Part shown: positions 1 to 64,000 of the stretch, in pieces | Layout of the letters: each line of letters starts with the position of its first letter | How positions within the stretch are numbered: position 1 is the first letter of the stretch | Virus record (IMG/VR): IMGVR_UViG_3300042569_001383 | Coordinates: 24,125-88,124 of that record | Length of the DNA: 64,000 bases | Source of the DNA: a virus | Taxonomy: Duplodnaviria > Heunggongvirae > Uroviricota > Caudoviricetes | Strand: one strand, 5' to 3' | Made by a program: the position numbers and the translations under genes | Notes under the pieces: generated by a model | Told to the model about the DNA's origin: nothing | Database searches by the model: none | Seen by the model: only the letters and a program-made list of their open reading frames with translations

Positions 1-983
1 CAATTTCCTGTATATAAAACTGGTACATGTGGCAATGATAAATCTTCAGCAATCCAAATCGTATCGCTACATGGTTGGTATTCATTGTCTGCAGTTACAT
101 CAAATAATGCAAATTCTAAATCCGTTAAACCATAGTCATAGTTCTTTTGGATTCCTGCACCATAGATTTCACCATACACCACAAAGCCATTGCCAATTGC
201 ATCTTTGCCAAATCGTTTCACTAAACTCCACAATTTGGATTTGATATCATATTGTTCAGCAACCGTTCTCCATACGTCGGTTGAGTAGAATCCTTGTGAG
301 TCAGATCCTTTTTCAACATTGTGCGAACCATATACATATTCATATTCCAACCATTCCCAGCCTGGCAATGACAATAAAGGAACATTGCGTTGCAACCAAA
401 TACGCGTTTTATCAAACAAAGACAACGATGTTTTCTTTACGATTCCATAACGGGCATTGGTACCATGCAATTTACGGGTAATTTGCACTATATCCGTTTC
501 GCTAAACATTCCTTTAACATTTTTCAAGTTAGGGAATTTGTAGTATACATGGAAGTTAGAGTTTGCACGGTATCGAATTTTCTTGCCAGAAGACAATTGA
601 ACTTGTGTAACTGGAGGTTCGTATTTGTATACTCCTAAAATCTCCATCATGTCATCGCCGTCCTTAACATTGTTTGCCAATGACTTAGGTTCTAGGTACT
701 TGAATGGGATAAGTAAACATTCAGAATACACTCCTCGCAATTTAACGGTTCTAACTCGTTGTCCTTTACGAAGATAACTAGTCACTTGCATCAAGTCTGA
801 CAATGCATCAGGAATTACCGCATCTGTTGTAGCAACCACAACTTTGTCGCCTACGACATATTCGCCTTTCTTTGTGATAGCATTCCATCCTCCAACAACT
901 GCTAATTCAATGTTGTCAGCGCCATTAATGGCTTTTACTTCAGTTACGCTTCCTACGTAACATACACTGTTTTGATTTTCCAT
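1..983 (-). CDS. RNA ligase, Rnl2/Rnl5-like. C-terminus lies beyond the window edge. Absent from the ORF track because no stop codon falls inside the window.
   Basis: Manual minus-strand translation from the ATG at 981-983 stays open to position 3. Motif I KLHGTN (T4 Rnl2 has KIHGTN) sits about 170 residues in. The downstream segment VYGEIYGAGIQKNYDYG matches T4 Rnl2 VFGEFAGPGIQKNVDYG. An extra N-terminal domain of about 150 aa resembles the Rnl5-type architecture. Confidence 0.75.
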   Translation of the reverse strand, partial: MENQNSVCYVGSVTEVKAINGADNIELAVVGGWNAITKKGEYVVGDKVVVATTDAVIPDALSDLMQVTSYLRKGQRVRTVKLRGVYSECLLIPFKYLEPKSLANNVKDGDDMMEILGVYKYEPPVTQVQLSSGKKIRYRANSNFHVYYKFPNLKNVKGMFSETDIVQITRKLHGTNARYGIVKKTSLSLFDKTRIWLQRNVPLLSLPGWEWLEYEYVYGSHNVEKGSDSQGFYSTDVWRTVAEQYDIKSKLWSLVKRFGKDAIGNGFVVYGEIYGAGIQKNYDYGLTDLEFALFDVTADNEYQPCSDTIWIAEDLSLPHVPVLYTGN

Positions 984-998
984 TTCTTATTGTGTTAT

Positions 999-1736
999 TT
1001 ATTGTTCAAAAGTTGGTTTTAACCATAGTCCTCTACCGAATACCAAATCGAGAAATCCTGGTATATGATGCGTATCAACATCGTGTAACAATCTCAATGT
1101 TTCCGTAGTGTCATGTTTCATCATTTTGAAAATCTCTTCTCTAATTCTTTCTGCAGATACTGTGATTTTTAATTTTTCCAAGATATCTTGTTGTCTCATT
1201 GCTTTGAAAATATCTGGATGAATTTTAAATCCTTTGGTAATTGAAAATCTCAAAGCCCTAAGGATCCTTAATGGATCATCCATCATTGTAATTCTAGCAT
1301 CTAATGGAGTTCTTAACATTTTAGCATCTAAATCGTCTTTTCCGCCGAACAAGTCAATTAAATGTCCATCTTCGGATATTGCCATTGCGTTGAGAGTAAA
1401 GTCTCTTCTCATAAGATCATCCTCAATCGTTCCTAACTCCAATATTGGCTGTCTTGTTCCAGGTTTGTATCCAATTTCTTTTCTTGCAAGAACAAAGTCT
1501 GCAACAAGTCCTTCATTTGGATCTCCTTTTGGAAATTTGGCTCTAATTGTAAACATTTCTGGAGTAGATAGGAAGATTGTAAATTCTTTATGTTCCATGT
1601 ATTGTGTCATGATTTGGAATCCTTCTTCTACCGTTCTATCCAAATTGTCAAGTACAAACGTGAAATCAATATCTTTAGAATCAATTCCTAAGAATTGGTC
1701 TCTTACACAACCACCTACTTTGAATATCTTTGGCAT
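999..1736 (-). CDS. tRNA nucleotidyltransferase (CCA-adding enzyme), poly(A) polymerase head-domain family
   Basis: N-terminal GGCVRD motif (family consensus GGxVRD) and the RRDFTLNA motif typical of class II CCA enzymes. 245 aa, minimal head and neck. Confidence 0.7.
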   Translation of the reverse strand: MPKIFKVGGCVRDQFLGIDSKDIDFTFVLDNLDRTVEEGFQIMTQYMEHKEFTIFLSTPEMFTIRAKFPKGDPNEGLVADFVLARKEIGYKPGTRQPILELGTIEDDLMRRDFTLNAMAISEDGHLIDLFGGKDDLDAKMLRTPLDARITMMDDPLRILRALRFSITKGFKIHPDIFKAMRQQDILEKLKITVSAERIREEIFKMMKHDTTETLRLLHDVDTHHIPGFLDLVFGRGLWLKPTFEQ

Positions 1737-1798
1737 ACTTTTATTTTCTTATAATATAAGAAATTAAAGTTAAATTTCAAACCAAATACATGAATTTA

Positions 1799-2008
1799 TT
1801 AGCAACTTCCGTAACGGAATGACATAAATCCATTATTGTCGTCATCTGGAAAAAATCCTAATTTGTCAAGTCGTTCTATATCGTCTTCTGAAACTTCTCC
1901 TTCAATTCCACAAACATGAAGAACATCATGTTCGCAATAGGTTGGATATTTGTTAGCAGGATCCATGTACTTAGCTAATATTGTTAGCGCCTCAATTAAT
2001 TCATTCAT
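1799..2008 (-). CDS. hypothetical small protein
   Basis: 69 aa ORF with co-directional packing. No recognisable motif. Confidence 0.3.
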   Translation of the reverse strand: MNELIEALTILAKYMDPANKYPTYCEHDVLHVCGIEGEVSEDDIERLDKLGFFPDDDNNGFMSFRYGSC

Positions 2009-2018
2009 ATTTTTTGTT

Positions 2019-2426
2019 TTAAACTGTATGTTCTATTTGTACTCTTACACAATTTTGTGGCAATCGATTCAAATGCCTATAGTTATTAATGTAACCCATC
2101 ATGTTGCCACTTCCAACAGCATTTGCAGAATGCACTACAACTTCAACAACCGGTTTACCATCCAACCATTGATTGACTAACCATTTTGTGCAATCCATTC
2201 CAGTTTTCTCCGTAATGTTGTCGTAATTGATAGTGTAATTTTTAACGACGCCATAATGCCATTCGCGCATTGCAGAGTCACCTAAATCGTGATCCAATGA
2301 GATAAGCTCAATATTATCAAGTCCTATGCTATTGATTTTTTGCACGAACTCATCATAGTTTCGAACTACAACCCAATCTTTAGCAACTGGCGTTCTTACG
2401 TCGTCTAGGTATATTTTCTTTTTCAT
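2019..2426 (-). CDS. cyclic-phosphate processing receiver (cREC)-like domain protein
   Basis: N-terminal YLDDVR and SLDHDLG motifs recalled from the cREC family that accompanies polynucleotide kinases in RNA-repair loci. 4 bp overlap with the upstream kinase ORF. Confidence 0.45.
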   Translation of the reverse strand: MKKKIYLDDVRTPVAKDWVVVRNYDEFVQKINSIGLDNIELISLDHDLGDSAMREWHYGVVKNYTINYDNITEKTGMDCTKWLVNQWLDGKPVVEVVVHSANAVGSGNMMGYINNYRHLNRLPQNCVRVQIEHTV

Positions 2427-2809
2427 AATTTTATTTCAAAACGGTTACGCATTTGTTCTAATTTGTCTGTAGGTACATCGTGCACATTGACACCACCATG
2501 GCGATTTTCTACAATTAATGCCGTTACTCGATATCCATGAGTTTCAGCTAATTTGTAGTAGGCATCCATTTCCCATTCTTGAGTGAATGTGTTTGAGACT
2601 ACAATTCGTTCTTCATTTCGCATCATGGCTAAATAAACTAAATCTTGACACCAAGCGTGTGCTGATTTTAATTTTGAAACATGAAATACGTAGTTATTGT
2701 TTGAATCTAAGAAAAACATGTCGGCTTCATAGTGTTCTCCACCAAATAACTTAGCTACCGTTGATTTACCACTACCAGGTAAACCTCTTAATAAGATTAA
2801 TTCTTTCAT
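2423..2809 (-). CDS. polynucleotide 5'-kinase (P-loop), homolog of the T4 Pnkp kinase domain as a stand-alone protein
   Basis: Walker A LLRGLPGSGKST at the N-terminus. Architecture parallels the T4 Pnkp kinase domain (GCPGSGKST ... ISDTNL versus VSNTFT). Confidence 0.65.
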   Translation of the reverse strand: MKELILLRGLPGSGKSTVAKLFGGEHYEADMFFLDSNNNYVFHVSKLKSAHAWCQDLVYLAMMRNEERIVVSNTFTQEWEMDAYYKLAETHGYRVTALIVENRHGGVNVHDVPTDKLEQMRNRFEIKL

Positions 2810-2812
2810 AAC

Positions 2813-3262
2813 TTAAAAATTACCTGGAGCTACTTGGAAACAAGTTAAGCCGTTGTTTCTCCACATTTGTACTACTTTATCTCTGTCATCGAATACGCAG
2901 AATACTCTATCCGCGCCTAATTCATCTAACCATTGTTTCTTTAAAACGTCATCTGGTGTGAAGGATCCTTCAGGTCTCATCATCATTGCGTCTGGGTAAA
3001 TGCCGTGTTGAGCTAACCACTTTTCTGTTTCAACTCTACTGATTGAATCTCTTCCAGAGAAAATCACCATGTTGTATCCTTGCAATTGCAATGCACAGAA
3101 TGAAGCCATTACCGGTAGGTTTGGTTGGTCTAATGCAATGTTTTGTGGATCAAAGAATACTTTCCAATTGATTTTGCCGTCTGCTTTAGCAGCTAACGCT
3201 CTTCTTTCATCAATCAAAGCTAATGTACCATCCAAATCAAATATAACTGTGTCTTTTCTCAT
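2813..3262 (-). CDS. polynucleotide 3'-phosphatase (HAD/DxDGT family), homolog of the T4 Pnkp phosphatase domain as a stand-alone protein
   Basis: VIFDLDGTLA (T4 Pnkp VIFDVDGTLA), FSGRDS (T4 VSGRES), and the C-terminal DDRDKVVQMWRNNGLTCFQVAPGNF (T4 [25 protein letters not shown]). Confidence 0.8.
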   Translation of the reverse strand: MRKDTVIFDLDGTLALIDERRALAAKADGKINWKVFFDPQNIALDQPNLPVMASFCALQLQGYNMVIFSGRDSISRVETEKWLAQHGIYPDAMMMRPEGSFTPDDVLKKQWLDELGADRVFCVFDDRDKVVQMWRNNGLTCFQVAPGNF

Positions 3263-3274
3263 AACTTCGTTTTT

Positions 3275-3288
3275 TTATATTATATGAA
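3275..3288 (-). promoter_or_regulatory. motif A (gene-sense TTTCATATAATATAAAAAAA) upstream of the Pnkp-phosphatase gene
   Basis: Plus-strand tatattatatgaaa. One of seven or more near-identical copies 5-30 nt upstream of minus-strand start codons. Confidence 0.45.
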
Positions 3289-3289
3289 A

Positions 3290-3501
3290 TTAATCTAACG
3301 TTTCAAAGTCTACGTCTGGAATTGTTTCGCAAAAAAGAAAATGAGTTGGAGTTCTCAATACATGATCCGATCCAACCCAATCTCTAACTGCTTGTACATA
3401 ATCCATATTGGGGTGTTCGTTTTCTTCTTTGCAGAAATGTGATATCGTTTGCGTTCTTAAGATTTTATACGCAATCCCATTATGTATTTGTATTTGATTC
3501 A

Positions 3502-3502
<1 letters not shown>
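3290..3502 (-). CDS. hypothetical protein
   Basis: 70 aa ORF immediately downstream of GroEL. Confidence 0.3.
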
Positions 3503-5133
<1,631 letters not shown>

Positions 5134-5154
5134 TTATAACTTTTATATAAATAT
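5134..5154 (-). promoter_or_regulatory. motif B (plus-strand TTATAACTTTTATATAAATAT) upstream of groEL
   Basis: 21-mer identical to the element at 29841-29861. Contains a T4 late-promoter-like TATAAATA box. Confidence 0.45.
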
Positions 5155-5163
5155 AATATGTTT

Positions 5164-7362
5164 TTAAATTGCCTTTTCCAAGAACTTTCGATTAACTGTT
5201 TTGGATACATCGGTCATGTTCATTGGATTGATAAATTGTGCATCTGGTCCGTACATTGTTCTAAACTTATATGCCGTCGAGTGTGATGCGCCGCCTACAT
5301 GTATGAAATATGAAATAATATCAATTCCTAATTGTCGGTATGACGTAATAACTGATTTTGTAAATTGAACTCCATTATAACCATGTGCACATCCATTAAT
5401 AGAAGTTGGCTCGCCGTCTGAATAATTAATGAATATACATTCATCGCCTTTTGCGTCAATTCGTATATCAGATTCAATGCTTTTAAATGCTAATCCTTCT
5501 GGCGTGCATCCGAATATTTCTAGATATTTAAACAAGTTTCTAATTTTACTCATTTTATCGTGTGCGGAATCATATGCATATAACGTTATACATTTTTCTT
5601 TTAAATTTGAAAATTGTGCAGTTCCACGTAATGATATTTGTACACGTATGCCGGTTGTCATGGATGCTGCTTGTGCAATTGCTACTGCTGATGTGATTGC
5701 ATTTTGAAATTTTGTTCCACTCATTGATCCAGATGCATCAATTGAAATATGAATAAAATAATTTTTGAATCGATCTGTCACAATTTTATGAAATACATCA
5801 ACGTTATTGTATCCTAACTGCGCTACTAAACGTCTATCAATTTTACCAGATTGCAACCTAGTTGTTTTAAGAGTCTTATCTGAGTTTCTTACTTGCAATT
5901 TGCTTCCTAATTGTTTACCTAAAATAACACCTTGTGTAACTGCAGCTTCATTTTCTCGTATGCGTTTTGCATTACTCCAACCACCTGTTTTGTAGTTTTG
6001 ATATCCATTTATAAATGAAGCAGAGTCTCTAACAAACAATTCCGGAAGCGAACAAATAATAGGAGCTGTTAATTTTTTAATAACAATTGCATCTATAGGA
6101 TCACTTTTACCAGGACCAGTATATACCGTACGACTCTCGGTACCAGATTCTTTCAAAGCACGAACCATTGCGTTTTGAGTTTTCGATAACCTTCCATTTT
6201 TTGGTGTTTTACCTAATATGAAAGTGCGTTGCTTTTCAATTGCATTGTTTAGTTTATCGGCATCGCGTTGAGACATTGGCTCTGGTTCATCTTCTTCTTC
6301 TTCGTCTTCTTCGTCTTCTTCGTCTTCAACAGCTTCTAATTCTTCCTCAACATCAAATTCTTCGTCATCATTTACATTCGTTTCTTCCGTATCGTCACTT
6401 TCATCCCCGTCCGATGTATTTTGTGGTTGGGGAGACTCATTGGAATCTGATTCCATATCGTCTGCAGGATCCGATAGAACAAACTCGTTGTTATTATCAT
6501 CTTTATCAGATGGTTGCATTTGTTTAGTTTCATCGCTTTTCGGTTTCGATTTCGGTTTTTCTTCACGATTATTTGCCGTTGCTACTGCAAGTTTAATTAT
6601 CTTGAATAATTCACATGATAATAACAAAGCATCATTCGTTGAATGCAAACGATTAATATGTTTTAAATCAATCAATGTCCATATCGTTTCCAATTGTTTC
6701 AGCGTTTTAAGCTGACGATTTGGATTGGTAAAATTAATAATATGAAACATGTAATCATCCCAAGTTTCCTTGTTCTTTTGCTTGGTAGTTAATGCTTTAT
6801 CAATGATTTTGTCATTGAAGTATCGATTATACATGGCCTCATAATATACTCTGTATCCAGGTGCATTTGTGTATACATGATAATCGATTCTTCTATCTTC
6901 AATCCAATTCAATAAACCTTTAATATTATTAAGTTCCGAAGTAGTTAACAAATCACCGCATCCATGTTCTCTAGCAATATCAGCCATTTTCGTATCTTGA
7001 AGTGTCGACGTTGCATACCCATACGAAGTTTTAAACAAACTAAAATCGGTTAATGCAATATGCGAGCCTTCATGTAATGCTAAACCAACAGCTGGATCGA
7101 AATGTTTATCTTCTAGCTTTGTTCCGATAACAACGCGGTCACCATCGGTATAACTAGAATCATTGCTTTGAAACACAACAGGAATTTGCTTGCCGGTAAC
7201 AATTGTAACGAAATTACCAATTGCTCTTTGTGCTGCAGCCAATTTTGTTAAATCTAATTCAGATCCATTCTTAAAATTGGTATCAAAATCATACCAAAAG
7301 CTAGATGCAGATTTACTGGAAAACTTTGTAACTGATATTGGTTTACTATTTTGATTTGCCAT
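5164..7362 (-). CDS. CobT-like von Willebrand factor A domain protein with a long acidic low-complexity insert
   Basis: vWA MIDAS motif ISIDASGSMSG. Extended D/E-rich tracts (EEDEEDEEEEDEPEP). Lies directly downstream of an AAA+ MoxR/CobS-like ATPase, as in phage cobS/cobT pairs. Confidence 0.6.
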   Translation of the reverse strand: MANQNSKPISVTKFSSKSASSFWYDFDTNFKNGSELDLTKLAAAQRAIGNFVTIVTGKQIPVVFQSNDSSYTDGDRVVIGTKLEDKHFDPAVGLALHEGSHIALTDFSLFKTSYGYATSTLQDTKMADIAREHGCGDLLTTSELNNIKGLLNWIEDRRIDYHVYTNAPGYRVYYEAMYNRYFNDKIIDKALTTKQKNKETWDDYMFHIINFTNPNRQLKTLKQLETIWTLIDLKHINRLHSTNDALLLSCELFKIIKLAVATANNREEKPKSKPKSDETKQMQPSDKDDNNNEFVLSDPADDMESDSNESPQPQNTSDGDESDDTEETNVNDDEEFDVEEELEAVEDEEDEEDEEEEDEPEPMSQRDADKLNNAIEKQRTFILGKTPKNGRLSKTQNAMVRALKESGTESRTVYTGPGKSDPIDAIVIKKLTAPIICSLPELFVRDSASFINGYQNYKTGGWSNAKRIRENEAAVTQGVILGKQLGSKLQVRNSDKTLKTTRLQSGKIDRRLVAQLGYNNVDVFHKIVTDRFKNYFIHISIDASGSMSGTKFQNAITSAVAIAQAASMTTGIRVQISLRGTAQFSNLKEKCITLYAYDSAHDKMSKIRNLFKYLEIFGCTPEGLAFKSIESDIRIDAKGDECIFINYSDGEPTSINGCAHGYNGVQFTKSVITSYRQLGIDIISYFIHVGGASHSTAYKFRTMYGPDAQFINPMNMTDVSKTVNRKFLEKAI
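6290..6345 (-). repeat. short in-frame GAA/GAC-type simple repeat encoding the poly-acidic tract of the CobT-like protein
   Basis: Plus-strand ttcttcttcttcgtcttcttcgtcttcttcgtcttc. Confidence 0.5.
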
Positions 7363-7374
7363 GATTATATTTTA

Positions 7375-7389
7375 TTATATTATATGAAA
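7375..7389 (-). promoter_or_regulatory. motif A upstream of the CobT-like gene
   Basis: Plus-strand tatattatatgaaaa. Confidence 0.45.
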
Positions 7390-7426
7390 ATATTTATACG
7401 ATTCCAAGCAAAGTGCCATTTCCTAT

Positions 7427-8590
7427 TCAAAAAGGCATATCTTCGACGTTGGGCTCATTTGTATTGAAAATATCTTTTATTTCAGTGGCAACATGTTTCT
7501 GAATAATCTGTTTCACATAGGTTCTTTCGGAGTCAGCACCACCAGATGCATCAAAGAAAGGCAATACGGAAACTTCCATTGATTCTGACAAGGTAAAATC
7601 ATCTGCCAATAACTCACATACTCGAACTGTCATACGAGTTGATATCATTGTACTCAACTTGCCTTCTTCAGATTTCCATTCTTTTCTGGTTGCATCTGCA
7701 ATGTCAGCTACCGCATGAATCAATTCCGGTGAAACTCGGTCTTTATACCGTTTTGTTAACAATGATTCTTCTTGAGACAAAGAAAGGATATCAACTTCAA
7801 TGATTTCAAAACGATCCATTAATGCACGGTCCAATACGCGAGTCGATGTATACTCAGTACCGATATTTGCAGTGGCAATGAATGAGACACCGGATGCTAC
7901 ACGAATAGTTGGAGAATTAACATCTTCATCCAATCTCAAATAGCGTTGACCTTCATCTAAAACAGTCATCAATATGTTCCATGCTTCCGGATGCGCTCTG
8001 GATAACTCATCTAACAATATCACAGCAGAATCCGTTTGAATTGCTCTTACGAATGCCGATTCGTCAAATGTAGTTTCGCCGTCTTGGAAATGCGTGTTAC
8101 CAATAAGAGTTGCCCTAGGATCTTGCGTAGCTCCTAAGTTGAAATAAAAGAATGGACGATCCGTTGCTACCGGCAATGCTTTTGCGGCTTGAGTCTTACC
8201 ACAACCTGCAGGGCCAACCATCATGATGTTTTTTCCGCGGACTGCTGAACGAACTAGATACTTCCATTTAATGTCAGACATTTCTAAGTCATTTGGCTTA
8301 ATCTTGTATGAATTCTTAATCAATTCCAAAACAGGATCCATTTCTCTTTCCTCTTGCACTTGCAATACGGGTTGTTTATATTGTATTTGACGACCTGTAT
8401 CGTCTGTTGCTGGTACTCGACGTGCTCGACCCGTTGTATGGTCAAATACCAAATTTTGATTGTTGGTGTATGCCGCATTTATCATAACTGGCCTAAATAA
8501 CTCAGAAATGTCTGCTCCTGTGTTAACATCAATTACGGTTAAATAACCTGGCGTTGAATCATCAATTCTTCCTGTTTGTATCGTATTCAT
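7427..8590 (-). CDS. CobS-like AAA+ ATPase (MoxR family)
   Basis: Walker A MMVGPAGCGKTQAAKA, Walker B ILLDE, 387 aa. Paired with the vWA protein. Confidence 0.7.
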   Translation of the reverse strand: MNTIQTGRIDDSTPGYLTVIDVNTGADISELFRPVMINAAYTNNQNLVFDHTTGRARRVPATDDTGRQIQYKQPVLQVQEEREMDPVLELIKNSYKIKPNDLEMSDIKWKYLVRSAVRGKNIMMVGPAGCGKTQAAKALPVATDRPFFYFNLGATQDPRATLIGNTHFQDGETTFDESAFVRAIQTDSAVILLDELSRAHPEAWNILMTVLDEGQRYLRLDEDVNSPTIRVASGVSFIATANIGTEYTSTRVLDRALMDRFEIIEVDILSLSQEESLLTKRYKDRVSPELIHAVADIADATRKEWKSEEGKLSTMISTRMTVRVCELLADDFTLSESMEVSVLPFFDASGGADSERTYVKQIIQKHVATEIKDIFNTNEPNVEDMPF

Positions 8591-8601
8591 ATATCTTTTT
8601 T

Positions 8602-8617
8602 TATATTATATGAAAAA
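8602..8617 (-). promoter_or_regulatory. motif A upstream of the CobS-like gene
   Basis: Plus-strand tatattatatgaaaaa. Confidence 0.45.
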
Positions 8618-8634
8618 TATATACAAATTCAAAG

Positions 8635-9903
8635 TTATCTTATGATTTTTTTTGCCGTTCCATCGTCATATACTTCAAGCAATAGCCCCGATTCGGTTGG
8701 CATAGCTTCTTTCCCCAGCAAGTTTAGTACTCGCACTACATGGCGTATTTTGTTGGTGTTATCAATTAATATTGGACCGTATACTTTGTAATTTCCATCC
8801 ACATCATGTTGAACCAATTGATAGTAATTTAAACTGGCATTTGGTGCCGATTCGGTTACATGATATATGTTTTTTGTGTTTGAATTTGTAGCTGACGGAT
8901 GCGTGGCAATTGTGTTCCATGTTTCGCCATTTTGACTAACTTGTACTTCGAAATGCGAACTATTCCATTCTGATGCAGTTGCCCAATCGAATGCATTGTA
9001 TGAATCATGTGCATATCCTTCAAAATACATTAATTCTACCGGTAATGCCAAAATTTGATTGATTGTTGCTTGATATCCGTTCCATGTTCCAATATTGGAT
9101 ACATCGCTAGTAAATCGAATAGTTATTGCACTATTTGATTGAGTTGTTACATAGGATAAATTAGTAGCAGTTCCCGTTAATGTTGCTAATAATGGAGCCG
9201 ATGTGTTGAAGCCATCATATACATATAAATAATCATAATCAGTTTCAATGTTTAAACTAGAAATATTTAATTCTAATTTTTTAGTTGGATCTGTTGGTGT
9301 AAATGTTATGGTTTGTGATAAGTTATTTCCATATGTTTCAGCATAACTACCTTGATCTATAATTGTTATGGATTCATTAACTGTTTGTGAACAATTGCCT
9401 AGCATCGGAAGCAATGTGTTTTGCACGGTGTTTGTTGAAGTCCAAGACATATCATCAATATATCGTTCTTGTGCACCCGATGCACGAGTATCTCTGACTC
9501 TAACATATACGTTGCTTAATGCAGATAAGTTAATTGTATATTGTTGATATGTAGCAGTAATGCTTGTTATGGTACCTCGACTCGTCCATGTAGTTCCGTT
9601 AGGCGAAGTTTCAATAACACAGCTCCACGCCGTTGTGTTTGTACTACGACGATACCAAAATGAAAAAACACCTGGAGATGCAATTATTGGAGTTCGAATC
9701 CAATCGCCTGATCCATTAAAACCTATAGCACGTCCACCAGTTCGAGTAGGCGTTGTTACCGTGATCACGGAGTTTATTGTCCAGGTTCCTCCTTGGGTTG
9801 TTACTGTTGTAGTTCCGAAGCTTTCGTATACTTGATATCGACTGCATTGTGTATGTACCAATGTACTAAATAATATTGCAATGATTGCAATGTACCATTT
9901 CAT
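8635..9903 (-). CDS. secreted Thr/Ser-rich protein with a T9SS (Por) C-terminal sorting domain
   Basis: N-terminal signal peptide MKWYIAIIAILFSTLVHTQ. C-terminal ~70 aa (VRVLNLLGKEAMPTESGLLLEVYDDGTAKKIIR) fits the type A T9SS CTD pattern. Confidence 0.55.
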   Translation of the reverse strand: MKWYIAIIAILFSTLVHTQCSRYQVYESFGTTTVTTQGGTWTINSVITVTTPTRTGGRAIGFNGSGDWIRTPIIASPGVFSFWYRRSTNTTAWSCVIETSPNGTTWTSRGTITSITATYQQYTINLSALSNVYVRVRDTRASGAQERYIDDMSWTSTNTVQNTLLPMLGNCSQTVNESITIIDQGSYAETYGNNLSQTITFTPTDPTKKLELNISSLNIETDYDYLYVYDGFNTSAPLLATLTGTATNLSYVTTQSNSAITIRFTSDVSNIGTWNGYQATINQILALPVELMYFEGYAHDSYNAFDWATASEWNSSHFEVQVSQNGETWNTIATHPSATNSNTKNIYHVTESAPNASLNYYQLVQHDVDGNYKVYGPILIDNTNKIRHVVRVLNLLGKEAMPTESGLLLEVYDDGTAKKIIR

Positions 9904-10016
9904 TGTAAGTCCTTATTTTTATGTTTGTTTTTGCGATTGTATGTTTTTTTGCTTTTTTGCACGATGGGTCTAGTTGCTGCCCAAATTTCTTGCATGGTAA
10001 CTTCTATCTTCTTCAT
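9900..10016 (-). CDS. possible small basic protein (38 aa), below the ORF-track cutoff
   Basis: ATG at 10014-10016 preceded by promoter-like motif A at 10021-10036. Stop overlaps the next start as ATGA at 9900-9903. Translation MKKIEVTMQEIWAATRPIVQKSKKTYNRKNKHKNKDLQ. Confidence 0.2.
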   Translation of the reverse strand: MKKIEVTMQEIWAATRPIVQKSKKTYNRKNKHKNKDLQ

Positions 10017-10052
10017 ACTTATAAATATATGAAATAGTTTTGTAATTTCCAA

Positions 10053-10520
10053 TCACCATTTGCGACAAGACCAATATCGAGCTGTTGTTCTATCCTTTGC
10101 AGTCTGACACCGATGACGGGCTCTAAATGAACGTCGACGTGCTGGATTATTTTTGCGTATACGCATTGTTTTTTGACCAGCTTTTTTTGCTGAAGTGCCA
10201 CCATGACCGAAATTAACTTTAACTACATTGCCTTTGTCATTTTTAACATACACTTTGAATTTTTTCACATCACCACGAGTTGGTTTTCCTAGTTGAACTT
10301 TGCGACCTTGGTATTCCGCTTCATTAAGACCCGGTACCATTATTTCAATCATCTCTGGCTTATCTGTGGCATACGCTTCTTTAATGTATTCAATCAGACA
10401 TTGTTCACAATAGCCTTCAGCTTCTTTGATTGGAACGCAGTTAGGTACTTGTTTTCCGCCTTTATCTTTCATTCCATATTGTTGGTAATCTTTCCAACAA
10501 GCTTCGTCGATGTAATGCAT
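10053..10520 (-). CDS. hypothetical protein with a basic C-terminus
   Basis: 155 aa, Arg-rich tail. Confidence 0.35.
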   Translation of the reverse strand: MHYIDEACWKDYQQYGMKDKGGKQVPNCVPIKEAEGYCEQCLIEYIKEAYATDKPEMIEIMVPGLNEAEYQGRKVQLGKPTRGDVKKFKVYVKNDKGNVVKVNFGHGGTSAKKAGQKTMRIRKNNPARRRSFRARHRCQTAKDRTTARYWSCRKW

Positions 10521-11269
10521 TATAATTCCTGTCGTATACTTAATTTAGGGAGATATGTTCTCCACGTTGTTAATATGGTTTCTTTGTCTGCTGGTTTCAA
10601 TGCGCCGTTGTCAACCCATAAGTCCAAATAGTCGTTTACGATGCCTTTAAAAGGTTGTTTGCTTTTTTTGGCTTTTGTATATAACCCATGAATCATTGCC
10701 GGGATTTCTTTTGGAAGTAAAAAATAATGAACTGGTGCTTTTTGTCCGATTTCAATCTTTTTACGAAGTGCCTGATCTGATGCAATGTATTTTCCGGACT
10801 TCAAGTTCCAACCGCTTTGTGTGATATGTTCTATTTCATGGCGTAATACATCGCGTAAATGCGTTGCAATCTCGCTTAAAATAGTAGGGTAGTCAGCTGG
10901 ATCTATTGTGAATCTAACTTCAATTAATGGCGGGCTTTCTGCGTTTTGTTTGGTTTCATTGTAAGCATCGCCACCGTATTTAAAATCAGCCAATCCTTGT
11001 ACCCACATAACTTTGAGTTCTAAGTAGAATTCTAAAGGAATTTGTGAATTTTCAACTTCCTGGAAATATACATGTTTGAACTGGGCATCATCATTGATAT
11101 CAGGAGTATTTTCATCGGCTTTAAAATATATTTTCTGGCCGGAGAATTTGCCATCTGGGTCTGTTACGGCTGAGTAACTATCTTTAACTACTGTTAATAA
11201 TTGTCTAGACAATGCAGTTACTAAACTGTCATAACGACCTTCAATGATTAAAGATTTAAGTGATACCAT
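10520..11269 (-). CDS. hypothetical protein
   Basis: 249 aa ORF, co-directional, no motif recognised. Confidence 0.4.
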   Translation of the reverse strand: MVSLKSLIIEGRYDSLVTALSRQLLTVVKDSYSAVTDPDGKFSGQKIYFKADENTPDINDDAQFKHVYFQEVENSQIPLEFYLELKVMWVQGLADFKYGGDAYNETKQNAESPPLIEVRFTIDPADYPTILSEIATHLRDVLRHEIEHITQSGWNLKSGKYIASDQALRKKIEIGQKAPVHYFLLPKEIPAMIHGLYTKAKKSKQPFKGIVNDYLDLWVDNGALKPADKETILTTWRTYLPKLSIRQEL

Positions 11270-11280
11270 ATTAATAAATA

Positions 11281-11838
11281 TTATTCAAGTAAATTATAGT
11301 TCCAATACGTATCTTTATTTTCGTTGTATGGATTGCCTGTTTGTTGATAGTAACAATTGAGACATAGCATTTGTAAATTTTCAATGCGATGATTTGTTAC
11401 GTCTCCATCAATATGGTCCAATCTCAAAGGAACGGTGTCGTCGGTTACTCTTCTTTCTGAATAACCGCAACACGTACATTCTTCTGGCATAATTGCCAAT
11501 GCCAATAATCTATTGCGGAGTTTCCATGATGGATATTGTGGAAATTTTCCTTCAAGTATCCCGTCAATTGAATATATTCCTTTTCTTGCACTTGCAATGT
11601 TTTTAGGTATTCCAACTCCGAATTGATTTTTATGCAACTCATACAACGTTTTTCCACTATCTCGGTCCGTATACAATCTAGCATATTTTTTATATGTAGT
11701 AAACGATACTTTTAAAAATCGAGCAGCTTCGGCATTTGATTTGGTATTTTCCATGGCATATCGGATTTCGCTTTCAGGAATATCCAATGCAGTTTTACCT
11801 AATCCGTAAATGTATTTATATGGTTGCTTTTCTTCCAT
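11281..11838 (-). CDS. HNH homing endonuclease, free-standing
   Basis: HNH core LDHIDGDVTNHRIENLQMLCLNCY with flanking Cys pairs (CTCCG ... CLNC). Occupies an intergenic slot between unrelated genes. Confidence 0.75.
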   Translation of the reverse strand: MEEKQPYKYIYGLGKTALDIPESEIRYAMENTKSNAEAARFLKVSFTTYKKYARLYTDRDSGKTLYELHKNQFGVGIPKNIASARKGIYSIDGILEGKFPQYPSWKLRNRLLALAIMPEECTCCGYSERRVTDDTVPLRLDHIDGDVTNHRIENLQMLCLNCYYQQTGNPYNENKDTYWNYNLLE

Positions 11839-12224
11839 TAATATACTCCATGTTTTCTCAATTCATTTACTGCATCTTTTACTGCAGTTTTGTTGTCATA
11901 CATTTCGGATAGCAATGATTTTAATTTAACCGCACAATCATTGAAAAATGTTGGATGAACTTTGCTTTGTTTTTGTACATCAGCAATCCAATACGAGTAA
12001 GCTGGATATGTTTCATTGAATTGGTCACTAGATGTTCTGTTTGCCCAAAATTCAATTTGATCCTTGAGTGGCCACATATGAAGTGGAACTGATGCATCTT
12101 TACGAATTGCTGACTCAAATGGTTTATTGGCATTTCTTTTTGCATTTCTGCTAATAAACTTGTCCATGATGTTGATGGAACGATCTTTAGGCGACATGCC
12201 CGTGTGTGCTGACTTTTTACCCAT
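11838..12224 (-). CDS. hypothetical protein
   Basis: 128 aa ORF. Confidence 0.4.
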   Translation of the reverse strand: MGKKSAHTGMSPKDRSINIMDKFISRNAKRNANKPFESAIRKDASVPLHMWPLKDQIEFWANRTSSDQFNETYPAYSYWIADVQKQSKVHPTFFNDCAVKLKSLLSEMYDNKTAVKDAVNELRKHGVY

Positions 12225-12392
12225 TACTTTGTTTTTTCGGTTATTATAACTAATTTACGCCATGCATCTTCTGCACGGTATATGTATTTCTTAAATTGTA
12301 AAATGTCTTGAGATTTTCGCGCAATTTCAGCTTTTTTCATGTTTCGGTGATATGATGCATGATAAAAACCAATTGTAAATCTACGAAAAATA

Positions 12393-12707
12393 TTAAGTAT
12401 TCGTTTCATGTTTTTCTATAGTTACCGTTAATCTAAATTTTGTAAGCAATTCTGCCGTACTCATGCACTCATCATGCGAGTCAATGAATATTGCACAACG
12501 TTTCTTGTTGTGCGTAATCAATGCACATTGGTGTGCTTGAAATTGATTATGACCACAAACGTCTATCAAACAATCAATTACATAATCAAATGAAATTTTG
12601 TTGTCATTATGCAATATAACTGCCCATACGCCTTTTTTATTTTTCGATTTGGTCTTTGACATCTCTGATAATACTACATTGTTCATATAACTCATTTTTT
12701 TCACCAT
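12393..12707 (-). CDS. clpS: ClpS-like ATP-dependent Clp protease adaptor. The true start may be an internal ATG near 12662.
   Basis: VWAVILHNDNKISFDYVIDCL ... QAHQCALITHNKKRCAIFIDSHDECMSTAE matches the ClpS core (VILHNDDYTTMEFVI ... AVH..G.A.CGV ... E.AE). Confidence 0.65.
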   Translation of the reverse strand: MVKKMSYMNNVVLSEMSKTKSKNKKGVWAVILHNDNKISFDYVIDCLIDVCGHNQFQAHQCALITHNKKRCAIFIDSHDECMSTAELLTKFRLTVTIEKHETNT

Positions 12708-12872
12708 ACTTCAAGGCTTCAGACAAAAAATTCAATTTTCGTTCTTGGTTCCATGAATTGGGCCATTCCCAATCATTGCCGGCCATTGCATTTATCGATT
12801 CGATGAATAATTGATTAATAAAATTTTCCATTGCCATAACATATTATATAAAAAAATAAAACTAGTTCAAAG

Positions 12873-13589
12873 TTATTTTAACTTTAATTTCTGTCCGATT
12901 TGTATGGTGTCGGATTTCAATTGATTTATGCGTTTCAACGAGTCAACTGTAGTTTTATATTTTACTGCAATTGCCGATAACGTGTCACCTGGTTTAACAG
13001 CATATACATCACTCATTGCTTTTTGTTTTTGAGTATCCCACCAATTGGTAAAATAATTTGACGTTGTTTTAGGTTTATTTGGATTATACGATGCAAATTG
13101 TGCAGCATTCCAATCCATTCTGCGTTTCAACCCTGTACTACCAGCTTGATAGTCTTGGCGGTTCAAATATTCAACGCTAGCTTCTTTCCATTTGTTTGCA
13201 TTCATCAATTTTACAGTATCATATGTACGTTTAAGTTCACCACGGAAACATGCATTGATAAGTGCTTGTTGAATGTTTTCTGGCAATGTTGCGTATGCTG
13301 GTACTAGCATAATTGCTTTGTCTACCGCAACTTTTAAATCAGTAGCCAATTGTTGTGTTGCTTGTTGTTCGGTAATACCATCACGGAATTTTCCAGATTG
13401 CAATTCAGCATCTGTAATTTTGTGGCCATATGCAATGGTTGGATTTCCGCCTTCGGGACTAGTATGTGGATACCAACGTTTTGCAGATGAATTCCAACCA
13501 GATTTAATGCTGTTCTCCCAATTTTTAATCATGGAAATAAAATTGGAATTAATTGCAGCTTCTACTAACAACGTTGTTAACCGTATCAT
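12873..13589 (-). CDS. endolysin: GH24 (T4 lysozyme-like) muramidase with a C-terminal LysM domain
   Basis: EGGNPTIAYGH catalytic region and the KWKEASVEYLNRQDY segment parallel T4 lysozyme. C-terminal YAVKPGDTLSAIAVKYKTTVDSLKRINQL is a LysM. Confidence 0.85.
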   Translation of the reverse strand: MIRLTTLLVEAAINSNFISMIKNWENSIKSGWNSSAKRWYPHTSPEGGNPTIAYGHKITDAELQSGKFRDGITEQQATQQLATDLKVAVDKAIMLVPAYATLPENIQQALINACFRGELKRTYDTVKLMNANKWKEASVEYLNRQDYQAGSTGLKRRMDWNAAQFASYNPNKPKTTSNYFTNWWDTQKQKAMSDVYAVKPGDTLSAIAVKYKTTVDSLKRINQLKSDTIQIGQKLKLK

Positions 13590-13921
13590 TACTTACCTCG
13601 TTCTTCGCGTATGATTAGTTCACCCAATACTTCTAATCGGCCAACTTCACGTTGAAATTCAATTGGCGTCATACCCAATGAAATCTTTTTAAGTGTTTCA
13701 TTGAATTCTTTTTTTGCAGCTTCAATATCAAATCGACCCGCGGTTGCTCGTTTATAGTATGGAGCTTTAACTTTGAAATGATGCCAAGTTAGTAATGCCA
13801 ACCCACCTTTTTCTTCCGCTGTTGTTGCAATCTTAGCAGCGCCTTCACCTCGGGTTTCTGCAAATTCCTCAAACTTATCATTGGTTTGTTTGGATTCAAA
13901 AAGTAAATTCATTAATTTCAT
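13589..13921 (-). CDS. hypothetical protein
   Basis: 110 aa ORF. Confidence 0.35.
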   Translation of the reverse strand: MKLMNLLFESKQTNDKFEEFAETRGEGAAKIATTAEEKGGLALLTWHHFKVKAPYYKRATAGRFDIEAAKKEFNETLKKISLGMTPIEFQREVGRLEVLGELIIREERGK

Positions 13922-13933
13922 ATTAATAAATAT

Positions 13934-14572
13934 TTACTTGTTTGTTTTATCTTGTTTGAACTCCGTCATGTATGAATAATCGGTTTCATAGCCAGCTTTA
14001 CCTTCAACTGAATAAACTGTCATATCAATTTTATATCCTGGATTTTTGTCGATTCGTTTAAACGTCCATGCATTATCCATCCATATGATGCGGTTATTTG
14101 GATAAATAAAATAATTGCCGTTGTCCATTTTAAAAACATGTCCACATTTGTGTTCCGGTGTTTCTGAAAAGTTCGTATCTAATACGTTGCGATTTTCATG
14201 ACTCCAATCCAATGTATACATGTACGTGCCTTGTCTTTTGGTACCTGATATTGAAATTAAATCAGCACGTAACCCAGCCATACGTTCTCTAACTGCTACA
14301 TCGATATACGAAGAAAAACAATCCCAATAAACATGTTCCGTTAATGGCAATCGGTCTGCATCTTTACGCCAACAAAATGCATGTATTGGCCGTCTTGTCC
14401 AATTCACTCCATTTTCTAAGAAAGCTTCAAATAACGGCGATCGTTTTTGTATAGATGCAACACTATGCACATCAGCAGCAGTGTATTCGCCAATACCCGT
14501 TTCATGATTAAATAAAAATTCATTGCGAATCCAACACGTCATGGTTGGTATATTTGCGTTCAAGTAAGCCAA
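13934..14572 (-). CDS. hypothetical protein
   Basis: 212 aa ORF. Confidence 0.4.
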   Translation of the reverse strand: MAYLNANIPTMTCWIRNEFLFNHETGIGEYTAADVHSVASIQKRSPLFEAFLENGVNWTRRPIHAFCWRKDADRLPLTEHVYWDCFSSYIDVAVRERMAGLRADLISISGTKRQGTYMYTLDWSHENRNVLDTNFSETPEHKCGHVFKMDNGNYFIYPNNRIIWMDNAWTFKRIDKNPGYKIDMTVYSVEGKAGYETDYSYMTEFKQDKTNK

Positions 14573-14985
14573 TCGATTTCCTCTTTATTGTATAAACACG
14601 TTAATTCTTCTCCTGGCAATATTGTTTTGATTGTCACATACCTATCTCGTGTTAAATCGTGTTGCACGTTTGGTTGTTCGGAATGATTAATATAATATGC
14701 CATGTTAATATTATTATATGTTCTAGATAGCCAAAATCCAAATTGATTTGAATTGCATGTGCACTTTAAGTGTTGTTTAAGTGCATCATCGTGTATTACT
14801 GCATACGGTATGAATGTGGTATCTGGAGTTACATCTTCAAACAATGCGAAGCCAACAGCTATTTCCGTAAGGGCGAAAACGCCAACTCCGTCACATACGC
14901 GCGACGGAGCTAACTTTGTTTTTGCAAATTGATTGATACTATCAATAATAGTTATCATGTTATTTCTTATGTTTTGAAATTTCAA
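14560..14985 (-). CDS. SET-domain protein (putative protein lysine methyltransferase)
   Basis: GVGVFALTEIAVGFALFE (SET N-region), YINHSEQPN (NHSCxPN signature) and GEELTCLY (GEELtxxY post-SET-like motif) in a 141 aa protein. Confidence 0.55.
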   Translation of the reverse strand: MKFQNIRNNMITIIDSINQFAKTKLAPSRVCDGVGVFALTEIAVGFALFEDVTPDTTFIPYAVIHDDALKQHLKCTCNSNQFGFWLSRTYNNINMAYYINHSEQPNVQHDLTRDRYVTIKTILPGEELTCLYNKEEIDWLT

Positions 14986-15370
14986 TTGCTGCCAATTGTT
15001 TAAGTGCTGCTTTTTTCGTAGGATGAGTACCTAAAACGTGGTTTCCTTGTTTAGGTTTAACTACCCATTTTCCATCTCGATGTTCAATGCGTTCGTCTAT
15101 CATACCTTTTAAATGATTTTTAAAATCTACCGGTAAGAATTGTGGTTTTTGTGAATTGTATTCGTCTGAATCATGTCCTTCGGTGTTTGATGTTAAAAAA
15201 TGATATACTTCTTCAACATCGTCAGTTGATGTAGCAATATGATCCGCAGCCCAATCGTGTCCGTTATTTAGTAACTGATCTATGTAGTGCGGATCCATAT
15301 TCATCAACTCACCAATTGCATGATGCATCGTTTTCAAGTTTTCAAAAAACATGTAATTCTTTGGTTTCAT
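14960..15370 (-). CDS. hypothetical protein
   Basis: 136 aa ORF. Confidence 0.35.
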   Translation of the reverse strand: MKPKNYMFFENLKTMHHAIGELMNMDPHYIDQLLNNGHDWAADHIATSTDDVEEVYHFLTSNTEGHDSDEYNSQKPQFLPVDFKNHLKGMIDERIEHRDGKWVVKPKQGNHVLGTHPTKKAALKQLAAIEISKHKK

Positions 15371-15375
15371 GTTAT

Positions 15376-15546
15376 GCCTTGTTTTTAGCTACAATTGACC
15401 AAATTGCACCTGTTAATGTTACGATGCTACCAATAACTTCAGTTACAATAGTTTCATCAACCAATCCTCGCATCACAACAATACCACCGATAAAGGTTAA
15501 TGCGTGACGAACGATTCCTAATACTTGTTCTTGTGTAAGTTTCATA
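15376..15546 (-). CDS. small two-TM membrane protein (56 aa, possible holin or membrane peptide), below the ORF-track cutoff
   Basis: Manual translation MKLTQEQVLGIVRHALTFIGGIVVMRGLVDETIVTEVIGSIVTLTGAIWSIVAKNKA shows two hydrophobic segments. Preceded by promoter-like motif B at 15554-15568. Confidence 0.4.
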
Positions 15547-15553
15547 ATTTTCC

Positions 15554-15568
15554 TTTTATATAAATATC
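15554..15568 (-). promoter_or_regulatory. motif B core (cttttatataaatat) upstream of the 56 aa membrane-protein ORF
   Basis: Same 15-nt core as at 5140-5154 and 29847-29861. Confidence 0.35.
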
Positions 15569-16398
15569 TAGGCAGTATATAACCATCTAGGATTAACTTT
15601 AATTACATATTTATCAGGACGTATGGTATCTCGGTGTATTACATGTCCAATCTGCAATACCGGGCCACCTGTCACATCTGCTGGATTTACGGTTGAGTAT
15701 AGACCAATTGAACTATCTTGTACGAATACAGAATTACCAATTGCTATAGTATCATCATCTTGTATTGGAATTCCGCCTATAGGAGTACCTCCTACTCGAA
15801 ATCCTGTAATATATCCAGATAGTAATATCATTCCGTTGCTGGCGTTGCTATTCAATGCAACTCCCATTAATGGAAATTTGTTTACATCATATGATGATTG
15901 CTCTAGTTTTTTCCAATCGCCGCCGGCGTTTAAATACATCGCCGAACAAGAACTAGCAGTTGCTTGAGATGTATCGCCGGAAATAATCTCACCATATGCA
16001 AAAAACGTACTAGCTTTATCGAGTAAACCATCAATCGAGCCAGATGCATAATAATATGTAAGTGAACCTGTTATCATTACATCATCAGTTACAGTTACTG
16101 GTCCGTCAAACAGATTAGATCCACTTGTTATTAATCCATTTCTTAGAGTAACAGATCCGGTAACTATTAAAGAGCCAGTAACGGTTAATGAGCCAGTTAT
16201 TCTAGCACTACCGGTATATGGAAATCCTGCTGACACACCGCTTAATTGCGAACCATCTCCCTTAAAAGATCCGGAGAAAGAACCTGTTGCAATTATTGTA
16301 TCTGTTGATACGCCACTTAATGCATCTATAGCTCGGGTTACATGTTCTGATTGTATAGTACCACCATCCGTAATACCTGTTTTATTTATTATTGCCAT
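15568..16398 (-). CDS. Gly/Ser/Thr-rich fiber-like structural protein (putative tail fiber or collar)
   Basis: Repetitive GS(L/I)TVTGS segments typical of beta-helical fiber proteins. Confidence 0.35.
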   Translation of the reverse strand: MAIINKTGITDGGTIQSEHVTRAIDALSGVSTDTIIATGSFSGSFKGDGSQLSGVSAGFPYTGSARITGSLTVTGSLIVTGSVTLRNGLITSGSNLFDGPVTVTDDVMITGSLTYYYASGSIDGLLDKASTFFAYGEIISGDTSQATASSCSAMYLNAGGDWKKLEQSSYDVNKFPLMGVALNSNASNGMILLSGYITGFRVGGTPIGGIPIQDDDTIAIGNSVFVQDSSIGLYSTVNPADVTGGPVLQIGHVIHRDTIRPDKYVIKVNPRWLYTA

Positions 16399-16572
16399 TT
16401 ATGTTCCTTTTTTTATATATCGGCCAATTCTTTGTTTGCTCATTCATCCACTCTTGCCTATCATCACAACCGCAGTCGGTATTCAATATTTTTGCAATTT
16501 GTTTTGCAATTTGATCTAAGCCCGTTGCCGATGTTATTTGCTTAATATCATCGCCCAATCCTCGACTTGTAC

Positions 16573-17625
16573 TCATACGTTATTCCAATCCGTTAATGCA
16601 TTTCTGATTTGCATCAACAAAGTTTGTTGTTGTCCGTTCATCGGTATTTCAAATACTCGAGTTCCTGGAAATGTATATTGTTGTTCTGGATGCAATATTT
16701 TTGAGAAACCCGTATCGTCAATTCCTAATACCGGATATGCAACGCGTTGCATCGTTATGCGATTGCTAGGAATCATGGTGCAACGTCCCGGATGTTCCCA
16801 TTGACCACGTGGATCTTCTACAGCATCTGTATGTTGCATTATGGTATTCCAATCCGTTTCCGACATTATTTGTTTGCGTTTCATGTGACTTGCTAATAAA
16901 TCAACGTGCGATGTGGGTTTGGTAACATCTGCTACAGTTTCTACTGTTAATTGATTCATTGTATTTGTTTGTAACATGTTCTTTAAACGTTCTAAATAGC
17001 CGGTGTTACGTAGCTTCTTGTAAGCTAAATTTTCAATGGAATATTCACCTTCGGCTTCTAAACCGGTTTCACGCATTCTGCGTAATTGCAACAATATGGT
17101 TTGTATTTTGATATGCAATTGCGGGTCTTCTGGTTGCAATGCATCAATTGCATATTCAATTGGTTGTGCTTTTTGGTCAATTATATCATCATCAATTGTG
17201 ATTACGTCAGCCGATGGTTGTTTGATCCATTTATCATGTGCCAATGAATATTCTCCAACCGTTGAATGCAATTCTTCATTGGAATCTTGTGCATACAATT
17301 CAATAGCCATGCCTTGATATGTTAACGGATAATTTGCGTTCCACAATGATTTTTTTGCCATCATGTAATTTTTAACAAGATGTAAATTTTTATCTACGGC
17401 ACCATAATCAATTACAACATGCAAATCAATATCACTATGTTCCGTCCAATTGTAATTGGCATTGCTACCTATTAAAATTATGTCCAATATTGGTACATTG
17501 ATATCTAAAAAATCATAAAAATGTTTTGCAATCTTAACGAATTTCAATCGCAACTTTGGTTTAAGCGTAACACCATCCCAAAGCTTTGGATTCAATGTAC
17601 TTTGCGTTTCATATTCGTTTATCAT
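16573..17625 (-). CDS. nucleotidyltransferase of the Pol-beta superfamily (cGAS/DncV-like or MNT-like)
   Basis: LIGSNANYNWTEHSDIDLHVV matches the GS-x9-13-DxD NTase core, followed by a helical C-terminal region. Start is 3 nt downstream of the preceding 618 aa ORF, so probably translationally coupled. Confidence 0.5.
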   Translation of the reverse strand: MINEYETQSTLNPKLWDGVTLKPKLRLKFVKIAKHFYDFLDINVPILDIILIGSNANYNWTEHSDIDLHVVIDYGAVDKNLHLVKNYMMAKKSLWNANYPLTYQGMAIELYAQDSNEELHSTVGEYSLAHDKWIKQPSADVITIDDDIIDQKAQPIEYAIDALQPEDPQLHIKIQTILLQLRRMRETGLEAEGEYSIENLAYKKLRNTGYLERLKNMLQTNTMNQLTVETVADVTKPTSHVDLLASHMKRKQIMSETDWNTIMQHTDAVEDPRGQWEHPGRCTMIPSNRITMQRVAYPVLGIDDTGFSKILHPEQQYTFPGTRVFEIPMNGQQQTLLMQIRNALTDWNNV

Positions 17626-17627
17626 GA

Positions 17628-19484
17628 TTAAAACCAGCTTTTATTTTGTTGAATTCGTTTTTGTTTTTCTTTTTTCTGTTGTTGCAATCTAGGATCTTCG
17701 TCTGATACGATTTTAAATTTAACATTTGGATCGTATTCCTTACCGGCATTTGCTCCTAATGCATCGGCAGCTGTATTAATAGTGGCGCCGATAATCGGAA
17801 TGCTTTTAACAGTTTCAACGCCGGCTGTAACTGTTGGTGTTATCATGTCACCTGCGTACCCGCCAATATTTATTACAGATTTCAATGCTGGATAAAATAA
17901 TCCGTTAACATCATCTTTAGTTTCGATGCCAGCTGCCATTAACGCATCTTCACCTATATCACTCATTTCATTGTATATAACTGGTACGTAATTTGACCAA
18001 CGGTCTCTAGCTGTTGCAATTATTGCCGAAGTTGCATAATCGCTACCAAAATATGTTCCTAATGCATTTACTTCGTTGTTCATGAATTGTACATACATTG
18101 GATTTTTAATATCTTCTGCATTTCTAATTATCTTGTTCATCGTCGAATTATACACATCAGGTACGTTCGTTTTTAAATATTCAAGTTGTTTTTGCCTAAT
18201 TTTTGCTGGTGAAAAATTAGGTTTCCATGTAATCCAATCTTCGTATTGTTTCCAATCTTTAGCTATCTTTTCTGCTTCGGCTTTTGGCAATTTGTTTAAA
18301 TACGAACCTAAATCTTTACCAATATTTGTTAATAATTCAACTTGATTTGGACTAGTTTGCAACAATACGTTCAATTTAGCTGGATTATTCATATTTTTTG
18401 CAAATTTGAGATTCATAGCACTTTTCAACGCTTTTAATTCATTTGGACCTAATGCTGTAGTAAATGTATTTCTTAATCTACGAACTACACCACCACCGAA
18501 GAATCTTTTTAAACCGCCTAGTTGATTCAATTCTTTTCTAACTCTTAAGATGCTACCTCGTTTTCCGGCGCTAGCCGCATTATCGCTAGCTTTAAGTAAT
18601 ATGTCGTCTGCGCCGTCAGCATTTTTCTTCATAAAGTCGGCAAATTCACCTAATGCTTTATATGCGCTGTCTGGTAATGCCCATTTAGCTGATTTTCTAA
18701 ATTGATTCATGTAGTCCGCAACGTCACCCATTCCTTCGACCAACATTTCCATTTCTCTTCTGTTTAGTTTTCCTTTATTTTTAATATATAACCAAACTTC
18801 GTCAGCTGATTTTCTTCCGCGCCATGCAAGTGCTAATGCATCGCCGGCTCTTCGAAATCCTTTAAGAGCCACTTTAAGTGGTATAGCAATTGCAGATCCT
18901 ACTACTGGTATAGCACCGATTAAACTTAAAAATCCTTCGAGCCAATTTTCTCGGCCAAAAGAAATCGCAGCATTTATAATATCAGCAATATCACCAAATC
19001 CAGGAATTAGTCCCACTACATCTAACGCTAATTGCAAATAATCAACCCAAGATTCTTCGGTGTTTGTTTTGTCTTCTGCAGAAACCGGTGTCCACGTTGG
19101 TTTTCCATTTTTTAATTCAATTGCGCCTTTAATATTAGTTTTGTCTGATTTATCATATATCGTAATGCCTTTATATTTTGGGCTTTCCCCATATATGAAT
19201 TCAATTCCTTGATTAGTAGAATATGCTGTACCATTTTCGAAGAAATCCATAATATCGTCGCCAACTTGCAATTCCCATATCGCTTTTTTTCCAGCTTGTG
19301 TTGCAAATGGCAATGGATATGGTCGTGCACCAATCTTTTTTAGCTTTTCTTCATATTTAGCAAACGGACCAGACCACTTTGCGTCAGGTTCGAATCCCGG
19401 AAATTCATCGGCTTTTGATTTAACTAACGCTTCTGTTAATAGTCGCGTCATCAAAACTTTATTTTCTTGTAAATTATATTTCAT
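17628..19484 (-). CDS. hypothetical large protein (618 aa), partner of the nucleotidyltransferase
   Basis: Long ORF, Gly-rich C-terminal third, no motif recognised. Confidence 0.4.
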   Translation of the reverse strand: MKYNLQENKVLMTRLLTEALVKSKADEFPGFEPDAKWSGPFAKYEEKLKKIGARPYPLPFATQAGKKAIWELQVGDDIMDFFENGTAYSTNQGIEFIYGESPKYKGITIYDKSDKTNIKGAIELKNGKPTWTPVSAEDKTNTEESWVDYLQLALDVVGLIPGFGDIADIINAAISFGRENWLEGFLSLIGAIPVVGSAIAIPLKVALKGFRRAGDALALAWRGRKSADEVWLYIKNKGKLNRREMEMLVEGMGDVADYMNQFRKSAKWALPDSAYKALGEFADFMKKNADGADDILLKASDNAASAGKRGSILRVRKELNQLGGLKRFFGGGVVRRLRNTFTTALGPNELKALKSAMNLKFAKNMNNPAKLNVLLQTSPNQVELLTNIGKDLGSYLNKLPKAEAEKIAKDWKQYEDWITWKPNFSPAKIRQKQLEYLKTNVPDVYNSTMNKIIRNAEDIKNPMYVQFMNNEVNALGTYFGSDYATSAIIATARDRWSNYVPVIYNEMSDIGEDALMAAGIETKDDVNGLFYPALKSVINIGGYAGDMITPTVTAGVETVKSIPIIGATINTAADALGANAGKEYDPNVKFKIVSDEDPRLQQQKKEKQKRIQQNKSWF

Positions 19485-19502
19485 GGCGTTTAAATGTATT
19501 TG

Positions 19503-20177
19503 TTACAAAGTGTTTAACATGGCAATCATTCGGGGACATGGATATATGTCAATTTTATCTCGACGATAACTGTTATGTGAATACAATCCATTTTCGCCTC
19601 GAAGTGCTTTGGTATTCACAGCAAACATTTGCTCGTAATTGTAAGTTAAATCAATTTTATACATATTTTTCCAATATGTTAATAATTGACGGGTTGATTC
19701 AATTTGTGCATCCGAATATTTGTGGAAGTAACGATATCCTTTGTAAGCTAAAGGTAATTCAGTTACTTGATCAGCCGGAACTTCGCGGTCAACGTAGTTA
19801 TAAAATTTACCGTTGCGACTTTCTAATTGTCCCCAATTGCAAATTTCAATACCAATTGAATGTTTATCTAATTCTACATATGGTACTTTGTATGCACGAA
19901 ATACTTCTTGTTTAACACCTAAATGATATGCCCAATGGCGTGAACTAAATGCTTGGCAAATTTCGCCATCTGGACTTGTTCGATTGCCTGGACCTGATAT
20001 AGTTACACAAGTTGCAATGCGGCCGCGGTCATCTGTGTTCCAATTGCTAATTGTAGCAACGCCTGATGAATTACCGGCGGTATGATGCAATACAATTTGT
20101 TTCTTTGCAACTTCTTGTTTGAAGTATTGTGATTCTGCTAATGGAACTTGTTTAATTTTTGTTAAATCTAAACTCAT
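19503..20177 (-). CDS. N-acetylmuramoyl-L-alanine amidase (Amidase_2/PGRP-like)
   Basis: IVLHHTAG and HWAYHLG motifs reminiscent of the T7 lysozyme and AmpD family. Confidence 0.55.
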   Translation of the reverse strand: MSLDLTKIKQVPLAESQYFKQEVAKKQIVLHHTAGNSSGVATISNWNTDDRGRIATCVTISGPGNRTSPDGEICQAFSSRHWAYHLGVKQEVFRAYKVPYVELDKHSIGIEICNWGQLESRNGKFYNYVDREVPADQVTELPLAYKGYRYFHKYSDAQIESTRQLLTYWKNMYKIDLTYNYEQMFAVNTKALRGENGLYSHNSYRRDKIDIYPCPRMIAMLNTL

Positions 20178-20620
20178 AACTCCGTTTCTTTTTTTGTTTG
20201 ACGCTCCCCTTTGTGGAAGTCAATTTTATCTAATATTTGATTTAATAGTGGCGATGGAATCCATCCTATCATTGATGCATTCTTCAATGCACTGATTATC
20301 TGAAATACAATAAATGGTATAAGTATAGTTTCACTCAACCAACTAGTTCCAGCAAATCCTTTTTCTACTGTTAACAATACCGTAGTGAATATCACCCAAA
20401 CAACTGCAGTTCTTAAAACTTTTAATGCTTTAAAGGTTAAAAATCCTTCACGTTTGATTCCAGCCATTACGCCGAAAAATCCATCGAGTAATACAACTGC
20501 TAGTACGGATAAATATTGTTCAAAATTATCCATCGTTAAATTGTAAAAATATGAACAAACGAATGAGATTGCTGTCGTAAACGAAAATGCTATTAATGGA
20601 ATTGTCTTCATTCTTTGCAT
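20174..20620 (-). CDS. multi-TM membrane protein, putative holin, co-transcribed with the amidase
   Basis: 148 aa with about four hydrophobic helices and a charged C-terminal tail (KGERQTKKETEL). 4 bp overlap with the amidase gene. Confidence 0.45.
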   Translation of the reverse strand: MQRMKTIPLIAFSFTTAISFVCSYFYNLTMDNFEQYLSVLAVVLLDGFFGVMAGIKREGFLTFKALKVLRTAVVWVIFTTVLLTVEKGFAGTSWLSETILIPFIVFQIISALKNASMIGWIPSPLLNQILDKIDFHKGERQTKKETEL

Positions 20621-20672
20621 GGTTCTGTGGTTTTATGTTAGTAAACTATTATTATCTATGTATAAATATGGT

Positions 20673-21836
20673 TTACTTACATTTAATTAGATTTTTTTCA
20701 TATGTTTCCGCAGACCATATAGTAATTAACAAATTACCTAACGCAAATGTTTCTCCAGGCTGATTGAACTCTGAAAGTAAACTATCTGCAGCTAGAATTT
20801 CCGGTAATTGTTGTATGTATTGAAAATCCGTATTTGTAATACGTTTCACATCAAATGCAACTATGATATCATTTTCATCATTCGGAACGTTTTGATTGAT
20901 GTGTAATACTCGAGTTCTTAAATCGTATCGAGTATTAGGTTGTTCTCGTTCAATATATGCATTGACAATCACTTCCATTTCATCTTCTATGTATATTCTA
21001 TCGCACCATGGTTCTAATGCTTCTAATACCGGAAGTGTGCAATTGTGTACTACGAATGCAATGTTGTATTTAGGCGCGTTGCTTTTACTGCCCCACTTTC
21101 TGATATAGTTTCGATTGGATGCTAATTCGATTGCTTGAGTTCTTCGTTCATATTCTTCTGAAAAACGAGATGTTTTGGATACGAAGTGATAACACATTGC
21201 ATCTAATGCTGTAAAACATTCCATTCCTAACATTTTCCATCTACGTATTAAATCATCATCTTCACAAAACATTGGATTGTATAGCGGGTCTAATCCTCCA
21301 ATTTCTAACAATTCTTTTCTAGGCATACACATAAAAAACGTAATACCTGGCTCCGTTTTGTCTTCATAACGTGCATGTTCGATTTCACAATACTCGCGGA
21401 ACAAGTCTTTAGAGAACGTTTCCAATGACTGTCCAAAATCGAATATCAATTTACCAGGACGAGTATGATCACCGAATATAGGCGGTTCTATTGTGGTATA
21501 CGACACTATTCGATTGGGTGCTACATGTTTTTCTAAATTTTCTAAAAACTTTGGACCTAATACTATATCATTATGCAAATATGCTACGTAATCACTAGTA
21601 GCAATAGTTGCTGCCATATTAAATGTATCAGAAAATGTTTTATTTTCTTCGGAATAGAAATATCGTACGTATTTATCACGTAATGAATCTAACCATTCAT
21701 GCGTTCCGTCAGTTGATCCATAACTTACAAAACATAGTTCCACATCCGGATATAGTTCTCGAGTTGTTTCGTAAAAATGTTTGTTGTAGTCTAAATTATT
21801 TTTTAATCCTACTAGTAGTGATATGTTATTTTTCAT
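20673..21836 (-). CDS. glycosyltransferase, GT2-like (GT-A fold)
   Basis: N-terminal LCFVSYGSTDGTHEWL pattern typical of GT2 nucleotide-sugar binding regions. Confidence 0.5.
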   Translation of the reverse strand: MKNNISLLVGLKNNLDYNKHFYETTRELYPDVELCFVSYGSTDGTHEWLDSLRDKYVRYFYSEENKTFSDTFNMAATIATSDYVAYLHNDIVLGPKFLENLEKHVAPNRIVSYTTIEPPIFGDHTRPGKLIFDFGQSLETFSKDLFREYCEIEHARYEDKTEPGITFFMCMPRKELLEIGGLDPLYNPMFCEDDDLIRRWKMLGMECFTALDAMCYHFVSKTSRFSEEYERRTQAIELASNRNYIRKWGSKSNAPKYNIAFVVHNCTLPVLEALEPWCDRIYIEDEMEVIVNAYIEREQPNTRYDLRTRVLHINQNVPNDENDIIVAFDVKRITNTDFQYIQQLPEILAADSLLSEFNQPGETFALGNLLITIWSAETYEKNLIKCK

Positions 21837-22714
21837 TTTAAGTATTTACTTTGTAATTTTTGAACTTCGTCGATTAATTTACTATCCGATTCTTGTCGAA
21901 ATTGATTTCTATCATTGGTATTAACTAATAAATTACCATATGCATTTAATCGATACTTATGATTTTCGGAAACAACTAAATTTTCAACTACCCATTGTTG
22001 TACATCCAAGTTGGCGTGTTTTAAGATTTGAGCCCCATACATTAAAAATGTATCATCTGGTCCATATGATCCAAATGAATCTGGCAAATCTATTAATTGA
22101 AGTAAATTTGCAGATATTAAATTGAACCAGCCACCGCCTAATTTAAAAGTTGGTATTGGTTTTAACAAAGGATTTCCATACATCGTAGTTATAACGGTAT
22201 ATGGATCTATAAATGTTTTGTTATCCCATGGAAAATTTGAATATGATGAATTCATTAAAACATTCCAAGAATCATCCCACAATTTTGGAATCTGTGGAGA
22301 GATTATAAAATAATCATTATTAACGTGTTTAGCTGAATCTAATAATAATTTTAATGTTAATGGCGAAAAGATTAAATCGGCATCTAAATAAATAAATGCG
22401 TCTACATCTTTATATGTTCGTATACTATGTCTACGTTTATCTGCACACCCCATGCACGTTTCATCGATATTAATATCTGATATAACGGTGCACCAATCAA
22501 AACAGGTATTGATACAATGATTAAACTTTTCTATGAAAAATTCTTTTGGTATTTTTGAATTTTCCCAATCTACAAAGTTTAAATTTAAAGTTATATCTAA
22601 TGTTACGTGATCATCGGAATCTAGATAATGACTACTTATTTTAAGTTGTTTCGATTGCCATTCAAACCAATCAATTTCATATGGCATTAAATGAACTATA
22701 ATTTGTGTTTTCAT
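21833..22714 (-). CDS. putative glycosyltransferase (DxD-like YLDADLIF) or hypothetical
   Basis: Embedded in the GT island. Possible DxD motif. Confidence 0.3.
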   Translation of the reverse strand: MKTQIIVHLMPYEIDWFEWQSKQLKISSHYLDSDDHVTLDITLNLNFVDWENSKIPKEFFIEKFNHCINTCFDWCTVISDINIDETCMGCADKRRHSIRTYKDVDAFIYLDADLIFSPLTLKLLLDSAKHVNNDYFIISPQIPKLWDDSWNVLMNSSYSNFPWDNKTFIDPYTVITTMYGNPLLKPIPTFKLGGGWFNLISANLLQLIDLPDSFGSYGPDDTFLMYGAQILKHANLDVQQWVVENLVVSENHKYRLNAYGNLLVNTNDRNQFRQESDSKLIDEVQKLQSKYLK

Positions 22715-23571
22715 ATGTATGTTTTATATAATTGTATGTGTTGGCTAGCAACGTATTTGCTATTGCATTTTTGTTTAATATATTCCGGAGCAATTGTTTC
22801 AATTGATTGAATGTCCCCATTAACATCGATAATGTACATGTATCCTGGTACATCGCAACACCACCCTTCTAATGTAGTTCTGCCTAATAATATGCCAGCA
22901 GTAAAATGCATCATTTGAACTAGGTTTTCGGTATCCCATCGTTTATCTACATACTTGATGTTCGGATGATTGAAATTATGACGACTTTCACTCATTATAT
23001 ATAAGTCCCAATCATTTTCTATGCATTGTTGAACTATATGTCGAACTGCATTAAATCTAATTGGATCTAATACTTCGCCAACAAATATGCCAGAGTATCG
23101 TTCTAGTTTTTCAGCTTCGATGCTATTAAATCTAGTTTGATCAATTGGATTATAAATTAATGAAACTTTGTTTTTCGGAATTTTATAATCATTAATCAAC
23201 ATGTCCGCAATGGGTTTTCTTATTGCAATGTAGTGTGCAATCCTAGGATCTAATACCGGATCTTCTGACCTAATTTCCGAATGAATAATGCTAATAATTG
23301 GAGTATCTTTAAAATGTTCTAACATAAACAAGTTAACTTGTGGTTGACTTGCTACTATTATATCGTATTTTTCCGTGATATCCAAGTTTGTCGTATCTAA
23401 TTGTCGTACGTGTTGTAATTTCAGTCTAACTTGATTCATCCAATCAATTTGCCGCAACGTAAACAATGTCACATCATGTCCTGCTAAATCTAATTCTCTG
23501 GCTAATTCATAGTGATATAATTCACTACCGCCTAAGCCATTGGCATTAATACAAGCTAAAAGTATTTTCAT
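22711..23571 (-). CDS. GT-B-like glycosyltransferase N-domain protein
   Basis: MKILLACINANGLGGSELYHYELARELDLAGHDVTLFT resembles the Glyco_trans_4-like N-domain. The protein is short at 286 aa. Confidence 0.4.
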   Translation of the reverse strand: MKILLACINANGLGGSELYHYELARELDLAGHDVTLFTLRQIDWMNQVRLKLQHVRQLDTTNLDITEKYDIIVASQPQVNLFMLEHFKDTPIISIIHSEIRSEDPVLDPRIAHYIAIRKPIADMLINDYKIPKNKVSLIYNPIDQTRFNSIEAEKLERYSGIFVGEVLDPIRFNAVRHIVQQCIENDWDLYIMSESRHNFNHPNIKYVDKRWDTENLVQMMHFTAGILLGRTTLEGWCCDVPGYMYIIDVNGDIQSIETIAPEYIKQKCNSKYVASQHIQLYKTYI

Positions 23572-24164
23572 GGTTTAAATCTATTATAGTTATTTAATAT
23601 TGATTGATTATAATCTCGATGTCCATTTTGCAAATCAGAATATGATGGTAATTGATATGCAATCATCGGATCGCACATATATACGTTATGATTAGACATT
23701 AAGTTGTAATAATGCACATCTATTTCGCACGTTTTTGGTAAATTTAGTATGGTATCATAAAATCGTTCATGAACGAAATATGCATGTGCAGCGTACGCGC
23801 CATTTAATTTTAATAAAGTATCTGAAATGCGAGTGGCGCGTGTTTGTAAATTCGCTCCTAAAAAAAACATATCCCATTCGAATGTTTGTACTTCCGTAAA
23901 TGCATTGTTTAATATGTCAACAACATTATCGGTAAATATGGCATCATCTTCTAATATTAAAACGTATGGAAGTTCATTTTCTTTCGCTAATCGTATACAT
24001 TTAAGATGTGATTCGAAACATCCCATTGCTGGATTAAAATGTTGAATAGCATCGACGATTTGGGCTTGCGATAATTCTAATTTAGTTATTTCATTGATAA
24101 TGTGATAATATCGATCTTTACGATGTTTTAAATTTATAACATATGTTGGTATTTTTATTTTCAT
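23568..24164 (-). CDS. glycosyltransferase family 25-like (LPS/LOS beta-glycosyltransferase type)
   Basis: N-terminal YVINLKHRKDRYYHI pattern as in GT25 (INL..R..R). Confidence 0.5.
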   Translation of the reverse strand: MKIKIPTYVINLKHRKDRYYHIINEITKLELSQAQIVDAIQHFNPAMGCFESHLKCIRLAKENELPYVLILEDDAIFTDNVVDILNNAFTEVQTFEWDMFFLGANLQTRATRISDTLLKLNGAYAAHAYFVHERFYDTILNLPKTCEIDVHYYNLMSNHNVYMCDPMIAYQLPSYSDLQNGHRDYNQSILNNYNRFKP

Positions 24165-24934
24165 TTTTTAACGATAAGTAACCAATTTGGGTTGGCATGA
24201 GTTTTAGGATACTCAGGTAACACTTCGACTGAACTAAAATATTTAGTCATTTCATTAATTAAAAATTCTTTTCGATCATCCCATATATTCATTAAAAAAT
24301 ATCCGTATTGGCAATGTTTAATTATAGTTTCAATATAAAAACTAATACCAGCCCTATCAAATTCGCTTAAGCACCAATTTGAGATAACTAAATCATATGA
24401 TTTTAGTGGAATTTCCGTTGTTTTAAAAAAGTTAATATTAGAATAGTTAAATAAATCTAAATACGTATTGCATAATGATAAAGTTTCTTTAACATCAACA
24501 CAACTATATGTATTAATACCATAATCTAAAACAATTTTTGCTTGTCCTCCGTAACCCGAACCAATTTCTACAATATCAAATTTTGAAATATCTCCGAAAT
24601 TATGTTTTAAACTTTGTACTATATTCATGAAGTATAAAGTACCGGGCGATATATCTCCTATTTTCGGATACGAATATATATTAGGAGACCCATATATATC
24701 ATTTGTTTTAAATTTATCAATGTGCCGCAATATATCAGTATCGTCTTTAACATTATCATATAAAACATCTGATACATGTTTTCCTAATACGTCATTACCA
24801 ATAACGCATCGAAAAATATGATTTTGTTTAAATGTATCAAACGCCGTTTGATTATTAACAATGTGTTCACATTCTTGCAAGAATGTATTTCCTATTTCAT
24901 TTTGAAATATCCAGTTTCCGTCAAATTGTACCAT
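24161..24934 (-). CDS. class I SAM-dependent methyltransferase
   Basis: IVEIGSGYGGQA Rossmann GxGxG motif followed by an acidic residue at the expected spacing. Confidence 0.5.
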   Translation of the reverse strand: MVQFDGNWIFQNEIGNTFLQECEHIVNNQTAFDTFKQNHIFRCVIGNDVLGKHVSDVLYDNVKDDTDILRHIDKFKTNDIYGSPNIYSYPKIGDISPGTLYFMNIVQSLKHNFGDISKFDIVEIGSGYGGQAKIVLDYGINTYSCVDVKETLSLCNTYLDLFNYSNINFFKTTEIPLKSYDLVISNWCLSEFDRAGISFYIETIIKHCQYGYFLMNIWDDRKEFLINEMTKYFSSVEVLPEYPKTHANPNWLLIVKK

Positions 24935-24935
24935 G

Positions 24936-25580
24936 TTATATTAAATTTTCTTTTTTGAATACTTGTTCCCATCCGTTTTCTTTCTTAAATCCTGACCGCA
25001 TGAAATTGAAATATATACGTTCAGATACTGCATTTAATAAAATAGTTGGATTCAAATTTGAAGTAAATGTATTGCCAACTAATTCAAAATCCCATGGGCT
25101 GTATTCTGGTTTCATTACTGTTTTAAGAAATTCCGTTTTCCATATTGCTGGTTGTACGGAATTCTGGTATAAACTATCGTTGTCTAATTTATACAATGAA
25201 TCTTTGATATGTGTTAGTTTATATTCAACCCAATCCGTAACAATTTCGAACATGATTTTATCAGCTGAATATTGATTCATGATATCGATATGAGTTTTAA
25301 TAAAATCGGCACCGATATTAGTAGTCATATAATAATCATCTAAAATAAAACAAACGTATTCCGTTTTAATTTGATTTAAACCAGCTAATATGCGTTGTCC
25401 CCAAGTTAATCCTAAACCTGGCAGTATGTTATTATACTCCCCAGGCATTGGTATCGTTTCTCCAACTACTATAACTTCACAATCTATATTCCAATATCGT
25501 TTAAATAAAATATCAAAATTTTTCCAAATTGGATTATATGCATCACACGTTCCAATTAATATAGTTAACGTATCTTTCAT
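24936..25580 (-). CDS. hypothetical protein in the glycan island (possible GT-A)
   Basis: 214 aa. FILDDYYM has possible DxD character. Confidence 0.3.
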   Translation of the reverse strand: MKDTLTILIGTCDAYNPIWKNFDILFKRYWNIDCEVIVVGETIPMPGEYNNILPGLGLTWGQRILAGLNQIKTEYVCFILDDYYMTTNIGADFIKTHIDIMNQYSADKIMFEIVTDWVEYKLTHIKDSLYKLDNDSLYQNSVQPAIWKTEFLKTVMKPEYSPWDFELVGNTFTSNLNPTILLNAVSERIYFNFMRSGFKKENGWEQVFKKENLI

Positions 25581-26437
25581 ATTAAATTTTTAATTTCATT
25601 TATAGTAAAATGTTCTACTTCGTTTGAATATGGGCCTTCTTCTAATACCTTTTCGTGCATATTTTCTCCAGGCTGCAATCCAATAACTTTAATAGAAATA
25701 GATTGACCGTTTCCGTATTTAAGAATCATTGCTTGTAACAAATCATCTATACGCATAGATTTCATGATAGGACAATATGGTTTTGAGTCGGTTGAATGTT
25801 TCATACAATCAATTATTAATTGAATCGCCTCATCTACTGACCAGAAGAATCTAGTCGCACTTGGTTCAGTAACGATAACTTCTTTTCCTTGTTCGATTAA
25901 ATCTTTCCATTTGCAAAGAACCGAGCCTGTTGAATATAAAACATTTCCATATCTTACGGTACGATACATTACATTAGGATTCAATTCTTCATATTGTTTA
26001 ATTGCACGCTCCATTAAGAATTTAGTAGCACCGTATACTCCGGCAACTTGTGCTGCTTTATCCGTTGAAACCGATAATATGAATTTCAACGTTGGATGAT
26101 TTATAGATTGTTCTAGAATATTTATTGACCCAATGACATTGGTTTTGATATTCTCTCTAACGAATTTTTCTGCTAAGCCTACATGTTTTGATGCAGCTAA
26201 ATGAAAAACACCAGTTACATTTTGCATTGCTTGTCGTACTTCGAACTCATCTGATATATCTCCGGTGTATATGTCGACTTTCGGATACGTTTCTTTAAGT
26301 GTGATTAATTTGCCTTCATCTCTGCTAATAACTCGTACATTTCCGCCTTGTTTTAATATATAACCAACTAACGGATATCCTAAGAATCCAGAACCACCTG
26401 TAATTAGATACAATTTATCTTTTTCAATTGTTATCAT
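25577..26437 (-). CDS. NAD-dependent sugar epimerase/dehydratase (SDR family, CapD/PseB-like)
   Basis: LITGGSGFLG Rossmann motif at the N-terminus. YxxxK region present. 286 aa. Confidence 0.75.
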   Translation of the reverse strand: MITIEKDKLYLITGGSGFLGYPLVGYILKQGGNVRVISRDEGKLITLKETYPKVDIYTGDISDEFEVRQAMQNVTGVFHLAASKHVGLAEKFVRENIKTNVIGSINILEQSINHPTLKFILSVSTDKAAQVAGVYGATKFLMERAIKQYEELNPNVMYRTVRYGNVLYSTGSVLCKWKDLIEQGKEVIVTEPSATRFFWSVDEAIQLIIDCMKHSTDSKPYCPIMKSMRIDDLLQAMILKYGNGQSISIKVIGLQPGENMHEKVLEEGPYSNEVEHFTINEIKNLI

Positions 26438-26440
26438 GTT

Positions 26441-27070
26441 TTATCCTATTTTTTCGTAATATTCGTTCTGTTTTTCTTGTTTTTCAATATCTTTAACGTG
26501 AATCAATGCAAACTCTTCAATATCTGCTGGAAGAACTGCTTCTAATCGAAATCCGGTTAATGTTTCGTGTACACGTCCGGTCCATGTAATTTCTGGAATG
26601 TTTTTGCAAATTCTAGATTGGAAATCTGGATAATTGATGCGTTTACGCGAATCAACTCGCCAACCCCATTTTTCAATGTGAGCATCAGTGATTCCATTAA
26701 CTCGATTAACGCGTGGCACTCGAATCATGTCAGCTGGCGTATTTATAGATAAAATGTCGGGTAAAATTCGCATAAAATAATCAGTAACCATTTCATCAGC
26801 ATCGAGGAATACAATGTAATCTCCATTACATAATGATTTTAAACGATTTTTCCACGCTGCAAAATCACCATCGAAATTATCTTTATGCCAAGCAAATTCT
26901 CCATTAACTGAATGTGAACGCAAATAGTTTTCAATTTCTAAATCACCATTTTTTGCATCGTATAAAACCACAATGTTATCTTGCAGTCTTTTTGTTTTTA
27001 ACAAGTGTGTAATTAATCTTTGAATTTCAACGAACTCATTACATACCGTAATTGCGTAACTTATTTTCAT
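26441..27070 (-). CDS. glycosyltransferase, GT2-like
   Basis: ISYAITVCNE start and FLDADEMV DxD motif. Confidence 0.55.
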   Translation of the reverse strand: MKISYAITVCNEFVEIQRLITHLLKTKRLQDNIVVLYDAKNGDLEIENYLRSHSVNGEFAWHKDNFDGDFAAWKNRLKSLCNGDYIVFLDADEMVTDYFMRILPDILSINTPADMIRVPRVNRVNGITDAHIEKWGWRVDSRKRINYPDFQSRICKNIPEITWTGRVHETLTGFRLEAVLPADIEEFALIHVKDIEKQEKQNEYYEKIG

Positions 27071-27100
27071 ATTGTTTTATTTATAATAAATATTTAATGA

Positions 27101-28345
27101 TTAATTTCCAACCTTTTGTAATTTAGGCAATTTCAATTCAAAAGCTTTTGGTATTGTAGAAACACCAGCATCTATAATTTCCAATGCTTGATCATATATT
27201 AAACTAACAGCTTCTTCTGTAAATGCACTAATTGCAAAATAACGTTGACGTTTTCCTAAGGTTAACCATGTTTTATAATTTTTAAGTACTTCTTGCATCA
27301 TTTTGCCAGCGTATCCGTAATCTGGAGTAAACCATTTTGCATCGGCAATTAAAAATTCATTTTGTGCCGACGGATGTATTGTAGTTAATTGACCAGGTAT
27401 AGCACATATGAAATCTTTCTTTAAGAAATCAGCTTGTCCTGAATAATGCGGAGCAATAATAGGCTTACCGGTACTGGAAAATTCTAATAATGGTCGGCCA
27501 AATCCTTCTGCTTTTGTAAATGATATCATAGCCTTAACTTTTGTGTGATTGTATAACGCATTCATTTCTGCTGTGGTTAAATCACCATGTAACAAGTATA
27601 TGTTAGGCAATTTATCCGTTGCTGGGAACATGTTTTTAATTTGTGTTATTTTGTCTTTGATTTCGAATCGATCCGTTATCGAATAAGTTGCTCCACTCGT
27701 TTTAAGTAACAATGCAGGTGCTGATTTTTTATTTTTAAATGTATTGAAAAAACAATGAATTAATCCACTAATATTTTTTCTATCTTCGCCGGCTTGTCCT
27801 TGCAACCAATGTCCTACACTTAATAATACATCGGATTCTGGGATATTATCTAAACCAGCAACTGATGTTGTTATGTTTTTATTATCATATGCAACCGTAT
27901 CGAAATATTCCGGAATTACAATTAATTGTGTGGTAATAGTTAATGCGTTTCTTTTAGCTGTTTCCACAAATACTGATTTAGTAAATTCACTCGGAACAAT
28001 TACTACTTGCATTTGATTGATTTTTGCAATCCAATCGGCAGGACAAATATCTCCTTCGGTACCGGCAGTTACACCGATATTGTATTTTCCGATTGATTGA
28101 AATTCGTTTGGTACTGTAATTTGTATCCAAATATCAGGCTGTGCTGTTAATGGCAATGGTATGATTCTTTGTTGCCAATCCATTGGAATTGGATATGTAA
28201 ATGGAGTATGTCCCCATGGCATTGAAAGTAATTTAATGTCCCATTCGGTGCCACGTTTATCAATAAATTGTTTGATAATTTCGCGTGCGTGGTGTCCGTA
28301 ACCGCTTTGTGTAGCTAATGGTGATGATATAACTGCTGTTCTCAT
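27101..28345 (-). CDS. GT-B glycosyltransferase (GT4-like)
   Basis: AEGFGRPLLEFSSTGKPIIA matches the GT1/GT4 E-x7-E donor-binding motif. Confidence 0.55.
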   Translation of the reverse strand: MRTAVISSPLATQSGYGHHAREIIKQFIDKRGTEWDIKLLSMPWGHTPFTYPIPMDWQQRIIPLPLTAQPDIWIQITVPNEFQSIGKYNIGVTAGTEGDICPADWIAKINQMQVVIVPSEFTKSVFVETAKRNALTITTQLIVIPEYFDTVAYDNKNITTSVAGLDNIPESDVLLSVGHWLQGQAGEDRKNISGLIHCFFNTFKNKKSAPALLLKTSGATYSITDRFEIKDKITQIKNMFPATDKLPNIYLLHGDLTTAEMNALYNHTKVKAMISFTKAEGFGRPLLEFSSTGKPIIAPHYSGQADFLKKDFICAIPGQLTTIHPSAQNEFLIADAKWFTPDYGYAGKMMQEVLKNYKTWLTLGKRQRYFAISAFTEEAVSLIYDQALEIIDAGVSTIPKAFELKLPKLQKVGN

Positions 28346-29832
28346 TGTACTATTCCTGTTTTCTCGTAGTTTGTTTCTGTAATTGGTGTTAACGTGTATC
28401 GCATTTTAAGTAGCGGTTTAGATGCAAACAAGTATTCAATCATTTCAATCATTTTTTTACCCATTTGTTCTGCAGTTAATCCGTTTTGCAATGCCCATTC
28501 GCGTCCTGCATTTCCCATTTGTTCGCGAAGCGTTTCTGGTGTATCGTACCAATATCGAATTGCATTGGCTACATCTTCATATGATACTCGGTCATCGAAT
28601 ATATATGGTGTTTGGGGTGATCCTTGAAGTGAACGATTGCTTGGAAATACTGGTTTCGCCCAAACTCCGTGCAATTTATATTTACCGGTGTGGTTCGAAG
28701 AAAAGTCAGCATCAAATTGTATCCATTCTTCATTTTCATCAACGAAACCACATTGATCTTGCAATCCGCCGGTAACATTGTTAACAATTGGAGTGCCAGC
28801 TAACATTGATTCCGTTGAGCTTAGTCCCCACCCTTCATTTGAACCAATATTCACTGTAACGTCAACTACATTGTACAATGCATTAAGTTCTGGCGCTGTC
28901 ATTTTTGCTTCTGAAAATAAAACCTTACAATCAGGTGCCAATGTTTTCCATACCGCACGTAAATCAGTTCCATTTCCATCTACAACTTGCGTGTGCATTA
29001 ACAAGGCAACTCTCGAACGTTGTTCTTTAGGTAATTGATCAACAAATGTTTTAAATGCTAAAATCAAATCTCCAGGTTGTTTTCTTCGAATATTTCTGTT
29101 ATTCCAAAATACTACAAAATCAACTCCATTTGCTCGTTTAACTTGATCATACATTTTGATATATGTAGGATCTGTTGCTTCTAATGGTTTGTATATGTTA
29201 TGATTTAAACCATGTGGGACAAAACCTGTAATAACTTCGTTCACATTAACATTCGATGGAACAGTTTCATCGTAATCGTAATTTACAACCCCAAATCCAT
29301 TCTGTTTAAGTACTTCTCTATGGATATTGTCCGATTGCTTGCTAATTCCCATAATCAAATCACAACTACCGTAAAAAGGCGCATTCCACATTGGATATGG
29401 TAAATCGTCCCAAATTGAATAGTATATTAATGGAATACCATACGTTGTTTTAATTTCATGTTCAATTGCATATAACCAAGTCCAATAACGTGGATCCGTA
29501 AAATGAAATATTGCATCTGGTTTTTCTTGTTGAAGAATTGAAAATAAAATATTTCTATCTCCATATCCATTCCATGCAATCAATTTAACTGATGCATCAT
29601 CTACTCCAGTTTCTTTGCGAATATCTTCTGACAAATCAAATCCTTTGCCAGCGTCGGGGTGTTGTAATGCCGCACCCAATTGAACCCAATCATACTTGTG
29701 AACTGTATTCAAAATGATTTCTTTGCTAATCGTTCCGATTCCAGACGGTAATCGAAAATCATCGGCTAACAATAAAATTTTCTTTTTCTTCGGCTTGTTA
29801 GGGTCGATTTTTTGTAACTTTGGTAACTCCAT
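28342..29832 (-). CDS. GT-B glycosyltransferase (GT4-like), first gene of the island in transcription order
   Basis: NEGWGLSSTESMLAGTPIV E-x7-E motif. Preceded by the conserved motif B promoter-like element at 29841-29861. Confidence 0.5.
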   Translation of the reverse strand: MELPKLQKIDPNKPKKKKILLLADDFRLPSGIGTISKEIILNTVHKYDWVQLGAALQHPDAGKGFDLSEDIRKETGVDDASVKLIAWNGYGDRNILFSILQQEKPDAIFHFTDPRYWTWLYAIEHEIKTTYGIPLIYYSIWDDLPYPMWNAPFYGSCDLIMGISKQSDNIHREVLKQNGFGVVNYDYDETVPSNVNVNEVITGFVPHGLNHNIYKPLEATDPTYIKMYDQVKRANGVDFVVFWNNRNIRRKQPGDLILAFKTFVDQLPKEQRSRVALLMHTQVVDGNGTDLRAVWKTLAPDCKVLFSEAKMTAPELNALYNVVDVTVNIGSNEGWGLSSTESMLAGTPIVNNVTGGLQDQCGFVDENEEWIQFDADFSSNHTGKYKLHGVWAKPVFPSNRSLQGSPQTPYIFDDRVSYEDVANAIRYWYDTPETLREQMGNAGREWALQNGLTAEQMGKKMIEMIEYLFASKPLLKMRYTLTPITETNYEKTGIVQ

Positions 29833-29840
29833 TTTATCCT

Positions 29841-29861
29841 TTATAACTTTTATATAAATAT
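29841..29861 (-). promoter_or_regulatory. motif B upstream of the glycosyltransferase island
   Basis: Identical 21-mer to the groEL upstream element. Confidence 0.45.
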
Positions 29862-29863
29862 GA

Positions 29864-30268
29864 TTATCCTAAGATAACCACCGGTTTTTGTAACTTGTTA
29901 ACATTAGAATATGCTGTTTTTAATACAGGATCTAATGCAGATTCGTTTGACATTATTATCATGTAATCACAACGTTGTGCAATTAATTTCATGCGATGAT
30001 GTAATTGACTAAAATGATATGGCTTTCCGTAATAAGTCTCAGGCATTGCTGAATATATATTGTATCCTGAAAATGAAGGATTATATTCTTCATATTGAAT
30101 GCCAAATTCCAATGCATATTTTTTAACCATGTGATTTGCTCCTTCATTTCCTCCTGCTCCTATAACAATTAATTCGGTACCGAATCTGGCTTTAAGTTGT
30201 TGCAAAGTTTCTTGCACTTTTCTTCGGTTTTGCCATCCGGTATTTCCAATTACTGCAATTTTATTCAT
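29864..30268 (-). CDS. SLOG/DprA-like Rossmann protein (DUF2493-like)
   Basis: IAVIGNTGW ... VIGAGGNEGANHMV ... MIIMSNESALDP pattern recalled from Smf/DprA-LOG superfamily phage proteins. Confidence 0.45.
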   Translation of the reverse strand: MNKIAVIGNTGWQNRRKVQETLQQLKARFGTELIVIGAGGNEGANHMVKKYALEFGIQYEEYNPSFSGYNIYSAMPETYYGKPYHFSQLHHRMKLIAQRCDYMIIMSNESALDPVLKTAYSNVNKLQKPVVILG

Positions 30269-30507
30269 CGTTTTTCATATAAAAATTTAACGCCTTTTGG
30301 ATAATGTCCATATACTAATCGCAACATGGATTCCAATGTTTTTCGATTTTCTTTGTGGTCTGGACCCGTGATATCAGTGCACAATTTATATTCCATTGTA
30401 TCCCATCGTTTGCCACCCCATGTTCTGTGATTTTCTATATCAAACTGATATACGTATATATGTTCGTGTTCGTGTTTCATTCTCTTATTCGATTTTCTTT
30501 TGGACAA
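30265..30507 (-). CDS. hypothetical protein
   Basis: 80 aa ORF. Confidence 0.3.
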   Translation of the reverse strand: MSKRKSNKRMKHEHEHIYVYQFDIENHRTWGGKRWDTMEYKLCTDITGPDHKENRKTLESMLRLVYGHYPKGVKFLYEKR

Positions 30508-31433
30508 CGTTCATAATCTGTTTTGAATGGACAATATTTGCAATTTGCAGCTCCGCGACCTGCTGTTGCTAGATATTTGCCATTTGCGTTCTTTACACCG
30601 GCATTATCAAAACATTGTTCAACAAATGAATCAATTTGTTTTTGTACTTTTTTGCGATTTACTGATCCAGCGGATGGTCTTACGAGTTGCACACGCTTTT
30701 GAGGAAACATTGATTCTGCTACAATCTTTCTTTTAACAATGAAAAATTCAACATCGATGCTATCAACATCGGTACCGAATTGTTTGCTAAAATAATTCTT
30801 ATAAGCAATCAATTGTGCCATTTTCAATGAATCTGATTTTGCATTTGCATTCCAACCACTACGAGATGTCTTTATGTCGTAAATATAAATGCGATTAGTT
30901 TCAGTGTTCCTAATAACTAAATCTATGAAACCATACCAATACACTGACGGATTCTTATCAGATGCTTGTACACAAAGTTCCATTTCTATTGCAACCAATT
31001 CGTGATTTTTTGTTGAAAAGTATTGTTTGCGTCGTTTCTTGAACCAATCCAGGATAGCAACCCCATCTTCAAGATATTCTGCTAATTGTAATGGATTTGA
31101 AAAATGGTTGCCACCTGTTTCCGTTACGCATCGTAAATATTCTTCACGTAACTTGTTTGTGAGAATTGATTGCAAATCCAATGACTCAGCTTTCTTAACT
31201 GATTCGGTATACATTACCGTTAAGAAATATTGCAACGTCTCGTGAAATGCAGTTCCAAACACAGTGTCAATGCTTGACTGAAATGGAGCTAATCCATCAA
31301 TGTAATTCAATTTCCATGATAATGGACAACGTTCATACAATGACCATTGTGAATATGATATTTTGCGAGGAACAGAATTTGGATCAATCTGCGATAATTT
31401 GTATATAGGCAGTAAATAATTTCCTTGTTTCAT
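30477..31433 (-). CDS. PD-(D/E)XK nuclease with a C-terminal Cys cluster (Cas4/RecB-like exonuclease)
   Basis: GFIDLVIR ... YIYDIKTS gives a D ... D-x-K arrangement. C-terminal CKYCPFKTDYERCP is a Cas4/AddB-like Fe-S Cys cluster. Motif A lies upstream at 31437-31452. Confidence 0.6.
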   Translation of the reverse strand: MKQGNYLLPIYKLSQIDPNSVPRKISYSQWSLYERCPLSWKLNYIDGLAPFQSSIDTVFGTAFHETLQYFLTVMYTESVKKAESLDLQSILTNKLREEYLRCVTETGGNHFSNPLQLAEYLEDGVAILDWFKKRRKQYFSTKNHELVAIEMELCVQASDKNPSVYWYGFIDLVIRNTETNRIYIYDIKTSRSGWNANAKSDSLKMAQLIAYKNYFSKQFGTDVDSIDVEFFIVKRKIVAESMFPQKRVQLVRPSAGSVNRKKVQKQIDSFVEQCFDNAGVKNANGKYLATAGRGAANCKYCPFKTDYERCPKENRIRE

Positions 31434-31436
31434 ACT

Positions 31437-31452
31437 ATATTATATGAAATTA
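31437..31452 (-). promoter_or_regulatory. motif A upstream of the Cas4-like nuclease gene
   Basis: Plus-strand tatattatatgaaatt. Confidence 0.4.
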
Positions 31453-31531
31453 ATATTAAAAAACCAAAAGAACAGTAAAAAAGTGCTAACATTTCTGCTA
31501 GCACTTGTAAATAAATTAAATTAATCGGTGG

Positions 31532-32461
31532 TTACTTTATATTCAAAAAGGTACCACTACCTCCTGCAATCGTGGATGGTAACTTACCGTCCCATGCTTG
31601 TGCTTTTAAATATTCAATATACATTGGAGTCAATTCGTTTTGTTTTAGCTTGATAACCTTTGCTGCTGCTGCGGCATTAATTACTTGCTCCGCACTGTCT
31701 GCCCTAGCTACTGCAATTTTGCGTTTTCCATCTGCAATTGCCGTTAATGCTTGTTGTTCCGATGCTTGTGCTTGTTGAATTGATTTTGTTTTAGCAATAA
31801 TTGATTCTTGCAATGCTTCAGGTGGTGTGATATTTGTTCTTAATTGTGACACATTAAACCACTTAGAAAGTCTTATGTTACATTCGGTAACGATTGCAGC
31901 TTCAAATGCTTGTCGGTGATTAAATATACTATCAACTTCCCATTTATTGGCTTCGTCATTGACAGCACCGATAATTGCATTTTTTAGCCAGTTTAATTCA
32001 ATCTCTGTAATTGGTTTTCTTAAATTAATAAACATGTCACCTATAGCATCTTCTTTTAATGAATAGTTAAATGATGGTTTAATAGTGGCTGGAAATCCGC
32101 CTTTAAGAATAACCGTTTGGTCATCATACTCAATATGTTGCTGAAATATTGGGAATTCTAATACTTGTTCGGTCCATGTATTATACACAACCCATCCGGT
32201 CTTGTATTGGTAACTAGAAACTCCCCTTTGATTGCCGACTAAGTTAACTTTTAATCCTTTGTTACCAGCATCAATTTTTTCAATTGCAAATGGTTGAATC
32301 CCGGAGATTAGTAAACCTACAATCAAAATTGCAACCGGTTTGATAATTTTACTAAAATCAATATTGGCATCACCATATTTGTCTGTGGTTACCAAGCTTG
32401 AAGAAAAAGCCGTTATAACAGCTAATACTGTAAAGATTACAGCAATAATAATTGAAATCAT
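31532..32461 (-). CDS. SPFH/band-7 (prohibitin/HflK-like) membrane protein
   Basis: N-terminal TM anchor MISIIIAVIFTVLAVITAF, a central SPFH-like region, and an Ala/Gln-rich coiled C-terminal region (QAQASEQQALTAIADGKRKIAVARADSAEQ). Confidence 0.6.
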   Translation of the reverse strand: MISIIIAVIFTVLAVITAFSSSLVTTDKYGDANIDFSKIIKPVAILIVGLLISGIQPFAIEKIDAGNKGLKVNLVGNQRGVSSYQYKTGWVVYNTWTEQVLEFPIFQQHIEYDDQTVILKGGFPATIKPSFNYSLKEDAIGDMFINLRKPITEIELNWLKNAIIGAVNDEANKWEVDSIFNHRQAFEAAIVTECNIRLSKWFNVSQLRTNITPPEALQESIIAKTKSIQQAQASEQQALTAIADGKRKIAVARADSAEQVINAAAAAKVIKLKQNELTPMYIEYLKAQAWDGKLPSTIAGGSGTFLNIK

Positions 32462-32643
32462 AATTTGTTAAAGATTTGTTTTGAAATTAATTTAATTGTT
32501 TCCCAAGTTAAATAAAAAATTACAATTGTGCTTGGCCACAATATATAATTTGAAACTTCTCGCGAGATGACGTATTCGAAATAAAAATACACAATCATCA
32601 CATACGCCATTAAAATGGCAGGTAATCTAATTTTGTCTTTCAT
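32458..32643 (-). CDS. small membrane protein
   Basis: 61 aa, hydrophobic, 4 bp overlap with the SPFH gene. Motif A lies upstream at 32658-32673. Confidence 0.35.
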   Translation of the reverse strand: MKDKIRLPAILMAYVMIVYFYFEYVISREVSNYILWPSTIVIFYLTWETIKLISKQIFNKL

Positions 32644-32657
32644 TTAATTTATTTTTT

Positions 32658-32673
32658 TATATTATATGAAATT
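32658..32673 (-). promoter_or_regulatory. motif A upstream of the small membrane protein/SPFH operon
   Basis: Plus-strand tatattatatgaaatt. Confidence 0.45.
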
Positions 32674-32956
32674 ATTTTGTAGATTCCAACCGTTCTATCT
32701 CTTTTAATGCACGTTGCATATAAAGAATGTCATCTAATTTTTCTTCAATGCTATGTTGTAGCCATTCTTTGAGAGACAGATCCGTGCGATCCAAGTCGAC
32801 GCCGTACTTTGCTTTGCCAATTTGAGCTCGCATTACGAATCGGTCAATAATTGAATCAACGATACTATCTGTTTTTGGTATTATTCGTTCGGTTTCAAAT
32901 TGGTCAAATTGGTGCATCGGAAAACCTGTTTGTGGGTCAATTGGTATATATGTCAT
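32672..32956 (-). CDS. hypothetical protein
   Basis: 94 aa ORF. Confidence 0.3.
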   Translation of the reverse strand: MTYIPIDPQTGFPMHQFDQFETERIIPKTDSIVDSIIDRFVMRAQIGKAKYGVDLDRTDLSLKEWLQHSIEEKLDDILYMQRALKEIERLESTK

Positions 32957-33402
32957 TTTATTCCTTTCAATAATTTCTTTTTGTCTCCTTCACTATACCC
33001 ATACATTGTTAAAATGCGTTCACATTGAGTTTTATCCATCAAATCAATATAATCTGTAGCTTCTGATTTGCTGACTTGATAATGTTCTGCGAATTGCTCA
33101 ATTAACGCTTTTTCATACTTATCTTCGGATTTGCCTTTTATGTATTTGGCAAAACCTTTGGATGCTGGAAGGAATTCGTGATACAAACGATATGTCTCTT
33201 GTGGACGTAACAAACCAATTGTATATGTTTGAAATTCATTAACCAATTCCACCAATTCCATTCTCATACTCAACCAACGATTCACAATAAAAGGAGCAAA
33301 TTTCTTTTGATCCGATTCGGACCATTTTGACCATTCTTTCTTTTTATGCGTTAATCCATCAATGAAATCGAAAATTGTTGCACCTTTTTTTTCTTCTGCC
33401 AT
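32953..33402 (-). CDS. hypothetical protein (possible clamp-loader small subunit by position)
   Basis: 149 aa. Sits in the clamp-loader neighbourhood as gp62 does in T4. No motif support. Confidence 0.3.
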   Translation of the reverse strand: MAEEKKGATIFDFIDGLTHKKKEWSKWSESDQKKFAPFIVNRWLSMRMELVELVNEFQTYTIGLLRPQETYRLYHEFLPASKGFAKYIKGKSEDKYEKALIEQFAEHYQVSKSEATDYIDLMDKTQCERILTMYGYSEGDKKKLLKGIK

Positions 33403-33404
33403 GT

Positions 33405-33620
33405 TTATAGTTTATATTTTTTGCGATATTGTTCTTCTAATTGTTTACCTAATCCAATTTCTAATATTACAGCATTATCCGGAATGCCGATTAATTTTGT
33501 TGCATCTAAAATATCATCGATTGTCTTGTTCCGGAACGATTTCATTTTAGTTTTTGCATTGCTTCGAGAAGAAGTTTTAAAAACTACAGTTACGGTACTT
33601 TTATGATATTGTATAGACAT
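33405..33620 (-). CDS. hypothetical protein
   Basis: 71 aa ORF. Confidence 0.25.
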   Translation of the reverse strand: MSIQYHKSTVTVVFKTSSRSNAKTKMKSFRNKTIDDILDATKLIGIPDNAVILEIGLGKQLEEQYRKKYKL

Positions 33621-33841
33621 TATTTAGATTTTAATTTAATTGGCTGAAATTCTTCCGGCACTGCGCCACAATCATCACAACGAAATACCGGAATTGGAAC
33701 CATTGTGTCTTTATCTGCGCCAGTTAACAATTTAGATACCTTGTTAATTGCCGTAACTTGACGAAAATACATTCCATCGCACGCTTTACAGATAATTGGT
33801 TGCATATCCGTCGGATTGATGCCTTTTGCTATTAAACTCAT
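33620..33841 (-). CDS. zinc-ribbon protein
   Basis: CKAC ... CDDC four-Cys arrangement in 73 aa. Confidence 0.35.
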   Translation of the reverse strand: MSLIAKGINPTDMQPIICKACDGMYFRQVTAINKVSKLLTGADKDTMVPIPVFRCDDCGAVPEEFQPIKLKSK

Positions 33842-34764
33842 AATTCTCCTACTAAATTGGCAAACATTGCCATTATGTTAATTTCTTTATCTACAACACT
33901 AGCATCTTTGAATTGTGCTTCCGCTAAAATTAAAATGCAAGGTGCAATATGGCCATGTGCGAATTCATCTAAATTGTCGTATAAAAATGTATACAATGGC
34001 GTAAAGTCTTTAACTTTGCTGTCAGCAATACATTGACGTATTTTTGTGAATGTTGCTTTTTTGTCTTTAGCATTCTTAAGCATTTCTAACACTTCAGACA
34101 TATAATTTGCTTGAATTGCACTTGCTTTATCTAATTGCAATACTCCGCTAACTACCGATGCTTGTGCGGCATTGATTGCACGTCTAACATCCGGATATGA
34201 TGCATTAATAATTGCAGCAATATCTTTGATGTCATATTTAATGCTTTTTTCTTCAAGCACCGTTACTAAGCGTTTTGCAACATCAGTTTTATTTGGAGGT
34301 GTTATTGCAAATGTCTGACAACGAGATTGAATTGGATCAATTATCTTTTCAACATAATTACATGTTAAAATGAAACGTGTCGTTTTGCTATAAGTTTCCA
34401 TTAAATTGCGAAGTGCTGCTTGTGCATTTGGCGTTAAATAATCAGCTTCATCCAATATAATAATTTTCCATCGTTTAAATCCAACGGTTGATGCATAACG
34501 CTTAATTTTGTCGCGAACTGCGTCTACTGAGTTTTCATCTGATGCATTAATATACATTAAATCGGCATCAACACTTCCGGCAATAATTTTTGCCAATGTT
34601 GTCTTACCAGTACCAGCTGATCCATAAAACAATAAATGTGGTACGTCTCCATTTTCAATGAAGATTTTAACTTTTTCAATGATATGCTCGTTTCCGATAT
34701 AACCATCTAATGTGTTAGGGCGAAATGATTCTACCCAAAGCGTGTTTTCTGTGTTTCCGTACAT
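33838..34764 (-). CDS. clamp loader AAA+ subunit (T4 gp44-like, RFC small-subunit-like)
   Basis: Walker A LLFYGSAGTGKTTLAKII, Walker B IIILDEAD, SRC-like SRCQ motif. Confidence 0.75.
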   Translation of the reverse strand: MYGNTENTLWVESFRPNTLDGYIGNEHIIEKVKIFIENGDVPHLLFYGSAGTGKTTLAKIIAGSVDADLMYINASDENSVDAVRDKIKRYASTVGFKRWKIIILDEADYLTPNAQAALRNLMETYSKTTRFILTCNYVEKIIDPIQSRCQTFAITPPNKTDVAKRLVTVLEEKSIKYDIKDIAAIINASYPDVRRAINAAQASVVSGVLQLDKASAIQANYMSEVLEMLKNAKDKKATFTKIRQCIADSKVKDFTPLYTFLYDNLDEFAHGHIAPCILILAEAQFKDASVVDKEINIMAMFANLVGEL

Positions 34765-34771
34765 ATTTTAT

Positions 34772-35200
34772 TTATTTACCTGTTGAACCAAATCCACCAG
34801 CTCCGCGATCCGAATCGGAAAGTTCTTCTGTTTCCTCAAACATAATCGTTGGATATGGTAATATTATTAATTGACCTACTCGCTCACCTACTTGGAATAC
34901 TTTAGCATTCAATAATCCGTTAACGGGGCGAAACTTAAACATAATTTCACCACGATACCCAGAGTCAACAACACCTACATGATTTGTTAGATATAAATCT
35001 GTTTTGCTATTTGATGATCTAGGGAATATTAAACCAACATACCCTTCCGGTATTTCAACTGCTAATCCGGTACCATAAACAACATTTCCATATTGATCCT
35101 GAGTTGCCGATACTGCTGTCAAATCCAATCCAGCATCACCCGGCTTTGAATATGCCGGGATAACTGCGTCTACATGTAATTTTTTAATTTTTACTTGCAT
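34772..35200 (-). CDS. dut: dUTP diphosphatase
   Basis: AGLDL, PRSS and GVVDSGYRGE (dUTPase motif 3) motifs, plus a C-terminal Gly-rich motif 5. Confidence 0.9.
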   Translation of the reverse strand: MQVKIKKLHVDAVIPAYSKPGDAGLDLTAVSATQDQYGNVVYGTGLAVEIPEGYVGLIFPRSSNSKTDLYLTNHVGVVDSGYRGEIMFKFRPVNGLLNAKVFQVGERVGQLIILPYPTIMFEETEELSDSDRGAGGFGSTGK

Positions 35201-35203
35201 ATC

Positions 35204-35914
35204 TTAATTCTGTAACATTACTAACCAATAACTTGATTCAAAATCAGATCCAACAAAATCAATACGTGCTAATCCATCTGGAGAAACATGTAATTGACCA
35301 GCGTCGCCTCTATTTGCAACAAGTACTTCTTTTAATTTGTCTGCTGAAAAACAAACCGGATCCATATCTTCACTTGTTGTAGTTCCAACTTCAAATGAAA
35401 TATTATCAGAGTTAACTGTCGTGTAATTGATAATGAATTTAATTACGCCGCTTTTAACTTGCACTGCAAAGTTTTTAGCATCAGGCAATGCATTTTTTGC
35501 TTTGATAAATTTGCTAATAAATTCTTCATTTACTGCAATTTGAATTTGATAGTCTGGCTCAGTGTTAATAGTTGGAACCGCCGGAATAACTGTGGTATCT
35601 GCTAACATGAAAGTTGCTTTAGTACTGCCTTCCGAAATTGTCATTGCATAATTTTTACCTGCCGCATCCTTAACATCAATATTGATATTTTCTCCAACCG
35701 CACCCAACATTTTAATTAATGCACCCGTGTGATTAATACCCAATGTACCTTTCATAAACGGCGTTGTTAACCATTGAATTTTTCCTACTACGGTTTGATC
35801 CATATCGATTAATTCACACCCAACTCCGGTTTCATTTTCTTTCAAAATAACCGCTTCGCAGTTACCAGCTAAATAATATCTACTGATAAATGACTGTAAT
35901 TTACTTTTTTCCAT
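35204..35914 (-). CDS. sliding clamp (T4 gp45-like)
   Basis: 236 aa. Position next to the clamp loader. N-terminal and central segments resemble gp45 (ATFMLADTTVIPAVP versus gp45 STIFWPAADPSTVVAP). Confidence 0.5.
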   Translation of the reverse strand: MEKSKLQSFISRYYLAGNCEAVILKENETGVGCELIDMDQTVVGKIQWLTTPFMKGTLGINHTGALIKMLGAVGENINIDVKDAAGKNYAMTISEGSTKATFMLADTTVIPAVPTINTEPDYQIQIAVNEEFISKFIKAKNALPDAKNFAVQVKSGVIKFIINYTTVNSDNISFEVGTTTSEDMDPVCFSADKLKEVLVANRGDAGQLHVSPDGLARIDFVGSDFESSYWLVMLQN

Positions 35915-35926
35915 TTTGTGACCTTT

Positions 35927-37189
35927 TTAAAATTTAAAGAATTTATTGAAATTTTCTGCATCTGTAGTTGAAATGCTACTTCCGCCGAACTTTTTATATG
36001 TTTTAATGTATTTTTCGTACGTATTCAATGCTGCATCTGGATCTCCGAACATTTCGTGTAATGAAAGGATTACATCATATAAATCTTTAGGAACAACCGT
36101 TTCTAATAATTCAACGTGACTGTCTACCATTTGATTGATATCTTCTGCTGCGCGGACGTATAAATGCGTATTATGAACAACCATTCTAGGCATAGCTTCT
36201 TGTGAATAACGATCCAATCCAGTTGCGGTTTGTCCACCTAATAATTCATAAGTAAAATCTTCGCACGCAGGGCATCCTAATGAACACGGAACATGCTGTG
36301 TTAAATCTATGCTAGTTGCATCGGGTCTACCTTGTTTAATATGATTCTTTCTGCGATATTCAGCATTTTTTGGAAAATACAATTCAGAAAACGTTTGAGT
36401 TTTGTAATTTGTTGAATGCAAATATGTTCCAAATACTGGATATTGTCCTGGCGAGGAAGAATCCGTAGTAATGTATATTCTATTGCCGGTATGTTTATTC
36501 ATTAATTTTTGCAATGTTGCTAAAATGAAAAAATCCGAAATTTTACTAATACCTAATAAATGTACATATTCTAATCTAGGATTTTCAAATTCGCGATTTT
36601 TTAACATTAATGCCACCGCAAACATGAAATCTACTAATTTTTGAGGACCACCAATCGCCCACCCTTGGAAATCAAAATGTTTAAATTTATGATACCACCA
36701 AGTATATTCATCGGTATTTGATCCTTGCAACATGTTTAAGAATTTGGTTTTTCCACTTTGATGTTTTTCAAACCAAGCAAAATTATCAAAACTAATGTCA
36801 GCACAATGTGCAAATTGATTTCTATATTTATTTTTCGGCGGAATATCTAAATTTGCAGCTACATCGCTATTAGCTTCTAACCAATGAAAGATTTTTTCTC
36901 GTAATTCATTGCTATATGGCAATGCACCGGTTGCAACCTGATATCCACCTGAGTCGCCAAATGTTAATACATCTTTTTCTAAACCCAATTGTTCTCGAAA
37001 ATCCATTTTTTTATAATGATGCCCCGCAGTAACCAAGAAGTAAGGGTGTCGCCATTCTTTTGGATATCGAGAATCAAAGAATTTTACGGGTGCACCGCTT
37101 TCAAATTTCATATCCTTCTTAAATGCAGATACCATAGATCCTGCAGATAGAGACGGAAAATATATGAAACGTTTATTTTGTTCGTTCAT
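35927..37189 (-). CDS. dpdA: DpdA-like DNA-guanine transglycosylase (TGT family)
   Basis: VLTFGDSGGYQV matches the TGT catalytic DSGGFQ loop. C-terminal Cys/His cluster HVPCSLGCPAC ... H resembles the TGT zinc site. FolE, QueD and QueE lie 5-10 kb away. Confidence 0.65.
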   Translation of the reverse strand: MNEQNKRFIYFPSLSAGSMVSAFKKDMKFESGAPVKFFDSRYPKEWRHPYFLVTAGHHYKKMDFREQLGLEKDVLTFGDSGGYQVATGALPYSNELREKIFHWLEANSDVAANLDIPPKNKYRNQFAHCADISFDNFAWFEKHQSGKTKFLNMLQGSNTDEYTWWYHKFKHFDFQGWAIGGPQKLVDFMFAVALMLKNREFENPRLEYVHLLGISKISDFFILATLQKLMNKHTGNRIYITTDSSSPGQYPVFGTYLHSTNYKTQTFSELYFPKNAEYRRKNHIKQGRPDATSIDLTQHVPCSLGCPACEDFTYELLGGQTATGLDRYSQEAMPRMVVHNTHLYVRAAEDINQMVDSHVELLETVVPKDLYDVILSLHEMFGDPDAALNTYEKYIKTYKKFGGSSISTTDAENFNKFFKF

Positions 37190-38234
37190 TGTATTCCTTT
37201 AGTTTATTAATTAATTGTTTTGCTGAAAAAAAGTTATTATGTAACTTTTGCACTAATTGTGCTATTGATTCTGATATTTCTTTGTGTTCGTATTCTAAAA
37301 TTGCACGTGCTGCGTCATTTACCGAATCAGCTCGTTTAAACATCGGGTCATACATTTCCGTATAAGACAACCGATTTGGTACTATAGGACATGCACCAGC
37401 ACACGCTGATTCATACATCGAAATACCCAATGTTTCTTGGTCTGCAAATGAAACTGCAAATCGTGCACGTTGTAGCAATTCATGATATTGCGATTTCGTT
37501 AAATTCATTTCCATTGCTACACAAAATTGATAATGTTTCAAGTCTGGATGTTTTGCTAATCTTTGAAATAAATCTAATCGTTTCTCAGGAGCTATTCGAT
37601 GCGGAAATACTATGATATTTTCTTTTTTAGCCCACAACTGCGGAGCAATCATTGTTTCCGTGTATTCCATTGGCCAACCCGTTCTATCGAAAGTCGGATT
37701 ATGTGCAATATCATACGTTTTCTTCATTAAATTAAAATGCGCACTAGTTGCTAACCAATTATGGTCAAATGCACCAATGAATGCTTGTTCTGCGTGCCTA
37801 ATCCATGGTTTATCTCCCACGAGACGTCCTAAAAAGTCATACGGGTCATATGAACCCGCGTGCCATAATCCGTGCGTTACAACGGGAATATTTAAAAGTT
37901 CACTCATGTATTTAACATTGATGATACCCGGGTGCCATGCATCGGTAAATACTATTTGGTCACCCGGATTAATTTTGCCTTGAGTAAATAACTCAGCTAA
38001 ACGATGCGTTTGCGTTGCCTTGTACATGTTAGTGCCACCAAAGTTCAAAAATGCACCTGGAGTAACGGCATCTGGTATATCAAAGTCGCCTTCGATTACT
38101 TCAACGTCAAATCCATTATCTCGCAATAAAGCGGGAACGTGCCATTTCCATTCGCAAGTATATCGAGTAGGTACTGATTCTAAATCTACTAAAAATATTT
38201 TCATGTTACCTTTCAATGATTGCACCGTTTTCAA
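37173..38234 (-). CDS. GT-B glycosyltransferase resembling T4 DNA beta-glucosyltransferase
   Basis: C-terminal ADQETLGISMYESACAGACPIV E-x7-E motif. N-terminus MKIFLVDLESVPTRYT resembles T4 BGT MKIAIINMG ... FKTVPSSETIY. Overlaps the DpdA-like gene by 17 nt. Confidence 0.45.
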   Translation of the reverse strand: MKTVQSLKGNMKIFLVDLESVPTRYTCEWKWHVPALLRDNGFDVEVIEGDFDIPDAVTPGAFLNFGGTNMYKATQTHRLAELFTQGKINPGDQIVFTDAWHPGIINVKYMSELLNIPVVTHGLWHAGSYDPYDFLGRLVGDKPWIRHAEQAFIGAFDHNWLATSAHFNLMKKTYDIAHNPTFDRTGWPMEYTETMIAPQLWAKKENIIVFPHRIAPEKRLDLFQRLAKHPDLKHYQFCVAMEMNLTKSQYHELLQRARFAVSFADQETLGISMYESACAGACPIVPNRLSYTEMYDPMFKRADSVNDAARAILEYEHKEISESIAQLVQKLHNNFFSAKQLINKLKEYNERTK

Positions 38235-38556
38235 AATCTTCCCAAACTTCTACTTTATACAAACTTGGAAATGATTCTAATAACCACTCTCCAATCATTT
38301 CACATGACATTGAACCAAATTCTAATACATTAGTCTCGGAACCAGTAAATCCTATACGAAGACCTTTTTGTATTTTGCGATTCAATAAGATAAATTCTTC
38401 ATCTCGGTCCGTATGCGTTACATTTGCATAACAACGGAAACCAAACATGTGTCGATGTCTATCTGATAAAAATGCTACTTCTGGAAAAATGTCTTTAGCA
38501 TCAGGCCAACAATGAAACCCTTCGATACTAAATGTTACTACTACACTATATTTCAT
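38206..38556 (-). CDS. hypothetical protein
   Basis: 116 aa ORF between the GT-B gene and the DNA polymerase. Confidence 0.3.
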   Translation of the reverse strand: MKYSVVVTFSIEGFHCWPDAKDIFPEVAFLSDRHRHMFGFRCYANVTHTDRDEEFILLNRKIQKGLRIGFTGSETNVLEFGSMSCEMIGEWLLESFPSLYKVEVWEDFENGAIIER

Positions 38557-38579
38557 AACTTATTATATATAATTTATCA

Positions 38580-41096
38580 TCATTTTCCAAAGGAAAAGAA
38601 TTTTTTTGCGTTATTATTTTCTGGAAAAGCTCCCCAATTCATTGCAGCGTAAAAATCATCTAATTTATTTTGAAGTTCTTGTCTGAATATTTTATTACGG
38701 TCAATGTACTGTTCCACAAATTCCATGGTTGGTATTGGATCTTCATAACCTCTAAGTGCCATTGTATCGAATCCATATGGATTATCTGCTAAATACGCCC
38801 ACTTAACCTTTTCTCCATTTTGTATCGGAGTAATATCTTTGATTTTATGCATATGTAAAAAATCATTGAAATTGATTGCGGCTTTAACGTGTGCTGGAGT
38901 TCCTTTTGGATATCCGGTGAATGGACGTCGTCCTTTTACGAATTTTGAAATTTCCTTGACTCCGGAGTTTTTCATTACATTCAATACTTGTGAATTTTTC
39001 AATCCGGATTTGAAATTATGTATTACATCGGATGTCGTTGTTTTATCTCGTTCCTTAAGAATATTCCACAATGTTTCTTTCATGATTTTTTTGAAATCTT
39101 CCGGGAAACTAGACCTAACAACATCTAATCCTTTGATGTCTAATTTATCGGTAGGTTTTCCTTCTTTAAAAATAACCCATTGTGCGTAACGTTTCTTTGC
39201 AATCCACAAACCAGATTTTGCAATGTATTCTTGTTTAATTTGGAATCGATGCGTGCGTGTATTGTGAAACTTGTCTGCATATATATCATACATTGCATTA
39301 ACTTTGCGTTGAACTTCAGATGCAATTTCATTGGTTTTTTCAATCATAAATTGTTCGTCGGTTTCATCGCAATCTGGATATCGTGCTTTGATTAATGGCA
39401 AACTAGATACAAAGGTTGAATCTGTATCAGTATAAAATGCATATTCTGCGCGCATTCCGGTTGCATTGATAAAATGATCCGCACCAATTTCTTTTGTGTA
39501 ATGTGAATTGATTACTTTTGCTGAAAATTTAATGATGCTTTGTCCTGTTGCTGTAATCGCACCTGCATTATCTAAGTCATGGAATCTAAATGTTTTTAAA
39601 CCTAATACTCCGTAAAATGAATTAAGCAATACTTTTTGTGTTAATTGTAATGCATCGTAAAATTTATATTGTTCAGATCCAACAGCATATTCATCGCGTT
39701 TATCTTTGTATTCTACACGTTCATTAAACCATTTTTCTAGAATAGTTGGTAAGAATCCTTTAATATCGGTTCGATATACAGCTCCGTTGCTAGCAACTGT
39801 ATATTTGTTATCTTCAAGCCAATTGCGAACATTTTGTGCATACGTGCCATCTGTGAAATATACCTGCGTAGCTTCTGGTTTTAATAAACATTCCGAATCC
39901 CAATTTTGAATAACAGTTACTTTGGTTTCTGGAGATATATTCAAACTCATGATGATACTTGGATACAAAGAAGTTAAATCTAAGTCATAAATCCATTTAT
40001 ATAATCCAGGTACTGGCGCCATTACATAAGCTCCTGCCAATGCATCGGATTCAGTTTCTTCTTCTACAAAGCGGAATCGTTTATTTGGAGCAACTAAATT
40101 GTTACGTTTTAAATCGACAATTGCTGCACCATCTAAATATTTAGATGCATAATATACATCTTCATAAGGAACATGTCCTTTGTGACAAATTGTACGTGCT
40201 AACGGTATCAATTGCAATTTATCATCTAAATCATGCACTAAATTAACATCGACCATGTTATATTCAACAAATTTATTGATATCAGTGGCAAACAATTGAT
40301 TCAAGTCGCCTTCGTATTCTACTTTACCTCGTCCTAATTCAAATTTAGCAACGGTGTCTAAACGATAATTGGCTAATTCAGTGTAAGTAAACTTTTTATA
40401 CAAAGTTAAATAATCTAAACTAGATACACCAAATATTTTGTATCGTTCTCGATTTTTATTCCATTCAACTATTCCAGCTGGTGACAATTTTTTTGTGGCT
40501 TGTACACCTAATATGTTTTTAATTCGATTGATTAAATATGGAATATCGTAATTATCAGTATTCCATCCGGAAATTACTGTGGGTTGTATTTCTGCGAATA
40601 TGTTAATGAATCGAGTTAACATTGTAGCTTCTGACGTAAATACTTCAACTACATAGCCATCACCACCAAACCCGTTGCATTCTAAACGACGTTCTTCGTC
40701 TAATAGCAATACGCGTCTATCGTTGGTTGATTTAGAATAATATGCAATTGATGTAATTCTTGCACGTGCTTCTGCTGCGGTTGAATAACCATTTTCATCG
40801 CGTTCCGTTTCAATATCAAAAAAGAAATCACGATGACCTTTTGACGGTTCATCTGATTCATGATATAAATCTATTAATGTTCGAATTTCTTCATTTATAT
40901 CAGATTCATATGCTTCTGAATTATCTTTAAAATTTCCTTCAACGCGACTTAATCGAGTTCCGTCCAATGACAGACTTGTGCCATTTTTGTCTGGCATATA
41001 TGCATATGGTTTGAATGGAAACTTTTGGTGTCCTAATTCATCATCCCACACGTGCATTATGCCCGTTTTTTTATCGTAACCTATTGACTGAAACAT
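38580..41096 (-). CDS. DNA polymerase, family B (T4 gp43-like)
   Basis: DLTSLYPSII (motif A, DxxSLYPS), YTDTDS (motif C), KxxxNSxYG-like motif B region, and an N-terminal exonuclease region. 838 aa. Confidence 0.95.
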   Translation of the reverse strand: MFQSIGYDKKTGIMHVWDDELGHQKFPFKPYAYMPDKNGTSLSLDGTRLSRVEGNFKDNSEAYESDINEEIRTLIDLYHESDEPSKGHRDFFFDIETERDENGYSTAAEARARITSIAYYSKSTNDRRVLLLDEERRLECNGFGGDGYVVEVFTSEATMLTRFINIFAEIQPTVISGWNTDNYDIPYLINRIKNILGVQATKKLSPAGIVEWNKNRERYKIFGVSSLDYLTLYKKFTYTELANYRLDTVAKFELGRGKVEYEGDLNQLFATDINKFVEYNMVDVNLVHDLDDKLQLIPLARTICHKGHVPYEDVYYASKYLDGAAIVDLKRNNLVAPNKRFRFVEEETESDALAGAYVMAPVPGLYKWIYDLDLTSLYPSIIMSLNISPETKVTVIQNWDSECLLKPEATQVYFTDGTYAQNVRNWLEDNKYTVASNGAVYRTDIKGFLPTILEKWFNERVEYKDKRDEYAVGSEQYKFYDALQLTQKVLLNSFYGVLGLKTFRFHDLDNAGAITATGQSIIKFSAKVINSHYTKEIGADHFINATGMRAEYAFYTDTDSTFVSSLPLIKARYPDCDETDEQFMIEKTNEIASEVQRKVNAMYDIYADKFHNTRTHRFQIKQEYIAKSGLWIAKKRYAQWVIFKEGKPTDKLDIKGLDVVRSSFPEDFKKIMKETLWNILKERDKTTTSDVIHNFKSGLKNSQVLNVMKNSGVKEISKFVKGRRPFTGYPKGTPAHVKAAINFNDFLHMHKIKDITPIQNGEKVKWAYLADNPYGFDTMALRGYEDPIPTMEFVEQYIDRNKIFRQELQNKLDDFYAAMNWGAFPENNNAKKFFSFGK

Positions 41097-41109
41097 CGAG
41101 TCTTTCTTT

Positions 41110-41616
41110 TTAATTTAATTTATAAACATCTGGTAATTCTCTTTGAATTCCGTTATTATCTAATCCATAGCCCAAAATCCACTCATCATCAATTTCAAAT
41201 CCACAAAAATCAGTTAAATCTACACCATTTTTACGTTTAAACAAAGTAACAACTTTTACCTCAGCAGGTTGGCGACTATTTATCATGAACAATGCTTCTA
41301 GAATAGTAGAACCAGTATCACAAATATCGTCAACTAAATATACTTGTTTGTTGTGTAAATCTAACTCTAAATCCTTAAGACAAATTACGCCACCAGAATT
41401 GTCTTGTCCACTATATGATTTTAAACGTATAAAATCTAATTCACTCGTAACACTTAATGCACGAGTAAGATCCGAAAAGAAATGTATTGAACCATTTAAA
41501 ATGCAAATCATTACCGGTGGTAAACTTGATTTTGATTTTCGATAATCTTGTGTAATTTCAACTGCTAGTTGATATACTCGATTTGCGATTACATCTTTTG
41601 TAATGAATTTTTCCAT
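41110..41616 (-). CDS. hpt: hypoxanthine-guanine phosphoribosyltransferase
   Basis: PRPP-binding motif VYLVDDICDTGSTI. 168 aa type I PRTase. Confidence 0.8.
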   Translation of the reverse strand: MEKFITKDVIANRVYQLAVEITQDYRKSKSSLPPVMICILNGSIHFFSDLTRALSVTSELDFIRLKSYSGQDNSGGVICLKDLELDLHNKQVYLVDDICDTGSTILEALFMINSRQPAEVKVVTLFKRKNGVDLTDFCGFEIDDEWILGYGLDNNGIQRELPDVYKLN

Positions 41617-41822
41617 AAACGATATATTCCGTAAAGATTGATTGCTATGATAACTAAACTTAAAACCATATGACTGATATTGTTAATATGCAAATCATAT
41701 ACAATCCAACCGATATCGCCTGATATCCAAGTTATCATTGCGGCTTTATTATATCCACGTGCATTAGCAACATAGCCAACTAATACCAATGCCGTGCTTA
41801 CCCATCCTAGAATTTCTATCAT
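41589..41822 (-). CDS. small membrane protein
   Basis: 77 aa with two hydrophobic helices. Confidence 0.3.
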   Translation of the reverse strand: MIEILGWVSTALVLVGYVANARGYNKAAMITWISGDIGWIVYDLHINNISHMVLSLVIIAINLYGIYRLWKNSLQKM

Positions 41823-42118
41823 GGTTTCAAATTTATCATTGCAATTTCATGTTCGCGAACTAGAATAAAATCGGTTGATCCTAATTGTACTTTCTTTTGT
41901 GAACCTAAATTACCAGAATAAATTTTAACTCGGTCTCCGGATTTTACAGTCATAGGAATTTTATTTCCGGTTTGAGTAAATAATCCATCTCCTACTGCAT
42001 AAACATCACATTCGATATAATCATCCAATGAATTCATAATGATAATACCACTTTGAGTTTTATCTTGTTTTTCTAATTGTTTTAGGAGTACTTGATCTCC
42101 AATTGGTTTCCATTCCAT
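41819..42118 (-). CDS. groES: co-chaperonin GroES (Cpn10, functional analog of T4 gp31)
   Basis: 99 aa. MEWKPIGDQVLLKQLE ... SGIII parallels GroES MNIRPLHDRVIVKR ... GGIVL. Mobile loop and roof hairpin spacing are conserved. Confidence 0.7.
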   Translation of the reverse strand: MEWKPIGDQVLLKQLEKQDKTQSGIIIMNSLDDYIECDVYAVGDGLFTQTGNKIPMTVKSGDRVKIYSGNLGSQKKVQLGSTDFILVREHEIAMINLKP

Positions 42119-42133
42119 AACTTATTCCTATTT

Positions 42134-42385
42134 TTATTTATTAAACATTTCCGTAACTGATTGTGGTGTTATATTGCTACCAACCAATCTTCCCGTAACT
42201 GTGCCGTTATTATCAATTATAACAACACACGGTACATTGCGAATACCATATTGTTCACAAGTTGATTTATTTGTATCAACATCAATGAATTGTACCGGCA
42301 ACGTTTGTGATAATTGTTGCATTTTTGGTTTTATCATTTTACATGGTCCACACCATTCTGCCGTAAAATATAATATTTTTTTCAT
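42134..42385 (-). CDS. trx: thioredoxin
   Basis: WCGPC active site, 83 aa. Confidence 0.85.
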   Translation of the reverse strand: MKKILYFTAEWCGPCKMIKPKMQQLSQTLPVQFIDVDTNKSTCEQYGIRNVPCVVIIDNNGTVTGRLVGSNITPQSVTEMFNK

Positions 42386-43171
42386 TTATACTCCTCGTTT
42401 CGTATCAAATGCAATGATGTGGTCTCTTCCGGTCATATTATAACCTTTTTCTGCACACATATCAAATACAATTGGATACATTTTTATTAATTCATCTCTA
42501 GTGTCGCCAGCTGGCATTATGTATGTTTTATGTTTTGGAATACCCATTTCTACTCGGAATGTTTCAATTTCTTCTAAATTTTCCGGTGTTCCATCCCATA
42601 CTGGTTTATAATGATAATCATGATGATATGCAATCATTTTTGCAATATTTTCTCGATGCAACCTAAATTTATTATGTTGCTTAATCATACGTTCATCAAC
42701 TACGTCACCTAATGGTGTCGTTGCTCCAATTACCGGTACCGAGTTATTAAATTTAGGAGATAATGAAACTAAGTCAAATGGAATTTCAGTTTCAACGTAA
42801 TGTGAGCCTTCTGTCTCAATTGTGGTAATGATACCACGCTTGCTAGCAAACATAGTCAATTCATTCATTAATGCCGGGTGCATTGTCGGAGAACCGCCTG
42901 TAATCATCATTTCTTTAACGTGAGGATTAGCATCATATATTGCAATGATATCATTGAATGTGAAAGTTCCTTTTTCCGGATGTATACTAGTATACCAACT
43001 ATCACACCAACCGCCTTCACCAAAATAGCATCTATGAGTGCATCCCGTTGTTCTTACTGCAATTGTAGGTCTGCCAAATCGACTGCCTTCGCTTTGCACA
43101 CAACGATACAATTCAATGATTGGTAATGTTTTATTGTAATCTGTAATTCTATTAGAATGGGAGGTCGTCAT
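42386..43171 (-). CDS. queE: 7-carboxy-7-deazaguanine synthase QueE (radical SAM)
   Basis: QSEGSRFGRPTIAVRTTGCTHRCYFGEGGWCDSW parallels E. coli QueE QGEG ... G.P..F.R..GC ... C.WCD. ITGGSP cluster motif. Confidence 0.8.
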   Translation of the reverse strand: MTTSHSNRITDYNKTLPIIELYRCVQSEGSRFGRPTIAVRTTGCTHRCYFGEGGWCDSWYTSIHPEKGTFTFNDIIAIYDANPHVKEMMITGGSPTMHPALMNELTMFASKRGIITTIETEGSHYVETEIPFDLVSLSPKFNNSVPVIGATTPLGDVVDERMIKQHNKFRLHRENIAKMIAYHHDYHYKPVWDGTPENLEEIETFRVEMGIPKHKTYIMPAGDTRDELIKMYPIVFDMCAEKGYNMTGRDHIIAFDTKRGV

Positions 43172-43499
43172 GTTCTTCCTGTATTATTAATGTATCAAGT
43201 CTTTTAACTAATTGTGCGAACTGCGTTTCCAGGTTAATAAGTCTTTGATGTAATTCCGTTAAATTATTTAAAGGTGCAGTGGGTGTAGGTTCTTTGCCAA
43301 AATATTCATCTAAGAATGATACTGGATATGTAGCTACTGAAGTAAATTCTGTCGTTTGCAATGCTTCCGGTAACGGTTCATATACAATTTTAATTCGCTT
43401 TGCCTTTGCTGCTGCGTTAACTTCTCGTCCTAAACCAGATTGTTTAGATGCTTGTCCTCTATATGTATACAAGGACATGTATTGTTCATTACTCTCCAT
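43152..43499 (-). CDS. hypothetical protein
   Basis: 115 aa ORF between queE and queD. Confidence 0.3.
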   Translation of the reverse strand: MESNEQYMSLYTYRGQASKQSGLGREVNAAAKAKRIKIVYEPLPEALQTTEFTSVATYPVSFLDEYFGKEPTPTAPLNNLTELHQRLINLETQFAQLVKRLDTLIIQEEHDDLPF

Positions 43500-43974
43500 A
43501 AATTGCTGAGTTTTTATTATGTTCGTTAAATTCTACTTGAGTAACACGTACTCTATTATTTGTTTCTTCTAGTACAAATTCATTTACTTTATCGTAGATG
43601 TATTTTGCGAATTGTTCTGCTCCGGTAGCAGGAATAATTCTTAGCTGGATAAGTTCTATTTCGTTCATTGCTTTAAAGTATGGCAACAAAGGATCATCTT
43701 CAGCTATAATTGTAGTGTGATCAAACGTATGATCCATCCATGCTTTAGGATTCATTCCTCCAATAGTACATTTAGCACGTTTCATACCACCAAAATCCCA
43801 GACCCAATTTTTTTCATCTAGTTCACCTTCAAATGTGATTTTAAATGAAATGCCATACCCGTGTAAGAATTTGCAATGTGTATCTTCTGCTCGCCATTGA
43901 CGGAAACAAGTTGAGTAACCGTCGAATAATTTTGTTGAATTATATTTTGCCATTTTATCCTTCTTTACTATCAA
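43489..43974 (-). CDS. queD: QueD-like 6-carboxy-5,6,7,8-tetrahydropterin synthase (T-fold)
   Basis: CKFLHGYG resembles the CxxxHGH zinc motif, with the second His replaced by Tyr. Size and context fit. Confidence 0.55.
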   Translation of the reverse strand: MIVKKDKMAKYNSTKLFDGYSTCFRQWRAEDTHCKFLHGYGISFKITFEGELDEKNWVWDFGGMKRAKCTIGGMNPKAWMDHTFDHTTIIAEDDPLLPYFKAMNEIELIQLRIIPATGAEQFAKYIYDKVNEFVLEETNNRVRVTQVEFNEHNKNSAIYGE

Positions 43975-44365
43975 ATTTATAATCGTCTGGAGTTGATGTT
44001 TGCATATTGCATTTTACTACATTATACGTGGTAAATGGCCTAGTAACTATTTTTACAATGTCATTGCGTTTTAATAATTCTAATTCCGGACACTCTAATG
44101 ATAACATGATGCGACAACGATTTAACATTGTCGGCGGAATTGATTTTAATAAATCAGGTGTCACTTCCAATGTAACGATGTATCGCATATCTAACATTTC
44201 TTCGATAATTTGCCAATTTGGCTTATCTGTTATGTAACTAATACACAAGTAAATATGTGGATATTCATCCCAATTATTTGGTATTTGAGTTCTAACAAAT
44301 ACCGTAGCGATATCCGTTAATGGACCTTCTACCTCTTTGCCGTAAAAATATTCTACTCCAAACAT
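43955..44365 (-). CDS. hypothetical protein
   Basis: 136 aa. Motif A lies upstream at 44375-44390. Confidence 0.35.
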   Translation of the reverse strand: MFGVEYFYGKEVEGPLTDIATVFVRTQIPNNWDEYPHIYLCISYITDKPNWQIIEEMLDMRYIVTLEVTPDLLKSIPPTMLNRCRIMLSLECPELELLKRNDIVKIVTRPFTTYNVVKCNMQTSTPDDYKFDSKEG

Positions 44366-44374
44366 ATGTTTTTA

Positions 44375-44390
44375 TTTATTATATGAAATT
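44375..44390 (-). promoter_or_regulatory. motif A variant upstream of 43955-44365 (head of the queD-queE segment)
   Basis: Plus-strand tttattatatgaaatt. Confidence 0.4.
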
Positions 44391-44392
44391 AA

Positions 44393-45313
44393 TCAATCAT
44401 TCCAAACCAAAAAGCTACGAATAAATTTCGTATCTCCATTTCTATGCAAAGATTCAGCAAATGCTTGTTTATAATCTTTAGAATCATATGCATTGGTCCA
44501 AACCCAATCAACATCTAAAACTCCTTGTTCAATTAGTTCTGGAGTTCGTTTCATTATGATAGGAAACGATTTGGATCTAGGAGATGGAAATGAATATTGT
44601 AAATTTTTCCATAATGGTTTCCAAAATGTGGTATGTACTGGTTGATTGAATGATGCAGCCAAATATATATGTGCATTATCATTAGCTACATCCGTTATGC
44701 GTTCGTAATTTTCTTGTTTACCACTTAATTCCAAAATGACGTCATATGTATCACAAGTGTCAAACGTAACAAATTTGGCGCCAATTCGGTTCCATTGTTC
44801 TTCATTATGATTTCCAATTACATGAATTGATAACTTTGGCAATATGTGTTTAAGATATTGTGCAGCTAAATTAGATACAAAACCAGATCCAACTATTAGA
44901 ATATGTTTCATATCAACATGATGATTCCAAAAATATAGTATTTGATTTGCAATGTTTACCGAACACGCAACTGGCTCAATGATATATTTTGTACTCAATT
45001 CTGGTACTCGAGTTGTATTAGGTTCCGTTGCATAAAAATATGGAGAATATGCTAAATCATCTCGAGATGCAACAAAATCGCCTACTTTGAATTCCGTTAT
45101 ATCGGCTCCAACTGCAACCACTTCGCCTACCGATTCGTGTCCGAAACAACCATATGGAATTTCAATTTTACCTGTGTATTGGTCAATATCACTTCTGCAA
45201 ATGCCGGTATATTTAGTTTTGATTAAAATTTGATCGGGACGCATTTCGCCTAAATCGAAATCATAATCATTGATAGTTTCACCTCCGAAACTATGAAATA
45301 TGGTTGTTTTCAT
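44393..45313 (-). CDS. zinc-dependent medium-chain dehydrogenase/reductase (alcohol/sugar dehydrogenase-like)
   Basis: GHESVGEV catalytic zinc motif and GICRSD. Second Rossmann motif IVGSGFVS. Confidence 0.7.
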   Translation of the reverse strand: MKTTIFHSFGGETINDYDFDLGEMRPDQILIKTKYTGICRSDIDQYTGKIEIPYGCFGHESVGEVVAVGADITEFKVGDFVASRDDLAYSPYFYATEPNTTRVPELSTKYIIEPVACSVNIANQILYFWNHHVDMKHILIVGSGFVSNLAAQYLKHILPKLSIHVIGNHNEEQWNRIGAKFVTFDTCDTYDVILELSGKQENYERITDVANDNAHIYLAASFNQPVHTTFWKPLWKNLQYSFPSPRSKSFPIIMKRTPELIEQGVLDVDWVWTNAYDSKDYKQAFAESLHRNGDTKFIRSFLVWND

Positions 45314-46240
45314 TTAATATATTATGTTTTTGATTTGTGTAACTGTTTGAATTGATTCCGTAAAGTTTTCTAATATCGAGTGAATTTCAGTATCATATGC
45401 CTGATGTTTTTTATATGTTGCGTCATCTGCAAACATGTATTCTTGCAACATGGAATTATATGCCGATTCCGGACATAACCCAGATATGAAATCAAATACT
45501 TCTCCGGATTTCATATGAAATTTCCATTTTACTACATCGGAGTCTGTATCATATTTCCATGTACTTATGCATTGTATATCAATTCCGTTTGATTCAGCAA
45601 ATACAATAGCACAATCATCTACATCGTAAATTCCATTTGCATGAAATTGTCCGTAAGACGACTCGTTTGTTACAGTATCCATATCATATTGCTGATAACA
45701 AGTTGCGTGTATATTTTGCAAAGGTTGATTGGTAACGCGTTGTGCGACACTTAATAAATGTGGCATCAAATCACGTGAAACTCCGCCACCTGCTAATTTT
45801 TTATTAGTAAACCAACTGCCTGCTCCTGGAATTCTATTTTGATTCACCCAAAACAATTGCAAAGCTTTGATATTCGATGTATCAATAGAATCAAATATGA
45901 TGCGATGTTGATTGTTTTTTACCATGAACAATTTAGAGTTAGGATATGTTTCGTAAAAAGATATCCAACGGTGAACATCAGCAAAACCAGGCTTTTCTAC
46001 TACAATTGTAGCTACGCCATGTTTTGCCATAATTTCAGCAACAGTTTCGTGTGTAAAATTTGGAGTACAAACAATACCCATATCTACATGTATGTTTCGC
46101 AATGCATCTTCAATATATAAAAAATCAGCGTTTGCGTCTGGATTGATGTCTACCGTAATTACATTCCATCCGATAGATTTACATACATCAACATACAATT
46201 TACCAATACCTAATCCAACAATTGCTACTGTCTTATGCAT
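45314..46240 (-). CDS. Gfo/Idh/MocA-family NAD(P)-dependent oxidoreductase
   Basis: N-terminal VAIVGLGIGK Rossmann motif and VVEKPGF (the EKP signature of this family). Confidence 0.7.
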   Translation of the reverse strand: MHKTVAIVGLGIGKLYVDVCKSIGWNVITVDINPDANADFLYIEDALRNIHVDMGIVCTPNFTHETVAEIMAKHGVATIVVEKPGFADVHRWISFYETYPNSKLFMVKNNQHRIIFDSIDTSNIKALQLFWVNQNRIPGAGSWFTNKKLAGGGVSRDLMPHLLSVAQRVTNQPLQNIHATCYQQYDMDTVTNESSYGQFHANGIYDVDDCAIVFAESNGIDIQCISTWKYDTDSDVVKWKFHMKSGEVFDFISGLCPESAYNSMLQEYMFADDATYKKHQAYDTEIHSILENFTESIQTVTQIKNIIY

Positions 46241-46937
46241 TGTAACCTTTTATAAATTCGTAAAATTCAAATCGAGTGCTAGAATCAGTCATAAATGCAC
46301 CCGATAACTTTGCAGTTTTCATTGATGCACCACGATGTTTTACTCCTCGACATGATACACAGTTATGAGTTGCTTCAATCATAACTGCTACGCCTTTATT
46401 GTCAGTAATAAGTTCGTCGATTGCATGTTGTATTGCCACTGTTAATTGTTCTTGAATTGCTCCGCGTCTTCCAAAATGTTCAACTACTCGATTCAATTTA
46501 CTTAAACCTACTACATTGCCATTTTCTGCTGGAATATATGCAATATGAACTAAACCTTCAATTGTTTGATGATGGTGACTACACATCGATGTTAATGGAA
46601 TTCCTCCTTCAAACACAATTCCATCATATCCATCGCTAGGGAAAGATGTGATATCAGACATTGGTTCGTAACGACCTTTCCATAAATCATTAACATATGC
46701 TTTTGCTACACGACGAGGTGTATTATCCGAGTTTGGATCATTTTCCCACGCAACACCTAGTGCACGTAAAAACTCACCATAATGATGAGCAGCATCATCG
46801 ATAATCTCTTGTTTCTCTACATCGGTTAATCTTGCATCTGGTCCGAATATTATTTGTTTTGTTGCTAATTGTGTTGAGATGCCATTAGCAAAACCAGATT
46901 TAACTAATTCTAAATTTTTTCTTTGTTCTTGAGTCAT
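46233..46937 (-). CDS. folE: GTP cyclohydrolase I FolE
   Basis: MCSHHHQTIEG (CEHH motif) and GLVHIAYIPAENGNVVGLSKLNRVVEHFGRR (GTP-CH-I signature). Confidence 0.9.
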   Translation of the reverse strand: MTQEQRKNLELVKSGFANGISTQLATKQIIFGPDARLTDVEKQEIIDDAAHHYGEFLRALGVAWENDPNSDNTPRRVAKAYVNDLWKGRYEPMSDITSFPSDGYDGIVFEGGIPLTSMCSHHHQTIEGLVHIAYIPAENGNVVGLSKLNRVVEHFGRRGAIQEQLTVAIQHAIDELITDNKGVAVMIEATHNCVSCRGVKHRGASMKTAKLSGAFMTDSSTRFEFYEFIKGYNA

Positions 46938-46988
46938 AACTTGTTTCTTATTTATATTATAAGATAATTTATTTAAAATTCAAAGTTT

Positions 46989-47441
46989 TTACATGTTTGG
47001 ATCGCCTGGAGTATCTATTCCGGACCAATCGTATTTTGTCAGTTGAACTAAATTTACTTTGATTTTTGAATTTCCTAATGCCCAATTGGCTACGAGTCTA
47101 TGATGTCCATCGTATATTGCCTTTTCGCCATTACTAAATTGAACAACATTGATACGAGGTAATTTATCGATGTTATCAAGCAGTTGCTTTACTTTGTTTG
47201 CTTGAATGTTTGGTTGCGTTATATGAATATCCGATATGTCTACGTATACAATATGATGTTTCTCTTCATGTCGTTCGTATGCAACTATAACATCATTCCA
47301 ACTGTGTTGACTTTTATTAAAAATACTTTCTATATTTTTAGCATCATCAAATAGTTTGCCAGCTGGTAATCTATCAATTTTTTGATAAGCTAAATTACTA
47401 GAAGATTCAATTTCTTTTAATATGTGTCGTAATCGTATCAT
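46989..47441 (-). CDS. hypothetical protein with a ParB/Srx-like DGHHR motif, paralog of the next gene at its termini
   Basis: AIYDGHHRLVA resembles the DGQHR/ParB-Srx motif. Shares the MIRL.HILKE N-terminus and a YDWSGIDTPGDPNM C-terminus with 47448-47867. Confidence 0.4.
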   Translation of the reverse strand: MIRLRHILKEIESSSNLAYQKIDRLPAGKLFDDAKNIESIFNKSQHSWNDVIVAYERHEEKHHIVYVDISDIHITQPNIQANKVKQLLDNIDKLPRINVVQFSNGEKAIYDGHHRLVANWALGNSKIKVNLVQLTKYDWSGIDTPGDPNM

Positions 47442-47447
47442 AGTTCT

Positions 47448-47867
47448 TTACATTATTGGATTGCCCGGAGTATCTATACCAGATGCATCATATTTTGTTT
47501 TTTGAATATTAGTGTAAAATTCATTATCTAACCATCTGGTGCCATATTTTTTTATAAATCTTTGAAAAAATGGTAAATTTGTTAATTCAGTAGTACCATT
47601 TATCATTTCAGCATCATAAAATTTATTTCCTAACTTTACCCATGAATGTCCATTTGGGTCATTTGGAAAGTCAAAAGACCATTGATGATCTCCTCCAAAC
47701 CGTTCCATGAACAATGATGCCCATATATCACAATAACCATCGTTAATTTCTTGTGGGGTTAATGATTTGTAATCTTCCCTATACTCATCATTTATCCTAT
47801 CAATTAATTCAGATTGAAATTTGTTATCAATATAAGACTCTTTCAATATATCTTTTAATCGTATCAT
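47448..47867 (-). CDS. hypothetical protein, paralog of the previous gene (shared N and C termini)
   Basis: MIRLKDILKE ... YDASGIDTPGNPIM. Confidence 0.4.
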   Translation of the reverse strand: MIRLKDILKESYIDNKFQSELIDRINDEYREDYKSLTPQEINDGYCDIWASLFMERFGGDHQWSFDFPNDPNGHSWVKLGNKFYDAEMINGTTELTNLPFFQRFIKKYGTRWLDNEFYTNIQKTKYDASGIDTPGNPIM

Positions 47868-47868
47868 A

Positions 47869-48090
47869 TTAATAAATATCTTTTAGGATAGTTTCGCCTT
47901 TTTTATGTTTAGGCTCATAAGGACAATGTCGACATCCGTTGCCACAACATGTTCCGCGTCTTCGATGATACTCTTCAGTCATTACTCGATAACCGTTAGT
48001 ATCATAATAAAAGTCCGTTGGAAGGAGCTTGTTGCCAAACTCCTTCACGAACTGTTGTTGTATCCAATCTTTTGATGCCGGTTGTATCAT
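47869..48090 (-). CDS. small Cys-rich protein
   Basis: CCGNGCRHCPY cluster. Immediately upstream of the RNR. Confidence 0.3.
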   Translation of the reverse strand: MIQPASKDWIQQQFVKEFGNKLLPTDFYYDTNGYRVMTEEYHRRRGTCCGNGCRHCPYEPKHKKGETILKDIY

Positions 48091-49946
48091 TATTTTATCT
48101 CACATGCACCGCCTGCACACGCTAACTCGCCTGACAAGTCGGTATTATCATCTAATTCAATTACTTGACTCAAATCAATGTTATGAAGTGATTGCATCAT
48201 CGTGTCATATGTTTCTTTGCTACAATCTTCGAAGGGAGCTTGCGTATACGTTCCTCCATTATAGGGTAAAACTGATAAACCGTTGTAATGATCTCTGTTT
48301 TCCCACATCCATTCTCCAGCCAAGTCCCATTCATCATCTTTCAACGATACCGTTGCTGATACGTTGTGTGTATTGTTTCCAGTTCTATGTCCCGGTTTAA
48401 CCCATTCCAAATGTACTTTTTTAATACGGTCCAATAATTGGAAAGGAGATTCAAAACGCATAATTGCGCCTTCTGGTGCTTTTTGTGGAATTGAAATAAC
48501 TGCAGTATCGTGTGGACGGAAATATTCATCTTCAATCAATTCCGGATGGTTTGTTGCTAAATATGAATAAATTGCTTCATTTTTTCCTACACGGATACGA
48601 CGAATATAATAATCATTGTGCCATGCGTGTATTCCTGAACTCGTTCCTAATGCTAATGATGTTGTTCCTGCTGGTTTAACCGTTGTAGTACGTGCTGAAC
48701 GATTAATTCCGATTAATTCTGCTACTCTTGCATTTTCTTCTTTAACTGCTTTTGCTGCGGATTTCATATCATAGCCTAATACGGTGCCAGATCCAATACC
48801 TGTCATTGATACACCAATTAATGCATCTTTTTCAGTGGTTCTTTGCCAAATTGGACGTAGATAATGGAAACTAGTATATCCTGCTTGAAGCGTACCAATA
48901 AATGCAGCTGCGCGAACTCGTGCTTCTAAATCTTCTTGTGATTCAATATCAGATGCATTTACTTCGCATAAATTACAGAATTGGAAAGGACGTAATGCAA
49001 TTTCACAACATGGATTAGTTCCCCAATCTTTATCATTTGTCAAATAAATTCCAGGTTCTCCAGCTCCAGATAATTCAACACGTTTCCATAAATCCATAAA
49101 GAATTCTTTGGTAAGTTTATGGCGCATCAATGTTGCGGAGTTATTTGCACGACCTCTTTGTGGATTTGTTTCCCACCAATTTCCTGATTTACATGCAATC
49201 ATTTCTTCATCGTCTGCAGAGAACAAACTAATCAATGCTGCTCTACGAATACCACCTGCTAACACTGCATCAGCAACATGGCATACCATATCATGTACTT
49301 CGATTGGAGATAGTTTATCGCCATCTTCTTTTGCATCCAAAATACCTTGTAATTTAATCAAACATTCTTTTAAAGGCTGCGGTCCTGGAGCTTTTCCTCC
49401 CGATGTAACCAATCTTGCTCCTTTTTGACGAATGTCGGAAAAATCAAAAGTAAATGATGAACCTCCTGTGAAATATGATTTAACGAGTACTTTAACAGCA
49501 TCTGCCCAACCTTCAATTGAATCTGCAATCAAGTATCGACGATTCTTTTTAGGATTTGGTTTGTGTATTTCTGGTAATTGTTCAACATGATGTTTTTGAA
49601 CCGAATAACCTACTCCAGTTCCACCTAATAAAAGGAACATTGCTTCACCAAATGCTCTGTGGTCATCAATTGGTAAATATGCACAATTATAAATTCTATT
49701 AGGCGAAATTTCAATTGGTTTTCCTCCGAATTGCAAGCTACGCATCGATGGCAATACTTTTTTATCATAAACAAAACGATATGCAGATTCAATTTCCGTT
49801 TCTAGTTCCGGATATTTTTTAATGTGCATTTGCTTGTTTCTTGTAACTAATTCTTCCCATGTTTCTCGACGATTGAGTTCCGGAAGATATTTTGCATACT
49901 TCATGTATACAGTAATCTCGCTTAAAATTTTGTTGGAAATTTCCAT
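48090..49946 (-). CDS. ribonucleotide reductase catalytic subunit (likely class II, adenosylcobalamin-dependent; no NrdB seen)
   Basis: NPCCEIALRPFQFCNLCEV parallels the NPCGEI ... CNL active-site finger. C-terminal ACAGGACEIK redox Cys pair. 618 aa. Confidence 0.75.
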   Translation of the reverse strand: MEISNKILSEITVYMKYAKYLPELNRRETWEELVTRNKQMHIKKYPELETEIESAYRFVYDKKVLPSMRSLQFGGKPIEISPNRIYNCAYLPIDDHRAFGEAMFLLLGGTGVGYSVQKHHVEQLPEIHKPNPKKNRRYLIADSIEGWADAVKVLVKSYFTGGSSFTFDFSDIRQKGARLVTSGGKAPGPQPLKECLIKLQGILDAKEDGDKLSPIEVHDMVCHVADAVLAGGIRRAALISLFSADDEEMIACKSGNWWETNPQRGRANNSATLMRHKLTKEFFMDLWKRVELSGAGEPGIYLTNDKDWGTNPCCEIALRPFQFCNLCEVNASDIESQEDLEARVRAAAFIGTLQAGYTSFHYLRPIWQRTTEKDALIGVSMTGIGSGTVLGYDMKSAAKAVKEENARVAELIGINRSARTTTVKPAGTTSLALGTSSGIHAWHNDYYIRRIRVGKNEAIYSYLATNHPELIEDEYFRPHDTAVISIPQKAPEGAIMRFESPFQLLDRIKKVHLEWVKPGHRTGNNTHNVSATVSLKDDEWDLAGEWMWENRDHYNGLSVLPYNGGTYTQAPFEDCSKETYDTMMQSLHNIDLSQVIELDDNTDLSGELACAGGACEIK

Positions 49947-49988
49947 GTGTATAATCTTGTTTTAATAAATTTATAAATTGTTTTTAGA

Positions 49989-50017
49989 TAAAAAAAGGCC
50001 GGAATTACTTCCGAACC
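49989..50017 (-). terminator. rho-independent terminator downstream of the helicase gene
   Basis: Minus-strand reading GGTTCGGAAGTAATTCCGGCC followed by TTTTTTT (plus-strand A-run 49990-49996), i.e. a CGGAA-loop-TTCCG hairpin with a U-tract. Confidence 0.4.
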
Positions 50018-50038
50018 TAATTTTATATAAATATAGTT

Positions 50039-51394
50039 TTAACCTAAACTTCCACCCAAATCTTTGAATTTTTGAGCTAAATTTTTCTTAATTAAATTCT
50101 CGCCAGTTTTCATTGTTTGGGTTGTTTGCTTGCCTTGAGTTGTTTGTGGTTCAAAGAATTGGAATTGCCCATTATTAGTATTAATTTTACTTGGAAGCGT
50201 AATTCCATCTGGTCCGAAACGATTCTTAATAACATGTCCACGTCCTGTACCTGACATTTTATCTTCAACTTTTCTAGAAAGTGACATTAAGAAATCCGCA
50301 ACCATTACTTTACCATATGAAGATGCTATTTTGTCAGCTTCGATAACATCTTCCTCCAAAGCAGATCTACCTGCTTGTGAAGCGGTCCAAATAGGGATAT
50401 CGTACTCTCCTGCCATTCCGCGTAATTCTTCATATAATTCTTCAAGTGCTTCATGTTTGTCTTTTTTAGCATTAATTTTTAATAAATCGCCGTAATCTAC
50501 AATAACTAATTTTGGCGTTTTACCCATCATTATGGTTTTTTCAAAATGTGCTTTTAATCCTAATACACCGACTGATTTTGTTGGAAAATATTTTACAATT
50601 AAATCGCCACGCAATGAATCCATTTTCTCTTGCACCGTGTCTTGATGATGTTTCAAGGTTTGTGCATTGATACCCGTTAATACCGAGTCATATCGTTGTC
50701 CGACATAATTTTCATTGAGCTCCAATGTATAATGTATAACGGTATGTCCGGCTTTAATTGCATTTGCACCAATATTAATAAGCATCCACGATTTACCAAT
50801 ACCTGCAGGTGCCATTACTACTCCTAATTCACCTGGAGCTAAACCGCCGTCCATTAAATCATCTACTACGTCCCATCCCGTTGTAATGGTATGTCGCGAC
50901 GCCTCCGCATATCGTGCTGAAATATTTGCTTTGTAATCCAAACCAATATTGGTGTCAGCACCAGCTTTCATAGCCCCATCAATCTTAGTTTTTATCTCAT
51001 CGTAGTTACCCATTTTAAGTAAACCTACCGAATCCATAATTGCACGCTTAATTTCTTGATTCTTACAAAATTTAAGAATTTCATCTTTCACAAAAGAAAG
51101 GTCATCGGATTCCATGTAGCGGAATACTTCCTTTAATTGTTCTAAGATTGCCGTCTTTAATATGTCATTATCAATTTCAGTAATTTTAACCTTAAGTACG
51201 TCTTTTGAAGGAGGTGTTTTGTATTCTCTGAAGTGAGTAAGAATGATTTCCAATAACCAACTATTTGCATCTGATTCAAAATAGTCTGCTTGTATTATAT
51301 CTGCTATTTGTTGTAGGAATGCTCTGTCCGTAAACATTGCAGCTAAAACTTTTACTTGAAAGCCGTAGCCGTATTCCGATAATTTATCTGTCAT
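50039..51394 (-). CDS. replicative DNA helicase (DnaB/T4 gp41-like)
   Basis: Walker A GVVMAPAGIGKSW, Walker B LVIVDYGDLL, and the RecA-like C-terminal domain pattern. Confidence 0.85.
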   Translation of the reverse strand: MTDKLSEYGYGFQVKVLAAMFTDRAFLQQIADIIQADYFESDANSWLLEIILTHFREYKTPPSKDVLKVKITEIDNDILKTAILEQLKEVFRYMESDDLSFVKDEILKFCKNQEIKRAIMDSVGLLKMGNYDEIKTKIDGAMKAGADTNIGLDYKANISARYAEASRHTITTGWDVVDDLMDGGLAPGELGVVMAPAGIGKSWMLINIGANAIKAGHTVIHYTLELNENYVGQRYDSVLTGINAQTLKHHQDTVQEKMDSLRGDLIVKYFPTKSVGVLGLKAHFEKTIMMGKTPKLVIVDYGDLLKINAKKDKHEALEELYEELRGMAGEYDIPIWTASQAGRSALEEDVIEADKIASSYGKVMVADFLMSLSRKVEDKMSGTGRGHVIKNRFGPDGITLPSKINTNNGQFQFFEPQTTQGKQTTQTMKTGENLIKKNLAQKFKDLGGSLG

Positions 51395-51429
51395 ATAACC
51401 AATATAATTAAAATATGTTTAAAACCAAA

Positions 51430-52479
51430 TTAAATTTGTGTTTGTTTTGCAAAAGCGTTTAATGATAACCATGTATTAGTTAACCACTCTGGTAAATTTT
51501 TCATTACAGACCACATTTTATCTTCATAAAACAGTCTTTGAAATTCACTGCGATTAAGTTCTGGTATAGGTTGTCCTACAATGCCTCGAATTTTTGTTGC
51601 CGTTTGCGCTGGAATATCTAACAATTTAATATTCATTAAACGATAATTTTTATCAATTACATCGTAATTTGCTAGTACTTTTTGATGATTTTTCGACTCC
51701 GTTAATAAATTACATTTATTGCGTAAATCATCCAATGTAAATTCTTTGGTGCTAGCAAGTTCCGGAAACGTTTTCAATATAGTTTTTGGACCAAAACCAT
51801 CGACACCTGGAATATTATCTGATGCATCGCCTGTAAATGTTCGATACACAACATAGTTCATTGGGTGTACTCCAAATTCTTCTAACAATGCCGCTTCATC
51901 ATACATTTTCTTTTTAATAGGTGACCATACTTGTATAGCAGGACTTATTAATTGATAAAAATCGCGATCCGTTGATACAATTGTCATTTTTTTGCAAACA
52001 TCTTGATACATGTCAGCAACGTATGCAATTGTATCGTCTGCTTCAATTCCATCCATTGATATAAATGTAATTGGCAAATTATCTAAGTATGAAATCAACC
52101 GACTAAATTGATGTCGCATTGATTCTTGTTCTTGTTCCAATGTAGTTTCGTGATGATCGTGTCTTCGCAATTTAGTTTTATTGGCTCTATTGCCTTTGTA
52201 ATCACCGTATATTTTTTTGCGTTTTGCAGATCCACCTTTACCATCAAATACGATAATCAATCGAGTTGGGCGAAAATCACGCACAGTTTTTCCAACAGAA
52301 TATAAAAATCCGGATATTCCTCCGATGTGGTCACCATCCTCGTTATAACTAGGCGTGGCGCCAAAGCTACGAATAAAAGTATTCAAGCCGTCAACCAACA
52401 TGATATGATCATCGACGTTTGACGGACTTGAAAGCTTTTCTTTTTGTAACTCTTTAAACAATTTTTGATACTTATTCAT
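51430..52479 (-). CDS. 5'-3' exonuclease / flap endonuclease (T4 RNase H-like)
   Basis: IMLVDGLNTFIR N-terminal motif and acidic clusters (DGIEADD, TDRDFYQL) of the FEN family. Confidence 0.8.
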   Translation of the reverse strand: MNKYQKLFKELQKEKLSSPSNVDDHIMLVDGLNTFIRSFGATPSYNEDGDHIGGISGFLYSVGKTVRDFRPTRLIIVFDGKGGSAKRKKIYGDYKGNRANKTKLRRHDHHETTLEQEQESMRHQFSRLISYLDNLPITFISMDGIEADDTIAYVADMYQDVCKKMTIVSTDRDFYQLISPAIQVWSPIKKKMYDEAALLEEFGVHPMNYVVYRTFTGDASDNIPGVDGFGPKTILKTFPELASTKEFTLDDLRNKCNLLTESKNHQKVLANYDVIDKNYRLMNIKLLDIPAQTATKIRGIVGQPIPELNRSEFQRLFYEDKMWSVMKNLPEWLTNTWLSLNAFAKQTQI

Positions 52480-53642
52480 TATCCTTCTTCGTCGTAAACT
52501 TCATCGGTGATAATTACATCATCAATTCCGCCATCGATTCCTGCTTGATATTTGAAAATATACGCATCGCAAATTCTCTGATATAACCGTTCTTTAATTT
52601 CCGGGTGTTCTATCACCTTTTCCATAAAGTTTTTTGATTGAAATTTAACTTCGCCATGAACAACCCCAGTTTCAATATCTACATCTTCCAATGTATAATG
52701 TGCTCCAGATTGTTTAACTAAGTCAAATTTCTTCATTGTTTCTAACCAACCTCCATAATTGTCAATTCCGCTATCATAATAGATTTCGTAATTTACTTTT
52801 CTATGTGGCGGTCCCATTCGATTTTTAACAACTTGAACTTCGGTTTTACTTCCTACTACTTGTTCAACGCCATTAATTTTTGCTTTAATCATTCCGGTGT
52901 TTTTAAGACGCAATCTAACCGATGCGTGGAATGGAATTGCTTTACCACCCGCAGTTGTCCATTGGTCTCCAAATGAAACTCCCATTTTTGTACGAAGCTG
53001 ATTGGTAAATATCAAACAAATTCTTTCTCTTGCAATCCAATTGGTTACTTTACGCATTGCTTTGGATAAGATAATTGATTTTGATGTTGCATACCCATCT
53101 TTATCGTATTCAGCTGACATTTCTATTTTTGTCGATGCACCCATGATTGAATCCACAATAATCGTAACTAAACGATCTTTGTCTGATTTACGTACTTGTT
53201 CTACAATTGTTTCGATTGTTTCAAATATTTCTTCAACCGTTTCCATTGGAACATACAACATGGTTTTTAAATCAACTCCAATTGCTGTCAAAAATTCAGA
53301 ACTAGTTGCAGCTTCAGTATCAATATAAACTGCCAATCCACCTTTTTTCTGCGTTTCTGCTAAGGTATGTGACGCTAGCAATGATTTACCCGATGCTTCT
53401 AAACCGGTAATTTCAGTAATCCGCCCGACAGGAAATCCTCCATTAGGGCGGTTTGAGATTGCTAAATCAAGTGAGTCGCATCCTGATGAAATCCATTCTT
53501 TAACGTTGCTAGGAGAATCATCATCCCCATCTAAAAAGAATGCAGTTTTAAGTGCTTGACCTTTAAATTGTTTGTTGATACTATCTGCTAACGTGTTTGC
53601 TAAACTGTCTTCCAGTTCTGACTTACTTTTTGTTTTAGCCAT
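52479..53642 (-). CDS. UvsX/RecA-family recombinase
   Basis: Walker A GLEASGKS, Walker B IIVDSI, RecA-like L1/L2 region. Confidence 0.85.
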   Translation of the reverse strand: MAKTKSKSELEDSLANTLADSINKQFKGQALKTAFFLDGDDDSPSNVKEWISSGCDSLDLAISNRPNGGFPVGRITEITGLEASGKSLLASHTLAETQKKGGLAVYIDTEAATSSEFLTAIGVDLKTMLYVPMETVEEIFETIETIVEQVRKSDKDRLVTIIVDSIMGASTKIEMSAEYDKDGYATSKSIILSKAMRKVTNWIARERICLIFTNQLRTKMGVSFGDQWTTAGGKAIPFHASVRLRLKNTGMIKAKINGVEQVVGSKTEVQVVKNRMGPPHRKVNYEIYYDSGIDNYGGWLETMKKFDLVKQSGAHYTLEDVDIETGVVHGEVKFQSKNFMEKVIEHPEIKERLYQRICDAYIFKYQAGIDGGIDDVIITDEVYDEEG

Positions 53643-53652
53643 TTATAACTCC

Positions 53653-54444
53653 TTACTTGAATAAATCATTAAATGCAGCAGAAACGTCTTCTACTTTAGT
53701 TGCAGCTGGTGCAGTTGCTTTTGAAGTTTTTGCTGGTGCCGTTGTTGGTGCATCATCTTCATCTTCATCTTCGGTTGAACTTACATCAGAATCAGCATTT
53801 TCTGGATTCATCCATTCTGTTAATGCTTTTTCCAATTCGTCATACGTTGGCTCCGGGAATAAATCAGTGATTTGTGGCTGATTCATAATTTTTTGTGCAA
53901 TCTCTTTGTCTTCGGTTGCCGGTTGTGTGTTAGGTTTAACACGAATTGATGTTTTAGGATAATTTGCTCCTTCTGCTGGAGTAAATTCTACATCGATATC
54001 ACGACCATTCATTAAGTCGGTAATATCACCGTAATCTGGATCTGAAATAATTGATAATAATTCAGTGTAGATTTGTTTTCCGAATCCCCAGAATTTAACT
54101 CCTTCTGATTCTTTTCCACGAACGATTACAGGAACATAAGTTCTCATTTTCGGTTCGATTTTACGACCCATTAACCACTCATCTTTGTCGCCAGTTTTCT
54201 TAAGTTTGTCTGCGAATTCAACGATTGGATCTGGGTTTCCAAATGTGATTGGAGATAACATTGAACGTTTTGCAATGTCATAATGAAAATACAATTCTAA
54301 GAACGGATTTTCTTTTCTGTGTACGTAAGGTACGATTCGGATTCTTGTTTTGCCTGATTCAGGTTTCCACAAATTTTGTTTTTTGTCATCAGCTTTGTTT
54401 AACTGATTTAGTTTTGCCTTAATTGCTGTTAAATCTAACGCCAT
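53653..54444 (-). CDS. single-stranded DNA-binding protein (T4 gp32-like)
   Basis: N-terminal KAKLNQLNK ... WKPESGKTRIRIVP parallels the gp32 N-terminus. Acidic C-terminal tail (EDEDEDD). Sits between uvsX and downstream genes. Confidence 0.55.
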   Translation of the reverse strand: MALDLTAIKAKLNQLNKADDKKQNLWKPESGKTRIRIVPYVHRKENPFLELYFHYDIAKRSMLSPITFGNPDPIVEFADKLKKTGDKDEWLMGRKIEPKMRTYVPVIVRGKESEGVKFWGFGKQIYTELLSIISDPDYGDITDLMNGRDIDVEFTPAEGANYPKTSIRVKPNTQPATEDKEIAQKIMNQPQITDLFPEPTYDELEKALTEWMNPENADSDVSSTEDEDEDDAPTTAPAKTSKATAPAATKVEDVSAAFNDLFK

Positions 54445-54548
54445 AAGTCTTCCTTTTGTTAATTTGTTAATATATACTTGTTTACTTATTAATTATAATT
54501 AATAAATGCGATAATTCAAAGTTAATTGTTAAGTTTTTTTGTTTTTTT

Positions 54549-54800
54549 TTAATATCCGTCATTTTCAATATCATCGGCAAGTTTTTCAATTGCTTTGATA
54601 ATTGGAAGAATTTGACGATTATACATTTGTTGTTTACCAGGTTGTTCTGTAATGTCATCAACATCATCAGCTGTCATGGTGGTAAGTTCAGCTATTGCAT
54701 TTAAAATATGCTGGTATACTTTCTTTTCAGAATCTGATAATGGGCTCGTTGCTGATGCTTTGTATTCTTGTTCTTTAAGAAAGTTTTTTAATTTAATCAT
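54549..54800 (-). CDS. hypothetical protein
   Basis: 83 aa. Motif B-like element upstream at 54808-54826. Confidence 0.3.
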   Translation of the reverse strand: MIKLKNFLKEQEYKASATSPLSDSEKKVYQHILNAIAELTTMTADDVDDITEQPGKQQMYNRQILPIIKAIEKLADDIENDGY

Positions 54801-54824
54801 TGCGGTTCCTTATATAAATAAATA

Positions 54825-55211
54825 TTACTTCCAAGAAATTTTCTTGAAAAATACAAGGTCAATTACCCGGTATCCTGAATCTTCAGTTAATATAAATGAA
54901 TTATGATACATCGTCCAATCCAGTTGGTAAGATTTATCTAACACGCCGTTGTTTACTGCCAAGATTATCTCATTCAAAGCATTTACTGTATACAATGTGT
55001 TTGTCTCTTTTTTACGATGTATGCTAATAGTATTCTGTCCGCGTTGTGTACCAACATCTGCATTATATGTGCAATACAAATTATCCGTTGCATCTGCATT
55101 AGCAAATACAAATATTCTGCGTTCTGGTATTATGTAATTTTGTTGTACGTAATCTACAACTATGTTTAAATCTGATTTATGTGCAAAAGTGCACAATAAT
55201 TGTGTTTTCAA
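54825..55211 (-). CDS. hypothetical protein
   Basis: 128 aa ORF. Confidence 0.3.
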   Translation of the reverse strand: MKTQLLCTFAHKSDLNIVVDYVQQNYIIPERRIFVFANADATDNLYCTYNADVGTQRGQNTISIHRKKETNTLYTVNALNEIILAVNNGVLDKSYQLDWTMYHNSFILTEDSGYRVIDLVFFKKISWK

Positions 55212-56452
55212 AATTCATATTCCTCGGTTATGTCGGTGTCGGTTAAATCAATTTTATCTGCACCAATTGCTTTTTCAATAATACGAATTTTGCCGGCATC
55301 TATTACTACATAACGGAAATCATTGGTAACTCGTATACGATCTTTTCTGAATACAATGAATTGCAAATCTCCAGCAACAATAGAATCTACAGCTTCTTGC
55401 AAATCCGTATCCAATGCATCAGGATTTCTAACGTATTTTAAACGTCGCAATTCTGCATTAATATATGTTATATCTCGGCTACCATCTTCAATTGGTTTAA
55501 TAACTAATGATCCATCCGGATTTTTTTTCAATGGTTCAATTGACATTTCTACCGGTGTTGCATTTGGTCCACGAAGTATAACATTGGTATATCCTTGAAT
55601 GTCGGAATTCAATGCATTTGCTTCGCGATAAAATTGCATTAAATAGCCTTTATCTTTCATGTTTAAATTGCCGGCTAAAATAAATGCACGGCGGTCATCT
55701 AAATATGCAATTGCATCAAGTAACGGTTGGTCGAAATATTTATGGAAATCATATTTTGGATTTTCTACTGTTCCGCGTAATTGATCTATGCGTTTCAATG
55801 TAGTTACAATTTCATCCCAAAATTTGAATCTGGTAACACTTCCTTTTGTTCCCAAACGAATTGATTTTGCATTGCCTTTTCCACCCGTATAATCTTTGAT
55901 TTCGTATGGTTGTCCGTTAGCTGTCATGTCGAAGGAAGAACCACCTCCGTTTATTTGCGAGCCATCAATTAACGTAGCCAAGAAAATTTCGCCTTTTCCT
56001 AATCCTTTTGGTTCCAATCTAAATAAATCATGTGCTAAACCGCTACGAATGTTGATTTGATTCAATGCATCTTCTGAAATACCATTTTGTGAATACAACA
56101 TGTTTGCAAATTCGATGCATTGTTCTTGTTGCATGCTATTTAAAAAATTCAATGTAATGCCATCTGCTTCTGTTGGTAGTAATCGTAAAAATGTTGCAAA
56201 TTGTTCCGATTTGCCAGCTTCACCAATTGCACTAGTTAACATTTGATTTTCTATGGAATCAAACTGAATCGATTCGGCAATCAATTCTTTTACATTGCCT
56301 TGTGCACGTTCAACAATTCGACGTGCTTCGTCATTTGATATGTTTGCTACTTCGAGAATAACATGATACAATACCTCATAATCCTTTGCTGTCGTAGGAT
56401 ATCCTTTTGGTAGTCTGTAACACCACTCCGTTAAAATTAAATCTATATTCAT
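55208..56452 (-). CDS. hypothetical protein with a possible PD-(D/E)XK-like nuclease core
   Basis: GEIFLATLIDG ... DMTANGQPYEIKD gives a D-x8-E-x-K arrangement after a beta-strand-like segment. 4 bp overlap with the downstream PolA-like gene. Confidence 0.3.
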   Translation of the reverse strand: MNIDLILTEWCYRLPKGYPTTAKDYEVLYHVILEVANISNDEARRIVERAQGNVKELIAESIQFDSIENQMLTSAIGEAGKSEQFATFLRLLPTEADGITLNFLNSMQQEQCIEFANMLYSQNGISEDALNQINIRSGLAHDLFRLEPKGLGKGEIFLATLIDGSQINGGGSSFDMTANGQPYEIKDYTGGKGNAKSIRLGTKGSVTRFKFWDEIVTTLKRIDQLRGTVENPKYDFHKYFDQPLLDAIAYLDDRRAFILAGNLNMKDKGYLMQFYREANALNSDIQGYTNVILRGPNATPVEMSIEPLKKNPDGSLVIKPIEDGSRDITYINAELRRLKYVRNPDALDTDLQEAVDSIVAGDLQFIVFRKDRIRVTNDFRYVVIDAGKIRIIEKAIGADKIDLTDTDITEEYEF

Positions 56453-57771
56453 ATTGTAATAATATTCATTTTATTATAATTATTGCCCGCTTTAATTTTA
56501 ACCGGAAAATTGCCTTGTTCTAATACATGTTTAATGGTTGGTAATAACACCTTTGCTTCGGAAAATTCAATATCAAACAATACAGAGTCATATGTATATA
56601 ACACCATGCAACTTTGATGACCATTTAACACATCTTGCACTTGCCGTAGCTTTTGTACAGATACTTCGGTTTCTACTGCTTGCAAATAGTAATTGAATAG
56701 CTTGTTTGCTGTCATGTTTTTCAAAGTATCTGCCGTTAATCGTCGTTTAATTATAGGGGTTTCAATGTAATGTTTAGATTTCCATGTTGCCCATAACTTG
56801 TATATAAAATCATTAACTAGTTTAAAAAATGGAATAGTTAAAAATTCAGAATCAATTCCACCGTAAAGTAGCCGGAATGTTATAGATTTGCTTTCTTCAC
56901 GTTGCGTGTCTGATAATTCCATTACACCAAAATAAAATCGTCCTAAATAATCATGTATTGATGATGTCGGCAATTCGTATTGCACTAATCTGGCAATCAA
57001 TCTAACGTGGTATGAATCGAAATCCATTTCCACCAATGCCCCATTATCAAAACGACTACAAAATGCACTACGAGTTCCATCTTCTTTGTTCATTGCTGCA
57101 AAATTGAAACCTCTAAACGCATTGCTAGGTCGACCCGTTAATGTATGATAATTATACTGCGTATACACTTTGTTTTGCGTAATCAATTCTGGCATTCGAA
57201 ATATATCGGTAACTGCTAATCCGGCAGATTCTAATTTAGCAAAAACTTGTGGATAAGTTTCATTGAATTGGTTGTATGAATCAGTCATTTTTGCATTGAT
57301 ACACATTGGCCAAGCATAGTGCCGGATCTTTTGACACATCTCTAAATGTTTTTGCAATGGAACAATTGCATTAATATGTTCCAAAGCAACATGCCGTCTC
57401 CAATAAAAACGATGGGCTGCAGTTGGATAATGCGATTCATCATAGGCTTCTCCGTATGTATACCACCACAACGTTTTAATATCCCAAACCTCGGTGTTTC
57501 CTCCCATATGAAGCCATTGCTTCTTGTCATGGATAAATATATTGCGTAATTCTAAAAACTCCGGGACAAGTTCTGGAAAGCCCCGTAATTGTTCCGTATG
57601 CCGTATTGGAATTAAATATTCTTCATCTGAATCTAGAAAAATATAAATTGCAATCAATTGAGTTTGAGATGCATGCATCACAGGACTTGCAAGTATTGGA
57701 ACTAACAATGTCTTGTACTCATGTATTCGATTCAATATGTTGCGTACGTCTTGTTCATGATCCAGTATCAT
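56449..57771 (-). CDS. family A (Pol I-like) DNA polymerase domain protein, minimal
   Basis: MDFDSYHVRLIARL (motif A, DYSQIELR-like), REESKSITFRLLYGG (motif B, RxxxKxxxFxxxYG) and VLYTYDSVLFDI (motif C, HDE-like). The track start at 57798 is a TTG extension. The first ATG at 57769-57771 directly follows motif A (57775-57790). Confidence 0.5.
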   Translation of the reverse strand: MILDHEQDVRNILNRIHEYKTLLVPILASPVMHASQTQLIAIYIFLDSDEEYLIPIRHTEQLRGFPELVPEFLELRNIFIHDKKQWLHMGGNTEVWDIKTLWWYTYGEAYDESHYPTAAHRFYWRRHVALEHINAIVPLQKHLEMCQKIRHYAWPMCINAKMTDSYNQFNETYPQVFAKLESAGLAVTDIFRMPELITQNKVYTQYNYHTLTGRPSNAFRGFNFAAMNKEDGTRSAFCSRFDNGALVEMDFDSYHVRLIARLVQYELPTSSIHDYLGRFYFGVMELSDTQREESKSITFRLLYGGIDSEFLTIPFFKLVNDFIYKLWATWKSKHYIETPIIKRRLTADTLKNMTANKLFNYYLQAVETEVSVQKLRQVQDVLNGHQSCMVLYTYDSVLFDIEFSEAKVLLPTIKHVLEQGNFPVKIKAGNNYNKMNIITI

Positions 57772-57774
57772 ACT

Positions 57775-57790
57775 ACAATTATATGAAAAA
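57775..57790 (-). promoter_or_regulatory. motif A variant immediately upstream of the PolA-like gene ATG
   Basis: Plus-strand acaattatatgaaaaa. Confidence 0.35.
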
Positions 57791-57798
57791 AAATTCAA

Positions 57799-58422
57799 TT
57801 ATCCAAGATTTATGTCACGTGGAACAACAAAATCAGTATCAGTATAATATTGCAATGGATTTGTTAATATCTGAGAAATTCCTGGCAAAGTTGTTTGCAA
57901 TTGCGTTATGGCATTGGTATTTAATTCAACAACTCCTGGCTTGTATATGGGTTGATACACAGTTTCAGTTTCTCCGGCAATATACCATTTACATGATGCA
58001 GCCGTATATAAATTTATATCTAGTTCATTGTTGTAATTAACATATTGTTTTTGTGAAATTTCAAAATATGCCGGTTCATTGACTTTTTTTAAAAAATATC
58101 TAGTAATGAATTTGTTAGCAATGTCTAGTGCTGTTATGATTGGTTGCGTTGACCGAATTGAATTGTAATTAGGTTTACTTTGTTTGCGTATATCATTATA
58201 CGTAGCAACTGACTCGGGTTCTTGTACTAGAACATACAATGGTTGAGATGTAGATTCATTCCATGTTGCACCTGTATATGTTTCTTGAGTTACAGTATAA
58301 CGATGATACAATCCTTTGTATTCTTGTTTGTCTGCAGTTTGCCATTCCGCACCAAACGTATACAAATTGTTTTGGATTTCGGATTCATTGTATTTTAATT
58401 TTATTCTGCTCATATCAATCAA
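57799..58422 (-). CDS. hypothetical protein
   Basis: 207 aa ORF. Confidence 0.35.
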   Translation of the reverse strand: MIDMSRIKLKYNESEIQNNLYTFGAEWQTADKQEYKGLYHRYTVTQETYTGATWNESTSQPLYVLVQEPESVATYNDIRKQSKPNYNSIRSTQPIITALDIANKFITRYFLKKVNEPAYFEISQKQYVNYNNELDINLYTAASCKWYIAGETETVYQPIYKPGVVELNTNAITQLQTTLPGISQILTNPLQYYTDTDFVVPRDINLG

Positions 58423-60649
58423 ATTTTGGACGCATTAAACAACTTACTTGTGTAGTCCATTCTCCTGCTGTGGATATGGTATGTGTTATACCTTTAATAG
58501 TAAACGTGCTATTAGTTCGATATTTTGCAGGTATTCCAGGAAAATCCAATATATCTCCATAACGTAAACCATTGATACCATCAATAGTAAACTCAGCTTC
58601 AATCGGAAATGTTGGGGCTGCTACTTGATTGGTTTGTTTAATCGTAGGAAATGGATATTGTAAATATTTTTTTAATGCCGTTTGCAACGTGCTTCGTTTT
58701 TCGCTAGATGTCGGATCTTTGCCGTATGTTTCTCTTGCCGTAAGTAATTCGTTGTAATATTTATCGTGTAAATCCGCATATTGGCGTGCTAATTTTTCAG
58801 TTGTTTCTTTGTTGGCACCATATGTTGTTAATTCATCCACAATAACTTCTTTACCATCAACTAATACCGTTGTTGGAGTTCGCGTAGATGTTCCATTATT
58901 ATACATGAAATTAATATATGGCGCTAAATCGCTTTCCGAAACTTTGTCTGTGCTATTAATTGCGTACATTAAACTTTGAACCTGACTTGGTAGTTTCGCG
59001 GACAGTTTAAAATCTCGCACGACGGTTCCACGCGGATCTGATGCAAACATTGGAAGTAAATACGGTTTCGGTTGCGTATTTTTAATAGATTTAATCCAAT
59101 TTATATCTCGGTAATACAAAACTTGCAAGTCTTCAGGATCTGTTATTAATTTTAAAGCAATTGCACCAGCCGTTTCTCGATTAATTTTATTGCCAATTTC
59201 AACTAAAAATTTACCAACTGTAAATTCATCTGGTTTGTTCTTTAATTCTGTTGAAATTTGATTGATTATTTCTAAGTTTATGAAAATCATTCCGGTTCGG
59301 CCTACCGAGTTTGTTTCTTTAGTATAAAATGAATATTCATCGCTTAATTTTTCCTTTGTCCAAAATTTAGGTTTATTATTAATTTCTCCGTAACTGTCAG
59401 ATGTATATGTTTTATCTCGTTCTGACAATATTAGTATGTTATCAGGATCTGCAGAGACTAAACCTGGATAAAAATTACTATAGCAATTGGCGTTCGTATC
59501 CGAATATATTGTAGGTGATTCTACAATATTGTTTATTTTAGTTAATATTTTTTTATTAAGAAAATCAATAAGATAATTAAGATTAATGTAATTATTTCGT
59601 GCACCCGACTCAGTTTTCATGTTCCATATCCAATATAATAATTTGTCTGTGCCGGCTACTTTTCCGGAAGCAAAATTAGTTCGTCCGGAGTTTGATCGTT
59701 TATATAGAGATTCAACTTCTTTGTAAATTTCACTATAAAATGTATTTGGATTGCGAACTAATGCGTCAGTGTTATCAGTTGTTGTAGATGTAGTAGTGGC
59801 AGTTTGCATGATCATGGACAAGTCAGTATATGTTTGACTAGTACCTAGAATATAAATTGTCATCGTAACCGTGCCATCTTGATTGTATGTATATTCAAAT
59901 GCAGTTATTAATCCTTCAAATTGCATTTTATTCATTTTTAACAATTCATCATATTCTGCTTCGGCTTCTGGATAATTTTTTTTAATCACATCACGTGCTG
60001 GCAATGCAGATGGTTTCAATTTACCGTTAATGTTTGCAACGTTTAATGTCATTAATGCGGAATCGGGATGTTCGAATTGAACCATGCAATAACGTCCAGG
60101 ACGTGCATAAACGGATTCCATGAAGTTCAAATCTCTGTCAGGATTTGGTATTGTTATGTTGATTGTTACTTTGTTTGTAGTTGCGCGCGAATTATCATTA
60201 ATTGCCATGCTAGCTTGTGTAATAAATGGCGGTATGCGTTTTGACGTGTTAGTGTATGTATTAACAACCGTGTCGGTAATTGCTTCCGACAACAATGTAG
60301 TTCGTTTTAAAATCTTATTGTTGATAGTACTAGTTATTAGTTTAAAATCGACATCGACTTGCGGTACCGCCCATCGACTTTCACCTAAGGTATATACGCG
60401 ATCCGTTAAAAATCCGTTTGGGCCACCTGGCATATATTCTTCGCCTATCACGTTGCGACCTCCTAACGTATGAACTATTTTATTTTTGTCTCGTTTATTG
60501 CCTTCATATGCTGTAATTGCTACATTGGCAATTTTTTCGGTCATGTAACGAAGTGCCGTTTCACTACGGTCTGTTTTTCCAGCACGTGCTCTTGCATCTA
60601 ATTCTGCTTGCAAGTTTTTATCGATTTCGGAATAAAATATTTGACTCAT
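58415..60649 (-). CDS. large hypothetical protein, possibly virion-associated
   Basis: 744 aa, Thr/Asn-rich. No motif recognised. Confidence 0.35.
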   Translation of the reverse strand: MSQIFYSEIDKNLQAELDARARAGKTDRSETALRYMTEKIANVAITAYEGNKRDKNKIVHTLGGRNVIGEEYMPGGPNGFLTDRVYTLGESRWAVPQVDVDFKLITSTINNKILKRTTLLSEAITDTVVNTYTNTSKRIPPFITQASMAINDNSRATTNKVTINITIPNPDRDLNFMESVYARPGRYCMVQFEHPDSALMTLNVANINGKLKPSALPARDVIKKNYPEAEAEYDELLKMNKMQFEGLITAFEYTYNQDGTVTMTIYILGTSQTYTDLSMIMQTATTTSTTTDNTDALVRNPNTFYSEIYKEVESLYKRSNSGRTNFASGKVAGTDKLLYWIWNMKTESGARNNYINLNYLIDFLNKKILTKINNIVESPTIYSDTNANCYSNFYPGLVSADPDNILILSERDKTYTSDSYGEINNKPKFWTKEKLSDEYSFYTKETNSVGRTGMIFINLEIINQISTELKNKPDEFTVGKFLVEIGNKINRETAGAIALKLITDPEDLQVLYYRDINWIKSIKNTQPKPYLLPMFASDPRGTVVRDFKLSAKLPSQVQSLMYAINSTDKVSESDLAPYINFMYNNGTSTRTPTTVLVDGKEVIVDELTTYGANKETTEKLARQYADLHDKYYNELLTARETYGKDPTSSEKRSTLQTALKKYLQYPFPTIKQTNQVAAPTFPIEAEFTIDGINGLRYGDILDFPGIPAKYRTNSTFTIKGITHTISTAGEWTTQVSCLMRPKFD

Positions 60650-60942
60650 CGTATTGCGTTTATTCTTGTAGTATATGTTGTAACTTCATTGTTTGTGGCA
60701 TTTGGTATGCGTAGTATTGCACCTTGTGGCACTCGCAATGTTCCTTTTCCAATTCCATTTGCAGCTGCAATTACCCACCACATTGCGGCATCACCATAAA
60801 ATCTATCGGCTAATGTATCTAAACGTTCAACCGTAATGGTTTGTATGTATGTATCAGATATGCCTACGATGTTTGGCAGTATCGTAGTTTGTTGGCGCAA
60901 TTTTTCAGAATCGGTTTGAATCAATTTGTTTAAGTATCTCAT
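60646..60942 (-). CDS. hypothetical protein
   Basis: 98 aa ORF. Confidence 0.3.
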   Translation of the reverse strand: MRYLNKLIQTDSEKLRQQTTILPNIVGISDTYIQTITVERLDTLADRFYGDAAMWWVIAAANGIGKGTLRVPQGAILRIPNATNNEVTTYTTRINAIR

Positions 60943-60948
60943 AGTATA

Positions 60949-62322
60949 TTAAAAGTTAAATGTTGATAATGTATTTGCTATAGATGATAATAATTCTGGA
61001 TTAGTTCGAAGTACTTTTAATTGGTTTTGTTGCATATTATCACTTAACCAGTTATCGCTACCTTGAATTGGTCCAAATGTATCATGGCGTTTTGCCAATG
61101 AATAAAATTGTCCGCCTTTTTGTGGTAACCAATCTGATATAATACTAAATGATAATGACACTTGCACTTTATATGGAACTTGCATCATGGTTGCATCATC
61201 TTCAATGTTAATTTCCCATGGCGATTCCGAATCTCCAAACGTGTAACTCAAACTAGAAATAATAACCGGTACTTGATTGAATAAATCGCCTATCGTTATT
61301 CGCATCCATGGCCCCGTTAATCCAATTGTATTTCCGGAATAGTCAGGTGCAGTAAATCCTGCAAGTGCATTCAATTTGCGATATATTGGTTTCATTTCAT
61401 CGCGATCCGTTGCATATACGGTAAAATCAACACTTACATCACGTGAATATGATGAATAATGATAATTAGGGTCTGCTCGTCCAATCATGTTTACTGGAGT
61501 CCATGATGGTTGATATGTATCGGTAATTGAATCCATGGTTGCACGAAATACAATTATTTCATCAGTTGCAGTTGGGTCGCCTGGTCGTAATTTAGGTCCA
61601 GTTAAAAAGAATTTTATGAAATCCTGAGTTGTATCAAGTTTATTTATTAAAAGACTTAACGGGCCTTTATCTTTAATGAGACCTTGTTTTCTCCATTCAT
61701 ATGCTTGATCAAGTCGTACATCTTTTCTATAATCAATCACATTAACTCGGTCTCCACGAAATGGTATTGCAGCAACAGCTGTTATCGGCGTCCATGATTG
61801 TTCTGCATTATCCCAACGCGTTGCAACTTGACTTCGAAGCGTAAAATCTGCGCGAATTGCATTTGGTGATCCATGATCTCCCCAACCATAACCAAATTTT
61901 CCAGGTGCATTTCTATTAAATAAGTTGTATATTCCGCCCGGAGTTTTAGATGCTGCTAAATACAATGCTGCTCGTTTATTGAATTCACCATTAGACATAA
62001 TAGCACTTGCACCATCATATCTCGTATCTAATGATAATCCTAGTGCAACATTGGATTTTCTTGAACGAAAGTCGTTGTATATGGTACCAGGTATGTTGTA
62101 TGCTTGTCGAATTGGAGACGTTGAATATGTAGAGGCTGACCCGCCTTTATTAATTAAATTGGTTAGTATTGGCGATATTTGCGTAAGGCCTGTTGCAGTA
62201 CCAACGTTACCAAATATTGTAGCAGCAATGTTAAGTGGCAAAACATCGCGATTCGAAAAAATTTTATCTTCGCTTTGTTTTTTACGAAATGCAGCTGCGG
62301 CTATTTGATTAGTAGTACTCAT
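60949..62322 (-). CDS. hypothetical protein, possibly structural
   Basis: 457 aa. Confidence 0.35.
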   Translation of the reverse strand: MSTTNQIAAAAFRKKQSEDKIFSNRDVLPLNIAATIFGNVGTATGLTQISPILTNLINKGGSASTYSTSPIRQAYNIPGTIYNDFRSRKSNVALGLSLDTRYDGASAIMSNGEFNKRAALYLAASKTPGGIYNLFNRNAPGKFGYGWGDHGSPNAIRADFTLRSQVATRWDNAEQSWTPITAVAAIPFRGDRVNVIDYRKDVRLDQAYEWRKQGLIKDKGPLSLLINKLDTTQDFIKFFLTGPKLRPGDPTATDEIIVFRATMDSITDTYQPSWTPVNMIGRADPNYHYSSYSRDVSVDFTVYATDRDEMKPIYRKLNALAGFTAPDYSGNTIGLTGPWMRITIGDLFNQVPVIISSLSYTFGDSESPWEINIEDDATMMQVPYKVQVSLSFSIISDWLPQKGGQFYSLAKRHDTFGPIQGSDNWLSDNMQQNQLKVLRTNPELLSSIANTLSTFNF

Positions 62323-62326
62323 GTTG

Positions 62327-64000
62327 TTATCCGTTTATTCCTTGATTAAACTTGAAGTTTGCGGCACTTGCTGCTGCGGTTACATCGTAATTTACTTCAA
62401 CTTTCATGTTACGCAACGATGCCATGATTGCTGCGGCTATTGGTGCTGGATCAACGATAGCCATGCTGTTGCCAGTATTGCCAGTTAATGTATTAACAGC
62501 TGAATCTAATTTGCCTCGTTCTGTGCTAGCTAAAAGTGCTGCCCCATCTGAAACTGTTGCAAATTTATCTGCTGGATGAAATTGTATCATGGCATCATTG
62601 ACTAGCAATGCATCTTCATTGTCAATAACAGGCGTAGTAGGTGTATTCGGCACACTTGGACCTGCCGATTTACCGAGAAATGTTGTTGTATACGAGTCAA
62701 TTTTACTGATTAAATCTTTTAATGTTTGCCCCACTACTGGTATATATCCAGCGAATTGGTCTAATGCTGTGTTTGTGGCGCGCGTTGCATCGCCCATTAC
62801 TTGCAAGTGACCAATTAAAGTTGCAGTTTCTTTGGTACCAAATGGTTTTAAGAAATCTTTAGATGCTTGATATGAACCTTCAGCTTCAGTTCGCGCTTTT
62901 TCAATTGCATTTTTTTGCGTTGTGCCCGTTAACATATGCACGTTAATACCTTCGGTGCGTTCTCTTTGCAACATGTCAGCATATAATTCGTCAGTTGTTT
63001 TTTGACTTTCGCTTTCTTTTAATTTTTTAAGAATTTCTTGTTGAGCTTCTGGAAGTTTTTTTGCAGCTACTATGAATTGTTCTTGTCCCATGTCCATGAA
63101 TTCTTCAATTTTAGCTTTATCCATACCGCCTTGTTCCATCAATTTTTGAATTTGACGTTGACGAGTTAATTCTGCAACAGTGAACCCAGTTAAATTTGCA
63201 AGTTGTTCTTTAGCATAATAATTATTACCATCTAAGATATCACCTTGTGTCGATAATAAATCATTCATAGCTTTAACTTGAGCTTCTGCATTTCCGGAGA
63301 GTTTTGCTATACGTAAATTTTCAGTAATGCTTTGATTCTTATCGTTAGTTAATCGTTTGCCACTTAATAATTGATATTCTAATTCGGCACCAACTGATTC
63401 TTCGATATTCAACATTTTAGTTGCCATGGCTTCAATTTGCTTGAATGTTGTTCCTAATAGTTTGGCTTTAACTATAGATTTTTCTAACGAACCTGGCATT
63501 TTATTGTATTGAGTTTGAATGTCAGCTCCTAAATCTGCGATATCTGATACAACACCTGCAAATGTTCCTGCCATTCCTGTTGCTGCGTCAAATGATGCTG
63601 CCCATGCTTGTGTCGTTTTCAATAATTGTACACTGTCTTGCCCCGCACCTGCTGCGTATAGTTGATAATTGTTTGCAGCATCACCTGTCAATCCTAGATT
63701 TTCTGTTAACAATTGATTAACTCCTAGGAGTTGATGTCCAAAGTTTTCTTTGAGTTTATAAGCAGCGTTTCCAGCACCGGTTATTAATTTTGACATACCA
63801 GGCAATATTTTATTTATGTCTTGTGCATATTTTCTAACGTTTTCACCGCCGGTTTCTAAAACTTTAGACATTTCGTCGTATTTTTCACCTAATTCCGCGG
63901 CTGTTATAGATGTTATACCAAATGATTTATTTAATGATTTATTTCGTTGCTCTAAAAATGTTGCGGACTTAATAGCGTTTACCATTGAAGTCTCGAACAC
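62327..64000 (-). CDS. large Ala/Gln/Lys-rich helical protein, partial (N-terminus beyond the window); possibly tape-measure or internal virion protein
   Basis: Composition and predicted coiled regions only. Confidence 0.3.
   Translation of the reverse strand: MFETSMVNAIKSATFLEQRNKSLNKSFGITSITAAELGEKYDEMSKVLETGGENVRKYAQDINKILPGMSKLITGAGNAAYKLKENFGHQLLGVNQLLTENLGLTGDAANNYQLYAAGAGQDSVQLLKTTQAWAASFDAATGMAGTFAGVVSDIADLGADIQTQYNKMPGSLEKSIVKAKLLGTTFKQIEAMATKMLNIEESVGAELEYQLLSGKRLTNDKNQSITENLRIAKLSGNAEAQVKAMNDLLSTQGDILDGNNYYAKEQLANLTGFTVAELTRQRQIQKLMEQGGMDKAKIEEFMDMGQEQFIVAAKKLPEAQQEILKKLKESESQKTTDELYADMLQRERTEGINVHMLTGTTQKNAIEKARTEAEGSYQASKDFLKPFGTKETATLIGHLQVMGDATRATNTALDQFAGYIPVVGQTLKDLISKIDSYTTTFLGKSAGPSVPNTPTTPVIDNEDALLVNDAMIQFHPADKFATVSDGAALLASTERGKLDSAVNTLTGNTGNSMAIVDPAPIAAAIMASLRNMKVEVNYDVTAAASAANFKFNQGING

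Follow-up and report, generated by a model that had tools for sequence, protein, structure and literature searches.

We suggest that the 64-kb window, the whole stretch of phage DNA analysed here (64,000 nucleotides), carries a QueC-independent, DpdL-type module for the modification of DNA with 7-deazaguanine, together with a conserved accessory set for which we found no published description; taken as a whole, this statement is likely to be correct. The virion DNA very probably contains a deazaguanine-type base, and we tentatively propose that this base bears a sugar-derived substituent. As the pathway is tightly joined to a glycosyltransferase (GT) and its partner genes here and in hundreds of phage contigs, the DNA of phages with such loci may contain a sugar-decorated purine, to judge from gene linkage. 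The two key papers (PMC10516641, PMC6884629) mention neither a glycosyltransferase nor a phosphoribosyltransferase, and we found no description in the literature of a GT, a purine phosphoribosyltransferase (PRTase) or dehydrogenases as partners of the deazaguanine route.

All reading frames of a first-pass annotation of this DNA lie where it had placed them, on the minus strand, which also carries the DpdL, x136, x115, PolB and ribonucleotide reductase genes described below. Its family assignments hold in general, apart from the likeness of the GT to T4 beta-glucosyltransferase; the DpdA-like call stands through an indirect match to TGT.

Core pathway without QueC

The 7-deazaguanine DNA-modification pathway named in that annotation is supported by a set of FolE, QueD, QueE, DpdL and DpdA-like proteins. 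FolE (46233-46937), the GTP cyclohydrolase I of the first step from GTP, matches Pfam PF01227 (GTP_cyclohydroI) at 1e-44. The QueD-type CPH4 synthase, placed at 43489-43974 before and here at 43489-43953 with its start corrected to the ATG at 43953, matches Pfam PTPS at 1e-14 and has the variant motif CxxxHGY. QueE (42386-43171), the radical-SAM 7-carboxy-7-deazaguanine (CDG) synthase, matches the QueE-like PHROG 2076 at 1.6e-47 and the NCBIfam QueE models at 1.8e-14, which is under their cut-offs. The corresponding proteins of Cellulophaga phage phiST are 67% (FolE), 64-66% (QueD, with the same variant motif) and 62% (QueE) identical to those of the window. Between QueD and QueE lies a small conserved frame, x115 (43152-43499), which has no match in family searches (Pfam, PHROG); clade-A relatives have it in the same place, at 42-48% identity in L008, L009 and L014.

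The missing QueC is no sign of a novel route. A gene at 38206-38556 was overlooked; it encodes DpdL, a QueD paralogue of 116 aa, which assigns the locus to the DpdL/dDG class of 2023. The motif LSDRHRHMF of this protein is the DpdL signature LxxxHRHxF (PMC10516641); the protein is 39.5% identical to DpdL of phiST (gp040) and matches PHROG 17812 at 6e-23. In the literature DpdL is proposed to be the CDG decarboxylase yielding 7-deazaguanine; its occurrence in phages without QueC is reported by Cui et al. (PMC10516641). The DNA of phiST contains 100% 7-deazaguanine (dDG), and its genome has no QueC (PMC10516641). Since DpdL is present and FolE, QueD and QueE are 62-67% identical to those of phiST, the absence of QueC is the normal state of the known (2023) DpdL-type pathway. 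The absence itself is confirmed in the 64-kb window, where the best tblastn match to E. coli QueC has an E of 2.4 and the sole SGGxDS motif is found at the C-terminal end of a MoxR-type AAA ATPase. Cui et al. did not obtain dDG in E. coli from DpdL and DpdA of phiST or ACP17, and suggest that further enzymes are perhaps required (PMC10516641).

The DpdA-like protein (35927-37189) is presumed to be the DNA guanine/deazaguanine base-exchange enzyme. Searched alone, it has no match in Pfam, NCBIfam or PDB, and AF2 models it poorly (pLDDT 54). Its place in the TGT superfamily follows from orthologues, family profile, motifs and synteny: orthologues at 72-76% identity carry PF01702 (P0060 scores 28.5 bits, cut-off 26.3), the family profile finds QTRT1 at E=0.006 and bDpdA 7ui4 at 0.59, and the motif GDSGGYQ is present, with its D79 and also D243 invariant across 38 diverse members. 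The protein is also homologous to the ACP17 ORF located between FolE and GT.

Accessory proteins

The GT gene (37173-38204) starts at the ATG at 38204, not at 38234 as annotated before. Its product is indeed a GT-B glycosyltransferase, but the likeness to T4 beta-glucosyltransferase is rejected: the fold is that of a GT4-like retaining enzyme and the protein matches Glycos_transf_1 (26.8 bits, cut-off 26.4). It retains the EX7E donor motif, and its N-terminal (acceptor) domain is specific to the family and highly conserved. The closest folds are BshA, MshA, SPS and PglA-like proteins, which act on small molecules or glycans, and with its pI of 6.2 the GT is not basic, which does not speak for DNA binding. 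As 7-deazaguanine lacks a hydroxyl group, a classical O-glycosyltransferase would be without an obvious acceptor, and one must assume either C- or N-glycosylation or that x136 installs a handle. There is a precedent in the GT4-type HuiG, which adds GlcNAc to a 7-deazapurine base.

The DpdL stop lies 1 nt ahead of the GT ATG, and the 17-nt overlap of the GT and dpdA-like genes is confirmed; translational coupling thus joins the GT gene to DpdL on one side and DpdA on the other. A second coupled string is FolE/Gfo/MDR, where the end of FolE overlaps the start of Gfo by 8 nt and the Gfo stop TAA immediately adjoins the MDR ATG.

The small conserved protein x136 (43955-44365), whose stop is one base ahead of the QueD ATG, has no match in Pfam or PDB and is assigned by conserved linkage as a core partner of the GT/DpdL/DpdA set. 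Every clade-A relative has a homologue between PolB and DpdL, and others are found in 47 of 52 clade-B loci and in the phages PA5oct (EST35_0364) and ACP17 (ASD50402); there are 83 representative clusters among 1.84e9 proteins.

The extra enzymes do lie outside the described routes and are linked to the pathway, as had been claimed, but the two dehydrogenases are an optional part of the system. The Gfo/Idh/MocA-family NAD(P) oxidoreductase (45314-46240) has PF01408 and PF22725, both over the gathering cut-off, and the motifs GxGxxG and EKP. The other enzyme (44393-45313; Pfam ADH_N 5e-14) is a divergent zinc MDR dehydrogenase of the polyol/threonine-dehydrogenase type, with residues fitting the catalytic zinc-ligand motifs (GICRSD, GHES, IEPVAC) and with the structural-zinc lobe missing. 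Its family is tiny (35 proteins among 5.8e9). The Gfo gene is always paired with the MDR gene, and the pair also occurs in L014, L015, L016, PA5oct and 16 clade-B loci; the pair always adjoins x136. Of 17 clade-B loci, 16 have MDR flanked by Gfo and x136, and the contig of the 17th ends upstream of MDR. Among phage records, full-length Gfo matches come from PA5oct-like phages only and MDR matches from the same phages, plus a weak one (22% identity) in cyanophage S-SM2. Both dehydrogenases are missing in L009, the closest long relative (DpdA 88% identical), and in 12 of the 23 complete clade-B loci. Identities of x136 differ according to whether the pair is there (0.71 and 0.57 inside the two groups, 0.46 across them), a split that is not seen for GT, DpdL and PolB. 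As the GT does not co-vary with Gfo/MDR, the dehydrogenases may not remodel its donor sugar.

The HGPRT assignment (41110-41616) is upheld by TIGR01203 (145.4 bits, cut-off 150) and by a 3e-35 match to the solved HGXPRT 4qri; this canonical 6-oxopurine phosphoribosyltransferase has the PRPP loop VDDICDTG with its Asp retained. The slot is conserved in L004-L009, L015 and 11 IMG/VR clade-A loci. Purine PRTases of two types, HGPRT and XGPRT, accompany DpdL systems in at least five lineages including phiST; for the XGPRT type the other phage matches among 50,697 records are phiST, phi13:1 and phi19:2 only.

Recurrence in other phages

The accessory genes are genuinely linked to the pathway, since the same sets recur on one strand, often as overlapping genes, in unrelated phages. 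In IMG/VR, 591 relatives were confirmed and 80 loci were kept, all with the system genes on one strand. GT and x136 recur beside DpdL and DpdA in ACP17, PA5oct, BUCT-ZZ01 and these 80 loci (for x136, the clade-B fraction given above). DpdA, GT and DpdL are adjacent in ACP17 and PA5oct, DpdL adjoins GT in BUCT-ZZ01, and Gfo, MDR, GT, x136 and DpdL stand together in L016. The 23 clade-B loci that extend 6 kb or more to both sides of the GT were counted as complete; DpdA, DpdL and FolE are present in all 23, x136 and QueE in 22, PRTase in 19, Gfo with MDR in 11 and QueC in 0. All phage-database GT matches stronger than 1e-19 come from genomes also encoding DpdL. The DNA of PA5oct behaves as G-modified (PMC12191111).

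Proposed mechanism

From gene linkage, the locus is best read as a dDG system with an add-on, absent from the literature that we found, that probably decorates the deazapurine with a sugar. Roles in the core pathway are assigned by homology, with activities from the literature on each family, and accessory roles are taken from linkage.

Step 1: FolE, QueD and QueE would convert GTP to CDG, which DpdL would decarboxylate to 7-deazaguanine.

Step 2: The DpdA-like enzyme of the TGT family would put the deazapurine into the phage DNA in exchange for guanine; phages of the phiST type have dDG in place of all G (PMC10516641). In the simplest view, the purine PRTase would return the expelled guanine via GMP to GTP, the pathway's own precursor. 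Alternatively, it could make 7-deaza-GMP for incorporation via ribonucleotide reductase (RNR) and polymerase.

Step 3: GT and x136 would most probably place a sugar from a nucleotide-sugar donor onto deazaguanine, either on DNA or before insertion. Where present, as in the window, the Gfo-MDR pair might together with x136 further alter the sugar substituent.

Alternative explanations

The locus might make plain dDG as in phiST, with GT, x136 and Gfo/MDR acting on other targets, e.g. a protein of the virion or of replication, a component of the host envelope or some small metabolite, and riding with the replication module for expression timing. We consider this unlikely, even though phiST reaches 100% dDG with neither GT nor x136, both thus being dispensable for dDG itself. 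The missing hydroxyl acceptor, the folds nearest to the GT and its pI speak for the same reading, and glycosyltransferases are common in this genome, which has a glycan cluster of ten genes apart from this locus, at 20.6-29.8 kb. However, timing leaves unexplained why the GT stands beside DpdL/DpdA in at least six unrelated lineages, in varied orders and often with overlapping frames, and why its strong phage matches are confined to DpdL-encoding genomes.

Alternatively, the modification might arise at the nucleotide level, as for tubercidin: the PRTase would join 7-deazaguanine or CDG to PRPP, host kinases, phage RNR/thioredoxin and PolB would carry 7-deaza-dGTP into DNA, and DpdA would clear residual G or have another role. 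Such a route, with which a GT add-on is compatible, also seems improbable to us. The tubercidin cluster works from CDG with a PRTase and a decarboxylase and has no QueC, and 7-deaza-dGTP is a good polymerase substrate, as known from PCR practice. The recurrence of purine PRTases in DpdL systems, the MazG pyrophosphohydrolase and AAA_18 kinase-like protein flanking DpdL in phiST, the single gene string with RNR, thioredoxin, HGPRT and PolB in the window, and the 100% replacement in DpdL phages (PMC10516641) all fit it. On the other hand, DpdA is kept in every complete clade-B locus, and no dGTP-specific hydrolase is identified in the window, the product of 34772-35200 profiling as an ordinary trimeric dUTPase. 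Moreover, the canonical HGPRT of the window retains the PRPP-loop Asp, which contacts the purine N7 that is absent from deazapurines, and the interchange of HGPRT and XGPRT fits generic guanine salvage more simply.

There is very little to be expected of a pterin-glycoside pathway in place of DNA modification, where FolE and a PTPS-like enzyme would yield 6-pyruvoyl-tetrahydropterin, the dehydrogenases would reduce its side chain like sepiapterin reductase and the GT would glycosylate the pterin like cyanobacterial BGluT. It would account for the variant QueD motif and for the place of the dehydrogenases, which stand between the FolE and PTPS-family genes in translational coupling with FolE, but it leaves QueE, DpdL and the TGT-like gene, the most constant partners, unexplained; the same QueD variant occurs in phiST, where dDG was measured, and most GT-keeping relatives are without the dehydrogenases. 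Although the window is only part of a genome of ~170 kb, a conventional preQ0, dADG or G+ pathway with QueC outside it is hardly credible, given the DpdL gene, its reported occurrence in phages without QueC (PMC10516641), core genes that are close kin of those of phiST, no QueC in any fetched phage locus, and no QueF, Gat-QueC or ArcS among the scanned window ORFs.

Neighbouring replication genes

As annotated before, PolB, GroES and thioredoxin genes are interleaved with those of the pathway, according to family searches of the ORFs. The family-B DNA polymerase (38580-41096; Pfam DNA_pol_B 8e-40 and an exonuclease domain) lies inside the locus, and in clade A the x136/DpdL/GT/DpdA block follows directly downstream of it. 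A class II-like RNR (48090-49946; Pfam RNR-II_ins_dom, Ribonuc_red_lgC) is located ~1.2 kb upstream of FolE, with two small ORFs of no assigned family between. It is context for nucleotide supply and precedes FolE also in L004, L006, L008-L010 and L014.

Core of the locus

All genes of the region are on the minus strand, and every reading frame listed in the first-pass annotation is present. Pfam recognizes FolE (46233-46937; GTP_cyclohydroI, 1e-44), a Gfo/Idh/MocA oxidoreductase (Gfo, 45314-46240; both Pfam domains), a zinc MDR dehydrogenase (MDR, 44393-45313; ADH_N, 5e-14), a PTPS/QueD-family protein (QueD, 43489-43974; PTPS PF01242, 1e-14), thioredoxin (42134-42385), GroES (41819-42118; Cpn10), PolB (38580-41096) and a Glycos_transf_1 protein, the glycosyltransferase (GT, 37173-38234). 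QueE (42386-43171) is matched by the PHROG QueE-like family (1.6e-47) and HGPRT (41110-41616) by TIGR01203. The frames of GT and QueD stand, and the junctions move their starts to ATG 38204 and ATG 43953, respectively. The end of FolE runs 8 nt into Gfo, MDR starts directly behind the Gfo stop and 1 nt lies between the DpdL stop and the GT start; the annotated overlap of 17 nt between GT and the DpdA-like gene is also read at the junction. These junctions confirm the tight coupling of the locus genes.

None of 50,697 phage records matched the locus when near-identical DNA was sought, and the scans for promoters and terminators gave counts no higher than chance. A TTGGAA-N16/17-TATAAT element is found upstream of x136 (44378-44405) and of DpdL (38562-38590), and a similar site with TATAAATA is found upstream of FolE (46949-46983), all on the minus strand and in overall counts not above chance.

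Between PolB and GT there is an ORF of 116 aa (38206-38556) that was overlooked in the first-pass annotation. It carries LSDRHRHMF, which corresponds to LxxxHRHxF in place of CxxxHGH. LxxxHRHxF is the signature defining DpdL, the QueD paralogue proposed as the decarboxylase of 7-carboxy-7-deazaguanine (CDG) to 7-deazaguanine (Cui et al. 2023, NAR, PMC10516641). The window protein is alignable with DpdL of phages phiST, ACP17 and PA5oct and is 39.5% identical to that of phiST (gp040; E 2e-13 to 3e-17). In the published pathway FolE, QueD and QueE produce CDG and DpdA exchanges the base after replication; DpdL occurs in phages with FolE, QueD, QueE and DpdA but without QueC, and G is completely replaced in DpdL phages, in phiST by 2'-deoxy-7-deazaguanosine (dDG). 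Decarboxylation by DpdL is a proposal there, and the reconstitution of dDG failed (PMC10516641).

QueC had been reported as absent from the window, and this is the case: the best E obtained by tblastn with the E. coli protein is 2.4, SGGxDS occurs just once, C-terminally in a MoxR-type ATPase, and no homologue of QueC, QueF or thymidylate synthase turned up when most of the remaining window ORFs of ~130 aa or more were scanned with Pfam. The suggestion that its lack signals a new route does not survive. DpdL is present, and FolE, QueD and QueE are 67%, 66% and 62% identical to those of phiST, which has DpdL with LxxxHRHxF and no QueC as well. Hence, a lack of QueC is normal for a pathway class that is already known, the DpdL/dDG class of 2023, to which the core of the locus belongs. 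QueD has CKFLHGY, a CxxxHGY variant and not CxxxHGH, and scores 32 bits with the NCBIfam QueD model against a cut-off of 89; the same variant occurs in phiST, where dDG is proven (QueD 64-66% identical to that of the window). The PHROG match of QueE spans its full length, and the NCBIfam QueE equivalogs stay below their cut-offs.

Glycosyltransferase

The GT (37173-38204) had been related to T4 beta-glucosyltransferase. We find no such relation, as there is no PF09198 match and the T4 enzyme is not among the top matches. The C-terminal domain is Glycos_transf_1 with the GT4 EX7E motif kept (E257-E265) and the closest fold is GT4, as in retaining GT-B enzymes of the GT4 type; the N-terminal domain has many invariant aromatic and acidic residues. 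The GT profile has no match among PDB sequences. The EX7E motif distinguishes the window GT from the T4 DNA glucosyltransferases, alpha-GT (GT72) and beta-GT (GT63), to which it has no sequence relation. Those enzymes glucosylate 5-hydroxymethylcytosine at its hydroxyl, a group that deazaguanine lacks.

With tblastn, homologues of 38-43% identity are found in Acidovorax phage ACP17, PA5oct-like Pseudomonas jumbo phages and Sinorhizobium phage Phosso, and weaker ones in Xanthomonas phages BUDD and X1, Burkholderia phage BCSR5 and Synechococcus phage BUCT-ZZ01. Every one of these phages also encodes DpdL. Homologues in metagenomes number in the thousands. A scan of IMG/VR with the GT alignment yielded at least 591 confirmed relatives, from which 80 loci were kept and annotated with local HMMs.

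The GT slot is swapped among close relatives of the window. Four of them (L004-L007) carry a second subfamily, which shares 24% identity with the window GT and 38% with that of cyanophage BUCT-ZZ01, despite 72% identity in DpdA and 90% in DpdL. A different GT in the same slot suggests a cassette-like exchange of sugar specificity.

Recurrence of the gene set

As in the window, DpdA-like, GT and DpdL genes adjoin FolE, QueD and QueE in ACP17, PA5oct and BUCT-ZZ01. The overlapping genes of ACP17 run FolE, x136-like, DpdA-like, GT, DpdL, QueE, where x136 is the small protein encoded at 43955-44365 in the window. PA5oct has DpdA-like, GT, DpdL with QueE further along, and BUCT-ZZ01 has QueE, XGPRT, QueD, FolE, DpdA-like, DpdL, GT. 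Like the window, ACP17 and PA5oct have x136 homologues, and PA5oct and BUCT-ZZ01 have a purine phosphoribosyltransferase (PRTase). PA5oct (Wroclawvirus) also has the Gfo-MDR-x136 group, but about 25 kb from GT. These clusters have the order DpdA-GT-DpdL versus DpdL-GT-DpdA in the window, and their proteins are only 22-43% identical to those of the window. The DNA of PA5oct behaves as G-modified, the modified G itself having been inferred only (PMC12191111).

The IMG/VR loci fall into two clades. In the window's own clade (clade A, 28 loci) the order is PolB, x136, in some a cytidylyltransferase-like gene, DpdL, GT, DpdA. In the distant clade B (52 loci, GT ~50% identical, contigs up to 245 kb) all system genes are on one strand in the order PolB, clamp, DpdA, [Gfo, MDR], x136, DpdL, GT, XGPRT, FolE, QueE. 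Twenty-three clade-B loci extend 6 kb or more to either side of GT; among these complete loci, DpdA, DpdL and FolE are found in all 23, x136 and QueE in 22 each, PRTase in 19, Gfo with MDR in 11 and QueC in none.

The comparative signal for the association of these genes is strong. The view that the GT, the PRTase and the two dehydrogenases lie outside the described deazaguanine routes proves correct, and they are recurrent partners in unrelated phages. PRTase and GT are unmentioned in PMC10516641 and PMC6884629, and we found no link of either to deazaguanine DNA modification in the literature; nor did we find there a description of the pathway's close and widespread association with a GT4-like enzyme and x136, of the optional Gfo/MDR pair or of the recurrent purine PRTase.

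DpdA-like protein

The product of 35927-37189 had been assigned to the TGT family. A direct model match is missing, with nothing significant at E≤0.01 in Pfam, NCBIfam, PHROG and PDB sequences; the superfamily reading is drawn from orthologues, a profile and motifs. A metagenomic orthologue of 72% identity (P0060) matches PF01702 with 28.5 bits against the gathering cut-off of 26.3, and most metagenomic homologues at 71-76% identity have a precomputed PF01702 match. TGT was matched in 4 of 38 diverse family members, with no competing Pfam family. With a small family profile (A1), E is 0.006 for the catalytic subunit QTRT1 and 0.59 for bDpdA (7ui4), a bacterial DNA-guanine transglycosylase; the broader profile of 38 members has no match in the PDB. 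The hhalign comparison with E. coli TGT gives 69% probability with only the DSGGFQ stretch aligned.

The putative catalytic aspartates D79 (in GDSGGYQ) and D243 are invariant across the 38 members. The clade-B consensus reads GDSGGFQ and ISFDCASP, which we take to parallel TDSGGFQ and MFDCVLP of Z. mobilis TGT. C302, C306, C309 and H339 (C-x3-C-x2-C...H) are invariant in clade A and not alignable in ACP17 or PA5oct. The AF2 model, built from a shallow alignment (≥71% identity), has a pLDDT of 54, which is too poor to judge the fold, and Foldseek with it returns nothing below E=0.08. Given PF01702 in the orthologues, the QTRT1 profile match, TGT as the sole recurrent Pfam family and the invariant D79 and D243, the protein is best read as a TGT-superfamily (DpdA-like) enzyme, predicted to exchange bases on DNA.

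We rejected its assignment to the DpdA3 subfamily (phiST gp042 type). The identity of the 420-aa window protein to phiST DpdA3 (259 aa) is about 18-22% with no BLAST match, and tblastn with the window protein finds neither phiST nor Campylobacter phages (CP220 DpdA3 type) at E≤1e-3. We therefore class it as DpdA-like and give it no subfamily.

x136 and the two dehydrogenases

x136 has no relative in Pfam or the PDB, even when 40 diverse members are used, and forms only 83 representative clusters among 1.84 billion proteins. It occurs with GT throughout, including 22 of the 23 complete clade-B loci, and is absent from phiST. The hhalign match of clade-A x136 to its PA5oct/ACP17 counterpart (x136b) is weak (E 0.004, probability 8%), and the two were later joined via intermediate sequences.

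The Gfo/MDR pair is optional. It is missing from the closest long relative of the window (L009, DpdA 88% identical) and from L004-L010 as a whole, and where present it is located beside x136 inside the cluster (the window, its relatives L014 and L015, the third lineage L016, PA5oct and 17 clade-B loci). Among the 50,697 phage records, only PA5oct-like phages, themselves carriers of the GT set, have full-length Gfo matches; they also account for the MDR matches, apart from a weak one of 22% identity in cyanophage S-SM2. A collection of 5.8 billion proteins contains just 35 members of the MDR family.

Sequences of x136 follow the pair. In clade B, split by the presence of Gfo/MDR, the mean identity of x136 is 0.71 and 0.57 within the two groups and 0.46 between them, with no such split in GT, DpdL and PolB. 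In clade A the window x136 is 67-72% identical to those of Gfo/MDR-bearing relatives and 33-40% to the others, with DpdL at 88-90% throughout. By these identities, x136 co-varies with the Gfo/MDR pair.

MDR has the zinc-family motifs GICRSD, GHES, IEPVAC and GSGFVS and lacks the structural-zinc lobe; its similarity to solved ADHs is limited to the N-terminal 80 residues. Gfo scores 26.7 bits with PF01408 (cut-off 24) and 32.8 bits with PF22725 (cut-off 27), has GLGIGK and VEKPG, and finds no match among PDB sequences at 0.01. Both NAD(P) dehydrogenases are plausibly active. We rejected a role of MDR as a detoxifier of acetaldehyde, the by-product of QueD, as it leaves the obligatory Gfo partner and the co-variation of x136 unexplained.

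In L016, no gene separates Gfo, MDR and GT, and the last two share 7 nt. The same locus has a QueE-like radical-SAM gene with an intein (13885-15741; Hint domains) and an unusually long PolB (1-4019; 1377 aa), perhaps also with an intein.

Purine phosphoribosyltransferase

The enzyme encoded at 41110-41616 matches TIGR01203 with 145.4 bits (1.3e-42), just below the cut-off of 150, aligns with HGXPRT 4qri over its full length (3e-35) and conserves the PRPP loop of type I enzymes, VDDICDTG. By family, it is thus predicted to be a canonical HGPRT. Most clade-A relatives keep the gene in this position. An XGPRT-type enzyme is found instead in clade B, PA5oct (EST35_0321) and BUCT-ZZ01, and the only other phages in the database that match this type are phiST, phi13:1 and phi19:2, exactly the phages with proven dDG. 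That one PRTase type has been exchanged for another speaks for a general role in guanine salvage.

Comparison with known pathways

phiST is similar to the window in having a TGT-superfamily gene that adjoins the polymerase and a purine-type PRTase in the genome. Unlike the window, it has no GT, x136 or Gfo/MDR, its polymerase is PolIII-alpha, and a MazG pyrophosphohydrolase and an AAA_18 kinase-like protein flank DpdL.

By its described steps, the tubercidin pathway is similar to the window locus: QueC is dispensed with, FolE, QueD and QueE lead to CDG, and a PF00156 PRTase and a decarboxylase act next (bioRxiv 10.64898/2026.04.15.718813). By enzyme type, this is also the case for the huimycin pathway, where the GT4-type HuiG transfers GlcNAc to the 7-deazapurine base (PMC7439116; bioRxiv 10.64898/2026.04.15.718813). 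However, the actinomycete tubercidin, huimycin and dapiramicin pathways make free nucleosides or glycosides and have no TGT/DpdA, and the tubercidin decarboxylase is of the UbiD type, unlike the T-fold DpdL of the window.

Proposed mechanism and its alternatives

Judged by homology only, the locus would comprise a complete GTP-to-CDG branch, DpdL, a TGT-superfamily enzyme, a nucleotide-sugar GT with an intact donor motif and a canonical 6-oxopurine PRTase. We suggest that GT and x136 are an add-on that decorates the deazapurine, and that Gfo and MDR act together with x136 and would remodel the substituent further in some lineages, including that of the window. The electron-rich deazapurine may, for example, be C- or N-glycosylated. 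7-Deazaguanine lacks a hydroxyl, which would call for a C- or N-glycosidic bond or for a group that x136 installs; HuiG of huimycin biosynthesis sets a precedent for a GT4-type enzyme that glycosylates a 7-deazapurine base. In the simplest reading, the PRTase would recycle the guanine expelled from DNA to GMP and then GTP, feeding FolE; alternatively, it may make 7-deaza-GMP in a tubercidin-like route. Taken together, this describes a sugar-bearing 7-deazaguanine in DNA, made by GT and x136 and remodelled by Gfo/MDR, with an arms race behind the GT swaps and a PRTase recycling loop or 7-deaza-GMP route. We hold this combined reading tentatively, as less likely than not.

Several facts count against the decoration. 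The GT has a pI of 6.2 and is not basic, it shows no co-variation with Gfo/MDR, phiST contains dDG without any GT, and the genome has a separate ten-gene glycan cluster. The last two are in favour of plain dDG in the window phage, with the GT set acting on a non-DNA target, which we regard as unlikely but worth keeping in view. Should the base be plain dDG, the pathway model still gains components from the comparative result.

The phiST genes MazG, AAA_18 and PRTase (L002, KC821604; 31164-32545 and 50415-50726) look like a nucleotide-level route to 7-deaza-dGTP, which PMC10516641 does not discuss. Incorporation at the nucleotide level through the PRTase is compatible with the decoration by GT and x136; as the explanation of the window locus we rate it improbable, to a similar degree as plain dDG. 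A pterin-glycoside pathway leaves QueE, DpdL and DpdA unexplained and is very improbable. A QueC gene outside the window is hardly credible: DpdL contradicts it, and so does the lack of QueC in all phage loci fetched. Glycosylation of a hydroxypyrimidine via a ThyA homologue (RB69/DLP3 type, PMC13326640) was rejected, as no ThyA-like ORF is present among the window ORFs scanned.

To our knowledge, the glycosylated DNA bases described until now are all pyrimidines (hmC, hmU/base J, 5-hydroxycytosine). If true, a 7-deazaguanine with a sugar would be the first glycosylated purine known in any DNA and a new class of DNA hypermodification with enzymology of a new kind, made with a GT that acts on a hydroxyl-less base and with a new protein family, x136. 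The swapping of GT subfamilies and accessory genes would then be an arms race, like the variety of hydroxymethylcytosine sugars in T-even phages. The recurrent PRTase would make complete G replacement a closed guanine-to-deazaguanine recycling loop or a 7-deaza-GMP nucleotide route; left out of published pathway schemes, it may explain how phages replace G completely. The module is common and is found in cultured phages too (ACP17, the PA5oct-like jumbo phages that are therapeutic candidates, and BUCT-ZZ01). The module may explain both the failed reconstitution of dDG from DpdL and DpdA alone for ACP17 and the modified G of PA5oct that is sensed by END nucleases.

Other genes of the window and its relatives

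The glycan cluster is a ten-gene run with a G+C of 29-33% (20673-29832, minus strand), resembling a glycan-biosynthesis cluster. It encodes two GT2, Glyco_transf_4, GT25, a Polysacc_synt_2/CapD-like dehydratase, two Glycos_transf_1 and unknown proteins, and it is variable in relatives, where methyltransferases, GT11 and GT34 occur.

The cytidylyltransferase-like gene (PF01467, ~140 aa) between x136 and DpdL is present in L005, L008, L009, L014 and 12 IMG/VR clade-A loci and absent from the window; its product may make a nucleotide-activated donor. In PA5oct, EST35_0320 (L003 10800-11318), located between DpdL and QueE, matches PF01370 (6e-7) with the N-terminal part of NAD-dependent sugar epimerases/dehydratases and is, by this match, a predicted further sugar-type enzyme inside a deazaguanine cluster.

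Just after GT, 38 of the 52 clade-B loci encode a 159-aa protein with an HxH...H pattern (e.g. L084 10066-10545), which looks cupin-like and, if an oxygenase, might provide a hydroxyl as a handle. In 17 clade-B loci there is a protein whose HxHxH motif is histidine-triad-like (e.g. L064 9613-9996). We do not count the cupin-like and HIT-family genes as core partners because both are absent from the window clade and from PA5oct.

Besides GroES the phage encodes GroEL (3502-5118; Cpn60, 1e-84), at a distance of ~37 kb; L015 has both genes next to each other and to FolE. A MoxR-type AAA ATPase (7427-8590) adjoins a 732-aa protein with a CobT-like VWA domain (5164-7362), forming a MoxR-VWA pair. 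A CCA-adding/poly(A) polymerase-family nucleotidyltransferase and a PNKP-type phosphatase domain (999-1736 and 2813-3262) possibly serve tRNA repair. Besides PolB, a 449-aa protein (56449-57798) has a weak match to family-A DNA polymerases (5.7e-10), and the same gene is found in L014.

Follow-up and report, generated by a model that had tools for sequence, protein, structure and literature searches.

The window (the whole 64,000-nucleotide stretch of viral DNA analyzed here) contains a minus-strand gene for a reduced family-A DNA polymerase, which, judging from its sequence, almost certainly belongs to the divPolA1 family. The family was already published under that name in 2024 (Yutin et al., Virol J 21:200; PMC11348598), which was not known to the author of the preliminary description of the locus. 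When read from a TTG codon, the open reading frame spans 56449-57798 and encodes 449 aa. From the ATG at 57769-57771, the coding sequence spans 56449..57771, ends with a TGA stop codon at 56449-56451, and encodes 440 aa. The preliminary description had preferred this ATG, and the homologs bear it out: all are approximately 440 aa long and begin with M-I-(L/V)-D. The exact 440 aa product is also on record at NCBI. The TTG-initiated extension of 9 codons (57772..57798, minus strand), part of an AT-rich 5′ region, is not conserved and is probably not translated; in the orthologous gene at locus L003, whose product is 70% identical, an in-frame stop codon lies 9 codons upstream of the start, with no alternative start codon. 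A 16-mer that had been singled out as a promoter-like "motif A" recurs no more often than expected by chance (9 matches versus 8.0 expected), and sigma-70-like matches around the gene, one of them at 57805-57778, are found at the level of shuffled sequence.

The protein scores 39.2 bits against the Pfam family DNA_pol_A (PF00476), above the gathering cut-off of 34.3 bits, and a HMMER profile of the family matches the Klenow, Bst, and Taq polymerases at E-values from 1e-7 to 1e-4. A family profile was required for this, as a single-sequence phmmer search of the PDB found no polymerase. A scan against PHROG returned a marginal "DNA polymerase" match only, and when the region was compared with 50,697 phage records by megablast, no match was obtained. 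The peptides MDFDSYHVRLIARL, FRLLYGG, and YTYDSVLFDI, named in the preliminary description as motifs A, B, and C, are indeed present in the open reading frame, and are aligned by HMMER to the corresponding motifs of Klenow.

Three regions can be distinguished within the gene, all on the minus strand. The N-terminal domain (57367..57771, approximately residues 1-135) is a vestigial, catalytically dead 3′-5′ exonuclease fold with a degenerate DEDD site that is not intact; a search of the PDB with a profile of this domain alone found no exonuclease. The protein had been described as having neither 3′-5′ exonuclease nor 5′ nuclease domains, and it is indeed predicted to be without exonuclease activity and contains no 5′ nuclease domain, while the dead 3′-5′ exonuclease fold remains. 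The thumb (57187..57366, approximately residues 136-195) is truncated, with only two helices separating the palm from the exonuclease fold in the model (residues 139-159 and 164-183 in its secondary structure). The palm and fingers (56452..57186, residues 196-440) are nearly full size. Overall, the segment ahead of the polymerase core in the HMMER alignment is 196 residues long, versus 327 in the Klenow chain.

Four minus-strand motifs in the palm and fingers could be aligned to Klenow, and their conservation was counted among 141 representatives of clusters at 50% identity. These are motif 2, TLTGRPSN (57121..57144; TGRLSS in Klenow, HMMER alignment), in which R214 matches R668; motif A, LVEMDFDSYHVRLI (56995..57036; DYSQIELR in Klenow), in which D250 matches the metal ligand D705; motif B, TQREESKSITFRLLYGG (56857..56907), in which K295, F299, and Y303 match K758, F762, and Y766; and motif C, MVLYTYDSVLFDI (56569..56607), in which D395 matches D882 and the canonical H-D-E has become Y-D-S. 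Motif B of the window protein is complete (R291...K295...F299...Y303-G304). R214, D250, K295, Q364, and D395 are invariant among the 141 representatives, and F299 and Y303 are conserved in at least 96% of them. We take R214 and Q364 to be the equivalents of R668 and Q849 of Klenow, which read the DNA minor groove. The position of the steric-gate residue Glu710 is occupied by a histidine (H255 in the window protein) in all 141 representatives, while that of R754 (R291 in the window protein) is Tyr in 106 (75%) and Arg in 7. In motif C, D395 is found in 141 and Y394 in 140 representatives, followed at position 396 by Ser (113), Ala (23), or Gly (5). The canonical Klenow set of H881/D882/E883 and E710 is therefore not found in divPolA1, which retains no more than the catalytic Asp residues. 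From the conserved catalytic residues, it is likely that the enzyme is active; with four of the usual active-site residues of family-A polymerases replaced, its activity, rate, and sugar selectivity could differ from those of Klenow.

It is highly improbable, in our estimation, that divPolA1 does not in fact polymerize DNA, and acts instead as a crippled replisome scaffold or as an RNA-making enzyme resembling a primase or RNA polymerase. The features that speak for such a role are the invariant His in place of the steric-gate Glu, the prevalence of Tyr at the R754 position, and the change of H-D-E to Y-D-S/A. In addition, searches of the window revealed no primase, and for the related divPolA2, another diverged phage polymerase, a role as an RNA polymerase has been proposed as a possibility (PMC11348598).

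[quoted passage not shown] The 440 aa window protein aligns end to end with the 441 aa protein of immuto, with 33.6% identity over residues 26-431 (92%) and an E-value of 5e-59 (tblastn). Moreover, the product of a neighboring gene in the window, a protein of 414 aa, matches CAB4155248.1, the accession directly after that of the modelled CAB4155247. A profile comparison of divPolA1 with the regular family-A polymerase of immuto was insignificant (probability 0.45%) and yielded no map of exonuclease motifs; divPolA1 is thus not a recent paralog of the resident polymerase. In the literature, divPolA1 is named only in the 2024 paper and its preprint, and the text supplements of that paper make no mention of DpdA or a primase (PMC11348598).

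The family proved to be far larger than the 14 genomes given in the paper: clustering at 50% identity gave 566 or more clusters (E ≤ 1e-30). At 90% identity, 904 clusters were found around the window protein and 1,464 around that of immuto. The exact window protein is encoded on a contig of 144,950 bp, which may be partial, versus genomes of 155-190 kb in the paper (PMC11348598). A homolog is also present in the 484 kb jumbo phage LR756508, so genome size is probably not a defining feature of the family. New in this analysis are the larger size of the family, its reach to Microcystis phage Mel-JY01 and the 484 kb jumbo phage, and a companion protein of 128 aa.

This companion belongs to a series of genes on the minus strand that is headed by divPolA1. 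Directly upstream of divPolA1 lies a conserved neighbor, an open reading frame of 207 aa (57799..58422) without a match in Pfam or PHROG, homologs of which are found directly upstream of divPolA1 at L003 (41% identity), in Mel-JY01 (33%), and in LR756508 (31%). The gene for the 128 aa protein (54825..55211), which carries the signature HRKKExNTxYTxNxLN, was recognized by synteny: it follows divPolA1 at L003 (85% identity), in immuto (36%), in Mel-JY01 (34%), and in LR756508 (47%). It was present in all 58 loci of the window's own clade, the only clade that the scan of viral contigs returned, so that counts over these loci are within-clade statistics, and in all four lineages examined. Profile searches with this protein in Pfam, PHROG, and the PDB gave no match. 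Further downstream, the module encodes a gp32-type ssDNA-binding protein (53653..54444; Pfam gp32 and synteny), a RecA-type recombinase (52479..53642; Pfam RecA, E-value 3e-53), a Pol I-type 5′-3′ exonuclease (FEN) as a separate gene (51430..52479; Pfam 5_3_exonuc_N, 114 bits), and a DnaB-family replicative helicase (50039..51394; Pfam DnaB_C). The C-terminal SAM-fold domain of the FEN (5_3_exonuc) scores 39 bits, just below its cut-off of 40 bits. Genes for gp32, RecA, FEN, and DnaB follow downstream of divPolA1 in the same order in the window, immuto, Mel-JY01, L003, and LR756508, and, over the length that each contig covers, also in 58/58 loci of the clade; this shared order is further evidence for the assignment to divPolA1.

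Within the window's clade, a gene for a clade-specific protein of 414 aa (55208..56452, minus strand) lies between divPolA1 and the gene for the 128 aa companion. The preliminary description had noted that this gene overlaps divPolA1 by 4 bp, has a possible PD-(D/E)XK core, and may form a nuclease-polymerase pair with it. The overlap (ATGA) is confirmed, while its placement upstream is not: the gene lies downstream in the direction of transcription. The nuclease core is plausible, as E155, D175, E184, and K186 do not vary among 40 homologs with identities of 59-87%, and fold searches with the protein repeatedly gave weak matches to restriction endonucleases and Hjc resolvases. Together with the order of divPolA1 followed by the 414 aa gene in 58/58 loci of the clade, the overlap, the invariant residues (E155, D175, and E184-x-K186), and the fold matches would fit a translationally coupled pair acting in repair or end processing. 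As a general unit, however, the pair does not hold, since the 414 aa gene is absent from immuto and Mel-JY01, and it is the 128 aa open reading frame that is the constant companion across four lineages. We therefore consider it very unlikely that the two proteins are the functional unit. An open reading frame of 428 aa at a similar position in Mel-JY01 is unrelated to the 414 aa protein.

The regular polymerase of the window is a proofreading family-B enzyme of 838 aa (38580..41096, minus strand; Pfam DNA_pol_B and exo1). As the preliminary description had stated, it is complete and retains intact ExoI-III, motifs A/B/C, and KKRY (FDIE, NTDNYD, YNMVD, DLTSLYPS, KVLLNSFYG, YTDTDS, and KKRY), and the picture of a second, reduced family-A polymerase beside it is supported. 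On the same strand, the window encodes a sliding clamp for PolB (35204..35914; PHROG 223, "DNA polymerase processivity factor"), a homolog of which adjoins PolB in Mel-JY01, and clamp-loader subunits (32953..34764, with an AAA/RFC-like protein at 33838-34764 and Phage_clamp_A at 32953-33402). In immuto, the regular polymerase is a PolA rather than a PolB; in both cases its gene lies downstream of a FolE-QueD-QueE-PRTase cluster.

The best explanation as a whole, to which we would give an even chance, is that divPolA1 is an accessory polymerase for short patches, while bulk synthesis is carried out by PolB. In this model, divPolA1 would be a DNA-templated DNA polymerase of low processivity and without proofreading, working within the module that it heads, alongside the 128 aa companion, gp32, RecA, FEN, and DnaB. 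Its likely task would be short-patch synthesis, either to fill gaps after primer removal by the separately encoded FEN, with which it would then make up a Taq-like Pol I split over two genes, or to extend recombination intermediates, or both. The processive and proofread bulk of synthesis would fall to the intact PolB and its sliding clamp and loader. An accessory role, rather than that of the main replicase, is suggested by the loss of an intact DEDD site and the truncated thumb, by a PolB that is fully intact and encoded along with a clamp and clamp loader, by the rapid evolution of divPolA1, and by the constant presence of a Pol I-type FEN in the same module. This last point does not discriminate, however, as most large lytic phages encode a FEN. 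Against the model, T4-type phages have no gap filler other than their replicase, which shows that a dedicated enzyme is not indispensable.

Yutin et al. described the context of divPolA1 as a conserved replication context in which the regular DNA polymerase can be swapped (A, B, or C), and called the role of this regular polymerase "less obvious" (PMC11348598). A conserved context for divPolA1 versus a swappable regular polymerase can be read as favoring divPolA1 as the constant polymerase of the replisome. On such grounds, divPolA1 could be the core replicase of these phages, with the swappable PolA, PolB, or PolC as the auxiliary enzyme: it is constant and heads a module of SSB, recombinase, FEN, and helicase, while the regular polymerase changes family between relatives. 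The module (PolA, SSB, FEN, and a DnaB-family helicase) also resembles a replisome of the T7 or T5 type. However, genomes of 145-190 kb or more would hardly be expected to rely on an enzyme without a proofreading site, the thumb is truncated, and the PolB motifs are intact in both the window and Mel-JY01, with their own clamp and clamp loader. Furthermore, divPolA1 is the fastest-evolving protein of the module, with 26-34% identity between lineages versus 40-56% for gp32, FEN, and DnaB, and it also evolves faster than PolB: between the window and Mel-JY01, PolB is 45% identical and divPolA1 26%. We consider this role for divPolA1 unlikely.

A further, quite unlikely reading is that divPolA1 and the 128 aa protein jointly form a two-subunit core polymerase with an unusual substrate range. 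If so, the 128 aa subunit would make up for the shortened thumb, much as thioredoxin does in the case of gp5 of T7, and the remodelled active site would tolerate, for example, ribonucleotides or modified nucleotides. divPolA1, and not the swappable PolA, PolB, or PolC, would then be the constant core of very abundant aquatic phages.

The preliminary description had likened the enzyme to DpoZ, as a dedicated polymerase in a phage with hypermodified purines. Such modification cannot be established from the window, where FolE, QueD, and QueE are present, while DpdA, QueC, and QueF were not found by tblastn at E-values up to 10 or by Pfam searches of candidate open reading frames of at least 120 aa; no DpdA was found even at the slot where immuto carries it. 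A weak QueC-like match at 45410-45754 falls within a GFO/IDH/MocA oxidoreductase and seems to reflect no more than the general similarity of nucleotide-binding folds. Co-occurrence with dpdA, which had been proposed as a check for the gene pair, and with the preQ0 pathway is not strict for divPolA1: immuto, a phage of Flavobacterium sp. LMO8 whose DNA is fully substituted, has both the pathway and divPolA1, while in Mel-JY01 divPolA1 is present and the complete genome contains neither FolE nor any of QueC/D/E/F or DpdA. Conversely, none of the 21 records that match divPolA1 is from phiST or CP220, DpdA3 phages with full substitution by 7-deazaguanine (PMC10516641). The known route of 7-deazaguanine insertion is through DpdA, a DNA transglycosylase that swaps bases already in DNA (PMC10516641), so a special polymerase is not required. 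That divPolA1 is dedicated to DNA with 7-deazaguanine, copying or repairing modified templates or incorporating modified nucleotides, therefore appears scarcely probable.

divPolA1 thus appears to be a known kind of stripped-down second phage polymerase, whose exact role is predicted here. Finding it in the window re-identifies a published family, and adds a test of the DpoZ idea, which was not supported, as well as a conserved partner gene and a wider range. The family is abundant and marks large phages that have a second polymerase beside one that changes freely among families A, B, and C, and knowing which of the two does what would explain how the replisome tolerates such swapping. divPolA1, a Klenow-like enzyme that is naturally minimal, lacks exonuclease activity, and has a changed steric gate, may also be of use in biotechnology.

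Compared with the divPolA1 proteins of immuto and LR796625, the window copy is alike in its length of approximately 440 aa, its palm, thumb, and exonuclease fold, and its position at the head of the module, and nothing categorical sets it apart. DpoZ of the phiVC8/S-2L type serves the Z-genome phages as their own replicative polymerase, retains a working exonuclease, and is found together with purZ. divPolA1 differs from it in being a second polymerase with a dead exonuclease, found with or without a base-modification pathway. Relative to Klenow, and to Taq and Bst, in which the exonuclease domain is also vestigial, it is approximately 130 residues shorter on the N-terminal side of motif 2, due to the trimmed exonuclease fold and the truncated thumb, and it departs from Klenow in the steric gate (Glu to His), in motif C (H-D-E to Y-D-S/A), and at R754 (mostly Tyr). 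Finally, divPolA2, the second PolA of the barbavirus type, is likewise a diverged, extra family-A polymerase without exonuclease activity that is found beside a regular PolB (PMC11348598).

The open reading frame at 56449-57798 (-) encodes 449 aa when read from a TTG codon and 440 aa when read from the ATG at 57769-57771. The preliminary description preferred the ATG, and this choice holds: homologues, close and distant, all share a length of about 440 aa and an M-I-(L/V)-D start, the TTG extension is not conserved, the 70%-identical orthologue in the related locus L003 has an in-frame stop nine codons 5' without an alternative start, and NCBI holds a record of an identical 440 aa protein, from a contig of 144,950 bp. 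The 16-mer proposed as a "promoter-like motif A" fared less well, recurring at chance level (9 matches against 8.0 expected), and sigma-70-like matches showed no excess over the shuffle level.

The Pfam profile DNA_pol_A, the proposed check for this gene, matched the ORF above the gathering score (39.2 against 34.3 bits, E 5e-10). A single-sequence search of PDB sequences found no polymerase; the profile of the divPolA1 family (a diverged second family-A DNA polymerase) matched Aquifex Pol I, Klenow, Bst and Taq at E 1e-7 to 1e-4. All three Pol I peptides quoted earlier are present, and the family profile aligns them to solved family-A polymerases: DFDSYHVRL with DYSQIELRI (motif A), SKSITFRLLYG with AKAINFGLIYG (motif B), and LYTYDSVLFD with MQVHDELVFE (motif C). 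The family-B polymerase (PolB, 38580-41096 (-)) is complete as described, with ExoI (FDIE), ExoII (NTDNYD), ExoIII (YNMVD), and the polymerase motifs DLTSLYPS, KVLLNSFYG, YTDTDS, and KKRY. Given the Pfam match, the motif alignments and this complete PolB, the core observation of a second family-A polymerase beside a full family-B polymerase is correct and far from chance; an interesting gene had been detected correctly.

Residue conservation was counted over 141 representatives of 50%-identity clusters. Within residues 1-135, the only conserved acidic positions were E/D60 and D97, and across 24 diverse members the N-terminal region was invariant only at H33, H58, D97, and P138. A DEDD exonuclease site requires four invariant carboxylates. 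No solved exonuclease was matched by sequence with the N-terminal profile, and judging from the residues the 3'-5' exonuclease-fold domain is dead, its proofreading site lost. The aligned polymerase core is preceded by 196 residues, compared with 327 in Klenow, and only two helices lie between exonuclease fold and palm, so the thumb is truncated; palm and fingers are only some 35 residues shorter than those of Klenow. Deletion of the thumb tip in Klenow lowers DNA affinity and processivity.

The catalytic and DNA-reading residues are kept. D250, D395, K295, R214, Q364, and H255 are invariant among the 141 representatives, and F299 (96%), Y303 (99%), and Y394 (99%) nearly so. In established Klenow numbering, these include the two metal-binding Asp residues, the general acid Lys758, Phe762, Tyr766, and, for reading the minor groove, Arg668 and Gln849, while the steric-gate Glu710 has become the invariant His and H-D-E has become Y-D-S/A. 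At position 396 the set shows S, A, or G, without a single Glu; at position 291 (Klenow R754), 75% have Tyr and 5% have Arg, as does the window protein. Such a pattern speaks for selection acting on catalysis with DNA, though rate and sugar selectivity may differ from those of Klenow.

On the minus strand, the gene order runs 207 aa ORF, divPolA1, 414 aa ORF, 128 aa ORF, 83 aa ORF, gp32, RecA, Pol I-type FEN, DnaB, ribonucleotide reductase (RNR), FolE, two oxidoreductases, QueD, QueE, phosphoribosyltransferase (PRTase), PolB, glycosyltransferase, 420 aa ORF, sliding clamp, dUTPase, and clamp loader. The stretch from the 207 aa ORF through divPolA1, the 414 and 128 aa ORFs, gp32, RecA, and FEN to DnaB is kept in 58/58 viral contigs of the window clade with enough flanking sequence. 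divPolA1 keeps a fixed place within a module for replication and recombination that encodes a Pol I-type FEN separately, and an intact T4-type holoenzyme set (PolB, clamp, and clamp loader) lies elsewhere, in the window as in Microcystis phage Mel-JY01. The 207 aa ORF (57799-58422 (-)), directly upstream of divPolA1, occupies the same place in L003, Mel-JY01, and LR756508 (31-41% identity) and marks the boundary between tail/baseplate genes and the replication module. [quoted passage not shown] Elsewhere in the window, a large glycosyltransferase cluster (20673-29832 (-); families 1, 2, 4, and 25, with a Polysacc_synt_2 dehydratase/epimerase) corresponds by synteny to the glycosylation cluster in immuto and Mel-JY01. 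At 3502-8590 (-), a GroEL-type chaperonin (3502-5118; 53% identity to that of immuto) precedes a 732 aa protein, whose match to the CobT VWA domain is weak and sub-threshold, and a MoxR-type AAA ATPase. The 245 aa protein at 999-1736 (-) has the head domain of poly(A) polymerase/CCA-adding enzymes and is likely a tRNA nucleotidyltransferase.

As a general unit, the proposed nuclease-polymerase pair is not supported by the comparison. The 414 aa gene, constant in the window clade (58/58), is missing in immuto and Mel-JY01, and in the 484 kb jumbo phage LR756508 only its first ~34 residues (56351-56452 (-), MNIDLILTEWCYRLPKGYP...) recur, with 50% identity (at 15409-15522 of locus L009), in a 358 aa protein at the same position, joined to an unrelated, highly acidic tail; this N-terminus may be a portable interaction module. 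Instead, it is the unannotated 128 aa ORF (54825-55211 (-)) that comes after divPolA1 in each of the four lineages examined: L003 (12558-12944, 85% identity), LR756508 (L009 16857-17246, 47%), immuto (L001 1346-1801, 36%), and Mel-JY01 (L002 9275-9664, 34%). divPolA1 and the 128 aa protein are thus the conserved pair, and the nuclease-like gene is a clade-specific insertion between them. The companion carries the signature HRKKE-x-NT-x-YT-x-N-x-LN, has no match in Pfam, PHROG or PDB, and is better conserved than divPolA1 (34-47% identity between lineages). It is a candidate accessory subunit and one small new lead.

As to its role, divPolA1 would be an active, distributive, non-proofreading DNA polymerase for short-patch synthesis: together with FEN it would fill gaps as a split, Taq-like Pol I, alternatively or additionally it would extend RecA-made intermediates, and PolB with its clamp would carry out bulk synthesis. 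We give this reading close to an even chance, at best. Yutin et al. (PMC11348598) hint at the main rival, in which divPolA1 is the constant replisome polymerase; this seems rather unlikely for a protein with no proofreading, a truncated thumb, and faster divergence (26-34% identity between lineages, against 40-56% for gp32, FEN, and DnaB; 26% between window and Mel-JY01, against 45% for PolB).

A DpoZ-like polymerase dedicated to modified DNA had also been suggested. For immuto the association is real, since its genes include FolE, QueC/D/E/F, and DpdA, and in its DNA fdPreQ1 takes the place of every dG (Cui et al. 2023, PMC10516641). Three results speak against a link in general. At E < 1e-3, no FolE, QueC/D/E/F or DpdA turned up in the complete Mel-JY01 genome, which does have divPolA1, PolB, clamp, and loader; in the window FolE, QueD, and QueE are 66-74% identical to those of immuto, but DpdA, QueC, and QueF were not found, syntenic interval included; and phiST and CP220, the other fully substituted DpdA3 phages named in PMC10516641, are absent among the 21 phage records with a divPolA1 match. 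With these three results, and because 7-deazaguanines are put in by DpdA, a DNA transglycosylase exchanging bases already in DNA (PMC10516641), the analogy is not supported. The window cluster itself (41110-46937 (-)) holds FolE, QueD, QueE, and a PRTase. In it, the slot that immuto fills with DpdA, PurN, Tmk, and QueF is taken up by a zinc-dehydrogenase-like ORF (44393-45313) and a GFO/IDH/MocA oxidoreductase (45314-46240). The 7-deazapurine made by this phage may be a different one, or the genes for the absent steps may lie beyond the window.

The family is large. At 90% identity, the window protein has 904 clusters around it and the immuto protein 1,464, with a length of 440-441 aa in nearly every case. 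When 1.84 billion representatives were searched exhaustively, at least 566 clusters matched at E <= 1e-30, nearly all of 420-470 aa. In Mel-JY01 (190 kb; L002 7998-9224, PP395634.1 50397-51623) the orthologue is annotated "hypothetical protein" and the FEN "DNA polymerase I", so that the public annotation hides the second polymerase. It is likewise a "hypothetical protein" in uncultured LR756508.1 (L009 13992-15350), whose unannotated genome carries the module in full (with the 128 aa protein, gp32, RecA, FEN, and DnaB) and lies well outside the 155-190 kb quoted for divPolA1 phages (PMC11348598). No paper after Yutin et al. 2024 names divPolA1, and its function has therefore only been inferred so far.

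The window gene almost certainly belongs to this family. It is 33.6% identical to the immuto protein over 92% of its length (E 5e-59), in the same gene order, and its 414 aa neighbour shares 63% identity with CAB4155248.1, the accession directly after CAB4155247, the divPolA1 from LR796625 modelled by Yutin et al. (PMC11348598), which very likely places the window in the sub-clade of that structural representative. The regular polymerase of immuto, a 778 aa PolA, is likewise encoded downstream of the FolE-QueD-QueE-PRTase cluster, where the window has PolB, an example of the polymerase swap described by the same authors. Gene family, architecture, and dual-polymerase context were already published in 2024, and the window protein agrees with that description (PMC11348598): a palm with conserved catalytic residues, a truncated thumb, an exonuclease domain inactivated by replacement of all three catalytic Asp, conserved genes of replication on the downstream side, and a second, "regular" DNAP, of family A, B or C, in the same genome.
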